Source: a virus (taxonomy: Duplodnaviria > Caudoviricetes). From it: 60,788 bases of DNA. The translations under genes and the position numbers were made by a program. The notes beneath the pieces were generated by a model. That model did not search any database, was not told where the DNA came from, and worked only from the letters and a program-made list of their open reading frames with translations. Positions 1 to 60,788 of the stretch are shown here, piece after piece; position 1 is the first letter of the stretch, and each line of letters opens with the position of its first letter. The DNA is taken from IMG/VR virus record IMGVR_UViG_3300037070_008166, positions 1 through 60,788 of that record; one strand, 5' to 3'.

Positions 1-158
1 TCTGTTCAGGCCGTTCATACCGTTCATACTCCCAGGACGGTCGAGCTATTATCAAAATAGTTTGAGTGGGACTCACATTTCTGTGAGCACCTCCTTGTGA
101 GTCGCCCTCCTCCTGACCTATACTTGAATCTCAGAGTCCGCGGACCGTAGTTCACACG

Positions 159-569
159 ATGCCAACGGAAATCCTCGATGCGCCGGTGATCGAGCCTGAA
201 GTCGTGGACGACGGGATCGAACGGGACGAGGCGGGTCGCATCATTCGGTCGCCGGGTCGCCGAAGAGGAACAAAGAACAAGAGTGTCCTTCGCCGATATG
301 AGTTCATCGACGAAGTGATGGGTAAGGTGGGAAGCGAAGAACTCAAGGAATTTGCTCAGGCGATTCGCAAGCAGTTCATGGATGGCACAATCCCAGGGCC
401 AGTTGCGACCATTGTGTTGCAGTGGGCTCTGGGCAAACCGAAAGACACGGTTGAGGTCGAGCATCACTTGACCATAGGACGCGTTGTTCGAGAGATTGTG
501 GACCCAGGGCCACCTGGAACCCCAGCACTCCTACCGAAATCCTCGAACCATGATCCCTCAGACCGCTAG
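159..569 (+). CDS. putative terminase small subunit
   Basis: 136 aa ORF directly upstream of and overlapping the large terminase; N-terminal 'RDEAGRII..PGRRRGTKNK' motif typical of TerS-like proteins. Confidence 0.6.
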   Translation: MPTEILDAPVIEPEVVDDGIERDEAGRIIRSPGRRRGTKNKSVLRRYEFIDEVMGKVGSEELKEFAQAIRKQFMDGTIPGPVATIVLQWALGKPKDTVEVEHHLTIGRVVREIVDPGPPGTPALLPKSSNHDPSDR

Positions 570-1881
570 CCCTGAAGAAGATTACGACGATTTCCCTGAG
601 GAGAGCTCTGAGCCGGCTCGCGAACTGCGGATCCGCACACCGCGAGCCTTCTTACCTCTCCTTCAACCAGCACGTTATAAGGCAGCGTGGGGTGGTCGTG
701 GTTCCGGCAAGTCCCATTTCTTTGCCGAATCCCTGATCGAGCGTTGCCTGATGAATCGCACCCGAGCGGTGTGCATCCGCGAAGTGCAGAAATCGTTGGG
801 CCAATCAGTCAAACTGCTTCTTGACGACAAGATCAAGGAGTGGGGGCTGGAGTCCGATGACGAACGGCCTGGGACATTTCGCATCCTGAACAACTACATC
901 GCGGCTCCCTATGGTGGCGCGATCATTTTCAACGGGATGCAAGATCACACCGCCGAGTCCATCAAGTCGTTGGAAGGCTACGACATCGCGTGGGTGGAAG
1001 AAGCCCAGTCCCTGAGCCAGCGTTCGCTGGACCTGTTACGTCCGACGATCCGTAAGAATACCTCCGAGATTTGGTTTTCGTGGAACCCACGACGACCAAC
1101 GGACCCGGTGGATCAATTCTTGAGGGGAGCGGGAGCCCCAAATGATGCCATCGTCGTCCAGGTCAACTGGCTGGACAATCCATTTCTTCCTTCGGTGCTT
1201 GCAAAGGAAGTCGCGTGGGACCAAGCGCGAGACCCGGACAAGTACGCGCATGTTTGGCTTGGGGAGTACGAGCGTAACAGCGAGCTTCGCGTGTTCAAGA
1301 ACTGGCGGGTCGAAGAGTTCGAGACCCCGGCTGACTCCATGTTCATGTATGGTGCGGACTGGGGTTTCACGATCGACCCGTCAGTCCTTGTACGGTGCTA
1401 TGTGGGTGTCACCGAAACGAAGCTCGATGGCCAGGTGCAATACGGACGCACCTTATTCATAGACCAAGAGGCCTACGAGGTCGGCGTCGAGATCGATTAC
1501 TTGGGTGATCTGTTCGATCGGGTCCCGGATTCGAAGAAATGGCGGATCACAGCCGACTCTGCGAGGCCCGAAACGATCAGCTACATGAAGCGACATGGCT
1601 TCCCCAAGATGGATTCGGCCGTGAAAGGCGCGAACAGTGTGAAGGAAGGCGTGATGTTCCTTCAGAACTTCGACATCGTCGTGCACCCACGCTGCAAGCA
1701 CACGATCGACGAGCTCTCGCTCTACTCGTTCAAGGTAGACCAACTGACCGGGCGACCAACTCCCGTGTTGCAGGACAAGAAGAACCACGTGATTGACTCG
1801 CTTCGGTACGCGGTCGAGGATTTGCGGTCCGGTCGTTTCACTCCGCGTGAGGCTGGCTTGTCCAGTTCCGCCACATGGTAA
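550..1881 (+). CDS. terL: terminase large subunit, PBSX/XtmB family
   Basis: Walker A 'GGRGSGKS', Walker B 'WVEEAQ', 'SWNP' motif, nuclease 'GADWGF..DP', 'ADSARPE', C-terminal 'NHVIDSLRYA'; ATG at 550 preferred over the track start at 484. Confidence 0.95.
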   Translation: MIPQTASPEEDYDDFPEESSEPARELRIRTPRAFLPLLQPARYKAAWGGRGSGKSHFFAESLIERCLMNRTRAVCIREVQKSLGQSVKLLLDDKIKEWGLESDDERPGTFRILNNYIAAPYGGAIIFNGMQDHTAESIKSLEGYDIAWVEEAQSLSQRSLDLLRPTIRKNTSEIWFSWNPRRPTDPVDQFLRGAGAPNDAIVVQVNWLDNPFLPSVLAKEVAWDQARDPDKYAHVWLGEYERNSELRVFKNWRVEEFETPADSMFMYGADWGFTIDPSVLVRCYVGVTETKLDGQVQYGRTLFIDQEAYEVGVEIDYLGDLFDRVPDSKKWRITADSARPETISYMKRHGFPKMDSAVKGANSVKEGVMFLQNFDIVVHPRCKHTIDELSLYSFKVDQLTGRPTPVLQDKKNHVIDSLRYAVEDLRSGRFTPREAGLSSSATW

Positions 1882-4800
1882 GCAAATCCAAGAAGAGCAA
1901 CGGACACACGGAGCCGACGCCGGAAATGCGTGCGGCGATGGCCAAGCAATTGCGGGCCGCGACTACCTCTGAGCTGCTTCAGCGCTTCTCGTTCATGCGC
2001 CAGGCGGGACTGGGCTTCGATGGTGCCCGCGACTACTACGAGGTGCTTGGTTACGATCGTGTCATCACGACGAAACAGTATCGTGACGAGTATGCACGTG
2101 GTGGGATTGCGAAGCGCATCGTGGAGGCGTTCCCGAAGGCGACGTGGCGTGGTGGCGTGGAATTGTTCGAAGACGAGGACCCAGAGAAGTCTACCGAATT
2201 CGAGAAAGCCTGGGACTCGATCAACCAGCGACTCAACGTCTGGAACATCCTCTACCGGGCGGATGTGCTCGCGGGGCTGAGCACCTTTTCCGTCATCCTG
2301 ATTGGAGCGGAGGGCGAGCTCGACAAGGAATTGCCGAAAGGCAATCCGGACAAGTTGCTCTATCTGACTCCGTTCCTGGGTGGTGGGAGCAGCCTGAACA
2401 ACCGCAACCAGATGACGGCGATCGACACGGATGCGGCCGTTTCGGAACTCGAGATCGACACCGCGTCCAAGCGATTCGGCGAGCCGAAGACGTATCAACT
2501 GAAACGACTGGACATCACGTCGCTCAAGCTGACGAAGCCGATTCACTGGTCCCGGATCATTCACATCGCGGAAGGGTGCCTGGACGACAACATCAATGGC
2601 CAGCCCACCCTCGAGAACATCTGGAATCTGCTGCAGGATTTGCTGAAGGTCACGGGTGGTGGCGCGGAAGCATTCTGGTTGCGTGGCAATCAGGGCATGC
2701 ATCTGAACATTGATCCCGCCATGTCGCTCGAGGACACGAAGAACACGGTCGAATCGTTGCGCGAACAGGCCGAGGCATACAAGCATCAGATCACGCGGTG
2801 GATGCGGACTCGTGGCGTCGAGATCAATACGTTGGGCAGTGACGTCGCGAACTTCGGTCCCTCGGCTGAAGCGATCCTGACCCAAATCGCTGGGAGCAAA
2901 GGCATTCCCATGCGCATCCTGACTGGCTCCGAGCGCGGCGAGCTCGCCAGTTCCCAGGATGCGGCGAATTTCAATACGCAAGTCTATGATCGTCGCACCG
3001 GCTATGCCGGGCCAATGATCGTGCGTCGGCTGGTCGATCGTCTCATCGAGTATGGCTATCTCCCGAAGCCCATAGAATACGACGTGAAGTGGGCGGAGAT
3101 CGAGACGATGTCCGAGATCGAGAAGGCACAGGGCGCGAAGGCGTGGGCCGATGTGAATGCGGCGTCCATGGATGCGATCGGTCAGCCGGTCTACACTGGT
3201 GCAGAGATCCGCGAGCACTGGACGGGCCTGGAGCCACTCGACGATGCGGCGGTGCAGGAAGTGCTCGACGCGAAGAAGGCGCTGCTCGAAGCCACCACAC
3301 CGGAACCGCCGGAACCTGTCGCGGTTCCCGCGCCCGCGCCCGCCCCCGCGAAGGAGCCATTTCCACGTGCGGCCATGAGTGGTCCGCATTCGCTGGCCAG
3401 CACACAGATTCAGTTGCCTCCTGCGCTGGCTGCGAAGATCTTCGATGTGGGCCGACAGATCCCAGACGCAGAGCTCGCGGAGATGGGCCGGGAAGACGAC
3501 GCGCACATCACCGTGAAGTATGGGCTGAAGTCGGACAACGTCGAGGAAATCCGCGATGTGCTTGCTGATGCTGGCCCGATTCAAGTGACCTTGGGTCCGT
3601 TGGCCGTGTTCAGCCGACCGGAACATGACGTGCTCTATGCGTCGGTGGACAGCCCCACGCTGCACACGTTGAACAGCCGCATCGACGCGACGGTCGAGAC
3701 GGAGCCATCAGAGTTTGACTACACACCACATGCAACCATCGCCTACCTGAAACCGGGCGAGGGCGCGAAGTATGCGGGCAACATGATGCTGGACGGGGAG
3801 ACGGCCACGGTGTCGTCCGTGTTGTTCAGTCCGTCGCAGGGTGACCAGAAGATTCTCGTGTCCACGTTGCGGGCCGCGGAACTCAACGACCCCGAACTGC
3901 TGCGCATCCTGGCCGACGCGGAAGAATGCGGGGCGACGGAGGTCGTCGAGGCGATTCGCGCAGCCGGTGGACCGGGATCCGGTCATCACGGGCATTCCGG
4001 GCGCAAGGGTGAAGTGGGTGGCAGCACCAAGGAGGGCGACACAGGTCTCGGGTATCCCGCACCCATGAGTCTGTTCAAGACCAGGTCGTTCCAGGTGTCT
4101 GAGCTAGGTGGAGCGCGTCGTTTCATGTTGCACCCCAAGACGGGGACCGCGGTGTTTGGTGCACTAGGTCATGATCCGTCGTCCGGCACCCATGCTGAGG
4201 ACTTGGCGAATTCCGGTGCGAAGGAGCCATTCGATTCGTTCGAGCGTGGCTGGATCAGTGCAGAAGATAAGGAACTGATTCTATTCGATCGCGCCGAATA
4301 TCTTGCGGCCGATAACATCGAGACCATCGACGCTGAAGATCGACGATACGAAGCACTCCAGCGGTTGGTCAGCGCGGGGATGACAAAGGACTGGACGATC
4401 GCCGCGCCCGACGATGCCGGTGCCGCGAGTTTCTCGCGCCCACTCGGGCGAGCGTATCCTGAGCTGTTCAAGAAGATGCGCGGATTGGGTGGCGCGGGAT
4501 CTGGACATCACGGTCACAAAGGCCGACCGGGTGAAGAAGGCGGATCCGCCAAGGAGGGCGACTCTAATGGCGCACCTCTTAACAAATCCGACGAGGCACG
4601 AATTACGAAGTGGATCAGTGCTGGTGGTGGTGAGCCGTGGAACGTGCCAACGGACAAGGCATTTCAGCGACTCCGCGATCCGAAGACTCCACAGGGCAAA
4701 GCGATGGCCGTAACGCTCGACAAGTTGCCCGCATTCGAAGGCACTGGTTTTCGAGGCATCAATCTTTCCGATGCGGAACTGGCCAAACTGTCTGAACAGA

Positions 4801-5978
4801 GGACGATGGTTCTGTCGAAGCACGATAGTTTCAGTACGAATCGTGGACAGGCGGAAGAGTTCGTCAACCCTGAATCACGTGTGTCCACCGTGCCGGTAGA
4901 ACTCAGTTCTACGAAGGTGAAAGAAAAGCCATCGTGGCTGTATCCGGAGGGACGTATCCGGGAGGACATCAAGTGGGGTTCGAAGAAAGTCACAGCAGGA
5001 CCAAAGGCGAAGACGAATGGTGTGCTGATCAAAGCGTCTGGGGTGTTCGCGGATGCTCGGGGAATCTTTGGGTCGGGTGAGGATGAGATTATCGCGAAGG
5101 CGGGGTCTCGATTTACAGTCGACAAGATCAGCAAGGTGCGGGGCACTACGATCATCCATGTGTCGCAGTCAAAGATGCGCGGTGCGGAAGGTGAAGAGAT
5201 CCTGATTGATCTCGGCGGTCCGGGCAGTGGTCATCACGGACATGAGGGCCGTCCCGGGCAAGTGGGTGGGAGTAGCGCGGAGGGCGGCTCAGTCACGAAC
5301 CGTAGTGGTCACGAGTTCCGGGCCAAAACTCAGGTGATGCATCAGCTCATCCCGCAGCGCGGACAGGTCCAGTCGATTGAAGACGGCAAGTTGCGCGTGC
5401 GATGGGAAGGTGGTAAGGAAGAGATCGTCTCACCGAACATGGTCATGGCCGTGAATGTTGAGACCGAGCGGAAGCAACACGAGGCGGCAGCGAAAGAGTC
5501 TTCGCGCGAGCGGGCGAAGGAAACGGAAGACGACGATTTCTATCAAGGCTTCGGTCCTTTGAGTCGGTCTGAGCCTGGGTCTGTGAAAGATCTCCCGGTC
5601 TATCGCGGCGGGGTGATCACCCACAGCGCGGAGGTCACGTATCACACCACGAATCGCGAGATGGCCGAGTCGTACGTGCAGATGTCCAACGATCGCTTCG
5701 GCGAGGGTGGGGCGTTGCACGAATCGAAGCTGACGATCGACAAGCCAGCCCCGGAAGCCGTGATCCAGAAGATCGCGAAGTCCGTGGGCATCGACAATGC
5801 GTTCTACACGCCCGCGAGCGTCTTCGATGCGGAGATCCACGGCAAGGGTCCTGTCAAGGAACTGGTCACGGAGCTGAAGAAGCAAGGCTACGACGGCACC
5901 GTGCTCACGGACATCGCCTACGGCAAGGAAATCGAGGACAAGGCGTACATCAAATTCCGAGGAGCTACCGATGCCTGA
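1875..5978 (+). CDS. portal protein (DUF1073-like) fused to 2H phosphoesterase, ADP-ribosyltransferase-like and unknown cargo domains
   Basis: Follows terL. First ~470 aa are portal-like ('GIAKRIVEAFP', 'IHWSRIIH', 'GIPMRILTGSERGELAS..D'), then a Pro/Ala linker, a 2H domain with two HxT motifs (HITV, HATI), three GGxGSGHHGH repeats and ART-like motifs. Confidence 0.85.
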   Translation: MVSKSKKSNGHTEPTPEMRAAMAKQLRAATTSELLQRFSFMRQAGLGFDGARDYYEVLGYDRVITTKQYRDEYARGGIAKRIVEAFPKATWRGGVELFEDEDPEKSTEFEKAWDSINQRLNVWNILYRADVLAGLSTFSVILIGAEGELDKELPKGNPDKLLYLTPFLGGGSSLNNRNQMTAIDTDAAVSELEIDTASKRFGEPKTYQLKRLDITSLKLTKPIHWSRIIHIAEGCLDDNINGQPTLENIWNLLQDLLKVTGGGAEAFWLRGNQGMHLNIDPAMSLEDTKNTVESLREQAEAYKHQITRWMRTRGVEINTLGSDVANFGPSAEAILTQIAGSKGIPMRILTGSERGELASSQDAANFNTQVYDRRTGYAGPMIVRRLVDRLIEYGYLPKPIEYDVKWAEIETMSEIEKAQGAKAWADVNAASMDAIGQPVYTGAEIREHWTGLEPLDDAAVQEVLDAKKALLEATTPEPPEPVAVPAPAPAPAKEPFPRAAMSGPHSLASTQIQLPPALAAKIFDVGRQIPDAELAEMGREDDAHITVKYGLKSDNVEEIRDVLADAGPIQVTLGPLAVFSRPEHDVLYASVDSPTLHTLNSRIDATVETEPSEFDYTPHATIAYLKPGEGAKYAGNMMLDGETATVSSVLFSPSQGDQKILVSTLRAAELNDPELLRILADAEECGATEVVEAIRAAGGPGSGHHGHSGRKGEVGGSTKEGDTGLGYPAPMSLFKTRSFQVSELGGARRFMLHPKTGTAVFGALGHDPSSGTHAEDLANSGAKEPFDSFERGWISAEDKELILFDRAEYLAADNIETIDAEDRRYEALQRLVSAGMTKDWTIAAPDDAGAASFSRPLGRAYPELFKKMRGLGGAGSGHHGHKGRPGEEGGSAKEGDSNGAPLNKSDEARITKWISAGGGEPWNVPTDKAFQRLRDPKTPQGKAMAVTLDKLPAFEGTGFRGINLSDAELAKLSEQRTMVLSKHDSFSTNRGQAEEFVNPESRVSTVPVELSSTKVKEKPSWLYPEGRIREDIKWGSKKVTAGPKAKTNGVLIKASGVFADARGIFGSGEDEIIAKAGSRFTVDKISKVRGTTIIHVSQSKMRGAEGEEILIDLGGPGSGHHGHEGRPGQVGGSSAEGGSVTNRSGHEFRAKTQVMHQLIPQRGQVQSIEDGKLRVRWEGGKEEIVSPNMVMAVNVETERKQHEAAAKESSRERAKETEDDDFYQGFGPLSRSEPGSVKDLPVYRGGVITHSAEVTYHTTNREMAESYVQMSNDRFGEGGALHESKLTIDKPAPEAVIQKIAKSVGIDNAFYTPASVFDAEIHGKGPVKELVTELKKQGYDGTVLTDIAYGKEIEDKAYIKFRGATDA

Positions 5979-6126
5979 CGTGCTCACCGTGCTCATCGTG
6001 CTACTGTTTCTGTTGTGGGTCACGGGATTCTTCGTTTTTCCCGCAGTCACCGGTGGCACCATCCACATTCTGCTGGTGTTCATCCTGGCCGTCATCCTGA
6101 TCAAAGTGCTCCAGGGAAAACTCTAA
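5971..6126 (+). CDS. small two-helix membrane protein, lmo0937/DUF5670-like
   Basis: Not in ORF track (51 aa): MPDVLTVLIVLLFLLWVTGFFVFPAVTGGTIHILLVFILAVILIKVLQGKL; GAGGAG RBS; overlaps portal stop and protease start. Confidence 0.7.
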   Translation: MPDVLTVLIVLLFLLWVTGFFVFPAVTGGTIHILLVFILAVILIKVLQGKL

Positions 6127-8900
6127 TGGCCGACACCGATACGAAGATTACGATTGACGAGGACCACCTCGTTGTGGCCGGCGGACCGGGCAGCGGGAAC
6201 CACGGCCACAAGGGGCGACCGGGGGAAGTCGGTGGATCGGCCGGGGATGGTGATTCCGGGCATCGTGGTGTCGATGGACGTGAGACCAAACGATTCACGT
6301 ATTCCGATGGTCGGCACACCGATGTCAAGGAAGCGCCCGGAAAATTCGATAGCAATGGCGAGCGGGAGTTCCAGCACGAGGGTATGACCGTCTACGAAAA
6401 GAAGGGGATGCCCTATCTCAAATCCGACAACGACATCCACAAGCAGTCGGAGACGTATCGCCGGGCGTCACAGGTCACCCGCGATAAGTTCAAAGGCACT
6501 GCCCATTACAACGATGGGGCGAAGGTCGGCGCGGAGGGTAATTCACTGACCCACTTCGTAGACGATCTCAAGGATATGCTGGATTCTCAAGACCAACATG
6601 CGTGGCTCGCCGGTCATGCGGAAGAGTACTTTAAGGAAGAAGTCCGCAACCCAAAGAGCTTCGACGAACGCAAATACAAACGACTGGAGCACGACGCGTA
6701 CGACGAACTGCCCCGCCTCCTCCACCTCGCGGGCGCGACCGGGAAGGTGCGACGCGAGATGCTCCATGGCCGTCCGCACATCGTGGTGCCGGTCGTCGCC
6801 CTGATGGAAGGCGTCATCTCGCCGGTGAACGCGGGCGGGCTGGAGTTCGTGCCGCTGGCTACGTTGCAGAAGGCGGCAGCGTCCTGGAATGGACGGCCCG
6901 TCACGCTCGGCCACCCGGTGAAGAACGGGCGGCAGTGCTCGGCGAACGCACCGGACATTTTGACCACGCACTACCTGGGCCAGATCTTCAACTCCCATGT
7001 GGAAGGCAAGAAGCTGCTCCAAGAAGCGTGGATCGACGAAGCTCGGGCGAAGGACCTCGACGCATTGATGCTCCAGCGGCTGTTGGAAAATCAGCCGGAG
7101 GAAGTCAGTGTGGGGGCATTCGTCCACACTCTCGAACAGCCCGGCACTTTCCACGGCAAAGCGTATGGCGTGACCTGGTCGGAGACGATGGGCGATCATC
7201 TCGCTTTCCTCCCCGGGAAGCGTGGCGCGTGCAGTATTGCAATGGGTTGCGGCACCCACCGGGCCGCGGAGGAAATGCCAATCATTCATCAGGTGCACGA
7301 CGACTACTTGGAAATCCTCGGTGGTCCTGGCTCCGGGAACTTCGGGCACAAAGGTCGGCCTGGTGAGGTAGGTGGATCGGCGGATGGTGGCGGCGAGGGT
7401 GGATCTGGTAAAGTCAGTGGCTACTCCCTGGTCAAAGAACAAGACGGCAAGGTGCAGGTCATTTCCACCGGCCACACCAAGGCGGAAGCCATTCAGGCGT
7501 CGCTCAAATTGCGAAAGACGCAGGGTGACGACTATCACGATGTGGTCAGCCCAACCGGTCGCAACATCGAGCACAACACGTTGAATGATCGTGATCAGGT
7601 GATCGCCAAAGAAGGTCGACCGGCCGAACGACCCGCGTATCAGATCGATGACGAGGGCAATATCTCGAAGATTCCTCAGCCACGTGATCCAGGTTATGTT
7701 CCACCACTTGGAGACGATGAGTCGGTGGATCTGGATGATGATACCCGAGCGACTGGAAAGCTTGGCGAAGAAGTTCAGATGAAGGGAAGTCATCTACCTG
7801 CCAGAGTGACAGCAGTCGACCGTGATCGAGTTGAAGTTGAGCACGAGACGTCGGTCTATGGGCGGGTGACTGTGAAGGAGTACACACCCGAAGAATTCAG
7901 AAAGAAGTTTCGACGACTGGAGCACGAGATGAAGTACAAAGACTGCGCCGCGTGCGATGGTTCCGGCACCAAGGACGGCAATCCCTGCGAGACCTGTGAC
8001 GGCGAAGGCCGACTCAAGACGGCCGAAGACGAGGGCGAATGCCTCTACTGCCTGGGCTCCGGCGTCAACGCGGACGGCACGGAGTGTGAAGATTGCGGCG
8101 GGACGGGCATGAAGAATCTCGAGGAGGCCAAGCCCAGTCTGATCAAGGCGGCGATGGCGTTTCTCAAATCATTGGGTGGCCCTCATCCTTCATTTCTCAA
8201 GCTTGCTAAATCAAGAAAATTGGAGCACGACGCGGAAGTGGTCGAGCTCGTCCAGGAAGAGATCACAGAATCTGCGGACACGATCGCCGCGGAAACCCCT
8301 GCTGAACCATCGGCAGAAGAAGTCGATCGCATTCTCACCGAAAAAGCAGCGGCAGGTGAAGCCGCATTCAAAGCAGCGTGTCGCTGCGAGGAGAAGCACA
8401 TGAAGCCCGAAGAGAGAAAGGATCTGATCGGAAAGCTCGTCGTGGACAAGCACAGCGGATTCACCGCTGGCGACGAGAAGATGCTGGAAGCGGCATCTGA
8501 CGAGCGCCTCGAGTCGTTCCGAGTTGCCGCGGAGTCGCGGGCCAACACGGAGCGCGATTTGAAAGCGGCGGCAGACAGGAAGCTGACGGCAGCGGAGTTC
8601 ATGGAAGTGGCTCCGCCCGAGATCAAGACACTCATCAAGCGGCAGGAACGCCAGGAGACGGAGATGAAGGCCGCACTCATCACCGAACTCAAGGCCGCAC
8701 AGAGCGAGTACAGCGAGGCGGAACTCAGCGTCATGGCGGTCGAGGATCTCGCCCGCATGGCCCGCGTCGCGAAGGTCGAGATCAAGACCGACTACAGCGG
8801 CAAGGCCCTGCCGAAGATGGTCGCCGCGGAAGAGGACGACTACACTCCGCCGAATCCCTACGAGAAGGGGATCAAGGCGCTGCAGCAGGCGCGGGCGTAG
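6126..8900 (+). CDS. prohead protease (DUF2213-like)/scaffold fusion with cargo domains and DnaJ-type Zn finger
   Basis: Central 'WNGRPVTLGHP...EVSVG...DHLAFLPGKRGACSIAMGCG' protease-like domain, two GGPGSGN(H/F)GH repeats, four CxxCxGxG motifs, helical charged C-terminal scaffold; lies upstream of the capsid genes. Confidence 0.75.
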   Translation: MADTDTKITIDEDHLVVAGGPGSGNHGHKGRPGEVGGSAGDGDSGHRGVDGRETKRFTYSDGRHTDVKEAPGKFDSNGEREFQHEGMTVYEKKGMPYLKSDNDIHKQSETYRRASQVTRDKFKGTAHYNDGAKVGAEGNSLTHFVDDLKDMLDSQDQHAWLAGHAEEYFKEEVRNPKSFDERKYKRLEHDAYDELPRLLHLAGATGKVRREMLHGRPHIVVPVVALMEGVISPVNAGGLEFVPLATLQKAAASWNGRPVTLGHPVKNGRQCSANAPDILTTHYLGQIFNSHVEGKKLLQEAWIDEARAKDLDALMLQRLLENQPEEVSVGAFVHTLEQPGTFHGKAYGVTWSETMGDHLAFLPGKRGACSIAMGCGTHRAAEEMPIIHQVHDDYLEILGGPGSGNFGHKGRPGEVGGSADGGGEGGSGKVSGYSLVKEQDGKVQVISTGHTKAEAIQASLKLRKTQGDDYHDVVSPTGRNIEHNTLNDRDQVIAKEGRPAERPAYQIDDEGNISKIPQPRDPGYVPPLGDDESVDLDDDTRATGKLGEEVQMKGSHLPARVTAVDRDRVEVEHETSVYGRVTVKEYTPEEFRKKFRRLEHEMKYKDCAACDGSGTKDGNPCETCDGEGRLKTAEDEGECLYCLGSGVNADGTECEDCGGTGMKNLEEAKPSLIKAAMAFLKSLGGPHPSFLKLAKSRKLEHDAEVVELVQEEITESADTIAAETPAEPSAEEVDRILTEKAAAGEAAFKAACRCEEKHMKPEERKDLIGKLVVDKHSGFTAGDEKMLEAASDERLESFRVAAESRANTERDLKAAADRKLTAAEFMEVAPPEIKTLIKRQERQETEMKAALITELKAAQSEYSEAELSVMAVEDLARMARVAKVEIKTDYSGKALPKMVAAEEDDYTPPNPYEKGIKALQQARA

Positions 8901-8939
8901 TCCGCACCCACCCAGTCACACAGTTCAGGAGACACAGAT

Positions 8940-9374
8940 ATGTCGATCACTCGGTACGACCCGAACACGATCTTCCTGGGAGGGGACCGGACGCAAATCG
9001 GCGACCTCGCAGTGAGTGAAGCCCTCACGCCCGGCATGCTTGTCGAGCGATTCAACAACGGTGGCATCATCCGGTGGCGGAAGGCGACCGCCGATATCGA
9101 TGGTCCGCCGGCCATCATCACCAATCAGTCGATGCTCAACTTGGGCGTCGATGACGACTACGCCGCTGGCGATCTGGCGGAGGTTTCCATTCTGCACAAG
9201 GGTGCGACGGCCTGGGCGCTCATCGCGAGCGGACAGAACATCGCCGCTGGTGTGCTGCTCGGCAGTGCGGGCGACGGCACGCTGAAGGCCGGAGCCACCG
9301 TGGCTCGGTTCACCGCACTCGAGAACAAGCCCACTGTCACCGTCCTGACGCGCATTCGCGTCGAGGCACTGTAA
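8940..9374 (+). CDS. head decoration/capsid cement protein
   Basis: 144 aa Gly/Ala-rich beta protein between scaffold and major capsid; AGGAG RBS. Confidence 0.65.
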   Translation: MSITRYDPNTIFLGGDRTQIGDLAVSEALTPGMLVERFNNGGIIRWRKATADIDGPPAIITNQSMLNLGVDDDYAAGDLAEVSILHKGATAWALIASGQNIAAGVLLGSAGDGTLKAGATVARFTALENKPTVTVLTRIRVEAL

Positions 9375-9402
9375 CCGACGCCTCGGCGTCAGGAGGAACG
9401 CG

Positions 9403-10479
9403 ATGTCCGAAAAGCGATTCACCGTAGCGGGGAAAGCCAGCCCGCTCAACGACGTGGTCATGCGAGCCATGCAGGAGACCGGCAAGTGGTCGGTCCCGGC
9501 AATGCGCTCGCCGGGGTTCCGGAACCTGGAGCAGATGCTCCAGTCCGATCCCACATTCCGCGCCGCAGCTCCACTCTCCGAGCGCGCCCAAATCGTGCTC
9601 GACAACGCCGTCGTCGAAGTGGGCCTGGACCGGCTCACGTTCGTCGCCGACATCTTGTCCGCAGGGCTGACGTACAATCTCAGCGACCCGCTGAGCGTGA
9701 CGCAGCTCGAATGGTACAAGACCAACAAGATCGGTGCCGCGCAGCGCACCATGAGCCCGTCGGCTCGCGGTGAGAACAAGCTGCCGGACCGTCTGCCCTC
9801 GCGCCTCCCGGTGTACCTGACGATCGACCAGTTCGAATTGGATATCCGCACGTTGCGCATGTCGCAGCGCGTCGGCCTTCCGCTCGACACGGCGATCATC
9901 AGCCAGTGCACGCGGTCGGTGAACGAGGCCATCGAGGACGCGGCCATCAACGGCGCGACCACGTTGGACGGTCAGGAACTGGCCGTGGACGGCTACTCGG
10001 CTCCCGGGTTGCTCAACGCACCGGATGCCGAGGCGCAAGCGTTGACGGCAGCGTCCTGGGACGTCACGCCAGTGGGTGCCACGATCTACGCCGAAGTGCA
10101 GGCGGCACTCGCGAAGCTCCGCGCCAACAAGCGGTTCGGCCCGTATCGCATGTACGTGCCGGTCGAAGTCGGTGCGGCGCTCGACTCGGACTACGACACC
10201 GTGTCCGGCTCGCGTGGCCTTTCGATTCGGGAGCGACTCCTGAAGATCGAGGGACTCCAGGCGATTCGCACGGCGGATCTCATGCCGCCGACCAAGGTCG
10301 CCTTCGTGCAGATGACGTCGGATGTCATCGACATGGTGGTGGGCCAGCCGCCGACCGTGATTCCGTGGACCTCGGTCGACGGTTTCACGTTCCACAACCT
10401 GATCATGGCCATCATGATCCCGCGGGTCCGCTCGGACTACGACGGGAACAGCGGCATTTGCATCGGGACGATCGCGTAA
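9403..10479 (+). CDS. major capsid protein (HK97 fold, linocin/encapsulin-like family)
   Basis: 358 aa, AGGAGG RBS, strong codon bias, 'PGLLNAP', 'FGPYRMYVP', 'IMIPRVRSDYDGNSGI' C-terminus; position in head module. Confidence 0.85.
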   Translation: MSEKRFTVAGKASPLNDVVMRAMQETGKWSVPAMRSPGFRNLEQMLQSDPTFRAAAPLSERAQIVLDNAVVEVGLDRLTFVADILSAGLTYNLSDPLSVTQLEWYKTNKIGAAQRTMSPSARGENKLPDRLPSRLPVYLTIDQFELDIRTLRMSQRVGLPLDTAIISQCTRSVNEAIEDAAINGATTLDGQELAVDGYSAPGLLNAPDAEAQALTAASWDVTPVGATIYAEVQAALAKLRANKRFGPYRMYVPVEVGAALDSDYDTVSGSRGLSIRERLLKIEGLQAIRTADLMPPTKVAFVQMTSDVIDMVVGQPPTVIPWTSVDGFTFHNLIMAIMIPRVRSDYDGNSGICIGTIA

Positions 10480-10488
10480 CATCCACAG

Positions 10489-10523
10489 CAGGAGCCACTA
10501 TCGATTCCCGGTAGTGGCTCCTG
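10489..10523 (+). terminator. stem-loop after major capsid gene (terminator or mRNA stabiliser)
   Basis: CAGGAGCCACTA (10489-10500) pairs perfectly with TAGTGGCTCCTG (10512-10523); only a weak T tract follows. Confidence 0.55.
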
Positions 10524-10548
10524 TCGATTCTTCGTGGGGGAGGATCCT

Positions 10549-10782
10549 ATGGAAAACGAATCCGAGAAGTCCACGCCAGTCACACCGAAGCTCGATCCTC
10601 TCCGTCGGGTGCTCATCCCGATTGAGAAGAAAAACATCTACGGCGAGAAAGTCTTCAAGACCCTGGACCAGACGACATACATTCGTGATCCGTATACGAA
10701 TCAGATTCGTCGAGTTGGCCCGAAGAAATTCGGGAAAGCTGCGAAGAAGGCAGCGAAGAGGGAAGCATGCCGGTCACGCTAG
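10549..10782 (+). CDS. small basic hypothetical protein
   Basis: GGAGG RBS before ATG 10549; Lys/Arg-rich C-terminus. Confidence 0.6.
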   Translation: MENESEKSTPVTPKLDPLRRVLIPIEKKNIYGEKVFKTLDQTTYIRDPYTNQIRRVGPKKFGKAAKKAAKREACRSR

Positions 10783-11345
10783 TCACCACGGTCGCTGGGG
10801 CGACGTCGAATTCCTACGCGACGCAAGCGGAGGCGGATGCGTATTTCAACGCCCGCCTTCCACTGGAACCGCCGTGGGAAGATGCGGATGATCCGACGGC
10901 AGCGTTGGCCACGGCGACGAGGGTGCTGGATTCGTTCGTCCAGCCACTTCGGATTCTGGTGCGCGGCGACGGCGGAGATTTCTACATCACGCGGCGACAG
11001 TGGACCGGAGCTCCCGCGACCACGACGCAACGACTTGCGTGGCCACGCACGGGAATGTACGACAAGAATGGCAATGCCATTCCGTCGAACGTCATCCCGG
11101 AAGATCTCAAGTTTGCGCAGTCCGAACTCGCTGGACTGCTCCTCATCAGTGATACGACACTCGACAATGCGGTGCGCGTCGGCGGGATCAAATCCGTGAG
11201 TGCGGGCAGCGTGTCCGTCAGCTTCAAGGACATGATTGAGCAACACGTGCTCCCGGAGTTCGTGTGGTTCCTCATGCCGGCGAGCTGGTTCACAGATGAG
11301 ATCCTCACCCCAGCTCGACCGGCACTGTTTGACGTGGTGTCGTAG
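10767..11345 (+). CDS. head-tail adaptor (DnaT-like phage family)
   Basis: 'NSYATQAEADAYFNAR', 'QRLAWPR', 'IPEDLKFAQSELA', 'IKSVSAGSVSVSF' pattern; located after capsid gene. Confidence 0.75.
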   Translation: MPVTLVTTVAGATSNSYATQAEADAYFNARLPLEPPWEDADDPTAALATATRVLDSFVQPLRILVRGDGGDFYITRRQWTGAPATTTQRLAWPRTGMYDKNGNAIPSNVIPEDLKFAQSELAGLLLISDTTLDNAVRVGGIKSVSAGSVSVSFKDMIEQHVLPEFVWFLMPASWFTDEILTPARPALFDVVS

Positions 11346-11353
11346 GAGACTAC

Positions 11354-11785
11354 ATGAACATCAATGTTCACATCCGGATTGAAAGCGCCAAATCGGATGA
11401 GATCCTCCAACAATTGGATGCGCTGAACACGAAAGTGAGCGTGATGGCTATGGCTCTGAAGGACATGAACGAACTGCTCGACGAACTGAACGTCTACACC
11501 AACAAACTCGGCGTCGCTGCCGAGGCTCAGGCTGCAAAGATCACCGAGATCGGTGAGGACCTGGACAAGCTGATCGCCGAGACCGACGACACGGCAGTCA
11601 AGGCTCGCCTCCAGGCGCACCGCGACACGTTGGCGCAGCTCGCGGCGAACGAGGAAGCCCAAGCGGAAACGTTGGCGAATCTGGCCGCGAAGCGGAACGA
11701 CCCGCTGCCTCCGCCGGTCGAACCTCCGGTCGAACCTCCGGTCGAACCGCCAGTGGAACCTCCGGTCGAACCGCCAACCGAGTAG
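11354..11785 (+). CDS. coiled-coil protein with C-terminal (PPVE)n tail
   Basis: AGGAG RBS; heptad-rich helix followed by PPVE repeats. Confidence 0.7.
   Translation: MNINVHIRIESAKSDEILQQLDALNTKVSVMAMALKDMNELLDELNVYTNKLGVAAEAQAAKITEIGEDLDKLIAETDDTAVKARLQAHRDTLAQLAANEEAQAETLANLAAKRNDPLPPPVEPPVEPPVEPPVEPPVEPPTE
11711..11782 (+). repeat. 12-bp tandem repeat (CCTCCGGTCGAA-like) encoding PPVE
   Basis: About six imperfect copies visible. Confidence 0.9.
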
Positions 11786-11850
11786 GATTTCCATGCGTGG
11801 GGCCACTGACATCATGGACACCACGGTGTCAGTGGCCTATCGTGGTGTCG

Positions 11851-12012
11851 ATGAAGATCATCGTGTACGACAAGAGTCGGAATCAGTGGCGGTTCTTCTA
11901 CGTCATTCCAGAAGACGATAGCTATGTGGCCAAGTGCCGCAATGGCATTCATCAGTTTCAGCCGACGTTCTTGCGCTGTTCGTGTGGTGAGGTAACGAAA
12001 TGGGCCTCTTAG
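11851..12012 (+). CDS. small hypothetical protein (Cys/His motif)
   Basis: Fills the gap between neighbours; CxxxxH...CxCG. Confidence 0.4.
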   Translation: MKIIVYDKSRNQWRFFYVIPEDDSYVAKCRNGIHQFQPTFLRCSCGEVTKWAS

Positions 12013-12383
12013 GCATTCTTCGTTCGGGGGTCAAGACGATCGACAGTGTCACGAAGGACCTCCAGTCTACCGTGACATACAAGCGATTTGTTTCCCAGAC
12101 TGCGAAGGGTGTCAAGACCTATGCGTCACCCATCACGATGAAGGCGATCGTGGATCGGAAGCAACAGCAAGTGCGCACCGGAAATGGAATTCTCAGTCTG
12201 AGTCGGGCGACGATCACGTTCGTAGACATCAAGAAGTTGCTCACCGTTACGAACAATCTGGGAATTCGCGACAGCGACATCATCATTCTGCCCGACGGCA
12301 CGACCGGGCCGATTCTTTCCCTCTCGGGATTTCTTGACCGTGGCACAGAAGTGCCAGTGGCGACGGAGGCGTTCCTCGGATGA
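12000..12383 (+). CDS. putative head closure/head-tail joining protein
   Basis: 127 aa beta-rich protein in neck position; GAGG RBS. Confidence 0.55.
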   Translation: MGLLGILRSGVKTIDSVTKDLQSTVTYKRFVSQTAKGVKTYASPITMKAIVDRKQQQVRTGNGILSLSRATITFVDIKKLLTVTNNLGIRDSDIIILPDGTTGPILSLSGFLDRGTEVPVATEAFLG

Positions 12384-12751
12384 AGATCGAGCATCGTCGC
12401 GTTGACTTCAAGGATTCTCGAGGGACCATTCGGGATATCTTGAAAGACCGCACCGTGGACAACGTGACGGAAATCGTCACGGCGAAAGGCACAGTGCGCG
12501 GCAACCATTACCATCGCCAGGCGCTGGTCTACATCTACATCCTGGAGGGGTCATTCAACGTCTTTTCGCGTGAGCATGAAGAAGCGCCAGTACAACAGGC
12601 GCATGTTGCAACAGGGGATTTGGTCATCTTCTTGCCGTACGATCTCCATGCACTGGTCGCTCTGGAAGACAGCCGGTTTCTACTTCTTGCCTCCGGTCCG
12701 CGTGGTGGGGAGCATACGGTGGCGGAAGTGCTCTACGAGGTGCCGGCATGA
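12380..12751 (+). CDS. cupin, WxcM/FdtA-like NDP-sugar isomerase/epimerase
   Basis: 'FKDSRGTI', 'VRGNHYH', second His 'YDLHAL'; next to a DegT aminotransferase. Confidence 0.75.
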   Translation: MKIEHRRVDFKDSRGTIRDILKDRTVDNVTEIVTAKGTVRGNHYHRQALVYIYILEGSFNVFSREHEEAPVQQAHVATGDLVIFLPYDLHALVALEDSRFLLLASGPRGGEHTVAEVLYEVPA

Positions 12752-13863
12752 TTCCTGTCCATGCGCCGGTCTTCGACCCGGAGGATTTCCACCTCGTGCA
12801 GTTCGCCCTGAACTCCGGTGAGATTTCTGGCACGTTCGGTCGATTCATCACGGAGTTCGAAGAACGCTTCGCGGAATTCTGTGGCTGCAACTTCGGCATC
12901 GCCGTGAGCAGTGGGACCACCGCCTTGCATCTGGCTGCGGCCGTGCTGGGAATTGGTCGTGGCGACGAAGTCCTGATGAACGCGTGTACGAATATCGCGA
13001 CGGCGAATGCGGTGGTTCAGCAGGGTGGGATCGTCGTTCCGATTGATTCGGAGCCTGACACCTGGAATATGCGTGTAGATCTGCTTGAAGATGCGATTAC
13101 CTCACGCGCCCGCGCGATCATGCCGGTGCACATCTACGGTCATCCCGTTGATATGGATCGGGTCATGGAAATCGCGCACAAGTATGAGCTTCGCGTGATC
13201 GAAGATTGCGCGGAAGCCCACGGCGCGGAATATCGCGGACGACGTGTGGGCAGCTTCGGCGACTTCGGTTGTTTCAGTTTCTACGCAAACAAAGTGATCA
13301 CCACCGGCGAAGGTGGAATGCTCGTGACGAACGATCCGCAGCTTGCGGAGCAGGCCCGCAGCTTGCGCAATCTCGGATTTGGAATTCCTCGCTTCGTTCA
13401 TCATGAGATGGGCTTCAACTACCGCATGACGAACGTCCAGGCCGCGATCGGGGTGGGTCAGCTGTCGAGGATTGAACAGATCATCGAACGCAAGCGCCAT
13501 ATTGCGCAGATGTATTTGGATCGACTGGCTGACGTGCCTGGTCTACGACTGCCTGTCGAAGCAGACTACGCTCGTTCGGTCTACTGGATGTTCGGCGTGG
13601 TGTTGGAACCAGAGTTCGGTGTGCACCGTGACGATTTCGCGGCTGAGCTGCTAGACCACGGTGTGGACACGCGCACCATGTTCTGCCCGATGAATCAGCA
13701 GCCGGCGTTGCTCAAACGTGGTGCAGTGAAACGGCTCGCGTGCCCGGTCGCGGACTTCCTCTGGACGAACGGCTTGTATCTTCCCAGTGGAAATGGTCTG
13801 ACGGAAAGTGAAATTGACGGGATCTGTCACCTCGTTCAGGAGATGAGCCCGGCATGCGCGTGA
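12748..13863 (+). CDS. DegT/DnrJ/EryC1/StrS PLP-dependent sugar aminotransferase (perosamine synthase-like)
   Basis: 'SSGTTALHLA', 'PVHIYG', 'IEDCAEAHG', 'FSFYANKVITTGEGGM' (PLP lysine), 'GFNYRMTNVQAAIG'. Confidence 0.95.
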   Translation: MIPVHAPVFDPEDFHLVQFALNSGEISGTFGRFITEFEERFAEFCGCNFGIAVSSGTTALHLAAAVLGIGRGDEVLMNACTNIATANAVVQQGGIVVPIDSEPDTWNMRVDLLEDAITSRARAIMPVHIYGHPVDMDRVMEIAHKYELRVIEDCAEAHGAEYRGRRVGSFGDFGCFSFYANKVITTGEGGMLVTNDPQLAEQARSLRNLGFGIPRFVHHEMGFNYRMTNVQAAIGVGQLSRIEQIIERKRHIAQMYLDRLADVPGLRLPVEADYARSVYWMFGVVLEPEFGVHRDDFAAELLDHGVDTRTMFCPMNQQPALLKRGAVKRLACPVADFLWTNGLYLPSGNGLTESEIDGICHLVQEMSPACA

Positions 13864-14609
13864 ATATTGTGGTGGCTCGTGGTGATATCGAGTGGATTTG
13901 CGGCCGAATGGCTCGTGAGCTCGCGGCACGACTCCCCACGTTCGGCATTTCCGCATCGATCAACGGAGAGCCCGGTGATCTGGAGTACCAGCAAGTCGTC
14001 TACGGCCCACCTCTGACTCGACCGGCCATCGGATTGTTCACGCATGGACGTGAGCGTCCATATCAATTCGGAAAAGATTACGATGGGGCGGTTTGTATGA
14101 ACCGAACCATGTTACAATACCTGAACGAAGCCGGGGCGATAATCCCTCAGGTCATTGAGCAGCCAGTGGATTCAGTCTTCAACAAGACACCTGTGTTCGG
14201 TGTGGCGGGCCGTGTCTATGGTGATGGCCGCAAGGGGGAGTTCCTCGTCGCGAAGATGGTGGCCGCTGGCTATCGCGTGATTGCATGGGGACAAGGTTGG
14301 CCATGCGAAATCGTGTCGTCGGATGTGGCGTTCTTACCGGCATTCTATTCGATGATTGATTACTACGTGGACACGTCCAGTGATGAAGGTGGCTGCACCC
14401 CGGCATTGGAAGCCATGGCGAGTGGAAAACCTGTGATCAGCCACACGATTGGCGTGGACCGCCCGGTGCTGGCCTACATGCGGCACGATTGGCCGAGCCT
14501 GGAACGACTTCTGATTTCGTTGACCAGTCCGCGCACGTATGACCAGTGGGCTGCAGACCATGCGGAATACTTCCGGCGAGTGCTCATGGTGAAAGGCATC
14601 GCGGCGTGA
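13854..14609 (+). CDS. GT-B glycosyltransferase (GT4-like, compact)
   Basis: 'GRKGE', 'FYSMIDYYVDTSSDEGGCTPALEAMASGKPVIS' with the E-x7-E motif. Confidence 0.8.
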   Translation: MRVNIVVARGDIEWICGRMARELAARLPTFGISASINGEPGDLEYQQVVYGPPLTRPAIGLFTHGRERPYQFGKDYDGAVCMNRTMLQYLNEAGAIIPQVIEQPVDSVFNKTPVFGVAGRVYGDGRKGEFLVAKMVAAGYRVIAWGQGWPCEIVSSDVAFLPAFYSMIDYYVDTSSDEGGCTPALEAMASGKPVISHTIGVDRPVLAYMRHDWPSLERLLISLTSPRTYDQWAADHAEYFRRVLMVKGIAA

Positions 14610-15235
14610 CCTTTTCCATCGCGATCCGCACCGTGCCGAAGCGATTCCCGCTGTTCTCGGAGCTGTTTTATCGTGCTGCTTGCATGATCATGGACGACTC
14701 AGTGCTCGGGATGAACATCAGCGCAAATCCAGAGGTGGCGCCGAATGAAAACGGATGCCGGGCATTGGAAGGCGCGGCGGCATTCGGGGCGGATTGGGTC
14801 ATCTTCTTGGAAGACGACGCGGGCCTGATCCACAGTTTCTTGCCAAACGTCAAATGGTGGATTGGAAACCACGCGCAAGACGATGTGCATATCTACCCGC
14901 TGGGCTGTCAGTACGACCACTGGGAACCAGGAGCCACCGCGTGGAAATATCCCATTCCGATGTTCTACTGCAGCGTGGCGATGATAATTCGTGGAACACA
15001 GGTGCCGTCACTCGTGGCGTATTTTCGCCAGAACAGTCACGTGGCGCAAGGCTTCGACCTGATGTCGGGTCATTGGCACGAGTCGATTTCCAAGAGTCCG
15101 TGTCTGCTCACGCCGATCCCGTGTTTGGTGGAGCATCTCGGTGATGACTCCACACTGATTGAAGGACGCCCGGAGCGAAACGTCGTAGGTCGCTTCCGTG
15201 GATTCAAAGGCTACGACTTTTCCTACGTGGGGTAG
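14606..15235 (+). CDS. GT-A-like glycosyltransferase
   Basis: 'WVIFLEDDA' motif and 'PCLVEHLG..S' C-terminal motif; GTG start overlapping upstream stop. Confidence 0.65.
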   Translation: MTFSIAIRTVPKRFPLFSELFYRAACMIMDDSVLGMNISANPEVAPNENGCRALEGAAAFGADWVIFLEDDAGLIHSFLPNVKWWIGNHAQDDVHIYPLGCQYDHWEPGATAWKYPIPMFYCSVAMIIRGTQVPSLVAYFRQNSHVAQGFDLMSGHWHESISKSPCLLTPIPCLVEHLGDDSTLIEGRPERNVVGRFRGFKGYDFSYVG

Positions 15236-15239
15236 AGGA

Positions 15240-15845
15240 ATGGCAGAAAACATCGGCACTGCAGAAAACAACGAACGCTTCCGCGAATATCCGTACAACA
15301 TTCGTGAAACGTGGTGGAACGACATGCAGCGCGAGAAGATGCGCCAGATGGCCAGTCGTATTCGTGAAGGCGAATGGGTGGCTGATGTTGGCTGCAACGC
15401 GGGCTATCTTCCTGAGTTCTTACCAGTTGGCTGTGTGGCGCACGGCATCGACCTGTCACCGGCACTCGTGGAGCGGGCGCGCGAGCGTGGCTTGTATCGT
15501 TCGGTGGCGGTGGCTCCGGCGGAAGAGCAGCCGTTTGACGACAAGTCCATGGACGTCGTTGTGATGGCCGGCGTGATCGAATATCCATTCGATCCACAGC
15601 AGGTGCTTCGCGAGTGCGCTCGCGTGGCGCGTCGTATCGTGATCGTGGAAGCATGCCACGAAGACGGAATCTGGGGTGCAGAGCGTATCCCCATCCACTC
15701 GCACATGGTTCGCAGCTATAACGAAGAAACGCTGGTCAAAGAAGTCGCGACAATCGGCCGAGTCACCTGGATTCATGTGGTCAACGGCGACGGCGTCGGA
15801 CTGCACGGCCAGCCGCAGCACCGTATCGTTGAGGTGACACTGTGA
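15240..15845 (+). CDS. class I SAM-dependent methyltransferase
   Basis: 'VADVGCNAG' motif I, 'GIDLS', 'PFDDKSMDVVV', 'LRECARV'. Confidence 0.9.
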   Translation: MAENIGTAENNERFREYPYNIRETWWNDMQREKMRQMASRIREGEWVADVGCNAGYLPEFLPVGCVAHGIDLSPALVERARERGLYRSVAVAPAEEQPFDDKSMDVVVMAGVIEYPFDPQQVLRECARVARRIVIVEACHEDGIWGAERIPIHSHMVRSYNEETLVKEVATIGRVTWIHVVNGDGVGLHGQPQHRIVEVTL

Positions 15846-17185
15846 AGTCCCTGCTCTGGGTCGGGGACGCTGGTGTCCCGAGCGGTTTCGCGAAAGCCAC
15901 CCATGAGATCTTGAACCATCTCCTGGATGATTTCCGCGTTACGGTGTTGGGCATCAATTATCGTGGCGATCCTCATGCATATCCGTACGAAATTTGGGCC
16001 GCACTTCCAGGTGGCGACTACTTCGGAATTGGCCGTCTGATCTGGATGTGCGATTTGCTCAATGGCCGTGATGGAAAACCACCTGATGTCATCGTGTTGC
16101 AGAACGATGGCTGGAACATCCCGCAATACATGCAGCTGCTCCGCAAGAAGTTACCCAGCGGCAAGTGGGCGTTCCCTGAATACGCGAACATCCCGGTGGT
16201 AGCGATCGTGGCCGTCGACGGCAAGAATTTCCAAGGCAAGTGGCTAGATGGCGTGAGCATGGCCATCTTCTGGACGCAGTTCGCGTTGGACGAAGCACGT
16301 CGTGGTGGCTACACCGGCGAAGCAGCAGTCATCCCACTGGGTGTGGACTTGAACATCTACAAACCAGTGCCGCAAGCGGAAGCGCGGGCGCGTCGGTTGG
16401 ATCCGTCGATGAAGGACTTCTTCATTGTCGGCAACGTTAATCGCAACCAGCCCCGCAAGCGATGGGACTTGATGATCAAGTACTTCGCGGCGTGGATCAA
16501 GCAAGTGCCCCGCGGAACAGAAGAGGAGATTGCGACGTCCCGAGTGGTCATCCGAGACGCGATGCTCCTACTGCATACAGCCCCCACTGGCGATACAGGG
16601 TGTGATGTCGCTCAGCTGGCCCGCTACTATGGAGTTGCGGAGTTTCTCGCCGTGGCGGAGCCCCAGGCGTTTTACGGGATCAGCGAAGAAATGCTTGTGG
16701 ACTTCGTGAACTGCTTCGACGTCAATGCATCGACGTCGCAGGGAGAGGGATTCGGGCTGACCGCCCTGGAATCGATGGCGTGCGGCAAGCCCAACGTGTT
16801 GGGCGACTGGTCTGCGTATGGTGAGTGGGCGAAGGGAGCCGCATGGTTGGTTCCGTGCAAGACCACGCACATCGGCCCTCCCTACACCAACGTCATTGGC
16901 GGGGTGCCGGATCAGGAAGAGTTCGTCAAGGCACTGAATCGGTTGTACACGGACAAGCGCACGCGAGAGATCAACGGATTGGCTGCGCTCGAGCGCGCCC
17001 GCGAGCCGCAGTTCCGATGGGAGAATATCGGGAAAGCCTATCAGCTGGCGTTGGCTTCAGTGCTTTGCGAACACAAGTGGATTGACATGACCACTCTCAC
17101 AAATCGAGGCATTAGTACATCGCAGTGCAGTCTTTGCAAGCGAATTCGTACGGAGAAAATCGTTGAAGAGGAAGTCGCCCAATGA
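15842..17185 (+). CDS. GT4 family glycosyltransferase
   Basis: 'SGFA', 'IPLGVD', 'VNRNQPRKRWD', 'SQGEGFGLTALESMACGKP'. Confidence 0.9.
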   Translation: MKSLLWVGDAGVPSGFAKATHEILNHLLDDFRVTVLGINYRGDPHAYPYEIWAALPGGDYFGIGRLIWMCDLLNGRDGKPPDVIVLQNDGWNIPQYMQLLRKKLPSGKWAFPEYANIPVVAIVAVDGKNFQGKWLDGVSMAIFWTQFALDEARRGGYTGEAAVIPLGVDLNIYKPVPQAEARARRLDPSMKDFFIVGNVNRNQPRKRWDLMIKYFAAWIKQVPRGTEEEIATSRVVIRDAMLLLHTAPTGDTGCDVAQLARYYGVAEFLAVAEPQAFYGISEEMLVDFVNCFDVNASTSQGEGFGLTALESMACGKPNVLGDWSAYGEWAKGAAWLVPCKTTHIGPPYTNVIGGVPDQEEFVKALNRLYTDKRTREINGLAALERAREPQFRWENIGKAYQLALASVLCEHKWIDMTTLTNRGISTSQCSLCKRIRTEKIVEEEVAQ

Positions 17186-17556
17186 TTGGTGAGGAAGCCA
17201 TGGTGCGGAACATGCTGAAAATCGCAGCAGAGTTCCCGGAGCGTGTTGGAAAGGCTCTGTCTGCCGAAGCCAAGATTGAGGTTCGGGAGATGAAGCGCCG
17301 CACGCCGGTGGACACCACACCAAATGCTCCTCATCCTGGGCAACTTCGTGATTCGATTCATGATCATCCACCGGAACGACTGTTCCGCCGGATTTCCGTA
17401 CTGATCACGACCGGGCCGGAAGCGCCATACGATATCTATGTGCATGAAAATCCTGACGCGATTCATTCGGTTGGACAGTGGCAATTTATGTCGTCCGTGA
17501 TCAACGAGTCGCGATCGTTCATGGGTGAACGAGTTGCCCGACGGGTGAAATTCTAA
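17182..17556 (+). CDS. HK97 gp10-like neck protein
   Basis: 'TPVDT...GQLRDSI', 'YDIYVHE' motifs; position before tail terminator. Confidence 0.7.
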   Translation: MIGEEAMVRNMLKIAAEFPERVGKALSAEAKIEVREMKRRTPVDTTPNAPHPGQLRDSIHDHPPERLFRRISVLITTGPEAPYDIYVHENPDAIHSVGQWQFMSSVINESRSFMGERVARRVKF

Positions 17557-17987
17557 TGTGGCTTGACGAAGTCGCCGCACGGCTCGTCGCGCAAAGTGTC
17601 GGTGTGATGGGCACACAGGCACTGACCTCGAATTCCATCTTCATCGGATCAGCTGCGTTGATTCCGACAGGAGAGGGTGCGGACGGACCATATCTATTGC
17701 TGAAAGATACAGGGGGCTCCGGTTCGGCGAAGACGCAGAACAATACAGCAACTGAGCGACCGACTGGCCAGATTTCCACGCGGGCCAGATCGCCGGTGGC
17801 TGCGTACGACATGGCGAAGGCGGCATACGTGGCTTTGGGTGGCGAGAATGGTTTGTTCAACATCACACTGAGCAGCGTGCGATATCTGAGCCTCGTGGCT
17901 CGGACGATGCCGTCCGACATCGGGCTGGATCAAGAAGCGCGTCCGATGTTTTCGTTCAACATCGACGCGGAAAAACAACCTTCGTGA
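17556..17987 (+). CDS. tail terminator/minor capsid-like protein
   Basis: 'DTGG', 'ERPTGQISTRA', 'IGLDQEARPMFSFN'; position before tail tube. Confidence 0.65.
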   Translation: MWLDEVAARLVAQSVGVMGTQALTSNSIFIGSAALIPTGEGADGPYLLLKDTGGSGSAKTQNNTATERPTGQISTRARSPVAAYDMAKAAYVALGGENGLFNITLSSVRYLSLVARTMPSDIGLDQEARPMFSFNIDAEKQPS

Positions 17988-18017
17988 CATCGTGTCACGA
18001 GTAGATAGGAGACTGAA

Positions 18018-18473
18018 ATGACACTTGCCATCAGCGCCCACGGAACATTGGTGGCCGTCCAGTTGACACCGGGCGGCGCATTCACCGATGTGGCCGAACA
18101 GGGCGACATCACACCACCGGCACTGTCGCGTAACGAATTCGACGCGACGACCCAGGAAAAGGACATTGACTCCTACGTCTTGGGCGTGCTTCGTCGTGGC
18201 GCGTTCACGCAGCCACTCAACTGGTTGCCAGACAACGCCACGCATGATCATCTCACGGGCGTCTACAAGCTGATGATCGAGAACACGGTCACCGGCTGGC
18301 GCATCACGTATCCGGACGGAACCAAGTGGATCATGTCCGGTCAAGTTCAGTCGATCACGCCGCAAGCGCCGGTCGACGGGAAGCTGGCAGCCGACGTCAC
18401 GCTTCGTTTCAGCGGGGCCATGCAGATCTTGACGGCACTCGGCGCGATCACGGACATCGGCCTCAGCGCATAG
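18018..18473 (+). CDS. major tail tube protein
   Basis: 151 aa, GGAG RBS, lambda gpV-like pattern ('WRITYPDG..W...G.V.SI....PVDGKL'); precedes chaperones and tape measure. Confidence 0.8.
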   Translation: MTLAISAHGTLVAVQLTPGGAFTDVAEQGDITPPALSRNEFDATTQEKDIDSYVLGVLRRGAFTQPLNWLPDNATHDHLTGVYKLMIENTVTGWRITYPDGTKWIMSGQVQSITPQAPVDGKLAADVTLRFSGAMQILTALGAITDIGLSA

Positions 18474-18477
18474 TCTG

Positions 18478-18559
18478 CCCCACGCAGCGTGGCGCCACCT
18501 CTTTGCCGGGCTCAGGTGGTGTCACGAATCTCAAGAGCCCGGCATTCTTCTGTGTGGGG
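18478..18559 (+). ncRNA. structured intergenic RNA (closing stem enclosing an H-type pseudoknot or switch)
   Basis: 18478-87 pairs with 18550-59; 18488-500 pairs with 18514-26; loop 18504-13 TGCCGGGCTC is the exact complement of 18535-44 GAGCCCGGCA. Confidence 0.5.
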
Positions 18560-18566
18560 TGAAGAT

Positions 18567-18932
18567 ATGAGTGAGACAAAGACGAACGTGACCGAGTTCA
18601 AGATCCTCTCCATCGACGATATCGAAGCGTCGGTCGACGTGGAATACGCGCTGGTTGATGGCTTCAAGCCAGGAGAGAAGTTCCGGATTCAGTCACTGAC
18701 TGCTGGCGACCTGATTGAGTGGTCGGAGGCGAACGAGGGCGAGGCGAAGCGCACGGCGGGTCTTCGTCTCATTGTGAAGAGCTTGGTGGACACGGATGGC
18801 AAGAGGATCGCCGGGGACAAGCACATCGAACTCTTCCGCAAGAAGTCACACAAGGTGACGGAGCGGATCGTGAAGGACATCCTCAAGTTGAACGACATGA
18901 AAGTGAAAGCGGGTGACGCAAAAAACGACTGA
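18567..18932 (+). CDS. tail assembly chaperone (gpG-like)
   Basis: Between tail tube and tape measure; ends GCA AAA AAC GAC TGA. Confidence 0.75.
   Translation: MSETKTNVTEFKILSIDDIEASVDVEYALVDGFKPGEKFRIQSLTAGDLIEWSEANEGEAKRTAGLRLIVKSLVDTDGKRIAGDKHIELFRKKSHKVTERIVKDILKLNDMKVKAGDAKND
18920..18926 (+). other. -1 programmed frameshift slippery site A AAA AAC
   Basis: X XXY YYZ heptamer at end of chaperone gene; the -1 frame is open from here to 19288. Confidence 0.8.
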
Positions 18933-19288
18933 AGCGAAGTCCGCGTCGTCTCTTCTTGTATCGGCTCGCCGTGAGTATGCGGAAGTGGAATGTGGACGCC
19001 CTCGGCCGCAGCCTCACGGCGAAGCAGTTCATGGGATGGGAAGCGTATGCTTCGCTGGAACCATTCGGGCAGGATCACTGGGATTCCCTGTTCGCGAGTA
19101 TCGTGCAGATGATTCATAACATGGCAGTCGATGTCAAACATCGTAAGCCGCTGGATGAATTCAGATTGCAATATAAGGAGGTCGAAGACAAACCAGTTCA
19201 GTCGCCGATCAAACAAACCTGGCAAGAGAAGAAAGCAATCGGCATGATCATCGCAGCTGCGTGGAACCAGAAGGGGAAGGATCTGTAA
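18920..19288 (+). CDS. tail assembly chaperone extension (gpGT-like, via -1 frameshift)
   Basis: -1 frame KRLKRSPRRLFLYRLAVSM...WEAYASLEPFG; ends immediately before the tape measure start. Confidence 0.75.
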   Translation, partial: KKRLKRSPRRLFLYRLAVSMRKWNVDALGRSLTAKQFMGWEAYASLEPFGQDHWDSLFASIVQMIHNMAVDVKHRKPLDEFRLQYKEVEDKPVQSPIKQTWQEKKAIGMIIAAAWNQKGKDL

Positions 19289-22200
19289 GTGGATATAGGC
19301 ACACTGACAGGCCATATCGTACTCGAAGATCAACTGTCCAGCGGAATGCAGCTGGCAGCCACGCAAGTTCGGAAATTCTCCCAAGAGTTTGATTTGGCGA
19401 TGGGCGTGACGATCACCGCCGCAGCCGGCGCGTTCGCAGCGGTTGGTACGATTACCACGGCCATCATTGCACTTGGGAACAAAGGTTCTGTCCTCAACGA
19501 TATTGAAGAGTCGTTTGATCGTCTCGCGAAAGCAGCTGGGTCCAGCGGCAAAGAACTGTTTGATGCCTTCAACGAAGGCGTCCAGGCCACTGTTGATTCC
19601 GCGAAAATCATGAAGTCGACGACAGTATTGTTGTCGAGCGGCATGAAACTGACCACGGATCAAGCGAAACTTCTGGCTCAATCGGCTCGGGAGTTGGGCA
19701 AGGCCACCGGCACGGACGCCGCGAGTGGCCTCCAGACTTTAAGTCAGGCGCTGGCTACCGGAAACACTCGAGCGATCCGTCGGCTTGGCATTACCATTGA
19801 CATGGTGCAGAAGGAGAAGGAATTCGCTGCATCGATTGGTAGAACTCGTGCCGAGCTGAGTCAGGCTGGCATCACGGAAGCACGACGAGTCGCGATCTTT
19901 GAAGCGTTAGAGAAGCGGATGCAGTCAACTGGCGTATCCGCACTCACCTTCAAAGAACGCATGCAACAGGCGACAGTCGCCGTTGGCAACTGGTTTGATG
20001 ACCTCGCGAAGGGTGTGGCTAAATCCACTGCCGTCAACAAGGCATTTGACGACGTGCGCAAAGCACTCGTTGACGCCTTCGGTGATTCCACGCAAACACT
20101 ACTCAAGACTATCCTTGGGTGGGTAGACGATTTCGCGACAGGAGTCAGTCGCGTCGCTCCTGTTGTCATCAAGATATTTGGCGATATCAAGGATGGTATT
20201 GTTGGTATCTGGAACTGGCTTGTTGATTTCAACGAGCGGTGGCAGATCACAAGCACACTTGTTTCCATTGCCAAGACTGCGTGGGGGTTGCTCGAGAAAG
20301 CATTTACTTTCGTACGTTTTGCTGTTGAAGCTGTTATCAAGGCGTGGTCATCCATGCCCGAGTGGCTCCAGAAGCTGACGAAGGGTGCTCTGGAAGCAAC
20401 GCTTGCCGCCACCGCCTATGGTGTGGCGATCTACGGCGTGACGATCCCCGCCAGAGCACTGATCGATGCAGTTGATCAAACGATCAACATCCTTGGTAAT
20501 TTCCTAAGTGGTCTTGCTGGCGGAGTCGTCATCTACGATAAGATTACGTCAGCGACAGTGCTGTTTACAAGAGCACAGAATTTCCTCACGGCATCCACAC
20601 TGGCCGCGCAGATCAACATCACGGCGTTGATTGCGAAGTTCGTCGGGCTAGATGCCGCAACGAAGTTCGTGACGGCGAGCACGGCATTATTTGGTACGGC
20701 ACTGAATGTTGCCCTCGGCGTTGTGTTGCCACTTGTTACTGCGATCGGTCTGTTGTACATGTCACTTGGGGAACTGAAGACCGCATTCAGTGAACTCGGG
20801 CAACACTCATTCTGGGAAACAATTTCAGCAACGAACACCGATAACTGGGTGCGCCGTCTCATCGGATGGGGTGACGAAGCGCAGCGCATGAAGAATCGAA
20901 CAGTTGATGCGTTCGATATGGTTGCCGATGCGCGGAAGCGTATGGATGCGGACTTGTCCGGAGCCACTCTCGCCAACGAGGTGGAAGAACTGCGTCTTGC
21001 ATGGCACCGAATGTCACCGACAATGCAGAAGTCGGCGGAGGCCATCAAGAATGTTGGCGAGCAGGCGCTCGCGCTACGCGAGCGAGGCGGGCGGCTCCAT
21101 CCCGAACTGAAACGTCTGGCTGATATTGCGGAAGCGGCTCGTCCAAAGATTGGTGGACTTGGTGCGAGCTTCATTAAAGCAAAGGACGACACGACTCGAT
21201 TCGCCGCGACACTCAGCGGATCGGCGCTGACGAAGCAGATCAAAGAGTTGGCAGAGGAAGTCGATCACGTTCGCAAGACAAAGGGTGATTTTGGGTTCAA
21301 CATTCCGAAGTTGATCGAGACTGCGAAGACGATCGAATCCCTGCGGCTCCAAGGTGGAAAGCTGCCGCCGGTTCTGCAACAGATTCGAGATCAGTTCTTT
21401 TTCATCCCTGATCTTGTGGCAGAAACTCGCGCGAGTATGTCACTGCTGTCCAGCCCACTCGCGCAGGTGACGAATCAACTGAAGACTGGCACGCTCGCGT
21501 GGTTCCAGTGGGTGACGGCGGTGTATGGTGCTATTGAAGCGAAGAAGCGATTCTTCAATACAATGCAAGCGCCGGACTTCTTGTTGCAGATGCCGAAGTT
21601 CCAACAGCCTCTGGAGAAGACCCTGAGTCTGGTAGACTGGGACGCGCTCGAAGCCAATTCGACCCTGACGCTCCAGCAGATTGCCAACCGCCACAAGGCG
21701 ACCTACGAGGAGATGACGAAGCACCCGGAGCGGTACTCCAGCGCCACAATCGCGGCATTCAAGCGGATCGCCAAGGAGGCTCAGGACACGGCAGATGGTG
21801 TGACAACCAACTGGCGGGCAGTTGGCGATAGCATGGTTTCCATGTTCGTGGCGATCGCCGACATCGCCGGTGATTCGATGAGTGCAGTCGCTCGGGCAAT
21901 CGGCACAGCGGCTGCGGCCGGCAAGGGTATGCGGGATTCCTTCGACGTCATGAAGGCGTCGTTGGCCGGTGGCAAGAAGGACTGGAAGAGTTTTGGAAAT
22001 GCGGCAGTCGGTGCAGCCGGTGCTGCGGTCCAAGCGTGGGGGAGCATCCAGGCCGCGACTGATACCCTGGACCGAAAGAAAAACATTGCTGGTGGCGCCA
22101 TGTCGGGAGCCGCTGCCGGTATGCAGATGGCTGGACCGTGGGGCGCACTCGTTGGTGCGGGCGTGGGTGCGCTCATCGGTGCGTTCCGCAACCGCGACGC

Positions 22201-23854
22201 GATGCGCGCCTACGACGAAGTGGCGCACGACATCGGTGTGCAGATTTCGGATGAGCTCGCGAAGACCATTCAGGACGAAGGCAACAAGCGTGGCGGCGGA
22301 CAGATGAACCGCTGGGCAACGGAAGTCCTGATGTTGGGTGAGATTATCGAAGATGTTGGGGGTGTGACTGAAAAGAATTTCGAAGGAATGGCGAAGCAGT
22401 TTTACCAGGCACAGATATTCCTCCATGAAGGCACCATCTCAGTTGAGGAATTCGAGACAATGGCTGGCAAGGCGTTCCCGGCGATTGCCTCGTACGCGCT
22501 CGAGATGGGTGGTCTCTGGAAGGGAACATTCCGTGACATGATCGACGAGATGGAGGACACGGGAACGGCCACGAAAGATCTCGCCGAACTCATGAAACGT
22601 GAGCTCTCGAAGCTTGGGCCGGCAACTGCAGCAGTTGCCAAGGGTCTGTCGTTCAAATTGGGCACTGCCTTCTCTGGGCTTGCTCCTGGGATTTCGGAAA
22701 CGGACGTCACATCGATCTCTGATAAGCTGACTTCCGGTGAACGACTCAGCCGTGATGAACAAGCGCGACTGGATCGCATCAAGAAAACGAATTCGCAGAT
22801 CGTCGCGAACTATCAGGAGTCGTTCGACCGCGTCAGTCGCATTACGTTCATGTCGTTCGCGGCTGAGCTCGCGCACGGGACGAGCACGGTGGAAGCCATT
22901 CGCCACCACAAGGATGCCATTGGTGAACTGATCGCGGCGTCGGATCGTTATGGCTTCGCGAACAATGCGGCCTACGAATCCCTCGCTCGGTGGAACAATC
23001 TCGTCGACTTCAACGCGCCACTTCTTGATCAGATGGGTGCGCTTGTTGATATTACCACTGTCCTTGAGAACACGGGAGGGTTGACCGCCGACACGTTCCA
23101 CGATTTACAGGTGGAAGCCGCGTCCACTGTAGATGCTTTGGAAGCAAATGGCTTCACAGCAGCGGAGGCCTTGTCCACAGCAATTCCATTCCTCGAGATG
23201 GCCATTGAGCTCCACGAAGAGCGTGGCTACGCGATCGATGCTGAGACGCAGGCCATGATTGATCAGGCCCGCGAGCAGGGCCTGCTGGCTGATAAGCAGC
23301 TCACGACGAACGACATCTTGATGCAAGGTCTCAAGGCGTTGATTGAAGCCGTTGGCGGTGTATTACCTGAGGCGTGGAAAACCGCAGCTGCTGGGGCAAG
23401 AACTGCGGCAGAAAATATCGAGCGGAGTTTCAATGGAATCGAGATCGACCCGGTTCGGGTAGACGTGGAGTACAACTACGGCACACCGAGCGGGCCGAAC
23501 GAGGGTGGCGGACCACAGTATGAGTCGGATGGCGGTGTGATCTATGCGGCACGTGGTCGACGCGTGCCGTTCGTGCCTCGTGGGTCTGATACCGTGCCGG
23601 CAATGCTCACACCGGGCGAGCGTGTGCTGTCTGTAGACCAGAACCGTGAATACGAACAGCGTTTGCGTGAAGGTGACCGACCGATCAAGTTGACTGTGCC
23701 GGTCTTCCTCGGGAATGATGTGATCAGTGAATACATCATTGAAACAACGTTGAAGAAATTGGAAAACAACGACGGTGGCGGTGCGCCTGTTGGACCGACC
23801 GATCGGATGGCGAAGGCATTGGCTGGACGGCTCTCTCAGTATCTGGCATCCTAA
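19289..23854 (+). CDS. tape measure protein
   Basis: 1521 aa Ala/Gly-rich helical protein with hydrophobic segments and C-terminal 'GSDTVPAMLTPGERVL' motif. Confidence 0.92.
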   Translation: MDIGTLTGHIVLEDQLSSGMQLAATQVRKFSQEFDLAMGVTITAAAGAFAAVGTITTAIIALGNKGSVLNDIEESFDRLAKAAGSSGKELFDAFNEGVQATVDSAKIMKSTTVLLSSGMKLTTDQAKLLAQSARELGKATGTDAASGLQTLSQALATGNTRAIRRLGITIDMVQKEKEFAASIGRTRAELSQAGITEARRVAIFEALEKRMQSTGVSALTFKERMQQATVAVGNWFDDLAKGVAKSTAVNKAFDDVRKALVDAFGDSTQTLLKTILGWVDDFATGVSRVAPVVIKIFGDIKDGIVGIWNWLVDFNERWQITSTLVSIAKTAWGLLEKAFTFVRFAVEAVIKAWSSMPEWLQKLTKGALEATLAATAYGVAIYGVTIPARALIDAVDQTINILGNFLSGLAGGVVIYDKITSATVLFTRAQNFLTASTLAAQINITALIAKFVGLDAATKFVTASTALFGTALNVALGVVLPLVTAIGLLYMSLGELKTAFSELGQHSFWETISATNTDNWVRRLIGWGDEAQRMKNRTVDAFDMVADARKRMDADLSGATLANEVEELRLAWHRMSPTMQKSAEAIKNVGEQALALRERGGRLHPELKRLADIAEAARPKIGGLGASFIKAKDDTTRFAATLSGSALTKQIKELAEEVDHVRKTKGDFGFNIPKLIETAKTIESLRLQGGKLPPVLQQIRDQFFFIPDLVAETRASMSLLSSPLAQVTNQLKTGTLAWFQWVTAVYGAIEAKKRFFNTMQAPDFLLQMPKFQQPLEKTLSLVDWDALEANSTLTLQQIANRHKATYEEMTKHPERYSSATIAAFKRIAKEAQDTADGVTTNWRAVGDSMVSMFVAIADIAGDSMSAVARAIGTAAAAGKGMRDSFDVMKASLAGGKKDWKSFGNAAVGAAGAAVQAWGSIQAATDTLDRKKNIAGGAMSGAAAGMQMAGPWGALVGAGVGALIGAFRNRDAMRAYDEVAHDIGVQISDELAKTIQDEGNKRGGGQMNRWATEVLMLGEIIEDVGGVTEKNFEGMAKQFYQAQIFLHEGTISVEEFETMAGKAFPAIASYALEMGGLWKGTFRDMIDEMEDTGTATKDLAELMKRELSKLGPATAAVAKGLSFKLGTAFSGLAPGISETDVTSISDKLTSGERLSRDEQARLDRIKKTNSQIVANYQESFDRVSRITFMSFAAELAHGTSTVEAIRHHKDAIGELIAASDRYGFANNAAYESLARWNNLVDFNAPLLDQMGALVDITTVLENTGGLTADTFHDLQVEAASTVDALEANGFTAAEALSTAIPFLEMAIELHEERGYAIDAETQAMIDQAREQGLLADKQLTTNDILMQGLKALIEAVGGVLPEAWKTAAAGARTAAENIERSFNGIEIDPVRVDVEYNYGTPSGPNEGGGPQYESDGGVIYAARGRRVPFVPRGSDTVPAMLTPGERVLSVDQNREYEQRLREGDRPIKLTVPVFLGNDVISEYIIETTLKKLENNDGGGAPVGPTDRMAKALAGRLSQYLAS

Positions 23855-24669
23855 TGGCACACGAACTCTACTTCGCATATCCAAGCGACAATCTGTTAGC
23901 GACCGCGTCGTCTATTACCCTGTCCACTGGGACGGAGCTCGACGCCCAGTACGAACTAGACAAGTTATTCGACGGCACGTGGTACAATCCGTTCAAGGCC
24001 GTAGAAGATACGATTGCCATTGATATGGAGTGGAGCTCGCCGGTGTCGCCGGCACTCGCGATTCTCGGTAATACGAACATCACAGTTGCCGCGACTCTTC
24101 TTGGCCACACGGACGCGACGTTCGGCAGTGGCTTCCCAGATATTACCATCACCTTTGGGGTGCCGTCGGTCGACCCGTTTGGTTTCTTCACGTCACCATT
24201 TCAGGTGCCGTCGGTTGCGGCAAAGGCGCATTGGCGTCTTGTGGTGTCGGCGAATGCCTATCCGGTTATCATCGGTGAGTTGGGCTTGTATGCATCAGCT
24301 TTGGGGTTGTCACGCGCCTACAATCTGTCGTCTGCGAAACGTCTGCTTGGTGGAACAGTGTATTATGAGACGCCCGCGAAGGTTGGGTTGGCATACGAAC
24401 AATCCACTGCAGTGCGTACGATCGATGGATTCTTTATCGTACAGACCGATGCCGAACTCGCGACCGTGGAACAGCTGGTGGCGAAGACTCGCTTCCGTGC
24501 ACGGCCATTCTTCTTAATCCCGCGGGCCTCTGTCGACGACGCATGGATGGTACGATTTACCCTGGATGAACTCCAGGTCGAGACGTATGGAAGCGGAGCA
24601 CAGCGAATTAACGCGCCGATCATGATGTGCGGGCGCGGTCTCGCCCACGTGGATCCGGATACGATCTGA
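23854..24669 (+). CDS. distal tail-like protein
   Basis: 271 aa beta-rich protein immediately after tape measure. Confidence 0.55.
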   Translation: MAHELYFAYPSDNLLATASSITLSTGTELDAQYELDKLFDGTWYNPFKAVEDTIAIDMEWSSPVSPALAILGNTNITVAATLLGHTDATFGSGFPDITITFGVPSVDPFGFFTSPFQVPSVAAKAHWRLVVSANAYPVIIGELGLYASALGLSRAYNLSSAKRLLGGTVYYETPAKVGLAYEQSTAVRTIDGFFIVQTDAELATVEQLVAKTRFRARPFFLIPRASVDDAWMVRFTLDELQVETYGSGAQRINAPIMMCGRGLAHVDPDTI

Positions 24670-27600
24670 TGCTGAGCCTCCTGGCCCTCGGCGATGGTTT
24701 GAAACGCGATTCGGCGATCGTATCCGGCGCAGCGGATCGTACGATCATGGTGTATTTTCGTTTGTCGTCCGTACCCACTGGCGGCGACTATCGGACTTAC
24801 ATGGCGTGGGTGAAGGATGCCGCGGGCGCGTACAACCAGTGGGACGGAGCCTACTCGTCGGCGGACACGAACGCATTTAGTGTTGGCTGGAACAATGGCA
24901 CGACAGGCAACGACGTTGCGCAGCCGTTCACGCCGTCACTGAACAGGTGGTATCAGCTTGTGGTTGCGCGGCGGTCGAGTCTGAACACGCATCGGTATTA
25001 TATCGACGGACGCGAGGTGGGGCTGCGCGTGCTCGATATGTCGGCGAGCACGCTGGACACGCTGCGCCTTGGTTTCGACGAGTATTCCAACGATGCTGGC
25101 ATGGATCTCGCTCGGTTCCGCGAGTGGTCGGCGCTGCTCACGCCGAACGAAATCAAAGATGAGATGGGACATGCGACTGCCGTTCGCACGGCGAATCTCA
25201 TCGCGGACTGTCCGCTGCTGTCTGACGCCCTGGACGTGTCTGGCAATGGAAATCACTTCACGGTCATGGGATCGCCGTCGTATTTCGCGACGCCGACGCT
25301 CGCGGTTCGCCCGTCTCCGTTCTACATTCGGCATTGGACTAACGGTATACCGACCGAGATCGACGACGCATACCTGTACGAGCGGACCGGTGAGCCAAGT
25401 GGCGGTGCAGATCCAATTGACGGAACGTATCCGGAAATCATCGCTGGCGAAGGCAAGATGACACTGACGGGGAGTGGCGGCCCGCACGGCGATGGGTTCT
25501 GGGACCTCGGGCTGGCGTTTCCAAGCGCGGATTATTCGACAGGTGGTTTTTGGACCGAGTTTGGCAGCGACTATCCGGGGTCAGAATTTCATGACCTGAC
25601 GAAAGGCCGTGCCGTGGTCTATTGGCGACCGATCACGCGGTTTTGGGAGGAGGTGATCCTGGGCGGCGTCACAGGTCCGTTGATGCACCTCTCGACGCGC
25701 GGTGGTTCGGTTCAGTCGGGAATTCAGCTGACATTTGATGCCGATGAGACTGGCGGCGTGCCAGATGACGTGATGGTGGATCTGCGCACGCATCGATGGA
25801 ATAACACGACGATTAGCAGCGTCGGCTCCGCGGCCGTCAGCATCGGCTCGCGTGCGGAGCTGGAAAATGAGTGGCAGAAGTTCGAAATCGAGTGGCAGTG
25901 CGGCACCGTGACTGCGGTGGCGGTTGATACCGGCACGGGCCACGAAGTGGAGACTATCGCGAACGGGGTTGGGTCAGTCACAGACGATGGCTGGATCCGG
26001 GTGTACCACAAGAACCTCGGCACCGGCGCGCCACGCACGTTGATCTATGATCTGACCGGACTCCGATTGTTGGTGTATCGCGGTACGGATGGCGCGGCGA
26101 GCTTCCTGGGCGCGCAGCCGATCAACTCACAGATGAGTTTCTGGTGCGGCTACTATGGGATGTTTGGGCAGTTGTCGCACGTCGAGTTCTATGACGATTT
26201 GAATGAGTCTGAAGACGTCGAGCCGGAGGAGGTAGACGAACATCCCTTCACGCTTCCAGATGCACAGGGTGGTCTTGTTGGTCCACTTGTCAAGGTGCGG
26301 ATCTACAATCCATATCTTGACACGGAGTATGTGGCATCGACCCAGTGGATTCAGGACCCAATCGATTATTGGGGCGGATTTGCGGAAGCAAGCTTGCTGC
26401 GTATCGACGACATGGTCTACGCCACGTCAGATCGTAGTGGCCCACCTCAAATCACGGCACTGAGTTTTGAAATGTCCGACGTGCCTGATGGAAATACAGC
26501 CACGCCTCGCATTCGCACCTGGCTTGGTCAGATCGGTGCCCGTCAGCTTCGTCGGTGTGAGATTTGGGTGCAGATGATCACGGATACAGGTCGTCGAGCA
26601 TTACTCGAGCCACTGACCGTGTTTCGTGGATACATCGAGGAATACGAGGGCCTGGACGACTTCCGTATGTCGTTCAGCTGCTTGTGTTGGATCAACCGTT
26701 TCAAAGACCGGCCCGTATTACCACACAAGATCGGTGATATCATCCCGGCAACGACAATACCGGAAGCGAGGGATCGACGAGTTCCACTGGCATTGGGGTC
26801 ACTTACGGATGAAGGTTCAGCAGAGGACCCACCTGTGTTCATTCAAGATGAGACAGGTCGTGGGTCAAACGGTGGCGCGTCTGGCTCGTCGTCGTTCAAC
26901 CCAGACGAACCTTTCAACACATTTGGAAATGTGATTGGGGCACCACCAGCACCTACCGGGCTGGCTATGGTTGAAGACTTTGGCGCAGGCACACTCCAGT
27001 TGGCTGGTCCAGACGGTCTTGCGCATGGCAGTGCCTGGCAGAACCAGTGGTGCTTTCAAGTCACGCGTATTCGCGCGGGAATGCCGCAGAGCGATCCGTT
27101 TCCATTTGATCCAGGTGATGAATTTCTCACACTGACAGCGAATGATTCGGCGATCACGGCCACGTGCGCGGATGATGGCGATCCTGGTGACATCTATCGG
27201 TTCTACATTGGCACGTCGCCCGTTGGCGGTGCGGGCGGTCGACCAACGATGACCCACTATATTGACACCACCGACCCAGTTACCGGCGTGCAGTTCACGG
27301 ATAAGGAGATGTCATCGGGCGGAGTGCTGGCAACGAACACGCGATACTGGTGTGCTGCGTTGTGGGTTGCTGATGATGGTCGAACGGAACCATCCATCAT
27401 TCACATCACGCTACCAATTCCGTTCATCATGAGCCCCGGCTATAATCGACCGATTCGGTTTGCGTTCGTGCCACCAAGTGTAGCGGTGACAAACGGCGAA
27501 TTCTACATCGCCACCTATCCAAACAAGGATCATTTGTTTCAGAAGTTCAACATCGACGTCACGAACCTGAACACCGACCTCAATGTGCTCTGGGAGTGGG

Positions 27601-29255
27601 ACCACGTAACGCCAGGCACGGCAGTGGAAGGCATCACACAGCCGGTTGGCGTGATTCCTCCCATTTATCTAGGACTTGGCGTGATCCCTGACAACGAGGG
27701 GTTTCTTGGTTGGGGCGCATTCCTTTTGTCTGGTCGGCCCTGCAAGGAGTTCATTTCATCGTACATCGTTGGAAGCGAGGTCTTTGGGACGGGCCGTCTC
27801 GACGAGGGTTTTTACAATACCCTGATCGCTGCTCCAGGGAAAGGACAGTGGAACACACGATTCGGTCCAGATGAATTTATCACGGTGAACATCGATGGCG
27901 AGGAACACCGCCTCTACATGATGTTCATCCTCAATTCCCCACTGCTCGATACAGTGGTTGGGGCTGACGCAGCAGGCAACGCAGTGACGCAGTCGGATTT
28001 TCGTGTGAACATCCGCGGGATGGACGACGCAAAAGATGGCAGCGGGGCCGTGATTACGTCTGGATACGAACAACTTCCAATCTTACTCCGACAATTGTTG
28101 ATCGCGGATACGCCATCGATGGCCGAACCATTTGACCAAGATCCGCAGTTTCGCGATGGCACGTCGAAGGTCGACGATTTTTCCTTCTCGCACGCGCAAG
28201 ACGACGCGGCAGTCGCAGTCCCATCTGGCCCAGCGGCGGCTCGATGGATCGCCACAGGCATTACGGTTCAGGAATTGCTTACGGAGTGGGCCGTATCCAT
28301 GCGGGCGCGAGTCTATACCGATGAGTTCGGCCAGTTCGGAGTGTGCGTGACCAACCCTAACGGTGACCCAGAATACGACATCGTTGAGGCGAAGGAAGTC
28401 ATCAAAAAGACATTTCGATTTCGCGACTCGATTCAAGGCTACGGACATCGTGTGCCGTTCCGCTACAACCCACGATACAGCCTAGATGGAAGTGAAGAAT
28501 TAGTCGACGCAGATGAAGTCAGCTCACCGAGTGCGATTACAGAATCTGATGAAGACATCACGCTCTCTGAACATCTTCTTTCTTGGCGACGAGGTCTCAG
28601 TACATCGCGACAGGTGGCTCGTTCGATACTTCGCGAGTCGGAACAGATGCCCCGTGATGTTAGTCTCGATTCTGTGCTCCACTTCCTCACGCGGGCACCT
28701 CTTGGTCGACGTGTTTCGATCACGCATTCCGAAGGTCCGCAAGCCGGGGGGTGGACAAATCAAATCGTTCAGGTTCTTGGAAAACGACTGAGTCCACAGG
28801 CACTCACCGTAGGACTTACATGCCTGGACCTACGGCGCCAGGTTGGCGAACTGACGTGGCTAGACTTTGAGGGATTTATGCCTACATCATGGGGTGGTGG
28901 GTCGCGTATCGATTCATTGCTGAACGACGGAACCTACGACGTATTTCCAAACTGGATCTACTTGACCTACGATTGGGACGCGATCCCGAGCACCCATGGT
29001 CTGCGTTTGAGGGCGACCCTGGCTACCGACGCCGGCACAGTGCGGGCGGCTGTGTATGCGTCGACCGACCTCGCCACAGTGGTCGCGCAGACGGCGACAC
29101 ATAACACCAGCACGTTGACGGAGGTCGCGGTGGTGGATATTCCAAGGCCAGTTGGGGACGGTGAAGTGCGATACATGATTCGTCCAATTCTTGCGGGTGG
29201 TGCCGTGATCGCTGACGCTCGAGGAATTGTTGCGATTGAGGGCTACGAACTGTGA
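24669..29255 (+). CDS. large tail tip/hub protein with N-terminal LamG/ConA-like domain
   Basis: ~1528 aa; 'NRWYQLVV....YYIDG', 'FREWSALLTPNEI' LamG pattern; hub-like C-terminal half; ATG at 24669 overlaps upstream stop. Confidence 0.7.
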   Translation: MLSLLALGDGLKRDSAIVSGAADRTIMVYFRLSSVPTGGDYRTYMAWVKDAAGAYNQWDGAYSSADTNAFSVGWNNGTTGNDVAQPFTPSLNRWYQLVVARRSSLNTHRYYIDGREVGLRVLDMSASTLDTLRLGFDEYSNDAGMDLARFREWSALLTPNEIKDEMGHATAVRTANLIADCPLLSDALDVSGNGNHFTVMGSPSYFATPTLAVRPSPFYIRHWTNGIPTEIDDAYLYERTGEPSGGADPIDGTYPEIIAGEGKMTLTGSGGPHGDGFWDLGLAFPSADYSTGGFWTEFGSDYPGSEFHDLTKGRAVVYWRPITRFWEEVILGGVTGPLMHLSTRGGSVQSGIQLTFDADETGGVPDDVMVDLRTHRWNNTTISSVGSAAVSIGSRAELENEWQKFEIEWQCGTVTAVAVDTGTGHEVETIANGVGSVTDDGWIRVYHKNLGTGAPRTLIYDLTGLRLLVYRGTDGAASFLGAQPINSQMSFWCGYYGMFGQLSHVEFYDDLNESEDVEPEEVDEHPFTLPDAQGGLVGPLVKVRIYNPYLDTEYVASTQWIQDPIDYWGGFAEASLLRIDDMVYATSDRSGPPQITALSFEMSDVPDGNTATPRIRTWLGQIGARQLRRCEIWVQMITDTGRRALLEPLTVFRGYIEEYEGLDDFRMSFSCLCWINRFKDRPVLPHKIGDIIPATTIPEARDRRVPLALGSLTDEGSAEDPPVFIQDETGRGSNGGASGSSSFNPDEPFNTFGNVIGAPPAPTGLAMVEDFGAGTLQLAGPDGLAHGSAWQNQWCFQVTRIRAGMPQSDPFPFDPGDEFLTLTANDSAITATCADDGDPGDIYRFYIGTSPVGGAGGRPTMTHYIDTTDPVTGVQFTDKEMSSGGVLATNTRYWCAALWVADDGRTEPSIIHITLPIPFIMSPGYNRPIRFAFVPPSVAVTNGEFYIATYPNKDHLFQKFNIDVTNLNTDLNVLWEWDHVTPGTAVEGITQPVGVIPPIYLGLGVIPDNEGFLGWGAFLLSGRPCKEFISSYIVGSEVFGTGRLDEGFYNTLIAAPGKGQWNTRFGPDEFITVNIDGEEHRLYMMFILNSPLLDTVVGADAAGNAVTQSDFRVNIRGMDDAKDGSGAVITSGYEQLPILLRQLLIADTPSMAEPFDQDPQFRDGTSKVDDFSFSHAQDDAAVAVPSGPAAARWIATGITVQELLTEWAVSMRARVYTDEFGQFGVCVTNPNGDPEYDIVEAKEVIKKTFRFRDSIQGYGHRVPFRYNPRYSLDGSEELVDADEVSSPSAITESDEDITLSEHLLSWRRGLSTSRQVARSILRESEQMPRDVSLDSVLHFLTRAPLGRRVSITHSEGPQAGGWTNQIVQVLGKRLSPQALTVGLTCLDLRRQVGELTWLDFEGFMPTSWGGGSRIDSLLNDGTYDVFPNWIYLTYDWDAIPSTHGLRLRATLATDAGTVRAAVYASTDLATVVAQTATHNTSTLTEVAVVDIPRPVGDGEVRYMIRPILAGGAVIADARGIVAIEGYEL

Positions 29256-30118
29256 AAAAACTTCTAACGATCCTTTTTCTTCTCGTTGCCTCCGTTGTCG
29301 AGGCGCAAGTTCGCGACGGAACGAGCTTCCGTCTCGTTCCCTCGAACAAGGCGATGGTCGCGTGCACGGATCCGACTTCGGGCGGGGGCCAGGCAGCTGT
29401 CACCGGAACGATCTGTCTGGGTACGGCTGGCATCTATCGGAAGTTCAGCACCGGAGCGACTGATTGGATCTTGATTGCAACTGGAGGAATTACCATTCCG
29501 ACGGGAACGAGTGGTGGAGTGCCATATTACAGCAGCACAACGACCATCGGTTCGAGCGCCCTGCTCATCGCGAACTTGCCGATGTTCGGCGGTGGCGCGG
29601 GCGCCACGCCATTCACGGGAACTCGAACGGGTAACACAACAGAACTCGCGTCTTGGACCGGGGCAAAGACTTCCGGTGATTGCGTTCAAATCAACGCGAG
29701 CGGCAACTTGGAAGTTTCTGGCAGTTCATGTGGCGGCGGTTCTGCTACAAACTATCATATCGCAGCGCAGATCGGAGATGGCGTCAACGTCATCTCGACC
29801 GGTTGGCAAGGATGTTCGTTCGTGCCTCACACTGGCACGATTACAAGTGTAACGCTCGCGTCGACCGATGCGGCAAGTCCTACGTCTGGTTCGATTGTGG
29901 TTGATTTGTGGAAGGATAGTTACGCGAACTTTCCACCAGATAACGGCGATTCGATCACAAGCGCGACGCCACCAACAATTTCTTCGACCATCAAGAGTCA
30001 AGATACGACATTGTCAAGTTGGGGAACGTCGTTGTCGGCGGGTGACTTTGTCTGCTACAACGTGGACTCAGTGACGACCTTTACGAAGGTGAATCTGTGG
30101 ATCAGGATCAACCCATGA
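29252..30118 (+). CDS. Gly/Ser/Thr-rich fibre-like protein with predicted signal peptide
   Basis: MKKLLTILFLLVASVVEA|Q; C-terminal 'GSIVVDLWKD', 'SAGD....NVDSV' domain typical of phage tail proteins. Confidence 0.6.
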   Translation: MKKLLTILFLLVASVVEAQVRDGTSFRLVPSNKAMVACTDPTSGGGQAAVTGTICLGTAGIYRKFSTGATDWILIATGGITIPTGTSGGVPYYSSTTTIGSSALLIANLPMFGGGAGATPFTGTRTGNTTELASWTGAKTSGDCVQINASGNLEVSGSSCGGGSATNYHIAAQIGDGVNVISTGWQGCSFVPHTGTITSVTLASTDAASPTSGSIVVDLWKDSYANFPPDNGDSITSATPPTISSTIKSQDTTLSSWGTSLSAGDFVCYNVDSVTTFTKVNLWIRINP

Positions 30119-31278
30119 ATAAATTGCTCGGTGCTTTTGTCGCTTTTTTCCTTGGCGCGTCGATATGTCACGCGCAGAGTGTCACGTCTATTCCGGCTTT
30201 TGACTTTGTTATTCCTCACGGCGGAGAGCATGGCGCAAACGGTTTCACGTTGAACGCTGCGAACGAAAATGGTCAAGTCGTCGGCACAATCTTCATGCAA
30301 GGTGGGAGTGGCACCAAGACGATTTCCGCAGGAGGTGGTGGAAGTATCTTTATATGGGCCGGATCTTCGACATGGGCAACCGCCTCGAGTGAACTTCGTG
30401 TTGGTATCGAGGATCTTAGTTCTGCGGGAATAGGAGATACCACCCAGGATGTGTATGGTGCTAAGATTGCCGGAACTGACTCAATCGTTGCACCACACCT
30501 AATTAACTGGGACATGACAAGCGGTACGAAGACTCTCACGCACGGCGATCCTATCGCTATATCAACACGTATGCCTGTCCGCGCTGGGGCAGACAGTGTG
30601 GCGTTCGGAACGTGGACGTGGACTCCAGGTTACGCAGGAACTGGTCGTCCCTACGGCGTAGCCAACAGTGCTAAGACGTCGGAAATGCTCTACGCAGTTA
30701 TTAAGTTTGATGACGGCACGTATGGTTGGATTCAAGGCGCTCAGAATATCCAAGCGCCGGCAGCGACCGTCACATATGGGAACGCATCTACGCCAGACGA
30801 ATACATCGCTACATTCACGGTCTCCGTTCCCATCCAAATCTCTCGGATCGGGCAGCCGATAGATGATGCCGCCGCCGCGGATCTGTATGACTTAAATTTG
30901 TTCACTGACCCTTACGGAACGCCGACTGCGGTCCGGACAGTAAACGTGGACCCAGATGCCTTTACCAATGAGGGCGCGACCCCGATGTTCATCTTTACTG
31001 ACATTGCGGTTTACACACTAATTCCTGGCGTGACGTATGGGATCGGTCAACGACCGTCGACCGCGAACACAATCACGATGGGCTACATCAACGTTGAGAC
31101 AGGATTTGAGGGTCTTAAGGCCACGCTTCCTTTGGTAGAGAATGTGAAGCTCGCATCACGTTCAGACCAAACTGGAGCGTTTGTAGAAACACAGGTCTAT
31201 CACATTCCGTACTTCGGATTTACCATTGTCGGTTTGGGATCTAGTGGCAGTGGTGGCGCCAGATCATTTACGTTCTAA
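30115..31278 (+). CDS. beta-rich protein with predicted signal peptide
   Basis: MNKLLGAFVAFFLGASICHA|Q; lower GC than flanks. Confidence 0.6.
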   Translation: MNKLLGAFVAFFLGASICHAQSVTSIPAFDFVIPHGGEHGANGFTLNAANENGQVVGTIFMQGGSGTKTISAGGGGSIFIWAGSSTWATASSELRVGIEDLSSAGIGDTTQDVYGAKIAGTDSIVAPHLINWDMTSGTKTLTHGDPIAISTRMPVRAGADSVAFGTWTWTPGYAGTGRPYGVANSAKTSEMLYAVIKFDDGTYGWIQGAQNIQAPAATVTYGNASTPDEYIATFTVSVPIQISRIGQPIDDAAAADLYDLNLFTDPYGTPTAVRTVNVDPDAFTNEGATPMFIFTDIAVYTLIPGVTYGIGQRPSTANTITMGYINVETGFEGLKATLPLVENVKLASRSDQTGAFVETQVYHIPYFGFTIVGLGSSGSGGARSFTF

Positions 31279-31544
31279 TGGACCTCACAACATTAACCAA
31301 AGCTACCGAGGTCATTTCACAAGGAGGATTTCTCCTCGTGCTGGTGGCCATGGTGTGGGCGGGTTACAAGCAGAAGTGGGTGTGGGGACACCAGCTCACG
31401 GACATGGAGGAAGACCGTGATTACTGGCGAGGACTCTATCACACGAAAGTTCAGGAGTTAGAAACAGACTATCGGAAACTGTTAGCAGCCGCGCTCGTGG
31501 CGCGGGAAAAGAACAAGGTGCGGCATGATGGCGAAGCTTCGTAG
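31278..31544 (+). CDS. holin-like single-TM protein
   Basis: N-terminal TM then coiled coil, upstream of endolysin. Confidence 0.5.
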   Translation: MDLTTLTKATEVISQGGFLLVLVAMVWAGYKQKWVWGHQLTDMEEDRDYWRGLYHTKVQELETDYRKLLAAALVAREKNKVRHDGEAS

Positions 31545-31692
31545 CTGGCTCAAAGTCCTCGGCTACCGTCGTCCATCGCGAGTTACCTCCCATGACTTGG
31601 CGTTGCGTGAGATAGCAGAACGGCGGGTCGATCGACTGCTGATCATGAAGAAACGAATTGAAGCATTGACTCCCCGGAGGGGACCTTGGTGA
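31525..31692 (+). CDS. small basic hypothetical protein
   Basis: Not in track; 55 aa bridging two lysis-region genes with overlaps at both ends. Confidence 0.4.
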   Translation: MMAKLRSWLKVLGYRRPSRVTSHDLALREIAERRVDRLLIMKKRIEALTPRRGPW

Positions 31693-32099
31693 ACCTAACC
31701 GTTTGGTCACTGATTTGGCTGCGAGCTGGTGTTGGCTTGTTCGCGTTTGGTCTCTGTGTTGTGCTCTTTCTACACATTCGTCGTGACCGAACTGCGATGT
31801 TACTCGCCGGGGAGAACGGCATGAAGGCTGAGATTCTTACTGGCGAAATGCGTGGATTACGTTCGGAGGGCAAATGGTTGTTGGCGATGGCCATCACTGC
31901 TTCCATTCGAGTCGTATCGGAGGTAGTTGGTTGGCTGCATGGAGAGACGTCGCCTCCGTGGGATGTCGGTGCCCTGCTTGGTACGATTGTCATTCTGGCG
32001 TTCACGATGGACTCCGTTTGGGTAATTGTCGCCAAGCGACGGGAACGACAGCGACTGTTCACTCTGGCAGCGGCAATTAGACGTGGAGGCGAGGTGTGA
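31686..32099 (+). CDS. multi-TM membrane protein (lysis region)
   Basis: Three hydrophobic segments. Confidence 0.6.
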   Translation: MVNLTVWSLIWLRAGVGLFAFGLCVVLFLHIRRDRTAMLLAGENGMKAEILTGEMRGLRSEGKWLLAMAITASIRVVSEVVGWLHGETSPPWDVGALLGTIVILAFTMDSVWVIVAKRRERQRLFTLAAAIRRGGEV

Positions 32100-32560
32100 G
32101 ACTGACATTATTCGACACGGCGATGCGATTCGCTGGTGATGTAAAAGAAATCACTGGCACGAAGCACGACCCGGCGATTATTTGGTTCCAGCGGTCGTGC
32201 GACGTGACTATCAACAACGATGAGGTCGCATGGTGCAGTGGCTTCCTCAATCGGATGGCATGGTTACACCGATTACCACGCTCCAAGAGTTTGGCTGCGC
32301 GGAGCTGGCTGATTGTTGGTGAACCGATTGCGTTGACCGAGGCGACTGCAGCCTGGGACATCGTGATACTGAAGCGTGGGAAAGGCCCGCAGCCCGGTCC
32401 CGACGTGCTCCAAGCACAGGGCCATGTGGGATTGTTCGCTCGACTCGACGGTCCTCTGGTGTATCTGCTGGCTGGCAATCAGTCGAACGCCGTGACCATT
32501 CAACCATTTCCAATCACCGACGTGCTTGGTGTGCGTCGACTTTTCAAGGAGACACTCTGA
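32096..32560 (+). CDS. endolysin, TIGR02594 family (NlpC/P60-CHAP-like Cys peptidase)
   Basis: 'DEVAWCSGF', 'SLAARSW', 'GHVGLF', 'LAGNQSNAV'. Confidence 0.85.
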   Translation: MRLTLFDTAMRFAGDVKEITGTKHDPAIIWFQRSCDVTINNDEVAWCSGFLNRMAWLHRLPRSKSLAARSWLIVGEPIALTEATAAWDIVILKRGKGPQPGPDVLQAQGHVGLFARLDGPLVYLLAGNQSNAVTIQPFPITDVLGVRRLFKETL

Positions 32561-33000
32561 TGTTTCGTCACACTCGTTCGTGGTTCATTCTCTTGGCGTT
32601 GTTCCTGTTCGTTGGGCTCACTCCCATTCTCTTTGCTCAGGCAGCTGATGCGGCGGGCGTTCCAGTCCCTGCCGACTCAGCAAACGAGTGGGGTGGTGCG
32701 TTGGTTTGGGCGTTCTTTTCATCTTCCACCCTGGAGTGGTTGAAACGCAATAAGACCCTGACCATCTTGACGGAGCAAACGGCGTGGTTCGCACAGCGTC
32801 TCATTGGTGTGGCGTTGGCAGTGGCTGCTGCCGTTGGTGTGCATTGGTCGTTTGATCCAGTGGCCGGTGAGCTCGTGGTGGGTGGGCTAATTTGGTCATC
32901 GGTTTGGACACTTGGCACCGAAGCGATTCGACAGTGGGTGCTTCAAGAACTGACCTATCGAACGGCGGTCCGTTCATATCACCCGCAAGCAACCACTTAG
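32560..33000 (+). CDS. holin-like membrane protein
   Basis: Signal-like N-terminus plus further hydrophobic segments, directly after endolysin. Confidence 0.55.
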   Translation: MFRHTRSWFILLALFLFVGLTPILFAQAADAAGVPVPADSANEWGGALVWAFFSSSTLEWLKRNKTLTILTEQTAWFAQRLIGVALAVAAAVGVHWSFDPVAGELVVGGLIWSSVWTLGTEAIRQWVLQELTYRTAVRSYHPQATT

Positions 33001-33024
33001 TCCTAGCTATTTCCATGCGGAGTG

Positions 33025-33033
33025 TGATATAAT
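33025..33033 (+). promoter_or_regulatory. extended -10 promoter element TGnTATAAT
   Basis: TGATATAAT ~20 nt upstream of the lipoprotein ATG; no clear -35. Confidence 0.5.
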
Positions 33034-33052
33034 GACTGGGGAGAATTTCACC

Positions 33053-33532
33053 ATGCGTAAATTGCTCGCAACGATTTCACTCGTTGCCATCATCGTTGGT
33101 TGCTCGTCACTTCCAGCCAAACAGGTGGCAGTTCAGAGCAATCGGGTCGCTGGCCAAACCATCTGGGCGTTGCAGGACGCGGAACGTCGTCTCTGCAATC
33201 CGGCATCGTTCGACAAGGACCCGCTGGTCCCCATCCGGGAGTGCGTCGGCCCAGTGGCGGAAGCGGCCAAATTGACGACCGAGAACCACCGGAAGTTCGC
33301 CGCCGTGCTCGAACGTGCTTACACGTTGCGTATTCGAGTGGACAAGGCTTTACTGTCCTGGCAACCAGGAGCCCCGGCTCCGGCTGAACTGCCTGGTCTT
33401 CGAGACGCGGCAGCGGAAGCCTTGCAACTGGCTCGAGCGCTGGCCCAGACGCCTCAGCAACAGCAACTCGTTGATCTCGCCACGACGGTGGTCAACGAGG
33501 TTCAGAAGATCATTAACGTCGTTCGGAGCTAG
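33053..33532 (+). CDS. lipoprotein (possible spanin or exclusion protein)
   Basis: MRKLLATISLVAIIVG|C lipobox; helical body. Confidence 0.7.
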   Translation: MRKLLATISLVAIIVGCSSLPAKQVAVQSNRVAGQTIWALQDAERRLCNPASFDKDPLVPIRECVGPVAEAAKLTTENHRKFAAVLERAYTLRIRVDKALLSWQPGAPAPAELPGLRDAAAEALQLARALAQTPQQQQLVDLATTVVNEVQKIINVVRS

Positions 33533-33541
33533 GAGATTTCC

Positions 33542-33781
33542 ATGGCTATTGACCTGATCAAACTTCAGGCAAACATCGGGGCATATTCGTCGATCGTGCA
33601 GATTGCACTGGCGACGGGAAAGTTGCTTGCACCGCACATTCGCGACTTCGTTGGCTGGCTGGCCCACAAGCGTGGGGAGGTGCTGTCGAACGAAGAGCTC
33701 GACGCGATCACGCAGGGTGTTCTCGAACAGGATACGATTCGTCACATGATTGCCGCGGCCGAAGCGGCCCCGGAAGCTTAA
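33542..33781 (+). CDS. small amphipathic hypothetical protein
   Basis: AGGAG RBS; 79 aa. Confidence 0.65.
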   Translation: MAIDLIKLQANIGAYSSIVQIALATGKLLAPHIRDFVGWLAHKRGEVLSNEELDAITQGVLEQDTIRHMIAAAEAAPEA

Positions 33782-33907
33782 GGATTTGCCTAGAAAACCG
33801 CTGTGGGACGTTGTGTCCGGACACCGGGTAGTTACGTCTAGCCGGAGTTCTGATAACGCCCCCAGCGGTCGCCTGGGCCGCCCAAATACGGACTGAGGAC
33901 GCGGACT

Positions 33908-35749
33908 ATGTCCACTTTCATGTCGTACTCGACGCTCGGGTCACTGGTGGCTGGTTTCCAGCCTCTTGCGGTCCGTGATCGTGGAATGGCATGGCGGGAC
34001 ATCACTGACAGCGACTGTAACACACCTGCATGGCTGAATGACACAGTCGTCATCTATCAACAGGGTGCGTATTCGAACGAGGGTCGTTCCGCGTATCTTG
34101 CCACCACAGATGGTCGTCGATTCAAACGCCAAGCGAGTCGGCTTTTCGCGGGCGGCAACCGATGGGTTGCCTCGCACGAAGCGCCGGACCCGGACGGTGT
34201 GAGTTCAGCGGTTCTCCATGATGGTGAAGGACGCACTCTTTGGGGTGATCGGAAATCGCCCACAGATCCTGTCGGTGGCCAGGCAGGCCCGAGTCGCATC
34301 TACTGGGGTGCGGGTCAGCATGGTGTCGGTCGTGATGGCACCCTCGCCTATTGCCCTCGTTACCATCAGGGCCGCGGAGTTATCATTGAGGATGCCGTCG
34401 GGAATCAACTGAATCGCACGGATGGCATTCCCGTGACGTCCTGTTCGGTCATTGACCGCAACGCGATTGGCGTGTTCTCTGCTGCCGACATCATGGGTCT
34501 CTGGTTCTGGAACGGTTCCACCTGGACGCGGTATCCGTTGGCGTTTCCTTGCTATGAAGGCCAGATTGTTCGGTGGAAATCAGACATCTACGTGCTGGAA
34601 GGCAGTGAGCAAATTGCTGTTCACAAGATTGATGATTCGACGAAAGGATGGGTCTTCGGGCTCTCCGGCAAAGGATACAACGCCGTTGGCTGGGAAGACG
34701 AGTCGAACGATCTCTATATCGCATGGTCTGAAAACGCGCCCGCCACGAAAGGAGCAGTCAAAGAAACCAAGCTAGTCGGTTCCGCGCAGCCGTGGCCCCT
34801 TCCTGTCTTCGAACCACCTCGTACCACACGTCAAATTTGGCGTGGCGTTGATGGTTCGAAGAGTGACGGTTCCGTGGTCACACAGCTTGGAAATTTCGCA
34901 TGGGGCCAGCCGGCAGACAAGCGTCTGGTCTTCGAAGGCATGCCGTGGGCGTCAGCCGTCACACAGAAGCTGTTGACTCTGTATCTCAGCACCGAAAACA
35001 CCCCACCCGTTGATTCGACAATCCAGGAAGCGAAGAAGCGGAGATGCGGAATCGCCGTCTACTGCGACGCGTTCCTGTGGACGTCGGCTGCAGAGAAGAT
35101 CGCGCAGAAGTGCCTCACGGAGAAGGTGCCTATCATTCGTGTGGTCCAAGCCTATCTCGTGGAAGACGAGAGTGCTGGTGCCGCGATCGCCCGCGTGAAA
35201 CGACAGGTGGACATTGTCAAAGGCAAGCCGGACAAGAGCGGAGTCGGCTTGATGCAACGAGCCGACCTTCCGTCATCAAAGACGAAGGAAGCCACACTGC
35301 GTGAGTTCACTCATCGTTGCGAGAACCTAATCACGGCGCAGTCGTCGATCGTGTTCCAGGCGATCTTCGGTGCACGACGACCCGGTGTCGTTGCCGCCGT
35401 GATGTCGTACCTGAATACCGCGATTTCCAACATGCGGACGGGTCTCCCGCCCGCGTTGCCTGGTTACAAGCCACCTCCACCCAAACCCGAACCACCGACG
35501 GAGCCTGATATGCCCTGTGTGATCGACGGATATTCGTACGAACGATGGGTCGAACTCGGCGCGAAGATCGATCGCCGATATCGCGAGGTCAACAAGTCCG
35601 CGGGTGGTCAGGGTGACCAGCCGCCAGCTGGCAGTGACGTCAACCACAACACGTGGCGCGTGCTGGCGGAGGGAATGTCCGAGGCCGAGATGCTGGCCCG
35701 CATTGATCCAGCATGGCAGCCGGGGATGAACCTCCCGGATTTCCAATAG
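33908..35749 (+). CDS. hypothetical multi-domain protein with Pro-rich linkers
   Basis: 613 aa; Trp/Gly-rich N-terminal half, alpha/beta middle, PPPPKPEPP linker. Confidence 0.65.
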   Translation: MSTFMSYSTLGSLVAGFQPLAVRDRGMAWRDITDSDCNTPAWLNDTVVIYQQGAYSNEGRSAYLATTDGRRFKRQASRLFAGGNRWVASHEAPDPDGVSSAVLHDGEGRTLWGDRKSPTDPVGGQAGPSRIYWGAGQHGVGRDGTLAYCPRYHQGRGVIIEDAVGNQLNRTDGIPVTSCSVIDRNAIGVFSAADIMGLWFWNGSTWTRYPLAFPCYEGQIVRWKSDIYVLEGSEQIAVHKIDDSTKGWVFGLSGKGYNAVGWEDESNDLYIAWSENAPATKGAVKETKLVGSAQPWPLPVFEPPRTTRQIWRGVDGSKSDGSVVTQLGNFAWGQPADKRLVFEGMPWASAVTQKLLTLYLSTENTPPVDSTIQEAKKRRCGIAVYCDAFLWTSAAEKIAQKCLTEKVPIIRVVQAYLVEDESAGAAIARVKRQVDIVKGKPDKSGVGLMQRADLPSSKTKEATLREFTHRCENLITAQSSIVFQAIFGARRPGVVAAVMSYLNTAISNMRTGLPPALPGYKPPPPKPEPPTEPDMPCVIDGYSYERWVELGAKIDRRYREVNKSAGGQGDQPPAGSDVNHNTWRVLAEGMSEAEMLARIDPAWQPGMNLPDFQ

Positions 35750-36678
35750 GGCCGGATGTTCCCGGAGGTCCGATACCTCCGGCCCTGATCAGTCCTTGGC
35801 TCCCGAGTGGTGATTGGCCCACCTGCTTGCCAGAAGACGTGGGTATGGATTCGGCCAAGCTGAACGCCATTCGAGAGTCCGTCGTCGGCTACGGCGTCGT
35901 GTCTCGTTATGGCAAGGTCTTCAAGACGTGGCTCGACCCGCACCGCAACTTCACCAGCTGGGCGTCATCCGCGCGAGCGGGCGTGTCCATGTCCACCTGG
36001 ATGCGCGACCTGACCCTTGGTCGAATCGGCAAAGGTCTGGCGAGTCTCGAGGAATCAGTTCGCAATTTGAATGGTCCAGCTGCGGCGGCATTGCCCGCCG
36101 AGCTGCTGTTGTGTCAGATGCTCGGTTACTGCAACGAGCATGGTCGTTGGCATTACAGTCAGTTCTGGCGAGTGGCCGACGACGTGTTCCGCGAGAATCA
36201 ACCGGATGGTCGCGAGATTCATCAGGTGTTCAACGATGAGATGCGCGGTGTCTTCCAGGGATGGACGGCGGTGGAGAACGACGAAGATGGCACGCCACGC
36301 TTCAACGGGACACCCTGGAACGCGATGCGCTGGGGCGCGTGGCTATTGGATGAACTCCGTGGCGTGAACCACTTCATTTCGTCGGACCTCATGCGCCGAG
36401 TCATCGGCGGCGGTCCGTTTGGAAATGGGACGGGCACGAATCAACCGAACGAGGGAATGCAAGTCCATCTCGTCATGAACGAGATGATGTGGGAGGATCC
36501 GCACGAACTGCGTGTGCCTGGCGTTCCCAATCATACGGCGATGGCTCGTGATGGCGGCGACGGCGGCACGTCGAATGGCACCATCATCGCCATTCCAGAG
36601 TACGGCATCGCGATGGCGCATCGAGGACCAGTCGATGCGTCTCACATACTGCCGCAATTGTGTGCGGCAGTCAACTGA
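35713..36678 (+). CDS. serine beta-lactamase/PBP-like hydrolase fold protein (divergent)
   Basis: 'PEDVGMDSAKLNAI', 'GVVSRYGKV..W', 'WASSAR' (SxxK-like with K>R), 'WHYS', 'MRWGAWLL', 'IIAIPEYGIAMA'. Confidence 0.6.
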   Translation: MAAGDEPPGFPIGPDVPGGPIPPALISPWLPSGDWPTCLPEDVGMDSAKLNAIRESVVGYGVVSRYGKVFKTWLDPHRNFTSWASSARAGVSMSTWMRDLTLGRIGKGLASLEESVRNLNGPAAAALPAELLLCQMLGYCNEHGRWHYSQFWRVADDVFRENQPDGREIHQVFNDEMRGVFQGWTAVENDEDGTPRFNGTPWNAMRWGAWLLDELRGVNHFISSDLMRRVIGGGPFGNGTGTNQPNEGMQVHLVMNEMMWEDPHELRVPGVPNHTAMARDGGDGGTSNGTIIAIPEYGIAMAHRGPVDASHILPQLCAAVN

Positions 36679-36688
36679 AGGAGAAGAT

Positions 36689-36952
36689 ATGGATAGCACA
36701 CAGCACGAAGAGGGACGCGTACACGTGTACGAGAAGATGAAGGCGGCTGGCGGGAGACCGGTCGCCGTGGCCGAGGCACTGCTCACCGGACTGGCGGACG
36801 GCTTGGAAAAGATGGTTGGCCAGACGATCACGCAGGAATTCGTCGACAAAGTTCGCTCGGACATCCCGGAGATGCTCGAAGGATTCGGCGGACCGAAAGT
36901 GCATGGTCGCTCGGAACCGCATCTGCCGCCTGGGCAGGTGAAGAAGCAGTAG
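36689..36952 (+). CDS. hypothetical protein
   Basis: AAGGAG RBS before ATG 36689. Confidence 0.6.
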   Translation: MDSTQHEEGRVHVYEKMKAAGGRPVAVAEALLTGLADGLEKMVGQTITQEFVDKVRSDIPEMLEGFGGPKVHGRSEPHLPPGQVKKQ

Positions 36953-36954
36953 GA

Positions 36955-37455
36955 ATGAAGCTCGCGGTGCAATTTGGCAATCGTCCGGCGTTCGTCATCG
37001 TGGACGGCGTCAGCGTGTACGTTGGGGGCCATGACGTGTGGCACATCGCACAGCGCAAGCTCCTTCGGGAGCGGGCGATTGCCGTGCACCCGGATTCGGG
37101 CGGGTCGCGGGACGCGTTTGGAAAAGCCCAAATCGCACGACGAGGATTTATGAACCGGGAGCGAGCGTGGTATGCGCATATTAGGATGACGCCACCTGGA
37201 TGTGCACCGAAAACTCGTTGGTGCATGCTGTCCAAACGAATTGTGCAGATACTCAGATGCAGCGATTCGACATTCAGTGGAATTTGTCTGGAACTGGAAT
37301 TGCACCGAAAGCACTCTCGAGTTCGGAATGTGGTCAACCGACTGCTTCGTCTCGGCGTCATTGAAACCTATTCCTTATCTTCACTGAGGCAGAAACGTGG
37401 CCGTGTGGCAACCACCCACTATCGACTTACGAAACTGGAGGAACAGGTGTCATGA
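36955..37455 (+). CDS. putative winged-helix DNA-binding protein
   Basis: C-terminal 'STFSGICLELELHRKHSRVRNVVNRLLRLGVIE...YRLT' wHTH-like pattern. Confidence 0.5.
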   Translation: MKLAVQFGNRPAFVIVDGVSVYVGGHDVWHIAQRKLLRERAIAVHPDSGGSRDAFGKAQIARRGFMNRERAWYAHIRMTPPGCAPKTRWCMLSKRIVQILRCSDSTFSGICLELELHRKHSRVRNVVNRLLRLGVIETYSLSSLRQKRGRVATTHYRLTKLEEQVS

Positions 37456-40043
37456 AGTTGTTCATTTCGACTGTTGTGGGGCTCGTGTTTTTGTTCGTAC
37501 CACTGATGGCGCAAACGCCCATGCACGGGATGAATGTCGAGGTGCAGGCTGACCGCATCCTCATCGGCGGCGAGTTCGTGCCACGGCCGCTGAACCTGCC
37601 CGCCGTGAAGGTCGTTGCGCTGGGCGAGGACAAGGCCATCGACCCGGCAACCTACGATTACATCGAGGTGCAAGGGACGGCGACGATGCTATCGGGAACC
37701 GTGAACGTCACGCACCTGTTCATCTTTCCAGGCGCCACGCTCCGGGTCGCGTGCGGTGTGACGCTTGTTGGCCGGAACGTCCCTATCAACACAGGCTCCG
37801 ACCCGTTTCAGTGGGGCAACGGGCTCTTGAACTTTGGCACGTTTGTCTCAGACTGCCCGGAGGAGACGCCGTTTCTGCCGACGACGGCCCCGCTGGCGGC
37901 GAACGCCACACAGCTCACGTTGTCGGCGGACCCGGTCGGGTGGACGGCGGGTGACGAGCTGGTGCTGCCGGACACGCGTCAGTCTGGTCAGACGGGTTCG
38001 GCCCTGACTCCGCGTCGAGAGACGGGCACGCTCATCAAGAACATCACCGGACGTATCGTCACGCTGTCGAAGCCGCTCGCGTTCGCGCGTGACTCGGTGA
38101 AAATACCGGACGGCAGCGTCGTGCTCCAACCGCGCGTCGGCAACCTGACGCGCCGCACGGTGATCAAGAGCGAAGATCCAAACGGTGTGCGGTGGCACAT
38201 CGCGATGGTTGGCGCGGGGGCCGGGTGGGACGTGCGTGGAACGTCGTTTGTGGGCCTCGGCCGAACGCGGAACGAGAAGCTCAACAACACGACGCAGGGT
38301 TCCGGCTCGCAGATCGGTACAAACCAAGTCGGTCGCTACGTGTTTCACGATCACCATACGTGGACCTCGTTCGCGATGCGACGCTTCTCCGGCAACGCCA
38401 TCGACAGCAAGAACCTCGGCAAGTGGGGTGTTGTGGTGCATCAGTCGCATGATGCGATCTTCGAGAACAATATCTGCGTGGACACGCCGGGCGCGTGTTT
38501 TTCGACCGAGGACGGCAACGAGGTGCGGAACGTGTTTCGCGGCAACTTCGCGGCCTACGTGAAGGGCAACGGAACCGAGGCGAGGGAGAACGTCATCAAT
38601 GGCAACGACTGCCGTGGGTGCGAGTCGGCCATGTGGTTCGCGGGCGTTGGGAACATCATTGAGAAGAACGAGGCGTGGAACAGTCAGAACGGCATCGACC
38701 TGTTCAACATCTTCCCGCTGGCGGCGGGCGTACAGGTGCCGACAGCGAAGGGCGCGTCGACGACGATGGTCCCGGTGCTGCCGGACATGGTGCCGATCTC
38801 CATGAAGGATAACGTCGTGTGCGGCAACACGGACGGCGGGTCGGTTTACTGGCAGCTGCTGGAGTTCCCGAACGAGCGGCTGATCGCCTGCAACAACGCG
38901 ACGTTCCAAGCGAAGAACGGGGCACCGAACGGACCGAGCTTCATCTACCTCACAGACGCAAAGCTGGTATGCACAGGCGGGGTGGCCACGGCCCTCGGAT
39001 CGTCGAGCGGCTACAACGCGGGCGTGGTCGATGAGCGCGGCCAGTATCGTGGCTGCGGGACCGGCGTGGCGGGTGGCATGGGGAAGGTGAAGGGCCACTT
39101 CACGGGCACGGTGTTTCAGAACGTGTTGAACATCAATTTGCAGCAGCCACAGTCGTGGGCGGCGGACATTCGGTTCACCGACGTCATGCACGTGCCGCTG
39201 CCCGGGAACGCTCCGTTCTACTTCTACTTTGACCGTGAGGGTCCGTGGCCCGGTCCGCCCGCCCCGTTGCCTGAAACGTCTGGGTGGGCCTATATGCACG
39301 GCTCGCGAATTCACATCAAGAACTGGCAAGGCACCGGCAAGGACTACGACCTGTTGCCGCCCGCCTCAGAGCGCAGCGGTCGCGCGTGGGTCACAACGGA
39401 CTTTGAGAACCTCTGGCAGATTCCGCCGGACGAATGTGGCGCGACCATTGGGGAGATTTGGGACAAGTGTGGGCTGGCCTATGGCGGTGAGGCGTATGCC
39501 GCCAGCGAGGGCGTCGCACTGACGGGCGTGCAGTTCGAGGTGGGCGTTCCGGCCCCACGCCCGCCGCTGAATGCGCCGGAGTGCGTGCTGACAGCTCCAA
39601 ACATGCGCGGTCCTGCCGTGCTCGGCTATGGCGGCTACATCCCGCTGTACCTCGCGATGACCGGGCAGCTTGAGGGTGCGGACCGAACGTGCTATCTCAG
39701 CATCGACGGCGGACCGACGATCGCGGCGAACGGCGGCTCGGCCAGCCCGAACTGGGTCCGACACTGGACTACAGTGGTTGGCACTGGGACGCATACCGTG
39801 CGCTCTTGGCGGCAGTTGAACGGTGTGGTGGTTGGGCCATCGTTCACCGTGTCATATCGCGTCGGTCCCGGTGGCGGCACGCCTCCGCCTGACCCACCGA
39901 CACCTGTGAATTGCGCGCTGTCGGCGGTGTCCTCGTCCGCCTCTGTGTGGACGCTAAGTGGGACGATGTACACGCGTACGATCACGGAAACCAAGACGAT
40001 CGTGACGGCTCCGGCCAACGGCGGCACGCCGTGCCAACCATAG
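37452..40043 (+). CDS. secreted G8-type/right-handed beta-helix protein (possible polysaccharide depolymerase)
   Basis: Signal peptide ...VPLMA|Q; 'GWTAGDELVLPDTRQ', 'VGNLTR..VIKSE', 'NQVGRYVFHDHH', 'TEDGNE..NVF..NF' seen in G8/CEMIP-like proteins. Confidence 0.7.
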   Translation: MKLFISTVVGLVFLFVPLMAQTPMHGMNVEVQADRILIGGEFVPRPLNLPAVKVVALGEDKAIDPATYDYIEVQGTATMLSGTVNVTHLFIFPGATLRVACGVTLVGRNVPINTGSDPFQWGNGLLNFGTFVSDCPEETPFLPTTAPLAANATQLTLSADPVGWTAGDELVLPDTRQSGQTGSALTPRRETGTLIKNITGRIVTLSKPLAFARDSVKIPDGSVVLQPRVGNLTRRTVIKSEDPNGVRWHIAMVGAGAGWDVRGTSFVGLGRTRNEKLNNTTQGSGSQIGTNQVGRYVFHDHHTWTSFAMRRFSGNAIDSKNLGKWGVVVHQSHDAIFENNICVDTPGACFSTEDGNEVRNVFRGNFAAYVKGNGTEARENVINGNDCRGCESAMWFAGVGNIIEKNEAWNSQNGIDLFNIFPLAAGVQVPTAKGASTTMVPVLPDMVPISMKDNVVCGNTDGGSVYWQLLEFPNERLIACNNATFQAKNGAPNGPSFIYLTDAKLVCTGGVATALGSSSGYNAGVVDERGQYRGCGTGVAGGMGKVKGHFTGTVFQNVLNINLQQPQSWAADIRFTDVMHVPLPGNAPFYFYFDREGPWPGPPAPLPETSGWAYMHGSRIHIKNWQGTGKDYDLLPPASERSGRAWVTTDFENLWQIPPDECGATIGEIWDKCGLAYGGEAYAASEGVALTGVQFEVGVPAPRPPLNAPECVLTAPNMRGPAVLGYGGYIPLYLAMTGQLEGADRTCYLSIDGGPTIAANGGSASPNWVRHWTTVVGTGTHTVRSWRQLNGVVVGPSFTVSYRVGPGGGTPPPDPPTPVNCALSAVSSSASVWTLSGTMYTRTITETKTIVTAPANGGTPCQP

Positions 40044-40050
40044 GGTTGAG

Positions 40051-40812
40051 ATGGCGTACGCTCTGGTCGTAAAGACGAAAGCGAGCGGGACCGCTAACAG
40101 CGTATCCACGCCGAGTGGCGTGGATACCTCTACCGCGACCCTTATCACTTTGCACATGTCGTGGTTCTACGACGGTGTGGACCCGACGCTGTCCGATACC
40201 ATCAACGGCTCGGCATCCGGCAACACGTGGATTCCGTTGACGCTTCACGGAGCCACGTTTGTTGGCGCCAGCCGCTTCTTTTATTGCGCGAACCCAGCGG
40301 TTGGCAATGAGCACATCTTTACGTTCGCTCGGAGCAACATCTTTCCGTCCATGCGCGCCTACGCTTGGACAGGGAACCATGCGTCACCGGCCGATCAAGA
40401 GAACGGCACCTATGCGTTCGCGGCCCATACGCTCAATACGGGCAACGCTTCGCCCGGAGAGGCCAACGAGCTTGTTCTGACTGGCTGCATGTTTGAGAAC
40501 AACTCGGGAGGCGCGGTATCTGTTTCGTCGCCGTTCTCCACGCCGGACGTAAATGCTTATTCCGGCGGTAACGCCGAGGGTGGCGCTACGGCCTACTCCA
40601 TCCAAACATCGGCTACTACGGAGAACCCAGCGTGGGAGATCACCAATAATGCCTCGGTCATTGTCGTCTCTATTGCAACGTTCAAAGCGGGGGCCGCAGG
40701 AAATCCGTGGTACGCCTATGCACAGCAGCGTGTAATCACGGAGATCAAGGAACTTCGTCGCACGTGGGGTCGTAAGGGGTTTCTCTGGACGCCGGAGTAC
40801 GTTTTCTCATAG
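40051..40812 (+). CDS. putative virion/fibre-associated protein
   Basis: Ser/Thr/Gly-rich two-repeat beta protein. Confidence 0.55.
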   Translation: MAYALVVKTKASGTANSVSTPSGVDTSTATLITLHMSWFYDGVDPTLSDTINGSASGNTWIPLTLHGATFVGASRFFYCANPAVGNEHIFTFARSNIFPSMRAYAWTGNHASPADQENGTYAFAAHTLNTGNASPGEANELVLTGCMFENNSGGAVSVSSPFSTPDVNAYSGGNAEGGATAYSIQTSATTENPAWEITNNASVIVVSIATFKAGAAGNPWYAYAQQRVITEIKELRRTWGRKGFLWTPEYVFS

Positions 40813-40821
40813 GAGCTTTCG

Positions 40822-41172
40822 ATGGCATTTGCTCACATTCACTTCGACCAGTCTACGCAATACGGGGCGCTCGTCCGCGCGATGCTCCGAGCAAACGAGT
40901 CCGCCGACGATCAGCTGCTTGACGTCCGCGACCTGCTCATCCAGATGCGCGACGGCGACGGCAGCCAGAACATCCACTATGCCAACGTCGTCAAGCGGCT
41001 CAAGGTGGCGGACTACGACCCGACGCAGGGTGCGCCGACGGACCCGCAGAACGCGGTCGCGCGGGCGCTGTTCGAGGAGATTGACTCCGCGTTCTCCAAG
41101 ACGAGCGGCAACGGGTCGGTGACCAACGTGCGCGCGGCACGAGATCAGCTGTACGCAAAGACGCGCGGGTAG
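40822..41172 (+). CDS. hypothetical protein
   Basis: AGGAG RBS; strong codon bias. Confidence 0.7.
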   Translation: MAFAHIHFDQSTQYGALVRAMLRANESADDQLLDVRDLLIQMRDGDGSQNIHYANVVKRLKVADYDPTQGAPTDPQNAVARALFEEIDSAFSKTSGNGSVTNVRAARDQLYAKTRG

Positions 41173-41193
41173 CCACCAGACAGGGAGCCGGAG

Positions 41194-41739
41194 ATGCCTG
41201 ATATGTGGATGGACGTCGACGTCGCGTTGTCCGAAGTCCCGGTCAACATTCTACCGTTGACCGACGATGGCGACTACAAGACCATTGAGACGGCTGTGGC
41301 TTATAACGCCGCTGGAATGGCGTTGTATTGGCACTTTCAGACGCGAGCGGGTGCGAGAACAACCACGCAGGTGACACCAACGAGCGGCGGCACCTACGAT
41401 TGGACGCACCAAGGCCAAGGCGGATACACCATTGAGATCCCGGCGTCAGCTGGTGCGTCTATCAATAATGACACCGAAGGCTTCGGCTGGTTCACAGGGG
41501 TGGCGACGGGCGTCCTGCCCTGGCGTGGCCCGATTATCGGATTCCGGCCGGCAGCAATCAACAAAGCACTCGTCGATGGTTCTGAATACTTGAACGTGGA
41601 TGCTCATGAGCAGAAATTTGACGCGAGCGTCCCTGGAGAGTTGACGACGAAGAAACCGGATGGCACGACGGACACCGCATACTCGCCACGCACACTGACG
41701 AGTGACCCGGATGCGGAACCAATTACAGGAAGCAGCTAA
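41194..41739 (+). CDS. putative virion protein
   Basis: GGAG RBS; 'GGYTIEIPASAGA' beta-sandwich-like. Confidence 0.6.
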   Translation: MPDMWMDVDVALSEVPVNILPLTDDGDYKTIETAVAYNAAGMALYWHFQTRAGARTTTQVTPTSGGTYDWTHQGQGGYTIEIPASAGASINNDTEGFGWFTGVATGVLPWRGPIIGFRPAAINKALVDGSEYLNVDAHEQKFDASVPGELTTKKPDGTTDTAYSPRTLTSDPDAEPITGSS

Positions 41740-41756
41740 GGAGGCGTGGGGCCTGT

Positions 41757-42188
41757 ATGAATCCAAACTCGAAGAACCAACTCTGGAGTCGCTGGACGGC
41801 ATACGTGACTGTGCCGTTCCACAAGACATATTTCCAACCGTCGTTTCAGGAGGAAATGAAGCGGGCAACGGCAACCTACTACCGGAAGTTGTTCGGCTCG
41901 GCGTCGGAAATGGAGATCAAGATGCACGTACAAGGCGATCTGTCTCCGGTGGAATTCGTTGTCGTCTGCCGAACGGAAGGTCGGCCCGCGAATGAACCGA
42001 TATTCCGGAAGGCGGCAATGACAGCGATCGCGGAGTTCTTCGGAAAGAACCTGCGACGCTACGGTCAGGTCAACATCCGGATGGACGTACACATTGAAGC
42101 CGGGGATCCTGGCAATGGAAATCCACCATCTCAGTTGATCATGGTGCCAGCCATCGATCTAAACGAAATTCGCAAAGAGGGAGTCTAA
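41757..42188 (+). CDS. hypothetical protein
   Basis: 143 aa ORF in the operon. Confidence 0.55.
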   Translation: MNPNSKNQLWSRWTAYVTVPFHKTYFQPSFQEEMKRATATYYRKLFGSASEMEIKMHVQGDLSPVEFVVVCRTEGRPANEPIFRKAAMTAIAEFFGKNLRRYGQVNIRMDVHIEAGDPGNGNPPSQLIMVPAIDLNEIRKEGV

Positions 42189-42189
42189 C

Positions 42190-42441
42190 ATGGAACGCTG
42201 CGTCGGGTGTGAAACGCAAGGCGAACAGCCGATCGTTGGGATCGGACTCGAGTCACCGGAACTGAAGTCTTTTGAGATTACCACAGCCAACGAACGTGGG
42301 TTTGTGGCCTACGGCGTGTGTCGTCCGTGTCATGAAGATCCGGCGCACCGCCATCGCGTATTGAAACTGTCGTTCTTCGAGCGAAGCCAGTCCCGGCACG
42401 CGCTCAAGAACGCGGGTTCCAATTCCATCGGCGGGAGGTAG
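42190..42441 (+). CDS. small Zn-binding protein
   Basis: CxxC...CxxCH; GGAG RBS. Confidence 0.55.
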   Translation: MERCVGCETQGEQPIVGIGLESPELKSFEITTANERGFVAYGVCRPCHEDPAHRHRVLKLSFFERSQSRHALKNAGSNSIGGR

Positions 42442-42443
42442 CC

Positions 42444-42854
42444 TTGGCCAACGCACTGTACGATACATTCAAAGAAGGGATCCTTGGAAATACCGCGTTC
42501 GATATGGACTCGGACGGCATCAAGGCGTCTCTGATCGACTCCGCGGACTACACCTACTCGGCGGCGCATGACGAGTATTCTGGTGGCGCACGCGACGTGG
42601 CTCTGGCGTCCATCGTGGCGGAGTCGAGTGCACTCGGTTCGCCGACGGTGGCCCTCGGCGTGTTTGACACGGCGAACTTCACCTGGACGGCGGTCACCGG
42701 CGACGTCAGTGAAGCAGTCATCCTCTGGGATGACACACTGGCAAACGATCGACTCATCGCGTTCTACGACACCGGCATGACGGGCATGCCCGTGACGCCG
42801 AACGGTGGCGATATCAACTTCACCGTGCACGCATCAGGGTGGTTCGCCATCTAG
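42444..42854 (+). CDS. conserved phage structural (tail fibre-associated) protein
   Basis: 'MANALYDTFKE...IKASL...VFD....W....G....EAVILW......LIAFYD...PVTPNGGDI' pattern common in phage tail regions. Confidence 0.65.
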   Translation: MANALYDTFKEGILGNTAFDMDSDGIKASLIDSADYTYSAAHDEYSGGARDVALASIVAESSALGSPTVALGVFDTANFTWTAVTGDVSEAVILWDDTLANDRLIAFYDTGMTGMPVTPNGGDINFTVHASGWFAI

Positions 42855-42857
42855 CGG

Positions 42858-43619
42858 ATGTCGATCCTCCCGATCTGGTTACTGACGGCGCTCACGACGC
42901 CAGCCTTGGAAGATTTGCTGGCAGCCGTGGACGATCCAGCCGGAACTCCGGCGACAAAGAAGCTCGCGCTGTCGAACTTCGCTCCACTGACAATCAGCAA
43001 CATCATTGTTCAGTTTAGTGATCTCACCGGCGCGGGCACCTACACGCCGACGGCGGGATTGCAGACGGTATTGGCCATCGCTGTTGGTGGTGGTGGAGGC
43101 GGTGGTGGAGGCATCGCCACCGACTCTGCCGGTGGCGGAGGAGGTGGAGGTGGCACCGTCATCCGACTCATGACCGCGGCACAGATCGGTGCATCGAAAG
43201 CCTACTTCGTAGGAGCGGGAGGTGCGGCAGCCGGCGCGGGAACAGCTACCACGTTAGACGCAGCCGGTGCGTTGATGAATGCAGGCGCAGGGCAGCAGGG
43301 CACCGCAGGTGCTGGCTTTTCTGTGGTCGGTGTGAGTGTGGCAGGAGGGGCAGGTGGCACGGCAGCCAACGGTGACTTGAACATTCCGGGGCAGCCAGGT
43401 GAACGTGGTGTGATTTTCGACGGCACGAATGGTAGGCCGGGGAGCGGCGGAAGAAGCGTCTTTGGACGAGGTGGTGGGCGGGCCGGGTCTAATGCGACGG
43501 GCGAGAATGGCTGGCAGTATGGCGGGGGTGGTGCTGGTGGCCACGCATCTGCTGGTACTGACAAACCGGGCGCACTCGGCGAGGACGGCCTGATTTATTT
43601 TCTGGAGTTCATTGGATAG
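42858..43619 (+). CDS. glycine-rich tail fibre-like protein
   Basis: 'GTYTPTAG...AVGGGGGGGG', 'YGGGGAG'; paralogue of the next gene. Confidence 0.7.
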   Translation: MSILPIWLLTALTTPALEDLLAAVDDPAGTPATKKLALSNFAPLTISNIIVQFSDLTGAGTYTPTAGLQTVLAIAVGGGGGGGGGIATDSAGGGGGGGGTVIRLMTAAQIGASKAYFVGAGGAAAGAGTATTLDAAGALMNAGAGQQGTAGAGFSVVGVSVAGGAGGTAANGDLNIPGQPGERGVIFDGTNGRPGSGGRSVFGRGGGRAGSNATGENGWQYGGGGAGGHASAGTDKPGALGEDGLIYFLEFIG

Positions 43620-43621
43620 CT

Positions 43622-44359
43622 ATGGCTGACACCAAGATCACGGCACTCACCGCGCTTACCGCACCCACGGTGGATGATCTTCTCGCCATCGTGGATGACC
43701 CAGCCGGTTCTCCTATCACAAAGAAAATCGCCATCACAGATTTGCTCACGTTGTTTACCAGCGACGTGGTCGTGCAGGTTTTGACTTCATCGAGCGGCAC
43801 GTACACCCCGACTGCTAAGATGAAGAAGGTTCTGATGATCGCCGTGGGTCCTGGTGGAAATGGTGCGTCGATTACCGCAGCAGACGAGGCGAGCGGCGGA
43901 GGTGGTGGTGGCGGTTGTGCCATTAAGCTCTTTACAGCCGCAGACATCGGTGCGAGCAAGCCATACACGGTCGGACAGTCCTCCGGTAATAACACCACGT
44001 TGAACACGACACTGCTTGTTGGCAACAGCGGTTCAAATGGTTCAGCGACGGGCAATACTACAACGCTTGGTGCGAATGCTGCCGGTGGTGTAGGTGGCTC
44101 AGGGACGGGCGGAGACCTCGGTATTAACGGAGAGGCTGGAGATCGCGGCATCATTTACAGTACGACGCATGGCAGCGGAGGTCGAGGCGGATGCTCCGTG
44201 CTTGGCATGGGTGGTGCGGCCAGCGGTTCAGAAGCCGCAGGCAACAACGGCACTGGCTATGGTGGCGGCGGAAGCGGGTGTCACACCGCAAATGACACCA
44301 ATCGCTCGGGAGGCACCGGCTCGGCGGGCGTTATCTACGCGATTGAATTCCTTGCATGA
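43622..44359 (+). CDS. glycine-rich tail fibre-like protein
   Basis: 'ADTKITALTAL..P..DDLLAIVD' N-terminus and Gly-rich domain. Confidence 0.7.
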   Translation: MADTKITALTALTAPTVDDLLAIVDDPAGSPITKKIAITDLLTLFTSDVVVQVLTSSSGTYTPTAKMKKVLMIAVGPGGNGASITAADEASGGGGGGGCAIKLFTAADIGASKPYTVGQSSGNNTTLNTTLLVGNSGSNGSATGNTTTLGANAAGGVGGSGTGGDLGINGEAGDRGIIYSTTHGSGGRGGCSVLGMGGAASGSEAAGNNGTGYGGGGSGCHTANDTNRSGGTGSAGVIYAIEFLA

Positions 44360-46545
44360 GCAACTACCTTCTCAAGGAAGACTCCGATAGGATTCTTCAA
44401 GAGAACAACGATCCCATATTACTAGCGGCAACACTTGACGTAGTCGGCGCACATCGTAGTTCGACCAAACAACTCTTCGCCAGTATTGTCGCTGTTACGA
44501 TCCTCGGTGCGCATATTGCATCGACAGGACAGATTCATCCTGGAGCCACCGCCACTCAGGGCTATCGTTCGAATGCGGCGTTCTGGATTGGTGGTGCCGC
44601 TACTCCGTCATCTGGTACGACGATCATTGGTGCGCATCGATCATCTACAGCGCAACTCTTTGCGGGATCCATCGCATTCACTCTGACCGGCGCGCATCGC
44701 GCGTCGACGAAGCAACTTTTCGCTGGGTCAACATCTTACGTCGTCGTTGGTGCACATCGTGCTTCCACACTGACCCTGTTCGCTGGGTCTGTGACGACTG
44801 GCGCGGTGACGGTCACAGGTGCGCATAAGGCGTCCACTGTTCAGTTGTTCGCTGGCACCGCAAGTCCCGGTGCGGTCACCATTACGGGTGTCCACCGGGC
44901 GTCCACAGCGCAGTTGTTCGCTGGATCCGTGGCACTCAATGTCACGGGAGTCCATCGAGCATCTACTGTTCAACTGTTCGCTGGTACAGTCACAACGGGT
45001 GCGGTCACCGTCAGTGGCGTACATCGCGCCTCCACTGTGCAGTTGTTCGCTGGCACAGCCAGCCCACAAGCGGTCACGGTTACAGGTGTGCACCGTGCAT
45101 CGACCGTGCAGTTGTTCAGTGGTACAGCGATCGGCACGACGAACGTCACGGGCGCACACCGTGCATCAACCGTGCAGTTGTTCAGTGGTACAGCGAGTCC
45201 CGGGGCTGTCACGGTCACTGGCGCAACTCGAGCGTCCACGGTCCAGCTATTTGCCGGTTCGGTCACAGTCGGCGCGGTCACCGTATCTGGCGCGAATATT
45301 CCGAGTGGAAATCAGCGATTTGCTGGAAGTGCAGCCTACGTTGTAGTCGGAGCGTCTCGAGCAAGCACTGTCCAATTATTCAGTGGCACCGTATCACCGG
45401 GTGCTGTTACTGTAGTCGGAGCGTCTCGAGCAAGCACAATCCAGATGTTCGCGGGCTCCACCGCGTTCACGCTGACCGGGGCGCACCGACCGTCGACGGT
45501 TCAGCTATTTGCCGGGTCGATAACCACTGGAGCGGTGACAGTTACGGGAGCCCATCGTGGTTCCTCCGTTGCCCTCTTCCCCGGAAGCGTGGTGCTCACG
45601 GTCCTTGGTGCCAGCCGTCCCTCAACGGCCCAGCTCTTCGCAGGGAGCGTCAGCGTCGGAGCCGTAGGCGTAACGGGCGCGCACGTCTCATCGACGGCCC
45701 AGGCGTTCGCTGGGACGGTGACAACCGGCAATTCCCTGTCTGGCGTTCGGGTCGAATCCACGGCCCAACTGTTCAGTGGCACGGTGACAACCGGCGCGGT
45801 CATCGTGGTTGGGGCACACCGGGCATCGACCAAGCAATTGTTTAGTGGCACGGTCACCACACTCACGAATATCACCGGAGCGTTCATACCCAGTGGAAAT
45901 CAGCGATTTGCGGGCCGTGCCGCCTACGTCATCAACGGGGCGCATCGCACGTCGACCACGCAATTCTTTGCCGGGTCGATCACGACTGGCGCGGTCACAA
46001 TCTTTGGTGCCAGAATCGGACCCGGAAATGCACGATTCGCCGGCAGCGTCACAACGGGCGCGGTCGGAGTCACGGGATCCTTCATTCCAAGCGGCAATCA
46101 ACGATTTGCCGGCACGGTTCATCCAAGCCAACCGATCATTGGCGCGACGATCGCATCGACAACGCAGCTATTTGCCGGCACCCTGATTCCTGGTGCGGTT
46201 ACGGTGACCGGCTCGAGCCGTGGTTCGACCGTCCAGGTCTTCGCCGGTGCGGTCACGCCCGGTGCGGTCACGGTCGGTGGCTCAACAATTCTGAGTGGAA
46301 ATGCGTGTTTCCCCGGATCGCTGAGCAGCACGGCGTTTCGGGGGATTCTGTATGCGGCGGGAAGCTACGACCCGATCATTCGGGCAGTAGGCAGCTACGA
46401 TCCGGCGATGGAGGTGGCGGGGAGTTATGAACCGGTCCCACCTGCCATCATCGAAGTCGCAGGCAGTTACAGTCTGGTGATTCATGTGGCGGGCAGCTAC
46501 GACACGGTCCTGCGGGCAGCTGGTTCATGGGATAGCGAGGTCTGA
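44356..46545 (+). CDS. long repeat fibre-like protein
   Basis: Many tandem 21-25 aa repeats (GAHRASTVQLFAGTVTTGAVTVT) and C-terminal (A/V)GSYD repeats. Confidence 0.75.
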   Translation: MSNYLLKEDSDRILQENNDPILLAATLDVVGAHRSSTKQLFASIVAVTILGAHIASTGQIHPGATATQGYRSNAAFWIGGAATPSSGTTIIGAHRSSTAQLFAGSIAFTLTGAHRASTKQLFAGSTSYVVVGAHRASTLTLFAGSVTTGAVTVTGAHKASTVQLFAGTASPGAVTITGVHRASTAQLFAGSVALNVTGVHRASTVQLFAGTVTTGAVTVSGVHRASTVQLFAGTASPQAVTVTGVHRASTVQLFSGTAIGTTNVTGAHRASTVQLFSGTASPGAVTVTGATRASTVQLFAGSVTVGAVTVSGANIPSGNQRFAGSAAYVVVGASRASTVQLFSGTVSPGAVTVVGASRASTIQMFAGSTAFTLTGAHRPSTVQLFAGSITTGAVTVTGAHRGSSVALFPGSVVLTVLGASRPSTAQLFAGSVSVGAVGVTGAHVSSTAQAFAGTVTTGNSLSGVRVESTAQLFSGTVTTGAVIVVGAHRASTKQLFSGTVTTLTNITGAFIPSGNQRFAGRAAYVINGAHRTSTTQFFAGSITTGAVTIFGARIGPGNARFAGSVTTGAVGVTGSFIPSGNQRFAGTVHPSQPIIGATIASTTQLFAGTLIPGAVTVTGSSRGSTVQVFAGAVTPGAVTVGGSTILSGNACFPGSLSSTAFRGILYAAGSYDPIIRAVGSYDPAMEVAGSYEPVPPAIIEVAGSYSLVIHVAGSYDTVLRAAGSWDSEV

Positions 46546-46547
46546 TT

Positions 46548-46925
46548 ATGGCTGAGGAAGTGAATATCGGGGGAGATGGCACACTGTTCAAGGGAGAGGA
46601 CAAGGAACTCGAACTGGAACTTTTCCTCAAGTCAGATCCCACGGTGGCGGTGGATTGGTCGACCTGGGAAACAATCGTCGATATTCGGAAGAAAGACACA
46701 TCCGGGGATCCAGCAATTCTCTCCAAGGTGGTGGACCCGCCCACCGGATTGTTCGATCCGATCCGGGCGAACAATGATCAACGTGGCCACGTGATCTTCA
46801 CGGATACGGAACTGAACTTCTACCGGACGGAAGGCTATCGGTGGTCGTGGAAACGTATGGATGATGGGAGCGAAACGATCCTTGCCTGGGGTGCATTCAG
46901 CCCACAGAAAGCCACGGCTCCCTGA
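46548..46925 (+). CDS. BppU-like/baseplate-associated small beta protein
   Basis: 'LFKGEDKEL...VDWSTW', 'LAWGAF' pattern; last gene of late operon. Confidence 0.5.
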   Translation: MAEEVNIGGDGTLFKGEDKELELELFLKSDPTVAVDWSTWETIVDIRKKDTSGDPAILSKVVDPPTGLFDPIRANNDQRGHVIFTDTELNFYRTEGYRWSWKRMDDGSETILAWGAFSPQKATAP

Positions 46926-46953
46926 TCATTGGTGCCAGATCCGGACGATCACC

Positions 46954-47003
46954 AACAGAAATGGCCCGACACCCGATGGATTGGGTGGCGGGCCATGGCT
47001 GTT
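46954..47003. terminator. long hairpin at convergence of late and early operons
   Basis: AACAG..ATGGCCCG.CACCCGAT pairs with ATTGGGTG.CGGGCCAT..CTGTT. Confidence 0.5.
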
Positions 47004-47059
47004 AGGACTTCCGACGGCGTCGACGTTCGATCTTGTCGAACCGTTTCTGCTGCTGGCGC

Positions 47060-47434
47060 TTACTTAACGTCTGCTTCAGTGGCTTTGGTCGTTTCAAGGT
47101 CCCTCCCTTTGATCCAATCTTCCACAGCCTTCTTCGATCCCCACGCGTTGCCTGGCGCGTAGTTGTACATGAAGTAGTGATAGTACCAGATGAGATGCTT
47201 GTTCTCCTCGTCTGCTGCCTTACACGCCTTCCCGAGATCGTTCGTGAGAATCCCCATCAGGAAGTCGCCAGGCGGAACCCGCCCAACGAAATAGCGGAGG
47301 ATCCCGCCGCACATGTAGCCGGGGATGCTCGAGCCGACCAACGCACGCTCCAGCTTTTCCAAGATGTAACGCTGGAGGTTCGTCAGCTCCGTGTTCGGCA
47401 GTTCCGTGTGTCTAACCAGATTGATGTCGCTCAT
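47060..47434 (-). CDS. hypothetical phage protein
   Basis: AGGAG RBS; 'PPGDFLMGILTNDL..A...AD..N', 'AWGS..AV..W' pattern. Confidence 0.7.
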   Translation of the reverse strand: MSDINLVRHTELPNTELTNLQRYILEKLERALVGSSIPGYMCGGILRYFVGRVPPGDFLMGILTNDLGKACKAADEENKHLIWYYHYFMYNYAPGNAWGSKKAVEDWIKGRDLETTKATEADVK

Positions 47435-47607
47435 CGCCCTGCTCTCCTATCCAGTTGGGCGCGGTGAAGTCGGGTCACGCGCCAGCCTTTCGGTCGCTTG
47501 CAGTTAATGCACACGTCCCGTGCATCGTAGCAGCAGGACGTGCCCGGTGTCTCGCAGTAGGCGGAACCCTTCGGTGCCGCCCTGGGGTTCGCGTGCTTAT
47601 CGGTCAT
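47431..47607 (-). CDS. small Cys-rich protein
   Basis: Cys-rich; stop overlaps next start (ATGA). Confidence 0.4.
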   Translation of the reverse strand: MTDKHANPRAAPKGSAYCETPGTSCCYDARDVCINCKRPKGWRVTRLHRAQLDRRAGR

Positions 47608-47739
47608 TCCACAGCCCCAATTCCCGACATCGTCGGACCAGACCGATCGTGAGCCGATAGGCTGCGTCGTCATTTCCAAGCTGGATTGCGTGCCAGATAC
47701 ACGCAGTCCACGAGTTAATGACCTGACTCTGTCCTCGTG

Positions 47740-48609
47740 TCATTCGTCCTCCCATCGGTCCCATCGCGGGTGGCGGTAGGATCCGTCCGGCGTGCGCTCC
47801 TGGAACTCGATGCGGAGTTTGCGCCCGATGTCAGGGTGGACACGACCCACCCGAGCTCGCTCTTCGAGGGCACGGCATTCTTTGTCGTTCCTCGTTTTGA
47901 CCGTCGTCTCATTACCATCCTCGTCACGAAGCTGAACCATCCCATAGTTCCCTCGATACTGAATCTCCCCCTTCGACGGGATGAACCCGACGACTTCGAG
48001 CACGGCGGTCCGGAGCGCCTTGATCTTGATCCAGGCATCCTTCGGTCGCTTCCCTGGGACGTAGGTCGACTTCCTCCGCTTGAGGATGACGCCCTCCCCG
48101 TCCTTGGCCCAGATCTTGCTGACCGCCTTGTCCACGTCATCATTGTTCTTGACGTGCCACATCGGCGACAGCATCACAGAATCACTCAGCAGTCCTTTCG
48201 TCTGGATCTCTTCCAGATACGCGCGACGCTCGTCGTAGTTCTGCTGGACGATGGACACGCCGAGCAGATCCACGATGTCGAAGACCACGTAGATCAGGTT
48301 CGGGCCGTTGGCGATTTCCTTCACGCCGAAGGAGCGGTCGCCTGGCACGAACAGTTCCCCGTCGTAGACCCCACGCGGCAATCGCACGAGGTCCAGGATG
48401 ATGTGCGGAGGCAGCGCACGGACGATCCCGTTCCGGCTCCACGCGATGGGTGCGCGGTTCGGTTCCACCCGAACCATGATGCGGTGTCCGTCGTATTTCT
48501 GCTCGAGCGCCCAGATGCCCGGTTCGATGTTCAGGAACTTGGGCATCGACGCGGCGAGCATCGGTGTGGTGAATGACACGGTCGTATCCTCCTCGAATAG
48601 TCTGGTCAT
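47740..48609 (-). CDS. ATP-dependent DNA ligase (minimal)
   Basis: 'PMLA', motif I 'EQKYDGHR', 'WSRNG', 'YDGEL', 'VFDI', 'EGVILK', 'WIKIK', OB domain ending 'SYRHPRW'. Confidence 0.92.
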   Translation of the reverse strand: MTRLFEEDTTVSFTTPMLAASMPKFLNIEPGIWALEQKYDGHRIMVRVEPNRAPIAWSRNGIVRALPPHIILDLVRLPRGVYDGELFVPGDRSFGVKEIANGPNLIYVVFDIVDLLGVSIVQQNYDERRAYLEEIQTKGLLSDSVMLSPMWHVKNNDDVDKAVSKIWAKDGEGVILKRRKSTYVPGKRPKDAWIKIKALRTAVLEVVGFIPSKGEIQYRGNYGMVQLRDEDGNETTVKTRNDKECRALEERARVGRVHPDIGRKLRIEFQERTPDGSYRHPRWDRWEDE

Positions 48610-48611
48610 GG

Positions 48612-49025
48612 TTACTCGGCCTCCCCCGGCAAGTTTTCCAACGCCTCGTTGGCCCATTCGTCGGGCCCGTCGAGCGTGAGATCCTCGAACTGAAGTGGCT
48701 GGATGGCTCCATCCTGACCGTCGACGGCCTCCCACGCTTCGACCATCTCACTGGCCACTTCCCCCTTCTCCCCTTCCTTCCACGTGTCGGTGTGGTCATC
48801 GAACTCGCTGCGGAGGCGTTCCGTGATTTCGGCGACGAAGGCCATCTCTGTTTCCAGCTTCTGGTTGTAGATTTCCACCACCGTGCCGTTGAACTGGTCG
48901 ATGAGCTCGCGGATCTGCGCGTTCAGGTCCTCCAGCCTCGCCTCCACCACGTCCTTCGCGTCGGACAGCACGTTCATGGACGCGTTCAGGTTCTTCTGCT
49001 CGGCCTTGCTCAAGCGAAACGCCAT
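48612..49025 (-). CDS. acidic coiled-coil hypothetical protein
   Basis: GGAGG RBS; E/D-rich. Confidence 0.7.
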   Translation of the reverse strand: MAFRLSKAEQKNLNASMNVLSDAKDVVEARLEDLNAQIRELIDQFNGTVVEIYNQKLETEMAFVAEITERLRSEFDDHTDTWKEGEKGEVASEMVEAWEAVDGQDGAIQPLQFEDLTLDGPDEWANEALENLPGEAE

Positions 49026-49252
49026 TAATCTACCCTCCTCACGTCGACCACTTTGACCACATCTTCGCTGTTCGGATTGAGGTCGTTCCAGAACGACTCG
49101 TAGACCGCTTCCACGTCCGCCGGTGTCTTACTTGTGCGGAACATGAGATTGTCCTTCGTGTCGATCACTTCCACGCGGGCCTTCCCCACCCGCCGTCGCG
49201 TTGCCCGGCTCATGGCGACGGCGGTCACTGCGAACTTCATGGTTGACTCCAT
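49025..49252 (-). CDS. hypothetical protein
   Basis: 75 aa, coupled to neighbours. Confidence 0.55.
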   Translation of the reverse strand: MESTMKFAVTAVAMSRATRRRVGKARVEVIDTKDNLMFRTSKTPADVEAVYESFWNDLNPNSEDVVKVVDVRRVD

Positions 49253-49473
49253 CCTAGCTGTTCTATCATCTGAGTGAGATTGACTTCACCCATCGAATTC
49301 CACACAACAAATATCTTCCCAGATGCTGTGTGAAATGCACGTGCGCCATACGGACCACACGACGGAAAGCCATCGTGGCCGTATTTCACACTGACGATTG
49401 TCTCGTTCAGCAACGCATCAAAGCTGACGTGACGACGGATCCATCGCTTTTCTTTCTTGGTGCCAGATTCCAT
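49237..49473 (-). CDS. hypothetical protein
   Basis: ATG just after the helicase stop (MESGTKKE...). Confidence 0.55.
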   Translation of the reverse strand: MESGTKKEKRWIRRHVSFDALLNETIVSVKYGHDGFPSCGPYGARAFHTASGKIFVVWNSMGEVNLTQMIEQLGWSQP

Positions 49474-49477
49474 CGTC

Positions 49478-50932
49478 CTACTCCGTGACCCAGACCAAGG
49501 ACTTCTTGGCCCGCGTGATAGCGACATACTGGATGTTCTTTTCTTCCTGGTTGTGGTTGCGCAGCGTCGACTGCAGCACGAACACCCGGTCGGCCTCCAG
49601 ACCCTTCGACTTGTGGACCGACGAGCACGTGATCATACCCGCCTTGCCCAAGCCGTCATCCACGAACAACGCTTCGATGCGATCGAGCACTTCAGCCACA
49701 TCCTCGGCTCCATCCGTGAGCTCGATGAGCATGTCCGCCTTGTCCCGGATTCCCTCGACCAGTTTCTCCCGCTTCGCTCGGATCATCCGGTCGATTTCCC
49801 GTTCCCGCCACGCGATGAGTCGGTCCGTGAACTCGGCGACCGTTCGCGCCTTCAGCTTGCGGCACAGTGCAATCAGACCCTGACCAATGTTCCGGCCTTC
49901 GATCTGGGTGCGTTTGCCATTCCGGAGCAGCCGCATCGCCACGTTGACGAGCGGGGCGTTCACCCGCGAGAGGATGAAGTCGCCGGGACCTGCTTCCAGG
50001 AAGAGCTCGTGATACTTGATCGTTCGCACCTCACCCTCGTGATTGTCCGGCCCTGCGCTGAAGTCTTCCACCAACCGCTGCGCTTCTGCCACGATGGCTT
50101 TTCCACACCGATACGTGGTGGTCAGTGGGAGTTCCTCGGCGTCCAGTTCCTGCTGAATTCGCGCCATGGACTCCGAGTCCGCACCACGAAAGGCGTAGAT
50201 CGCTTGCATGTCATCACCGACGCCGGCGATCCGGTTCCGGCACACGCCCATGGCCAGTTCCAGCTGCGCCTTGGTCATGTCCTGCATCTCGTCGATTACC
50301 ACGAGGTCATACGACTTGTGCATCCAGCCGTTGCGGACTGGCAGAAAGATCATGTCCGCGCCGTCGATCCCGGTCAATACCGGCTTCACCGACGCGGCCA
50401 GCTCCATCGCTTCGAGCGCCTTCGTCTCCACGAACTCCGCACCGAAGCCGAGCGGCTCGTAGGCTTCATCCGGAACCAGTTCGAACTGATACTGGATGTC
50501 GGTCAGATCGCCGACCTTGCGAGCGTGTGGTTCCATCTCGCGACCCTTCGAGTGCAGCTTGGAAATCAGCTTCTTGATCGCGTCTGGCACACGCACGCCG
50601 CACACTTGCTGCGTGAGGTTGTCCTGGCGATCATCCTCGAAGTTCACGATGACGTCGGGCCAGTAGATCTTGACACACGCGAGGCCGACGCCGTGCAGGG
50701 TCTTCACAGTCGCGCGGGAGTTGCGTTGCTTGAACTCCTTGGCGATGCGGTTGTTGTAGGCGCAGTAGAGAATGTCGCGTTCCGGCGCGGCATTGATCCC
50801 GTCCAGCGCCGTGGTCGACTTCCCGGTGCCGGCTCGAGCCTTGATGATGAGATAGGGGCGATGCACGAGCGGCAGTCCCAGGCCGAACTTGAACCACCGA
50901 ATGATCGCCTCTTGTTGCAGTGAGTGTTTCAT
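49478..50932 (-). CDS. UvrD/Rep-like superfamily 1 helicase
   Basis: 'ARAGTGKS', 'TLHG', 'VIDEMQD', 'VGDDMQAIYAFRGA', 'TYRC', 'SVHKSKGLE', 'YVAITRAK'. Confidence 0.93.
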   Translation of the reverse strand: MKHSLQQEAIIRWFKFGLGLPLVHRPYLIIKARAGTGKSTTALDGINAAPERDILYCAYNNRIAKEFKQRNSRATVKTLHGVGLACVKIYWPDVIVNFEDDRQDNLTQQVCGVRVPDAIKKLISKLHSKGREMEPHARKVGDLTDIQYQFELVPDEAYEPLGFGAEFVETKALEAMELAASVKPVLTGIDGADMIFLPVRNGWMHKSYDLVVIDEMQDMTKAQLELAMGVCRNRIAGVGDDMQAIYAFRGADSESMARIQQELDAEELPLTTTYRCGKAIVAEAQRLVEDFSAGPDNHEGEVRTIKYHELFLEAGPGDFILSRVNAPLVNVAMRLLRNGKRTQIEGRNIGQGLIALCRKLKARTVAEFTDRLIAWREREIDRMIRAKREKLVEGIRDKADMLIELTDGAEDVAEVLDRIEALFVDDGLGKAGMITCSSVHKSKGLEADRVFVLQSTLRNHNQEEKNIQYVAITRAKKSLVWVTE

Positions 50933-51019
50933 GGAGCCTCCTCAGGCCGGTTAATTCCGGCGACGCGGACGGATCTGGATGGTGCCAGATCCGTCGCGAA
51001 TTGATGCGTTTCTAGCTCC
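50933..51019 (-). ncRNA. type II hammerhead ribozyme F (upstream of helicase)
   Basis: Minus strand: GGAGC-UA-GAAAC-GC..(UGGCACCA hairpin)..GC-GUC^-GCCGG-AAUUAA-CCGGC-CUGAGGA-G-GCUCC-AUG; predicted cut 50962/50961. Confidence 0.85.
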
Positions 51020-51179
51020 GGCTCGCTTCCGCGACGACTGGCGGCCACACGATTCCTGCACACGCGGTGCAGATCGCAATCTCACGCTTGATGTTGCCGT
51101 CCTCGTAGCGTTCGACGACTTCCTTCGTCATGGGTTCGTGCAGCTTCGTGATCTTCTGGCAGAGCTGACATCTAAACAT
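51012..51179 (-). CDS. small zinc-finger protein
   Basis: Not in track: MFRCQLCQK...ICTACAG...SRS*, GGAG RBS; its TAG lies in ribozyme F. Confidence 0.6.
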   Translation of the reverse strand: MFRCQLCQKITKLHEPMTKEVVERYEDGNIKREIAICTACAGIVWPPVVAEASRS

Positions 51180-51375
51180 GTTTCTCTCCTTCCGTCACAG
51201 GCAGCATGTCGATGTGCACGCGGCACCCGGTCAGCTTCTCGAGGAACTGCTCGGTCTCGAGAATCTTCTGGGTGATTTCCACGGCGTTGAGCGTCTCCGC
51301 ATCCACCGGATACCCTGGCACGATGGCCAGGGTTTCCGTGGAACGCTTCACGGTGAGATGGAACTTGACCTTCAC
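51172..51375 (-). CDS. hypothetical protein
   Basis: GTG start with AGGAGG RBS, coupled to upstream stop. Confidence 0.6.
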   Translation of the reverse strand: MKVKFHLTVKRSTETLAIVPGYPVDAETLNAVEITQKILETEQFLEKLTGCRVHIDMLPVTEGEKHV

Positions 51376-51944
51376 TTCGCCTCCTTGGTGAACGCGCCGG
51401 TGAACAACCAGCGCAGCCGGTGCTTCAGCGGGACGGTGTTGAACAACGTCGTGGTCTCCAGGACCTGGAGGCGGAGCTCGTCGACCTGCGATTCGAGCGA
51501 CTTGCACCGGGCCTCGTATTCCCGACGGTCGAGCCGCATCTGCGACATCGCGGATTCGGTGACCGACGTCACGGTTTCCTTCAGGATGTCCTGTCCCTCG
51601 AGCTGCTCGGTGATCTTTTCGACGATCACTTCGTCCAGGTCCTTCTCCTTCACAAACTCGTCGAAGTCCAAGTCGTCGACGGCCTTTTCCACCATCGAAT
51701 CCAGGTTGTTGACGACCAGATCCTCGAGCCGACGGTCGAACTCCCGGCTCTCGAGCACTGACTCCCGGACTGCGTCTTCATCCAGGATCTCGGGCAGGTC
51801 TTCGATGCGCTTCTCGAGCAACGAGAGGAACGCTTCGGTGTGTTCACCGAGTCGACGGTCGAACTCGGTGGTAAACAACGGGTCCGTGCAGAACTGACAG
51901 GTGCCATTGATGCAGGTGCAGATACGAACAGGTGTGGTGCTCAC
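51372..51944 (-). CDS. acidic helical/coiled-coil hypothetical protein
   Basis: 190 aa, D/E-rich, internal EFDRRL repeat. Confidence 0.7.
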   Translation of the reverse strand: MSTTPVRICTCINGTCQFCTDPLFTTEFDRRLGEHTEAFLSLLEKRIEDLPEILDEDAVRESVLESREFDRRLEDLVVNNLDSMVEKAVDDLDFDEFVKEKDLDEVIVEKITEQLEGQDILKETVTSVTESAMSQMRLDRREYEARCKSLESQVDELRLQVLETTTLFNTVPLKHRLRWLFTGAFTKEAK

Positions 51945-52141
51945 AGGGCCTCCTTCTTTTCGGTGATGTCATCGGTGGATGGAACGACGCGCCACTCGCG
52001 GACCAGGAGCCAGCGGCCCATCAGGTCCACGGCGTAGCGTTCGGCTTCCAGTTCGGTGCGGAACCGCAGCGCGTTGCCGGCCCAGACGCCGGAACTGTCA
52101 GCGATCACTTCGACTTTGAACGACTTCATCACGTCACTCAT
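51941..52141 (-). CDS. hypothetical phage protein
   Basis: 'WAGNALRF.TELEAERY..DL..RW' pattern. Confidence 0.65.
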   Translation of the reverse strand: MSDVMKSFKVEVIADSSGVWAGNALRFRTELEAERYAVDLMGRWLLVREWRVVPSTDDITEKKEAL

Positions 52142-52331
52142 CGTAGAGCTCCTGTTCCACGCCAGCCCACTTGGCCAGAACTGAACTAATCACGAAGGAC
52201 TTCGAGCAGTTGAATCGCGCCGCGTCCCGTTCCACCCGACGGCGAATCGCCGGGTGGAGGGAGGACGGGGACGGGATGCGGATGACGTCGCGAATGCGCG
52301 GCTGGTTGCGAAGCGTCTTGTGCTTAGGCAT
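52134..52331 (-). CDS. putative ribbon-helix-helix DNA-binding protein
   Basis: 'SSLHPAIRRRVERDAARFNCSKSFVISSVL' Arc/CopG-like. Confidence 0.55.
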   Translation of the reverse strand: MPKHKTLRNQPRIRDVIRIPSPSSLHPAIRRRVERDAARFNCSKSFVISSVLAKWAGVEQELYDE

Positions 52332-52554
52332 TGGCCCTCTTTTCCATACGGCGCTTGGCCCAGGATGCCTTCATTGCCAGCGAGCGGCGACGAGAGACAC
52401 TGAAGCTGGTGCGCTTCTTCACCACTTTCCTTCGCTTCCAGGTCGTCTTGCCAACGATCTTCGCCGCCATTGCCGGCGTGCCTGGTATCTCGAACAACGC
52501 ATCGAGCGCATCCGCTGCAAACCGCAACTTCTGTGAGAGTGTCTTGATCGTCAT
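52324..52554 (-). CDS. small basic protein
   Basis: Lys/Arg-rich 'RRRSLAMKASWAKRR' C-terminus. Confidence 0.6.
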   Translation of the reverse strand: MTIKTLSQKLRFAADALDALFEIPGTPAMAAKIVGKTTWKRRKVVKKRTSFSVSRRRSLAMKASWAKRRMEKRANA

Positions 52555-52557
52555 GGG

Positions 52558-52941
52558 TCACATCCCGTAGGTGGCGTAAGTGAAGACTTCCTTCTTCAGA
52601 TACGACTCGAGGAAGTCGTAGACCTCGGCGTCATACGACTTCTTGAACATGGCCTGCAGCTTCGGCGACTCCTTGAATTCCTTCATCCGCTTCAAGGACT
52701 CCTCGAACCGATTCGCGTCGAGCACGATCTCGATCACGTGTGACTTGGGCAAGCTGACGTTCTCCGCGGTGTGCTTGCCCCGGCGACCGTAGCCATTCTT
52801 TTCCATCGCGATGGCTTCCAGCACATCCCCAGCGCAGTCGTTCCACACCCCATCCGCGGCCCAGCGGATGGCACGGAGTTCGGTCTCGGACAGGTCGAAC
52901 TGCTTCTTCAATTGCGTCAGCGTCTTCGTTGAGCGTTTCAT
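52558..52941 (-). CDS. hypothetical protein
   Basis: GAGGAGG RBS supplied by ribozyme E. Confidence 0.75.
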   Translation of the reverse strand: MKRSTKTLTQLKKQFDLSETELRAIRWAADGVWNDCAGDVLEAIAMEKNGYGRRGKHTAENVSLPKSHVIEIVLDANRFEESLKRMKEFKESPKLQAMFKKSYDAEVYDFLESYLKKEVFTYATYGM

Positions 52942-53016
52942 GGAACCTCCTCAGGCCCGTCTATTCGGGCGAGTCGCGACCTTGGTGCCAGATTTCGCGA
53001 ACTTTCTAACTCCATG
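52939..53016 (-). ncRNA. type II hammerhead ribozyme E
   Basis: CAUGGAGU-UA-GAAAG-UUCGCGA..UGGCACCA..UCGCGA-CUC^-GCCCG-AAUAGA-CGGGC-CUGAGGA-G-GUUCCAUG; predicted cut 52971/52970; stem II covers the AUG. Confidence 0.85.
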
Positions 53017-53024
53017 CAGTAATT

Positions 53025-53152
53025 TGGGCGACTGGGACGACTTTGAGCCAGCCCAGGCGACCGCCCAGGACGCGTCCGGAACGGCGGTAAGGGTAGCGTC
53101 CCCTCCGTCCGTTCCGGCCGTCCTGTGTCGGGTATCTAACCTGAACGCGCCC
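53025..53152 (-). ncRNA. candidate structured RNA of unknown class
   Basis: Long hairpin CAGGACG/CGUCCUG + CCGGAACGG/CCGUUCCGG + AGGG/CCCU and a second hairpin CUGGG/CCCAG in a gap without a credible ORF. Confidence 0.45.
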
Positions 53153-53490
53153 TATCCCGCGACTTTCTCGAGCGTGTCCAGTCGGTAGCGCTGGCCGAGG
53201 CCAGTTCCGTGACCCATGCCGTGTTTCCGTTCGCACGAATCACACATGAGAGCCCACGGCCCCATCAGTGTCTTGCCATCCGTGAAGAAATCCTTCAACG
53301 GCTGGTGGCACATCTCGCACTTCACGGGCGTGACCCCCATCCACTTGCGCTTTTCCACCGTCTTCCTCCCTTCTTTGTGGGCGAGCACCGCGCCCACGGT
53401 CAGGTCCACGAATCGCGGGCCACCCACGCGGGCGATCCGTTCTTCCTGGACTTGCTCGAACGTGACCGGACGTCGTCTATTTGGTGACAT
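53152..53490 (-). CDS. Zn-binding hypothetical protein
   Basis: CxxC...'DGKT..GPWALMCDSC....G.G.GTGLGQRY' pattern. Confidence 0.7.
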   Translation of the reverse strand: MSPNRRRPVTFEQVQEERIARVGGPRFVDLTVGAVLAHKEGRKTVEKRKWMGVTPVKCEMCHQPLKDFFTDGKTLMGPWALMCDSCERKHGMGHGTGLGQRYRLDTLEKVAG

Positions 53491-53779
53491 CGGTGTAGAC
53501 CTCCAGTTCGAAATCGAGGAACTCGCGAATCGTCATGTCCGGCATCGCGCACGTCCAGATGCCAAGGCACGTGTCGGCGGCGACGTCGAACAGCGTCGCC
53601 TTCGCCGCCTCGAGCACCTGCTCACCCTGTTCCAGCGCTGTGTCCTCCTGTCCCTTCTCGGAGATGAAGAGCAACTCCATCTTCAACGCCCGCACCAGCT
53701 TGCCCTCGTCTTCCTTGTCCGGGTGATGATCCCGACCCAGGAAGCCGTCCATATCCACTTTCGTCACGCGGAACAACAT
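53477..53779 (-). CDS. hypothetical protein
   Basis: AGGAGG RBS; coupled start/stop. Confidence 0.65.
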   Translation of the reverse strand: MLFRVTKVDMDGFLGRDHHPDKEDEGKLVRALKMELLFISEKGQEDTALEQGEQVLEAAKATLFDVAADTCLGIWTCAMPDMTIREFLDFELEVYTDVTK

Positions 53780-54009
53780 CAGAACTCCTCCTTGTAGCCG
53801 AGCAATTCGAACCACGTGGTGCCGCCAACGATTGACAGCTTCCCGGTGCCATACATGTCCACGGCATAATTGTATGCCGTGGACACGTCGTAGGCTTTTC
53901 CAAGTCGACGCTCCGCGTAGATCTTCGCGGCGGCGAGTGTGTAGAACACCTTCGACTCCTTCAGTCCGTCGATGGTGGTGTAGCGCAGCCGGATGAGATT
54001 ACCGGACAT
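53779..54009 (-). CDS. hypothetical protein
   Basis: 76 aa, coupled to neighbours. Confidence 0.6.
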   Translation of the reverse strand: MSGNLIRLRYTTIDGLKESKVFYTLAAAKIYAERRLGKAYDVSTAYNYAVDMYGTGKLSIVGGTTWFELLGYKEEF

Positions 54010-54199
54010 CGAAGTGATCCATGGCGGTGGCGAGCAGATGATTGTAGTCCCCGCTTCTCATCTCCTTCATCACCTCGTCGATCTGCTCCTTGGTCCAGCC
54101 CGCCTTGCGAGCCGCTTCCTTGCACCGACCGAGAATGGCGAAGGCGTTTCCATCCTCACCAACCAGCTTCACCTTGGGACGCTTGCGCGTATCAGACAT
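53999..54199 (-). CDS. conserved small phage protein
   Basis: 'VKLVGEDGNAFAILG....A.RKAG....I.....E..SGDY.HLL' pattern; GGAGG RBS. Confidence 0.75.
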   Translation of the reverse strand: MSDTRKRPKVKLVGEDGNAFAILGRCKEAARKAGWTKEQIDEVMKEMRSGDYNHLLATAMDHFDVR

Positions 54200-54482
54200 C
54201 TCGCACCTCCACCAACTTGCAGACACGCATGAGATCTGCACGAATCTCTGGATACTCCTCTGAACCGTCAGCCGACACCGCGATCCTGAACGCCAGATCC
54301 TGGTCTAGACCCAATCTGTCCAAACATTCGGCGTAGTCGACGTCATGTCGATCAGCGACGGCAGTGATTGGACACACGTTCAAGCCGTTGGTTTCGTCTT
54401 TGGAACGAACTCGTTCGCCCCAATACAGATACCACGTGCGGTTCAACGCGGCCAGCTTCTCGAGGAACTCTTCATAGCTCAC
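54192..54482 (-). CDS. hypothetical protein
   Basis: GTG start, GGAGG RBS. Confidence 0.55.
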   Translation of the reverse strand: MSYEEFLEKLAALNRTWYLYWGERVRSKDETNGLNVCPITAVADRHDVDYAECLDRLGLDQDLAFRIAVSADGSEEYPEIRADLMRVCKLVEVRDV

Positions 54483-54649
54483 AGCACCACCTCCTCGACC
54501 AACGGCGTGCCGGGTGGCGGCGGATGGAAGCCACCCTGAATCACGAACTCGGCACCTCGCCAACGTGAGAACAGCTGCGCGTTCGCCGGGTCCAGGTCCC
54601 ATCCTGACCCGGTCCAGTAATACGTGAACGCCTTGATGCGATACTTCAT
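54479..54649 (-). CDS. small hypothetical protein
   Basis: Not in track: MKYRIKAFTYYWTGSGW...; coupled at both ends, AGGAGG RBS. Confidence 0.55.
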   Translation of the reverse strand: MKYRIKAFTYYWTGSGWDLDPANAQLFSRWRGAEFVIQGGFHPPPPGTPLVEEVVL

Positions 54650-54939
54650 CACTGGACCTCCTGTCCGCCGACCTGACGGACCGTTCGACCACCCTCTTCG
54701 ACGATGTGTTCCTGCTGCGCCCGGAGCTCCTCGACCTTCGCGACGAGGAACTCGTAGACCTTCTGCTTGTTCCCTTTCAGGCCGAACTCCTGCTTGGCGA
54801 CCGCGTAGCAGGAGCGGCCCCGCGTCAGCTTCATCCCGCGCAGTTCCGCCCGCACACCCGTCATCAGGGTGGCGAGACGGAAGTAGGCGATGCTGTCCCC
54901 GGTCACGGTCGTTCCGCCTTTGTGGTGGCTGATAGGCAT
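54649..54939 (-). CDS. hypothetical phage protein
   Basis: 'E..GMKLTRGRSCYAVAKQEFGLKGNKQKV' pattern. Confidence 0.65.
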   Translation of the reverse strand: MPISHHKGGTTVTGDSIAYFRLATLMTGVRAELRGMKLTRGRSCYAVAKQEFGLKGNKQKVYEFLVAKVEELRAQQEHIVEEGGRTVRQVGGQEVQ

Positions 54940-54940
54940 G

Positions 54941-55144
54941 TTAGTGTCCCTCGTTCCAGGTGGAAATGTCCTCGACCGCTTCGTCGAAGGACCAGACGGG
55001 AACCGCCGTCACGGTGTATTCGTCATCTTGCTCGTCGAGTGCTTCTTCGAGCTCCACTCGCCTCAGCTCCGCCACGTCGTCGTTGGTGACGCAGATGAAG
55101 TCGAGTTGCGGGTTACCACGCCATCGAATGACGAGGGCCTTCAC
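54941..55144 (-). CDS. acidic small protein
   Basis: GTG start coupled to upstream stop. Confidence 0.55.
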   Translation of the reverse strand: MKALVIRWRGNPQLDFICVTNDDVAELRRVELEEALDEQDDEYTVTAVPVWSFDEAVEDISTWNEGH

Positions 55145-55398
55145 TTGACACCCGACTGATGCTGAAGCGGAACGTCGAGCCACTCGAGCGCGCCCGCCAC
55201 CCAGCATCCCGGCTTGTGGCTGTCGACGTCACCGCAGATGAGGCACTCGACGAACGTCTCCTCGCTGGTCGAGATGTTACGAACCACGACTTCCTGCAAC
55301 TGCTCGACGGCGTGAGCGATTTCCACTTCCTGTTGCATGCTCAGTGTCGGAGCCTGACTGGGGTGGGTGGGTTGATGATGGAACCAGAGTTTGGCCAT
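55141..55398 (-). CDS. Zn-binding hypothetical protein
   Basis: CLIC....H..GC motif; GGAGG RBS. Confidence 0.6.
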   Translation of the reverse strand: MAKLWFHHQPTHPSQAPTLSMQQEVEIAHAVEQLQEVVVRNISTSEETFVECLICGDVDSHKPGCWVAGALEWLDVPLQHQSGVK

Positions 55399-55400
55399 GA

Positions 55401-55925
55401 CTACCTCCAAGAGAAGTGACGCTGGTCGAGGATGATCGACGTGACATCCCCGCCCGCCGGATTGGCGAACGTGAACTCTTCAAGACGCCGGTAGACCCGT
55501 TCCGCGTCTTCACGCACTTCCTCGATAACGGCTCCACGCTTCCAGTTCGTATCCACGATGAACACCGAACCGCCACCGTTCGAGCAGATGATGCGTGGTC
55601 CGATGGTGTCGGGAAGACCCATGTTCACGTAGTAACGCATCGCCCCACCCTTCTCACTGCTTTCCGTGTGACCCGCATCTTTCAACTCCTCGATGTTCGT
55701 GACGGTGCCTTCCAGCCGATACGACTGGACGAACGAATTGGCGCGGGGCCGTTCCCAGGTGTCGTTCCCGTCCACCGGCGTCCAGGTGAACTTCCACTGA
55801 CGTGTAACCATGGCGGCTCGCGCCTTCTTCACCTCCGCTTCACGCTTCGTCAGCACTTCGAGTTCGGCGTTGAGTTCCTTGCGACGTTCTTCGATGACGT
55901 GGAGTTCGTGAGTGAGTGTTGGCAT
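55401..55925 (-). CDS. hypothetical protein
   Basis: 174 aa with N-terminal coiled coil. Confidence 0.7.
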   Translation of the reverse strand: MPTLTHELHVIEERRKELNAELEVLTKREAEVKKARAAMVTRQWKFTWTPVDGNDTWERPRANSFVQSYRLEGTVTNIEELKDAGHTESSEKGGAMRYYVNMGLPDTIGPRIICSNGGGSVFIVDTNWKRGAVIEEVREDAERVYRRLEEFTFANPAGGDVTSIILDQRHFSWR

Positions 55926-56575
55926 TAGCGTCCATCCCAGTCTGAGAACGGTGTGGTGTAGCTGCGGTTGCCGCTGAGGTAGTTCACGGTCACGACGGAT
56001 TCACCGCCGTCGCCGTCGGGTTCGTAGATGCGGGCCACGAACTCCTTGGTCACGATGATCGTTTCGAAGTCGTCTTGGCGAATCATCGCGAACGTGGCCG
56101 TCACCGGGTAGTAGGCCCGGTCGGTATCGAGGAACGGACGGAACGCGCCGAACGGTTCCTCCCGCTGTCGTCGTGCGAGTTTGTCGGTCGTCATGGCATC
56201 TCCTTCAGGCCGGTCAATTCCGGCGACCCGCCGAAATCTTTGGTGCCAGATTTCGATCTGACTCACCTGAGCTCCGCCGTTCGCCTTCTTGTCCGCCGGC
56301 TCGGGAGCCATCGGGATGGCCGTGAGCGCGACTCCACGCTCACCGCGCTCCTTCAGGGTCCACTTCGCCGCGATGGCGTCCTTCACGAACTGGTCGAACT
56401 TCGCCTGTGCCTTGTCCTCTTCCTTCAGGTCGAAGTAGTCGCGCCCCGTCTTCACCTTCTGACCGGGAGCGCGGTGACGGAACGACACCTTGAAGTCCTT
56501 CTTCCCCCTGTGCAGGGAGACCGTGAGGGTGTCGTCCATCGCGCAGGTGAACTTCGCCGTCTGATTCTTTACCAT
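55925..56575 (-). CDS. hypothetical protein; two modules joined in-frame through decayed ribozyme D (internal start at 56194)
   Basis: MVKNQTAK... reads without a stop through the ribozyme-like element into AAGGAG-RBS-preceded MTTDKLAR... Confidence 0.6.
   Translation of the reverse strand: MVKNQTAKFTCAMDDTLTVSLHRGKKDFKVSFRHRAPGQKVKTGRDYFDLKEEDKAQAKFDQFVKDAIAAKWTLKERGERGVALTAIPMAPEPADKKANGGAQVSQIEIWHQRFRRVAGIDRPEGDAMTTDKLARRQREEPFGAFRPFLDTDRAYYPVTATFAMIRQDDFETIIVTKEFVARIYEPDGDGGESVVTVNYLSGNRSYTTPFSDWDGR
56195..56256 (-). pseudogene. degenerate hammerhead ribozyme D
   Basis: Keeps UGGCACCA hairpin, GUC and stem I GCCGG-AAUUGA-CCGGC, but core is CUGAAGGA and the UA-GAAA/stem II 5' strand is missing. 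Confidence 0.7.
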
Positions 56576-56640
56576 GCTCGCACCTTCTGACCGATGACCA
56601 CCAGCGGAATTGCCGGTGGGTCTTGCTACGGAGCGGGCCA

Positions 56641-56925
56641 TTAGTTCCACTCCGTATCCATGATGGCGATGAATGTGAGGCATTCCATCGCCGCCTTGAA
56701 CGCATCCCGGGTGGCCGACGGGGCCGACCCGGAGTAATTGAACGAGTCCACGATCGTCCCGCGTGGTGCCAGATCCATCGGCTGTTTGAGAGACTGGTCG
56801 ATGAACGGCTGCCGCACCACGAGGAAGTGCGACGAGTTGTTGGAAACGATGAGCGCCTTGCCGTAGTCCGTGAGCACTTCGGCACAGGGTTCATACTTCG
56901 AGATTTCGATGGATGTGTTCGCCAT
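56641..56925 (-). CDS. hypothetical protein
   Basis: GAGG RBS; 94 aa. Confidence 0.6.
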   Translation of the reverse strand: MANTSIEISKYEPCAEVLTDYGKALIVSNNSSHFLVVRQPFIDQSLKQPMDLAPRGTIVDSFNYSGSAPSATRDAFKAAMECLTFIAIMDTEWN

Positions 56926-56935
56926 GAAGGCACCT

Positions 56936-57391
56936 CTACAGCGTGTAAACCGGGTTGAACAGCAAACGGAAGGCGTTCCAGGTCTCGCGGAGGTGGCCGC
57001 CCACCTTTTCTTCGACCCGTTCCGCCGGCCGCACCTTGTCCGCGAGCATTGCGTCCGCGTAGTTCAGGGACGCGGCCCGGCACTCCTGGCACGGTTCGTC
57101 ATCGTGAGGCGGGTCTCCTGCGTGACGATGGCACGCGTGTGGTTCATGCACGGCGATAGTTTCTCGCCGTTCAGCGTAGTCTTCCTTCGAGACAAGCTCC
57201 AGGTCGTCGTGCTCGCTGCGGTTGAGGTAGAACAGCTTGAACTCTTCGCCGAGCCCGTCGTAGCGGACCCGGAGCTCGTAGAGTTTGTTGCCGGTCCAAG
57301 AGCCGCCGTCCTTCATCGTGTAGGACAGCGTCCAGTAGGTCGTGCCGGTCTCGCGGCTCATCGCGATCTCCGGCTTGTCGAATCGAGTCAT
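56936..57391 (-). CDS. hypothetical protein (His/Cys motif)
   Basis: ATG directly after ribozyme C (MTRFDKPE...). Confidence 0.65.
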   Translation of the reverse strand: MTRFDKPEIAMSRETGTTYWTLSYTMKDGGSWTGNKLYELRVRYDGLGEEFKLFYLNRSEHDDLELVSKEDYAERRETIAVHEPHACHRHAGDPPHDDEPCQECRAASLNYADAMLADKVRPAERVEEKVGGHLRETWNAFRLLFNPVYTL

Positions 57392-57393
57392 AA

Positions 57394-57472
57394 GGCACCT
57401 CGTCAGGCCCGTCCATTCGGGCGACGCGACGAATCTGGATGGTGGCCAGATTCGTCGTGGGTTTCTAGCGCC
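57394..57472 (-). ncRNA. type II hammerhead ribozyme C
   Basis: GGCGC-UA-GAAAC-..CGACGAAUCUGG-CCACCAU-CCAGAUUCGUCG-C-GUC^-GCCCG-AAUGGA-CGGGC-CUGACGA-G-GUGCC; predicted cut 57423/57422. Confidence 0.85.
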
Positions 57473-57635
57473 GTGGGCAGCTGATGAGACCGATATGGTC
57501 CCAATCAGCAGGAATGAACGTGCCGGAGCGATACAAGAAATGCTCGGCTCGTTCACGAGTTTCGAACGTCGCAATCAGGTTCAGCGGTGCGACGCCTTGT
57601 CCGTTGTTCCAGTAGAGAATCCACGAGAGTTTCAC
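57465..57635 (-). CDS. small hypothetical protein
   Basis: GTG start with AGGAGG RBS; its TAG lies in ribozyme C. Confidence 0.6.
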   Translation of the reverse strand: MKLSWILYWNNGQGVAPLNLIATFETRERAEHFLYRSGTFIPADWDHIGLISCPRR

Positions 57636-57684
57636 AGGCCCTCCTTGAATGTTCCGTCTGGGAATACGAGCCAACGTCGCCGTT

Positions 57685-57825
57685 TCATCTGTCCTCCAGA
57701 ATGCGACGTTCCATCTCGTCGCGAGGGTCGGCATATTCGACGCCGTCATCGTCACCCTTCTCACGCGGGTCTTGCTCGATTTCCACGTCGTCGTCATCCG
57801 GTTGGTCTTCGCCAGGATATCTCAT
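57685..57825 (-). CDS. very acidic 46-aa peptide
   Basis: Not in track: MRYPGEDQPDDDDVEIEQDPREKGDDDGVEYADPRDEMERRILEDR; AGGAG RBS; ATGA coupling. Confidence 0.55.
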   Translation of the reverse strand: MRYPGEDQPDDDDVEIEQDPREKGDDDGVEYADPRDEMERRILEDR

Positions 57826-58367
57826 CGCACGCTCCTAATCTTGTTGGCTGCAGCGGTTCGCTGCCGTTCCCGTGTCAGCACGTCTTTCCACTCCCGCGTC
57901 TCGGCCTCATGCGGCCAGATTTCCGAGAGCGCACCATACATCAGCGGCCGGAGCTCAGCGAGCAGCCCCGGATTGGTCACGAACAGCCGGAAGATCTCGG
58001 CGAACCACTCGTTCGTGTTCGCCGCGTAGCTGGTGATAGCATCTTCACCTGTTTCCCGACGCAGCTGCGCCGAGATGGTGCCGGATTTCGCACCGTGAGC
58101 CCGGTCCACGTGATGACCGAGCTCATGCGCGAGCACGCCATAGGGCGTGCGGTCGATGACGTAGCCAGGGAACGACCACGCCGGACCGCCCGTCCCGATG
58201 TGCGCGCAGCGCTTCACGGAGATGTGAATCACGTTGTTCCGGTAGTAGGCGCAGGTCCCGAAGAACGACGTATCTTCTTCGATGATGACCGGCGGAGCCA
58301 CCTGATTCAGGTTGCACCACCGTTTCACGAGGATCTCACCCGCGTAGAACATGTCACGCTTGTTCAC
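57822..58367 (-). CDS. zincin-like metallopeptidase domain protein
   Basis: HELGH motif plus downstream 'ITSYAANTNEWFAE' third-ligand motif. Confidence 0.75.
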   Translation of the reverse strand: MNKRDMFYAGEILVKRWCNLNQVAPPVIIEEDTSFFGTCAYYRNNVIHISVKRCAHIGTGGPAWSFPGYVIDRTPYGVLAHELGHHVDRAHGAKSGTISAQLRRETGEDAITSYAANTNEWFAEIFRLFVTNPGLLAELRPLMYGALSEIWPHEAETREWKDVLTRERQRTAAANKIRSVR

Positions 58368-58569
58368 GCTTCACCTCCGTCCGGTCCACTTCGCGGAGAC
58401 CGTCGTCATAGCGGTCGGTGCGATACTTCTTGTCGAGCCGAATCAAAAAGCAGTCCCCGTCGATTCCCTCGAGCACGCCGTGCTCCTCCGGCCAATCCTC
58501 CGTCGGGTTGGCAGGGAGCAGCACGCGGTCACCGTCTTTCCAATCTTTGGTGCCAGATTTCTTGGTCAT
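58354..58569 (-). CDS. small SH3/KOW-like beta-barrel protein
   Basis: 'WKDGDRVLL....E.GV...I.G...LIRLD' pattern. Confidence 0.6.
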   Translation of the reverse strand: MTKKSGTKDWKDGDRVLLPANPTEDWPEEHGVLEGIDGDCFLIRLDKKYRTDRYDDGLREVDRTEVKREQA

Positions 58570-58733
58570 CGGTCGTTCCTCGCTTCCTCAGCCCAGACCT
58601 TGCGTTGACGTTCGAACTCGTCCGCCGTCACCTGCTTCGCCCAGCGTCGCCAGCACGGCGTATGAGCTGGGACACCAAGATACCAAGTGACGCCGAACGG
58701 TTTTCCACAGATGGCGCAGCGACGCGGTTTCAT
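58566..58733 (-). CDS. small zinc-finger protein
   Basis: CAICGK...HTPC. Confidence 0.55.
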   Translation of the reverse strand: MKPRRCAICGKPFGVTWYLGVPAHTPCWRRWAKQVTADEFERQRKVWAEEARNDR

Positions 58734-58737
58734 CGGA

Positions 58738-59088
58738 CTACCACGAGCCTTGCGAACGACGATTGACATCCAGACGGAGATCGGACAGGTGGTCGATTCC
58801 GTTGTCGACGTAGTCCAGCTTGTCCTCGAGGTCGCTGGACAGGTCGTGCAGGTTGTCGAGGCGACGGTCTTCCGCCTTGGACAGCGTGTTCACCGGGCTG
58901 TGGTCATCACCGGTCCGCGCTTCGAGCATCTCAATCTCGTTGTCGATGTCGACCATGAGGTTGTTCATCATGTTCGCGCCGAGGTTGAATGCCTTCATCG
59001 CCTTGTTGCGCAGCGCGATGCGAGCCTTGAGCGACATCGGGCGGAACTTTCGAGCGAAGCCGTGGTTACGACGAATGGACTTAGTCAT
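58738..59088 (-). CDS. coiled-coil hypothetical protein
   Basis: GAGGAGG RBS supplied by ribozyme B. Confidence 0.7.
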   Translation of the reverse strand: MTKSIRRNHGFARKFRPMSLKARIALRNKAMKAFNLGANMMNNLMVDIDNEIEMLEARTGDDHSPVNTLSKAEDRRLDNLHDLSSDLEDKLDYVDNGIDHLSDLRLDVNRRSQGSW

Positions 59089-59090
59089 TG

Positions 59091-59168
59091 GGAACCTCCT
59101 CAGGCCGGTTCATTCCGGCGATTGAGGGCGGATGGCTTGGTGCTACCATCCGCCCGATTTCTAGTTCC
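59091..59168 (-). ncRNA. type II hammerhead ribozyme B
   Basis: GGAAC-UA-GAAAU-C-GGGCGGAUGG-UAGCACCAAG-CCAUCCGCCC-UCA-AUC^-GCCGG-AAUGAA-CCGGC-CUGAGGA-G-GUUCC; predicted cut 59120/59119. Confidence 0.85.
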
Positions 59169-59400
59169 TGTCGAGCTCGACGAGTTTGCGAACCACATGC
59201 GGCCGGCCTTTGCCATTCACCAACTTCTTGGCCAGGACGTCCTCGGCGACCACACGGTCGTCGAACATGGCGACGTCGTCGGTCAGTTCCGGCGACCAGA
59301 GTATGTCGGTTGAGTCGTCGAGCAGATACGAACGCTTGGCTGCTCGAGCGCCGACGGGCACGAGGTCAGACACAATCACGTAGACGATGGACTTGTTCAT
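59161..59400 (-). CDS. hypothetical protein
   Basis: MNKSIVYVIV...; its TAG lies in ribozyme B. Confidence 0.6.
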   Translation of the reverse strand: MNKSIVYVIVSDLVPVGARAAKRSYLLDDSTDILWSPELTDDVAMFDDRVVAEDVLAKKLVNGKGRPHVVRKLVELDRN

Positions 59401-59543
59401 CGCTTGACCTCGATGACCTTTGAACCAGGGAAGAACACGAGAAGTTCTTTGACCGACGAGAACTTCATCACACCAGCTCCACCAACCGAAACACAAATCT
59501 GTCGGCCTTGGCGGTAATACTTCAGAGTCAGAGTCTTGGCCAT
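59397..59543 (-). CDS. small hypothetical protein
   Basis: Not in track: MAKTLTLKYYRQG...; AGGAGG RBS; ATGA coupling. Confidence 0.55.
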   Translation of the reverse strand: MAKTLTLKYYRQGRQICVSVGGAGVMKFSSVKELLVFFPGSKVIEVKR

Positions 59544-59650
59544 TAGTGAGCCTCCTGAGCAACGAGCCACCGAAAGGTGGCGAACCAGACAACCACACCG
59601 ATGAGCAGGTAAGGCAGCAGCGTTTCCATTTCAGTGACTCCATTGGAAGT

Positions 59651-59684
59651 GCCCGGCGAATCCTTGGTGCCAGATTCGCCGGGC
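59651..59684 (-). promoter_or_regulatory. stand-alone UGGCACCA-loop hairpin
   Basis: GCCCGGCGAAUC-UGGCACCAAG-GAUUCGCCGGGC, perfect 12-bp stem, no hammerhead core. Confidence 0.7.
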
Positions 59685-59693
59685 GAGGATGAA

Positions 59694-59891
59694 CTACGTG
59701 AGACGCAACTCCTTGACCATCGCGTCGAACTGCTTCTTGGTGCAGAACGACTTCTCTTCGACGGTCAGCTTGTTGTAGTTGAAGTCGAGCTCGATGAACG
59801 AGTAGCGCAAGAACTGGCGAACCACGTTCACCGTGACCAGCGTGACCGGGTGAATCAGCACGTCGCCGGTGATAGGCTTCATGTTATCCAC
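59694..59891 (-). CDS. hypothetical protein
   Basis: 65 aa, in operon. Confidence 0.55.
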   Translation of the reverse strand: MDNMKPITGDVLIHPVTLVTVNVVRQFLRYSFIELDFNYNKLTVEEKSFCTKKQFDAMVKELRLT

Positions 59892-60060
59892 GCTTCACCG
59901 CCTTCAGTGTGAAGACCGCCCGGGAGTAGGAGCCGTCGCGGTATCGCTTGAACGGCTTGACCTTGACCACTTCGAAGACCTGACCCACGCGGAACACCTT
60001 GAGTTCGTTCTTGCCGTCGCGCGTCCAGGCCATCTGCACTTGAAACCGTTTCGTATTCAT
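59884..60060 (-). CDS. small basic beta protein
   Basis: Not in track: MNTKRFQVQMAWTRDGK...; AGGAG RBS. Confidence 0.6.
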   Translation of the reverse strand: MNTKRFQVQMAWTRDGKNELKVFRVGQVFEVVKVKPFKRYRDGSYSRAVFTLKAVKRG

Positions 60061-60068
60061 GGTGGCTC

Positions 60069-60230
60069 CTAGAAGTTACGGACTCGCTCGTTGTGCCGCC
60101 GAGCCACGACACGCGCCATCTTGTCGAGCAGACTCGACGGCTTGGGCAGCTGCGACTGGGACAGCTTGTAACATGTGGAGCAGAGACCCTCGCGGGTGGC
60201 CTTCTTGATTTCACAGCAGTAGCATTTCAT
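60069..60230 (-). CDS. small zinc-finger protein (first gene of the minus-strand operon)
   Basis: MKCYCC...LCSTC; ATG directly after ribozyme A. Confidence 0.6.
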   Translation of the reverse strand: MKCYCCEIKKATREGLCSTCYKLSQSQLPKPSSLLDKMARVVARRHNERVRNF

Positions 60231-60231
60231 G

Positions 60232-60291
60232 GGAACCTCGTCAGGCCCGTTCATTCGGGCGAGGCCAGCTGGCGCCAGCCTTTCTAGTTCC
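60232..60291 (-). ncRNA. type II hammerhead ribozyme A
   Basis: GGAAC-UA-GAAAG-GC-UGGCGCCAGCUG-GC-CUC^-GCCCG-AAUGAA-CGGGC-CUGACGA-G-GUUCC; predicted cut 60261/60260. Confidence 0.85.
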
Positions 60292-60294
60292 ACG

Positions 60295-60715
60295 GCTTGC
60301 GAATCCGGTTGGGTGCCGAATTCGCGAGCCGCGTTGGCATTGTGTTGGCTTGTATGTGGAGGACTTGTTTGCTCTGAATCCCGTTCGCCTGGACCGGCAT
60401 GCGCGAGTTTCATCAGAGTGATTCGTTACGCGGTCGTTCAGACCGTTTCGCCGTTCGCCCGAAAGCGTTTCATCCCTCAGTCCCGTATCCGCCGCGTTGC
60501 GCTCGCTCGTTGCGACTGCATGGTGCCAGATTCGCGAAGCGCGCAGGAGGACCGGCTATCCCGAGGATACCAGCACTCGACGTAGGTTTCTGGGAGGCTC
60601 TTGATTCCCTTACCCGGAACGCTTTTCAGCTCCACCGTTACGGTGGCCGGTCTCAGGGCAATTCGGCGACTCCCCGTCACCCACGCCCGTTCGGCCCTAA
60701 CACGACGGCCCGAAC
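60295..60715 (-). ncRNA. candidate long structured leader/ncRNA
   Basis: ~420 nt with no credible ORF and many hairpins, including a UUCG loop and two GGCAC-loop hairpins. Confidence 0.45.
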
Positions 60716-60722
60716 TAGGCCA

Positions 60723-60728
60723 ATTATA
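60723..60728 (-). promoter_or_regulatory. putative -10 box (TATAAT) of early promoter
   Basis: Perfect TATAAT on minus strand just upstream of the structured leader; no canonical -35. Confidence 0.5.
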
Positions 60729-60788
60729 CCGCGCTGCCAGGCTGCTTGCTTGCTGCGTGGTGCCAGACGCTAACTCCTTTACTATCAA

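Follow-up and report, generated by a model that had tools for sequence, protein, structure and literature searches.

Clusters of hammerhead ribozymes between phage genes have been in print since 2011; an earlier, first-pass annotation of this DNA had also called the class not new. Three prophage clusters described in PMC3088659 cleaved as expected during in vitro transcription, one of them also in E. coli, and cleavage is on record too for three type II hammerheads close to phage-like genes in Desulfovibrio vulgaris (PMC8782182). In the prophages of Agrobacterium tumefaciens, Azorhizobium caulinodans and Clostridium scindens, several hammerheads lie on each transcript between single genes or short blocks, and the role proposed for them is the cutting of long transcripts to gene- or operon-length mRNAs (PMC3088659); a review still describes the hammerheads of bacteria and phages as lacking a defined biological role (PMC6765202). 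Most type II hammerheads are described as forming a pseudoknot in which loop I pairs with the bases that directly follow stem II, and in the RF02276 consensus a stem II of 2 bp is followed by a 3' tail that pairs with loop I in this way (PMC3088659).

The locus described here lies in a window of 60,788 nt, meaning the whole stretch of DNA analysed, from an uncultured phage (IMG/VR record IMGVR_UViG_3300037070_008166; Duplodnaviria; Caudoviricetes). Its minus strand carries five intact type II hammerhead elements between genes and a degenerate sixth, which most likely represent five functional ribozymes and one dead relic within a long minus-strand early/replication transcript. The features are as follows.

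60229..60293, minus strand: hammerhead A, type II; predicted cut 60261/60260; AUG of a 53-aa ORF at 60230
59088..59170, minus strand: hammerhead B; predicted cut 59120/59119; AUG of a 116-aa ORF at 59088
57391..57474, minus strand: hammerhead C; predicted cut 57423/57422; AUG of a 151-aa ORF at 57391
56193..56263, minus strand: degenerate copy F; stem I and UC intact, UAGAAA gone, stem II unpaired
52939..53015, minus strand: hammerhead D; predicted cut 52971/52970; AUG of a 127-aa ORF at 52941
50930..51021, minus strand: hammerhead E; predicted cut 50962/50961; AUG of the helicase gene at 50932
50980..50988, minus strand: CUGGCACCA motif in the stem III loop region of hammerhead E
49478..50932, minus strand: UvrD-type DNA helicase gene, 484 aa (Pfam UvrD-helicase 1.9e-15; PHROG 1967 DNA helicase 2.1e-78)
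47740..48735, minus strand: ATP-dependent DNA ligase gene (Pfam DNA_ligase_A_M 8.6e-21; PHROG 114 4.3e-41)

Read directly, all five intact sites have the same order on the minus strand: a 5-nt stem II strand, UA, GAAA, the stem III hairpin, UC, GCCSG-AAUNRA-CSGGC, CUGANGA-G, the complementary stem II strand, and an AUG within 0-2 nt. This bears out the type II layout that the first-pass annotation had claimed for these sites; its predicted cut positions, which are those listed above, and the lengths it gave for the blocks between them (1141, 1697, 4452 and 2009 nt) are arithmetically right. As in the type II hammerheads of RF02276 (PMC3088659), the strand order, catalytic core, A15.1-U16.1 pair and C17 are present, a GC-rich stem I directly precedes CUGANGA, and stem II is open with stems I and III closed. 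Unlike RF02276, the window copies have a stem II of 5-6 bp, a loop I of 6 nt (AAUNRA) without pseudoknot covariation and an unpaired A by 11.1. The array resembles the prophage clusters of PMC3088659 in the placing of several hammerheads per transcript and in the role proposed for them, but belongs to a different phage and holds a stop codon and a Shine-Dalgarno sequence inside the ribozyme. HHphage of the archaeal haloviruses HF1/HF2 is a salt-dependent core variant lying 13 nt before a start codon (PMC3088659), whereas copy E directly abuts its AUG and departs from the standard core only in the extra A. What is particular to this phage is the combination of no Rfam match, an extra A by G12, a UAG stop ending in G12, a Shine-Dalgarno sequence in the core and a phage-specific motif in stem III.

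The catalytic letters are kept. All five window copies have a core strand of CUGACGA or CUGAGGA (C3 U4 G5 A6 N7 G8 A9), the GAAA ... UC that supplies G12, A13, A14, the A15.1-U16.1 pair and C17, and G10.1. A 20-nt pattern of stem I and core matched the window exactly six times, always on the minus strand and at these sites, and with up to two mismatches allowed gave 9 matches, where shuffled sequences averaged 3.18 (0 of 100 shuffles reached 9). A covariance model (R1), built from 31 copies in viral contigs of which only one came from the window, scored the five copies at 50.8-62.9 bits (E 1.5e-16 to 6.9e-13) and copy F at 33.1 bits, with the next match in the window at 11.2 bits. R1 found 79 copies from 27 sources, often arrayed. 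Among these matches C3, U4, G5, A6 and G8 are each present in 79/79, A9 and G10.1 in 78/79 each (the exception being relic F), G12 and A13 in 76/76 and U16.1 in 78/78, with H17 a C in 78 and a U in one. Loci matching the pattern in bacterial and archaeal genomes were also considered as family members; only 5 R1 matches occurred among 80 of at least 120 such loci, so most of them lie outside this subfamily.

Individually, copy A scored 62.9 bits and its minimum free energy (MFE) fold gave the three-way junction (z -2.91); B scored 55.7 bits (z -4.98), C 52.9 bits (z -5.47) and E 55.4 bits (z -4.41), while the fold of D (50.8 bits) was weakly favoured (z -0.79). By eye, stem III of B and C starts with just two pairs, followed by an internal loop. 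The AUG had been placed inside stem II in E; in the MFE folds it is in D that the AU of the AUG can extend this stem, and in E it does not. The core of copy F reads CUGAAGGAG, with one inserted base, and its C3-A9 region is CUGAAGGA rather than the CUGACGA or CUGAGGA of the five intact copies. A reading frame (56641..55925) runs open through it, its MFE fold is not a hammerhead, and its fit to R1 has non-pair marks in stems II and III, in keeping with the decayed sixth copy described at first pass.

All three stems covary. Within the window, stem III changes between GAAAC/GUC, GAAAG/CUC and GAAAU/AUC, stem I between GCCGG/CCGGC and GCCCG/CGGGC, and stem II between GGAAC/GUUCC, GGAGC/GCUCC and GGCGC/GUGCC, as had been listed correctly, and two wider alignments also covary strongly. 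In a MAFFT alignment of 31 copies, 97.0% of cells were paired compared with 71.0% after shuffling (slid controls reached at most 46.7%), and both sides had changed in 11/16 pairs; in a model-fitted alignment of 76 distinct rows, 96.8% were paired compared with 70.1%, with both sides changed in 14/16 pairs. The search pattern fixed the letters of stem I and the core and left stems II and III and GAAA free; approximately 20 copies found by the model alone keep the core and compensate their changes in stem I. Some of the pairs in stems II and III of the window copies are G-U, and these would be A-C mismatches on the other strand, which identifies the minus strand as the RNA strand. Topology, intact CUGANGA/GAAA/UH core and covarying stems together support the type II hammerhead reading. 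A column-pair screen of loop I against both flanks found no informative covariation for a loop I pseudoknot, the tertiary contact usual in type II hammerheads (best z 4.4, between two near-invariant columns); a tertiary contact of another kind may be present.

The five copies differ from the standard core at one point. None has a standard 10.1-11.1 pair with G12 directly after 11.1; all read Y-U-A-G12, so that G10.1 and U could pair as a wobble only, with one A in excess. The first-pass annotation had reported a conserved extra UA: the extra nucleotide is real, but since the U can pair with G10.1 in the MFE folds, it is probably one and not two. Of 65 family copies parsed at this junction, 28 have the UA/CA form and 30 an AC form with the standard C11.1-G10.1 pair, and both forms occur in the same arrays. 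The rules of the 2011 survey excluded mispairs at 10.1-11.1 (PMC3088659), and a literature search for insertions at 11.1/12 in hammerheads found nothing relevant. The check with Rfam hammerhead models proposed at first pass left the window copies unreported, with no match in the whole window at the gathering score, and none at E up to 10 in 49000-60788 or in 91 nt around copy A; relatives in other contigs scored 25.4-33 bits compared with the RF02276 gathering score of 37. As our own model and the core letters agree, we take this silence as a limit of the Rfam models and not as absence. Current Rfam hammerhead models therefore miss a phage subfamily of dozens of copies, which matters for the annotation of viral metagenomes.

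The same insertion could mean that these are hammerhead-derived structured RNAs in which cutting was lost or became very slow through the extra A. They would then serve as structures between cistrons, with stem II masking both the Shine-Dalgarno sequence and the AUG and setting the translation level of the next gene. The insertion does adjoin G12, the general base, the copies go unreported by every Rfam model, and stem II covers the bases that separate the Shine-Dalgarno sequence from the AUG. We nevertheless consider this unlikely, as non-catalytic hairpins need not keep every catalytic nucleotide in five diverged paralogues and 79 family copies, the UA/CA form shares arrays with the standard-pair AC form, and copy F, the sole copy to have lost core letters, has also lost its stem II pairing, which is the pattern expected of decay.

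In all five window copies (5/5) G12 is the last letter of an in-frame UAG stop, which closes the upstream ORF at 59163-59161 in B and at 57467-57465 in C, and a 55-aa ORF at 51014-51012 in E. The core GAGG or GGAGG (G8 A9 G10.1 G10.2) is a Shine-Dalgarno sequence, with the AUG 6-8 nt after G10.1, and each element sits between a stop and a start codon. Across the family, a stop starts 2-13 nt before G12 in 47 of the 54 copies that are preceded by an open frame of 40 codons or more, and a start codon lies 6-14 nt after G10.1 in 53/63. A literature search for a natural hammerhead core doubling as a Shine-Dalgarno sequence returned nothing on point, and the terms 'Shine-Dalgarno', 'ribosome binding' and 'stop codon' do not occur in the main text of PMC3088659.

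Each ribozyme would fold during transcription and cut after C17. The upstream product would keep its stop codon and have stem III, carrying a 2',3'-cyclic phosphate, as its terminal hairpin. The downstream product would open with the 5-bp hairpin of stem I, which would bear a 5'-OH; next would come CUGA(C/G)GAGG, the single-stranded remainder of the core and the Shine-Dalgarno sequence, and then the AUG. Such end structures may stabilise both products. Before the cut, one strand of stem II would consist of the two final codons of the upstream ORF and the other of the bases that separate the Shine-Dalgarno sequence from the AUG; afterwards the products would be joined by the 5-6 bp stem II helix alone, and its melting would free the ribosome-binding site. 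Cleavage, end stabilisation and this unmasking are predictions from the sequence. RiboJ-type insulators likewise place a self-cutting hammerhead upstream of the ribosome-binding site, so that every coding unit has a defined leader that starts with a 5'-OH. RiboJ itself is engineered, and its ribosome-binding site comes after an added hairpin, whereas here this site is part of the core and the stem II strand; the likeness to RiboJ drawn at first pass is therefore fair, except that it had put the site downstream of the ribozyme and not in the 3' part of its core. In phage T7, RNase III sites between the early genes allow the long early transcript to be cut, with hairpins at the product ends; there a host enzyme cuts, while here the RNA would cut itself. 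The best reading of the whole, and a natural one by analogy with other prophage clusters (PMC3088659), is that the early/replication transcript would be self-cut into blocks.

More tentatively, and with considerable doubt, the array may represent a distinct sub-form of type II hammerhead that Rfam misses. Its stop codon would consist of U11.1, the inserted A and G12, its Shine-Dalgarno sequence of G8-G10.2, and one strand of its stem II of the two final codons upstream. With translation signals built into the ribozyme in this manner, self-cleavage would gate the translation of every downstream block. The sub-form would, in this phage, also have absorbed a phage-specific hairpin-loop punctuation signal, CUGGCACCA, found also alone after stops and possibly recognised by a protein that tunes cleavage or acts on 3' ends after processing. 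The array is a compact natural test case, its intercistronic gap filled by ribozyme from core stop codon to core Shine-Dalgarno sequence, and lends itself to asking whether cleavage is needed for translating the next gene.

Alternatively, cleavage itself might be conditional, with a factor that binds the CUGGCACCA loop on stem III switching the ribozymes on or off or marking processed 3' ends, a reading that we consider quite improbable. In its favour, 13 exact copies of the motif occur in the region from 42142 to 60766, every one of them on the minus strand, and with up to one mismatch 36 matches were found against a shuffle mean of 14.75 (0 of 100 shuffles reached 36). Stem III holds an exact copy in D (52983-52991) and in F (56241-56249) as well as in E, with near-copies in A, B and C; others lie outside the ribozymes. 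A stop codon in some frame is found 7-23 nt upstream at 9 of the 13 exact sites, closing frames of 21 to 487 codons, five of them shorter than 50. However, the binding protein is purely hypothetical, three sites (46013, 45614 and 42150) are antisense to plus-strand structural genes, and the motif was not found in stem III of other phages' hammerheads. No multi-copy relatives were found among viral contigs (5 single matches) or, for at least 119 single matches in metagenome contigs, among the matches listed, and both results fit chance. A sigma-54 promoter form was also considered for the motif, and the GG-N10-GC spacing misfits in the copies compared by eye.

The genes of the array are co-directional, tightly packed small ORFs without a family match; the helicase gene is the first after hammerhead E, with the ligase gene further along the same strand, a context that fits an early/replication operon, where an early operon had been proposed at first pass. 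Scanning 48000-60788 for sigma-70-type promoters gave 3 promoter-like sites compared with 2.8 expected, none at a ribozyme. That the elements are DNA-level repeats (promoters, operators or recombination sites) with an incidental hammerhead likeness is highly implausible: they do recur between genes and share one orientation, but compensatory changes keep three helices despite differing sequences, G-U pairs work on the minus strand only, the invariant letters are exactly the hammerhead core, and that scan placed no promoter at these sites. A search of the phage collection gave no match by megablast of the 12.8-kb region or by blastn of copy A, and relatives of the helicase had an identity of 33% or less. 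The same 48000-60788 interval contained 5 terminator-like sites compared with 10.9 expected.

On the minus strand, five sites (A to E) were found to share one layout, read directly from the sequence in all five. A 5-nt strand precedes UA and GAAA; next come an 18-45 nt hairpin, UC, a 5-bp hairpin (loop AAUNRA) and CUGA(C/G)GA-G, after which the first strand's complement leads to an AUG, 6-8 nt 3' of the G ending CUGA(C/G)GA-G. This strand order is that of a type II hammerhead, and the core is complete in each copy (C3-A9, G12-A14, the A15.1-U16.1 pair and C17, the predicted cut site), in agreement with the topology and intact core proposed in the first-pass annotation, whose coordinates, cut sites and module lengths also proved correct when the sequence was re-read.

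60293-60229, minus strand: hammerhead copy A
59170-59088, minus strand: hammerhead copy B
57474-57391, minus strand: hammerhead copy C
53015-52939, minus strand: hammerhead copy D
51021-50930, minus strand: hammerhead copy E
56263-56193, minus strand: hammerhead relic F

Site F retains stem I and UC, with one base inserted in CUGANGA, UAGAAA gone and stem II unpaired (sequence reading and R1, the covariance model introduced below); it is a hammerhead relic, and the decayed copy claimed earlier is thereby borne out. A reading frame (56641..55925, minus strand, 238 codons) is open across the relic, and the AUG that follows it (56194) is in-frame with this ORF, which may have arisen by fusion of two ancestral genes once the ribozyme had decayed, or may be a single gene that has an internal start.

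A 20-nt pattern of stem I and core matched the window exactly six times, only at the A-F sites, and a stem I/core pattern hit 26 loci in viral contigs, four of which have arrays of 6 to 10 copies each. When 31 copies with short stem III hairpins, one of them from the window, were aligned (A1), the three stems were paired in 97.0% of cells compared with 71.0% in shuffled controls and no more than 46.7% with slid partners, and both sides changed in 11 of the 16 pairs; the stems thus covary among homologues, a check that the first-pass annotation had proposed. The search pattern fixed the stem I and core letters beforehand, and evidence independent of it is provided by stems II and III, by GAAA, which is invariant though outside the pattern, and by approximately 20 extra copies found by the covariance model only, in which the core is kept and stem I shows compensated changes (e.g. 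GCCAG/CUGGC, GCGGG/CCCGC). That model, R1, was built from A1 and scored A-E at 50.8-62.9 bits, relic F at 33.1 and all else in the window at 11.2 or less. Across 27 sources it matched 79 copies, with C3, U4, G5, A6 and G8 conserved in 79/79 and A9 and G10.1 in 78/79, the exception being relic F. The model-fitted alignment, which is biased toward the model, was 96.8% paired versus 70.1%, and the G-U pairs of stems II and III are compatible with the minus strand only. The reading of these sites as a hammerhead array is supported, the pattern matches and R1 scores confirming the original observation. The subfamily also forms arrays, of 6 to 13 copies, in four other uncultured phages (L017, L013, L006 and L025); in L017 the stem III stem (CGAGGG/CCCUCG) is identical in several copies while their loops differ, suggesting that these copies were recently duplicated or subject to gene conversion.

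The Rfam search suggested at first pass gave a different outcome, with no hammerhead model reporting A-E in the whole window at gathering scores, over 11.8 kb at E up to 10, or, for copy A, in the 91 nt around it. Relatives in other contigs reached 25.4-33 bits with Hammerhead_II, for which the gathering score is 37. In the Hammerhead_II consensus stem II is only 2 bp long and there is a 3' tail, which in the majority of type II hammerheads forms a pseudoknot with loop I (PMC3088659), whereas the present subfamily has a stem II of 5-6 bp and a loop I of 6 nt; a column-pair screen found no informative covariation for a loop I pseudoknot.

All copies had been described as having an extra nucleotide (UA) between stem II and G12. 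Probably only the A is unpaired, because the U can pair with G10.1, and copies A and B do form this pyrimidine-G10.1 pair in their MFE folds. Among the 76 distinct rows of R1 matches, 65 unique copies were parsed at this junction (the remainder being incomplete or unfit for the parser), and the two bases 5' of GAAA were AC in 30, UA in 23, CA in 5, UC in 4, GC in 2 and CC in 1. In the AC form G10.1 is paired with the C, and the A bulges out one step inside stem II; in the UA/CA form G10.1 has the pyrimidine as its possible partner, which leaves the A between 11.1 and G12. The first base of the UA/CA form is a pyrimidine in 28/28, which fits pairing, the copies not being independent, and both forms occur side by side within the same arrays. 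From the junction counts and the pyrimidine pairing, the unpaired A beside 11.1 is a hallmark of the subfamily and is not peculiar to this phage. The rules of the 2011 survey discarded matches mispaired at 10.1-11.1 (PMC3088659); its core-variant section covers nucleotides inserted after A6 and after A13, together with a U10.1-U11.1 mismatch, and describes no insertion at the 11.1/G12 junction.

Translation signals are built into the ribozyme. Each of the five copies has, within CUAGAAA (UUAGAAA in D), a UAG that is the in-frame stop of an open frame lying upstream and that supplies G12 as its last base. The gene chosen by the codon-usage chain ends at the core UAG in B, C and E (79, 56 and 55 aa); the upstream frames of A (a 38-aa ORF lacking a ribosome-binding site) and D (76 aa, Arg/Gly-rich) are weak, and the UAG may be unused as a stop in these two. 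Stop-in-core was also seen at three further loci, in four UA copies, of which the two in L006 close frames of 144 and 126 codons. The commoner position of the stop in the family is just 5' of the stem II strand or within it, starting 2-13 nt 5' of G12 in 47 of the 54 copies whose upstream frame has 40 codons or more, and a start codon lies 6-14 nt 3' of G10.1 in 53/63 copies. The Shine-Dalgarno sequence is G8 A9 G10.1 G10.2; N7 is G in three of the five window copies, giving GGAGG, and in only 7/79 family copies. Between the end of the gene at 53490..53152 and copy D lie 136 nt (53016-53151, minus strand) whose sole frame is Arg/Gly-rich and probably non-coding.

The minus strand from approximately 60.8 kb down to 47 kb carries tightly packed co-directional ORFs, 8 of the 10 tested having no Pfam or PHROG family. 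A UvrD-type helicase gene lies directly 3' of copy E with a DNA ligase gene further on (Pfam, PHROG), and portal, tape-measure and tail-fibre genes are found on the plus strand between 1 and 46.9 kb. Given this division of helicase and ligase from structural genes, the label of early/replication operon, as in the first-pass annotation, is a fair one; a promoter scan of 48000-60788 identified no promoter. By a heuristic gene chain, the blocks between the ribozymes hold 5, 6, 13 and 7 ORFs. Upstream of copy A, about 500 nt (60294-60788, minus strand) without a convincing ORF contain two copies of a 9-mer described below and a TATAAT at about 60728-60723 with no good -35 box, and may be where the leader or promoter of the early operon lies. 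The window is one entire IMG/VR virus record of 60,788 bases with a completeness estimate of 70%, and as the contig ends at 60788 further ribozymes could lie outside.

Co-transcriptional self-cleavage after C17 is the likeliest mechanism, and we regard it as quite probable given established hammerhead chemistry and the cleavage tests on other prophage clusters (PMC3088659). The transcript would be cut into blocks starting with a 5'-OH stem I hairpin and ending in the stem III hairpin and UC with a cyclic phosphate, ends which might slow 5'-end-dependent and 3'-exonucleolytic decay. After cutting, stem II would be the sole link between the products, so that the Shine-Dalgarno sequence and AUG would be freed. 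Natural type II hammerheads were introduced by Perreault et al. 2011 (PMC3088659), where single genes or short gene blocks of prophages were often flanked by multiple hammerheads, processing of long phage transcripts was the proposed role, and cleavage was shown for three clusters; the class was therefore already known, as the annotation had acknowledged. In vivo cleavage was reported for three type II hammerheads near phage-like genes by Olzog et al. 2021 (PMC8782182), and a 2019 review still called the purpose of hammerheads in bacteria and phages undefined (PMC6765202). The additions made here to a known kind are modest, namely the junction A, the core-built signals and a stem III motif.

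This motif, the 9-mer CUGGCACCA, occurs exactly 13 times, always on the minus strand within 42142-60766, with none elsewhere in the window, so that its range is the right-hand 19 kb only. Example sites are:

59665-59673, minus strand: exact match to CTGGCACCA
58548-58556, minus strand: exact match to the same 9-mer
49458-49466, minus strand: exact match to the same 9-mer

D, E and F each have one exact copy in stem III, with near-copies in A, B and C, and the 9-mer accounts for the unusual length of stem III in this phage. Other copies stand alone, often as a hairpin loop with site-specific arms. A stop codon in one frame or another lies 7-23 nt 5' of the 9-mer at 9/13 sites, closing frames of 21 to 487 codons (five below 50). 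Three sites are antisense to plus-strand structural (tail-fibre-region) genes, so if the 9-mer acted at the mRNA level alone, read-through transcription would be required. Multi-copy relatives turned up neither in other phages' hammerheads nor in viral contigs nor, among the matches listed, in metagenome contigs. Candidate roles are a protein-bound RNA hairpin, an orientation-dependent operator and a Chi-like signal. At 59650-59694 (minus strand) a strong lone hairpin of about 12 bp holds the 9-mer in its loop; a weak match to CRISPR-DR9 (Rfam, 21.6 bits, E 0.62) is this hairpin read on the opposite strand. The hairpin lies within a 150-nt gap between two small ORFs.

Follow-up and report, generated by a model that had tools for sequence, protein, structure and literature searches.

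The window analysed here is the whole 60,788 nucleotides (positions 1-60,788) of IMG/VR record IMGVR_UViG_3300037070_008166, from an uncultivated soil phage (Caudoviricetes). Its leftward early operon contains repeated RNA elements, each filling the whole gap between two open reading frames (ORFs). These elements raise the question of what they are, and whether the same nucleotides that would build a catalytic core also end translation of one gene and begin translation of the next. We found five intact, paralogous three-way junctions resembling type II hammerheads and one decayed relic, all on the minus strand between early genes. The pattern TAGAAA...CTGANGAG matches that strand four times, against 0.00 matches expected from shuffles, and a fifth intact copy, F, has a longer stem III.

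Hammerhead-like junctions between early genes

The intact junctions lie at 60232-60291 (A), 59091-59168 (B), 57394-57472 (C), 52942-53013 (E) and 50933-51019 (F), all on the minus strand, and score 69.6, 56.9, 55.2, 54.6 and 56.8 bits, respectively, with our covariance model R1. In every one, stem II forms between the 5 nt preceding UAG and the 5 nt that follow CUGANGAG (GGAAC/GUUCC twice, GGCGC/GUGCC, GGAGU/GUUCC and GGAGC/GCUCC; 59168-59164 with 59095-59091 in B), and minimum-free-energy folding with 30-nt flanks returned the three-way junction for all five. Each contains the core strand CUGANGA (C3-U4-G5-A6-N7-G8-A9), a GAAA that opens stem III and a UC ahead of stem I, so that C3, U4, G5, A6, G8, A9, G12, A13, A14, the A15.1-U16.1 pair and C17 are present throughout. 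The topology is type II, with stem II open and loops capping stems I and III. Cleavage after C17 is predicted at 60261/60260 in A, 59120/59119 in B, 57423/57422 in C, 52971/52970 in E and 50962/50961 in F.

Searching with R1 gave 59 credible family members, in the window and at 14 IMG/VR loci. Across these 59 relatives from 11 viral contigs all three helices covary: 98.7% of the cells in the alignment are paired and 13 of the 16 pairs show compensatory changes, a result reached by none of 500 shuffles, and slid controls were 26-45% paired. The A15.1-U16.1 pair is found in all 58 rows that have letters at these positions.

One feature of the core departs from the canonical form. The G10.1-C11.1 pair that normally closes stem II is missing from all five intact window copies, where G10.1 is present and U-A replaces C11.1. 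Family-wide, this site reads UA in 24 copies, AC in 23, AAC in 4, CA in 4 and UC in 2. The U-A could represent either a G-U wobble with an inserted A or a G-A mismatch with a bulged U; in all 28 copies with A as the second base, U or C comes first, consistent with pairing to G10.1. By descent, the five intact window copies have in common the UA ahead of GAAA, a variant of the core in place of C11.1. G10.1-C11.1 is described as the most conserved hammerhead pair after A15.1-U16.1 (PMC3088659), and its absence from all five copies could therefore reduce activity. A natural active variant with a U10.1-U11.1 mismatch is reported in the same paper (PMC3088659), so the pair is not absolutely required.

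The window has no relevant Rfam match at the gathering cut-off or at E<=10, and a 141-nt search around B gave the same result. Relatives with the canonical core score 25.4-33.0 bits on Rfam Hammerhead_II (RF02276), under its gathering cut-off of 37, and one locus (L007) scores 37.5 bits on Hammerhead_3. In Hammerhead_II, loop I pairs with the 3' tail after a short stem II (PMC3088659), an arrangement visible in L032, a canonical Rfam type II hammerhead. Here, a covarying stem II of 5-6 bp occupies the place of that pseudoknot, and by eye the loop I consensus AAUNNA has no consistent complement in the tail (spacer plus AUG).

The lack of an Rfam match in the window, together with the noncanonical 11.1 site in all of its copies, would suit a structured translational operator or a protein-binding three-way junction that resembles a hammerhead. 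We regard such a non-ribozyme as most improbable, because all other catalytic nucleotides are kept in the five intact copies, relatives with a canonical C11.1 sit in the same alignment and score near the Rfam cut-off, and the decayed copy, D, has the look of lost constraint. Copy D (56195-56270, minus strand; 33.5 bits), found with the covariance model at 56195-56247, keeps the stem I hairpin, CUGAAGGAG and the distal stem III hairpin. Its core strand reads CUGAAGGA, GAAA is absent from the expected place and the stem II pairing is lost; a strong Shine-Dalgarno sequence (SD), AAGGAG, is kept 5 nt before an AUG at 56194 that is in frame with ORF 55925-56683. The elements most likely belong to a variant sub-family of the type II hammerheads, as putative self-cleaving ribozymes that serve as punctuation between cistrons.

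The family was also sought elsewhere. The GenBank phage collection contained no match by megablast of 50800-60788 or blastn of a 59-nt family member, and tblastn of the helicase encoded behind junction F gave only relatives with less than 35% identity, spread over phages of many hosts, which prevents any host from being named. Scanning bacterial and archaeal genomes with a pattern of stem I plus core returned 12 loci, most of which we rejected as chance matches lying, by context, within protein-coding sequence; only L028 and perhaps L030 resemble members of the family, each in truncated form. RF02276 was found in none of 5 genomes and then in 1 of 151 (L032), numbers too small for generalising. 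Because the Rfam models miss this sub-family, such elements are probably under-counted in phage metagenomes.

The core strand as a putative Shine-Dalgarno sequence

Core positions G8-A9-G10.1-G10.2 read GAGG, or GGAGG where N7 is G. The original prediction placed a ribosome binding site (RBS) of GAGGAGG or GAGG a few nucleotides before the next AUG, and this is what the window contains at all five intact junctions: GAGGAGG in B, E and F and GAGG in A and C, 4-6 nt before an ATG. In A, GAGG at 60239-60236 precedes the AUG at 60230 of a Cys-rich ORF (60069-60230, 53 aa); in B, GAGGAGG at 59101-59095 precedes the AUG at 59088-59086 of a gene for 116 aa with no family match (58738-59088); and in C, GAGG at 57401-57398 precedes the AUG at 57391-57389 of a 151-aa gene (56936-57391, from ATG 57391). 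The AUG behind E (52941-52939) opens a 127-aa gene (52558-52941) whose homologues in L003, L006 and L010 also stand directly behind a family hammerhead, and the AUG at 50932 directly behind F opens a gene for a UvrD-like DNA helicase (49478-50932). All of these genes are on the minus strand. When 10 flanking proteins were each compared with Pfam and PHROGs, the helicase was the sole informative match; the 112-aa gene upstream of E matches two PHROGs of unknown function, and a 181-aa protein has a Peptidase_M90 match below the Pfam cut-off. A scan of 49000-60788 for promoters and terminators found no excess above shuffles.

The arrangement extends to the relatives. We counted 57 copies, which are paralogues from only 11 contigs, so that conservation of GAGG may partly be inheritance and the counts overstate independent support; in 53 of them the purine-rich strand CUGANGA-G-G, with GG at 10.1-10.2, yields GAGG, and one of the four GG misses is a register slip that still reads GAGG. 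A start codon 4-12 nt after GAGG, opening an ORF of at least 30 codons, follows in 54/57 copies when the first start listed by the script is taken for each, compared with 379/1470 (26%) of the other GAGG sites in the same DNA. The commonest spacings are 5 and 6 nt. A 55th copy, L004:2113, has a TTG at 0 nt, listed first, and an ATG at 6 nt; L006:6197 has neither GAGG nor a G at N7, and is also without a start.

Would the same sequence be kept for the sake of the ribozyme alone? Phage genomes are tightly packed and G10.1 is conserved in hammerheads generally, so the overlaps with stop and start signals might be compaction with no translational role, GAGG being maintained only for the G10.1 and G10.2 of stem II. 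The random frame of the core UAG, described below, fits this as well. The partner of G10.2, however, makes compaction quite an unlikely explanation. At the 11.2-10.2 pair, 31 rows have C-G and 24 have U-G, with no case of both sides changing; G10.2 stays G across this switch of partner, though A-U would pair better. N7, the only free position of the core, is G in 3 of the 5 intact window copies, which extends GAGG to GGAGG, and in L003:2444 an A at 10.2 is compensated by a G at N7. In addition, most copies have no room for a second SD between core and start. A role for the core strand as the SD of the next gene is thus supported across the family by these sequence patterns. In L032, the single canonical type II hammerhead compared, the start lies ~40 nt downstream and the core has no SD, indicating that the overlap belongs to this sub-family and not to hammerheads in general.

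Predicted folds place the SD-bearing core strand in stem II before cleavage, with unpaired probabilities of 0.06-0.16 for G10.1/G10.2 in A, B, C and F. After cleavage these are predicted to be 0.24-0.89 in A, B, E and F, and in C three of the four GAGG bases are still predicted to be paired. The predicted gain in SD accessibility on cleavage is modest and uneven, which counts against unmasking. At junction E the stem II helix reaches 7-8 bp and extends across the AUG at 52941-52939, as had been claimed for this copy.

Upstream stop codons and stem II

On the upstream side, the original prediction held that the UAG of UAGAAA is the in-frame stop of the preceding ORF in B, C and F. ORFs 59161-59643, 57465-57797 and 51012-51179 (all minus strand) do terminate there, on the core UAGs at 59163-59161, 57467-57465 and 51014-51012; in each case G12 supplies the last letter of the stop and the two nucleotides ahead of it the rest. 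Upstream of B, the long ORF looks non-coding in its N-terminal half, and a real start at ATG 59400 (MNKSIV..., ~79 aa) is plausible. The ORF upstream of C likely starts at GTG 57636 behind AAGGAGG, and that upstream of F encodes 55 aa with CxxC...CxxC motifs. Agreement also extends to the copies for which no such gene was expected. The UAG of A (60286-60284) ends only a short ORF of 38 codons, or 18 from an internal Met. At E (53008-53006) a 76-codon GTG ORF formally ends on the UAG; we rejected it as a gene, as its translation is Arg/Gly-rich and it overlaps a real, PHROG-matched gene at 53152-53490. As the prediction also stated, the 3' end of the upstream ORF and the 5' strand of stem II overlap.

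UAG thus serves as the stop of a credible gene in 3 of 5 copies, and the probability of at least 3 of 5 at a chance of 1/3 is 0.21. Chance falls far short of explaining the motif copies and the SD-start arrangement, but not this coincidence. A random frame of UAG across homologous junctions had been named in advance as the outcome that would speak against a designed signal. We ran this test on half-junctions and the whole family, as 0 of 23 homologue-sharing pairs share both flanking genes. Among the UA copies outside the window, UAG is in the upstream frame in 5 of 17 evaluable cases, with ~5.7 expected by chance, and acts as the primary stop in 2 of 19; at the same site UA alternates with AC, AAC, CA and UC. 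The frame is random across relatives, which leaves the idea of UAG as a designed dual-use signal without support. The core UAG is an opportunistic local stop at B, C and F, and the relatives mostly have no such use of it. The UAG in UAGAAA is probably a by-product of a tolerated core variant, with U or C opposite G10.1 and an extra A.

A broader regularity does hold. The stop of the top upstream frame falls at -16 to -2 of G12 in 38/57 copies, compared with 1148 of 20000 random anchors (5.7%); it lies 24-57 nt upstream in 10/57, and 9/57 have no credible nearby upstream stop. The general rule is an upstream stop at most 16 nt 5' of G12, overlapping stem II. The proposed coupling between stop and stem II therefore survives in part, as a clustering of stops on the stem II strand without a designed UAG. 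A terminating ribosome covers roughly 12-15 nt beyond its A site. With stops so placed, it would have to open stem II.

The original prediction went further and described a switch, coupled by design, in which a ribosome terminating on the core UAG prevents cleavage and exposes the RBS, whereas an untranslated RNA folds, cuts itself and releases an independent 3' module. The geometry invites this reading: the stop is formed by G12 and the two nucleotides before it in B, C and F, it lies on or next to the stem II strand in those 38 family members, and a terminating ribosome would have to open stem II and occlude G12-A14, with the SD and spacer as the other strand. We nevertheless find the switch doubtful. 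UAG is not a conserved signal by either count given above, and the copies with distant stops or no credible stop have cores and starts that are still intact, so coupling is not needed for the element to work. Moreover, both routes lead to downstream translation, which leaves the regulatory gain unclear.

Gene boundaries and known systems

We lean instead towards the view that the elements are self-processing intercistronic cassettes, in which either cleavage or upstream translation unmasks the RBS. The RNA would cut itself between C17 and stem I. The upstream mRNA would then finish in the long hairpin of stem III, bearing a 2',3'-cyclic phosphate, and the downstream mRNA would open with a 5'-OH, followed by the stem I hairpin, an SD in single-stranded form and the AUG. 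The two products would be joined by the 5-bp stem II alone. Cleavage would therefore unmask the SD irreversibly and provide separate ends and stability for each cistron. A ribosome that completes the upstream ORF should also melt stem II; with the stop on or next to that helix, upstream translation would open the SD transiently and delay cleavage. An extended version of this idea, which we consider speculative and unlikely as a whole, makes the cassette a portable, translation-gated gene boundary: ribosome traffic upstream would decide between a joined RNA and an autonomous mRNA with its SD unmasked, and stops at the element's edge would permit recombination downstream of whatever gene, irrespective of frame. 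Stop codons do occur in one to three frames at the 5' edge. If true, portability in any frame would explain the shuffling among phages of single genes bounded by these ribozymes.

That shuffling could also be the primary function. The ~60-nt repeats might act as DNA-level linkers that allow single-gene cassettes to be exchanged within and between phages, with ribozyme and SD as the linker's cargo. Comparison of hammerhead copies from different contigs gave 14 pairs with a homologous upstream gene, 9 with a homologous downstream gene and none with both. Copies are 86% identical within contigs and 76% between them, and the type of core variant follows the contig. In four other contigs, a small gene flanked by hammerheads corresponds to the N-terminal domain of the ORF at relic D, and the PeSL cassettes of T4-type phages provide a precedent (PMC2839356). 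We rate a linker of this kind as a real but lesser possibility. The compensatory changes in all three helices and the invariant catalytic nucleotides demonstrate selection on RNA, beyond mere DNA identity, and linkers are compatible with the self-processing cassettes we favor and do not exclude them.

Parts of this arrangement have counterparts elsewhere. In phage T7, RNase III makes intercistronic cuts among the early genes, giving gene-length mRNAs with protective 3' hairpins; there the cut is made by a host enzyme, whereas here the RNA would cut itself, at a site fused to translation signals. In engineered hammerhead devices, a bacterial SD is concealed within a ribozyme stem until cleavage sets it free. 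Their unmasking logic is the same, but they are synthetic, and their SD occupies an extension added to a stem, not the catalytic core strand.

Among natural elements, type II hammerheads flank single genes in prophages, and processing of polycistronic RNA has been proposed for them (Perreault et al. 2011, PMC3088659). The same paper showed that tandem hammerheads from prophages cut polycistronic RNA, both in vitro and in E. coli (PMC3088659), and three D. vulgaris type II hammerheads cleave in vivo (PMC8782182). The RF02276 elements have the same catalytic core as those described here, and their copies likewise flank single genes or short blocks in phage DNA. They differ in that their consensus has a 2-bp stem II with a pseudoknot instead of a covarying stem II of 5-6 bp; in the C11.1 that is replaced here by U-A, and in our relatives by C-A or a bulged A plus C; and in the SD within the core, the start 4-12 nt beyond it and the upstream stop on stem II that characterize the present family. 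The HHphage ribozyme of haloviruses HF1/HF2 precedes the start codon of an early helicase gene by 13 nt, and a transcript 5' end maps beside its cleavage site (PMC3088659). Junction F likewise precedes a helicase gene; HHphage, in contrast, is a single copy in an archaeal virus and another structural variant, and the main text describing it does not claim its core as an SD.

Two families of intergenic repeats are also similar. The Start-Associated Sequences of Cluster K mycobacteriophages are confined to the non-structural half of the genome, contain an SD core 3-7 bp before starts, mostly ATG, and some include the upstream stop (PMC3203893). As described there, they are 13 bp long with optional inverted repeats, no ribozyme core and an unknown function (PMC3203893). 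PeSL cassettes, like the present elements, are short repeats between small, non-essential early genes and accompany modular shuffling; they are presented as a promoter plus a terminator stem-loop, with no ribozyme and no fusion to translation signals (PMC2839356).

The original prediction considered the junction not to be a described system. Hammerheads between phage genes have been described (PMC3088659), and in this respect the claim was too broad. We found no report in the literature of a natural hammerhead overlapping a stop codon or SD, and the main text of PMC3088659 contains neither "Shine-Dalgarno" nor "stop codon", with the qualification that its supplements (Dataset S1, Figures S1-S8 of Perreault 2011) may show such overlaps.

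According to a 2019 review, the biological role of bacterial and phage hammerheads is yet to be defined (PMC6765202). The present sub-family suggests a function that is concrete and testable. Its core strand would be the RBS of the next gene and its stem II ties the element to the end of the previous one, so that predicted cleavage and translation would be physically linked at ~60 junctions, making these elements a natural counterpart of the ribozyme insulators of synthetic biology.

Hammerhead-like elements at early gene junctions

The window (60,788 bases, 58% G+C, CheckV completeness estimate 70%) is an IMG/VR virus record with small, leftward early genes from about 60.8 kb down to 47 kb. 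The pattern TAGAAA-N(30-60)-CTGANGAG occurs four times on its minus strand, compared to 0.00 expected from shuffles, and a fifth copy has a longer middle part than the other four. Read 5' to 3', these junctions (A, B, C, E and F) begin with five nucleotides, UA and GAAA, followed by the stem III hairpin. Next come UC and stem I, a GC-rich 5-bp hairpin with the loop AAUNNA. The 3' end consists of CUGANGA and a G, a strand of five nucleotides that can pair with the opening five to form stem II, a gap of 0-3 nt, and AUG. This layout is the circular permutation named the type II hammerhead, and none of C3-A9, G12-A14, the A15.1-U16.1 pair or C17 is missing from the core. Stem II covaries among the five copies (GGAAC/GUUCC twice, GGCGC/GUGCC, GGAGU/GUUCC and GGAGC/GCUCC).

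Searching with the stem I and core pattern identified 14 loci (L001-L014) in 11 IMG/VR contigs, with at most nine occurrences per locus. A covariance model, R1, trained on 24 short copies, found 59 credible members in the window and these loci, including a sixth window copy, D (56195-56247). In the R1 alignment, pairing extends to 98.7% of cells, and compensatory changes occur at 13 of 16 pairs; none of 500 shuffles reaches this, and slid partners are only 26-45% paired. Although this alignment was fitted to the model, so that the structure is favored by construction, ordinary minimum free energy folding recovers that junction for all five window copies when 30-nt flanks are included. The elements are real and very probably ribozymes of the hammerhead class.

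An Rfam search of the window gave no relevant match. We attribute the elements' position below the Rfam cut-off to their noncanonical 11.1 position; relatives with a canonical core score 25-33 bits on Hammerhead_II (cut-off 37 bits). In one relative, L007:85-143 (-), this stem I hairpin and core recur in a type III layout, where stem II is capped and stem III is the open helix; it scores 37.5 bits on Hammerhead_3, implying that the topology was permuted within one lineage. A GC-rich inverted repeat between two minus-strand ORFs (59646-59694, +) has a weak, sub-threshold CRISPR-DR9 match (21.6 bits, E 3.2) and is probably just a hairpin.

The counts below refer to 57 copies, with the duplicate L009, the type III L007 and two junk hits left out; they are paralogues from 11 contigs and not independent. 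Two otherwise intact copies carry core insertions: L004:2790-2851 (-) reads GAUAA, with a U inserted after A13, and L004:1464-1523 (-) reads CUGAACGA, with an additional A after A6. Both resemble core insertions tested in Perreault 2011 (PMC3088659).

Directly before G12, the copies have UA (24), AC (23), AAC (4), CA (4) or UC (2). The AC variant can be read as the canonical C11.1 with a bulged A before it. An A at the second position always goes with U or C at the first (28 of 28 copies), and since either of these bases can pair with G10.1, the simplest reading of UA and CA is a G-U or G-C pair with one extra A. The variant tracks the contig, with UA in all five intact window copies and AC in 9 of 13 copies at L006/L008, and identity between copies is higher within contigs (86%) than between them (76%), so the five intact window copies share UA by descent.

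A probable Shine-Dalgarno sequence within the core

As originally predicted, the core strand appears to provide the next gene's ribosome binding site, with an ATG 4-6 nt past GAGGAGG (B, E, F) or GAGG (A, C). The stem II helix of E does extend over the AUG, with a predicted unpaired probability of 0.10-0.14 before cleavage and 0.81-0.99 after. GG occupies positions 10.1-10.2 in 53 of the 57 copies, one miss being a register slip in which GAGG is still read; the initial pattern forced GAGG, a relaxed one gained only two GAGG-less copies, and R1 hits were unforced. At the 11.2-10.2 pair, 31 rows have C-G and 24 have U-G, and the two sides never change together. Because G10.2 stays constant while its partner switches, it is held by more than pairing.

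In 54 of 57 copies, a start codon that opens an ORF of 30 or more codons follows GAGG by 4-12 nt when the first listed start is counted, compared to 379 of 1470 other GAGG sites. L004:2113 is a 55th, with TTG at 0 nt listed first and ATG at 6 nt second. Spacings of 6 nt (20 copies) and 5 nt (11 copies) are most frequent, and ATG accounts for 49 of the 55 listed starts. One of the two exceptions without a start, L006:6197, also lacks GAGG. L003:2444 has an A at 10.2, yet a G at N7 restores GAGGAG; N7 is G in three of the five intact window copies, compared to 4 of 51 elsewhere. Window genes without a hammerhead have ordinary Shine-Dalgarno sequences (GGAGG before GTG 58367, AGGAG before ATG 57825). 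Taken together, the placement of this signal within the putative ribozyme core is well supported, and full-text literature searches, which covered the main text of the key paper, found no description of it. A canonical Rfam type II hammerhead from a Rhizobiaceae-family genome (L032, G078:C374:3071-3136, -; 41.3 bits) has a loop I-tail pseudoknot, no Shine-Dalgarno sequence in its core, and the next start about 40 nt downstream.

Upstream stop codons

For each copy, we chose the frame with the longest upstream open stretch and located its stop. In the window, the UAG of UAGAAA is indeed the stop at B, C and F, and formally at E. The ORFs ending there, 59161-59643 (B), 57465-57797 (C) and 51012-51179 (F), all on the minus strand, are gene-like over their 3' parts. 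Plausible starts are ATG 59400 upstream of B and GTG 57636, behind AAGGAGG, upstream of C, and the F ORF encodes a 55-aa protein with two CxxC pairs. At A the UAG ends only a short ORF, of 38 codons or 18 from an internal Met. The formal 76-codon ORF at E overlaps a PHROG-matched gene (53152-53490) and its translation is Arg/Gly-rich and does not look like a gene, so that, again as predicted, no credible ORF ends there.

The expectation that UAG stays in frame as a stop across relatives was not borne out. Of the 19 UA copies outside the window, two (L001:4510 and L001:1760) have the core UAG as their primary stop. Of the 17 that could be evaluated, five have it in frame with the upstream gene, about 5.7 being expected by chance; three of these five sit behind an earlier stop. 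Three of five in the window is not beyond chance either (P 0.21 at 1/3). We conclude that UAG is not a conserved translation signal, a random frame among relatives being what the original prediction had set as its refutation, and that its use as a stop in the core is local and opportunistic.

Stops in general do concentrate here. The upstream stop falls at -16 to -2 of G12 in 38 of 57 copies, compared to 5.7% of 20,000 anchors placed at random in this DNA. It is most commonly at -9 (13 copies), where the stem II strand begins with the G of a UAG. This 15-nt interval contains one or more stops in 49 of 55 copies, compared to 55 of 165 control intervals, and has them in more than one frame (two or three) in 15 of 55, compared to 3 of 165. 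The AAC variant is a second way to place a stop at the core: its UAA consists of the last stem II strand base and two bulged A's, with the stop at -4 in two copies, and at L006:5232-5293 (-) and L006:3733-3789 (-) it ends long upstream ORFs (145 and 324 open codons). L010:2557-2617 (+) is preceded not by an ORF end but by a GC-rich hairpin and U-rich tail resembling an intrinsic terminator, suggesting that the element can also stand at the start of a transcript or behind a leaky terminator.

Gene shuffling and a model for processing

Among copy pairs from different contigs, 14 have homologous upstream genes and 9 have homologous downstream genes; no pair has both. The 127-aa gene after E, for instance, has homologues in L003, L006 and L010 that also lie behind a family hammerhead, with a different gene upstream of it each time. 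With one flank homologous but never both, hammerhead-bounded genes are reshuffled among phages, a situation similar to that of PeSL cassettes (PMC2839356) and of Cluster K mycobacteriophage start-associated sequences (PMC3203893). A linker role at the DNA level would be a second function, compatible with a role in RNA.

The decayed copy D (56195-56270, -) lies inside ORF 55925-56683. GAAA is absent from its expected place and stem II pairing is lost; AAGGAG and AUG 56194 are retained. The upstream frame stays open across the relic and continues in frame into the following ORF (252 codons), and residues 37-143 match separate hammerhead-flanked small genes in L001, L006, L010 and L012. This ORF could represent two fused cistrons, or an internal restart after ribozyme loss. 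Four small early proteins beside the ribozymes (60069-60230, 58566-58769, 53152-53490 and 51012-51179, -) have paired, zinc ribbon-like CxxC motifs and no Pfam match; 53152-53490 matched PHROGs of unknown function.

Self-cleavage between C17 and stem I would give the upstream mRNA the long stem III hairpin as its 3' end and leave a downstream mRNA with a 5'-OH, the stem I hairpin, the Shine-Dalgarno sequence and AUG, in that order. Before cleavage, G10.1 and G10.2 are predicted to be paired (unpaired probability 0.06-0.16 in A, B, C and F). Because the products would be linked only by stem II (predicted duplex energy -2.3 to -7.1 kcal/mol), cleavage would free the Shine-Dalgarno sequence for good, with a predicted gain in accessibility that is modest and uneven. 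From geometry and ribosome footprint sizes, a ribosome terminating at -2 or -9 would enclose both the stem II strand and G12-A14 in its channel; upstream translation would therefore oppose cleavage and open the Shine-Dalgarno sequence. Such coupling cannot be essential, since the stop is farther away or absent nearby in 19 of 57 copies. Translation-gated cleavage, a part of the original prediction, is a reasonable hypothesis.

Perreault et al. 2011 (PMC3088659) showed tandem prophage hammerheads cutting polycistronic RNAs of about 2 kb and proposed processing into gene-length mRNAs, and in vivo cleavage is reported for three type II hammerheads of D. vulgaris (PMC8782182). A 2019 review calls the purpose of such hammerheads still open (PMC6765202). 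Published hammerhead work supports the general frame.
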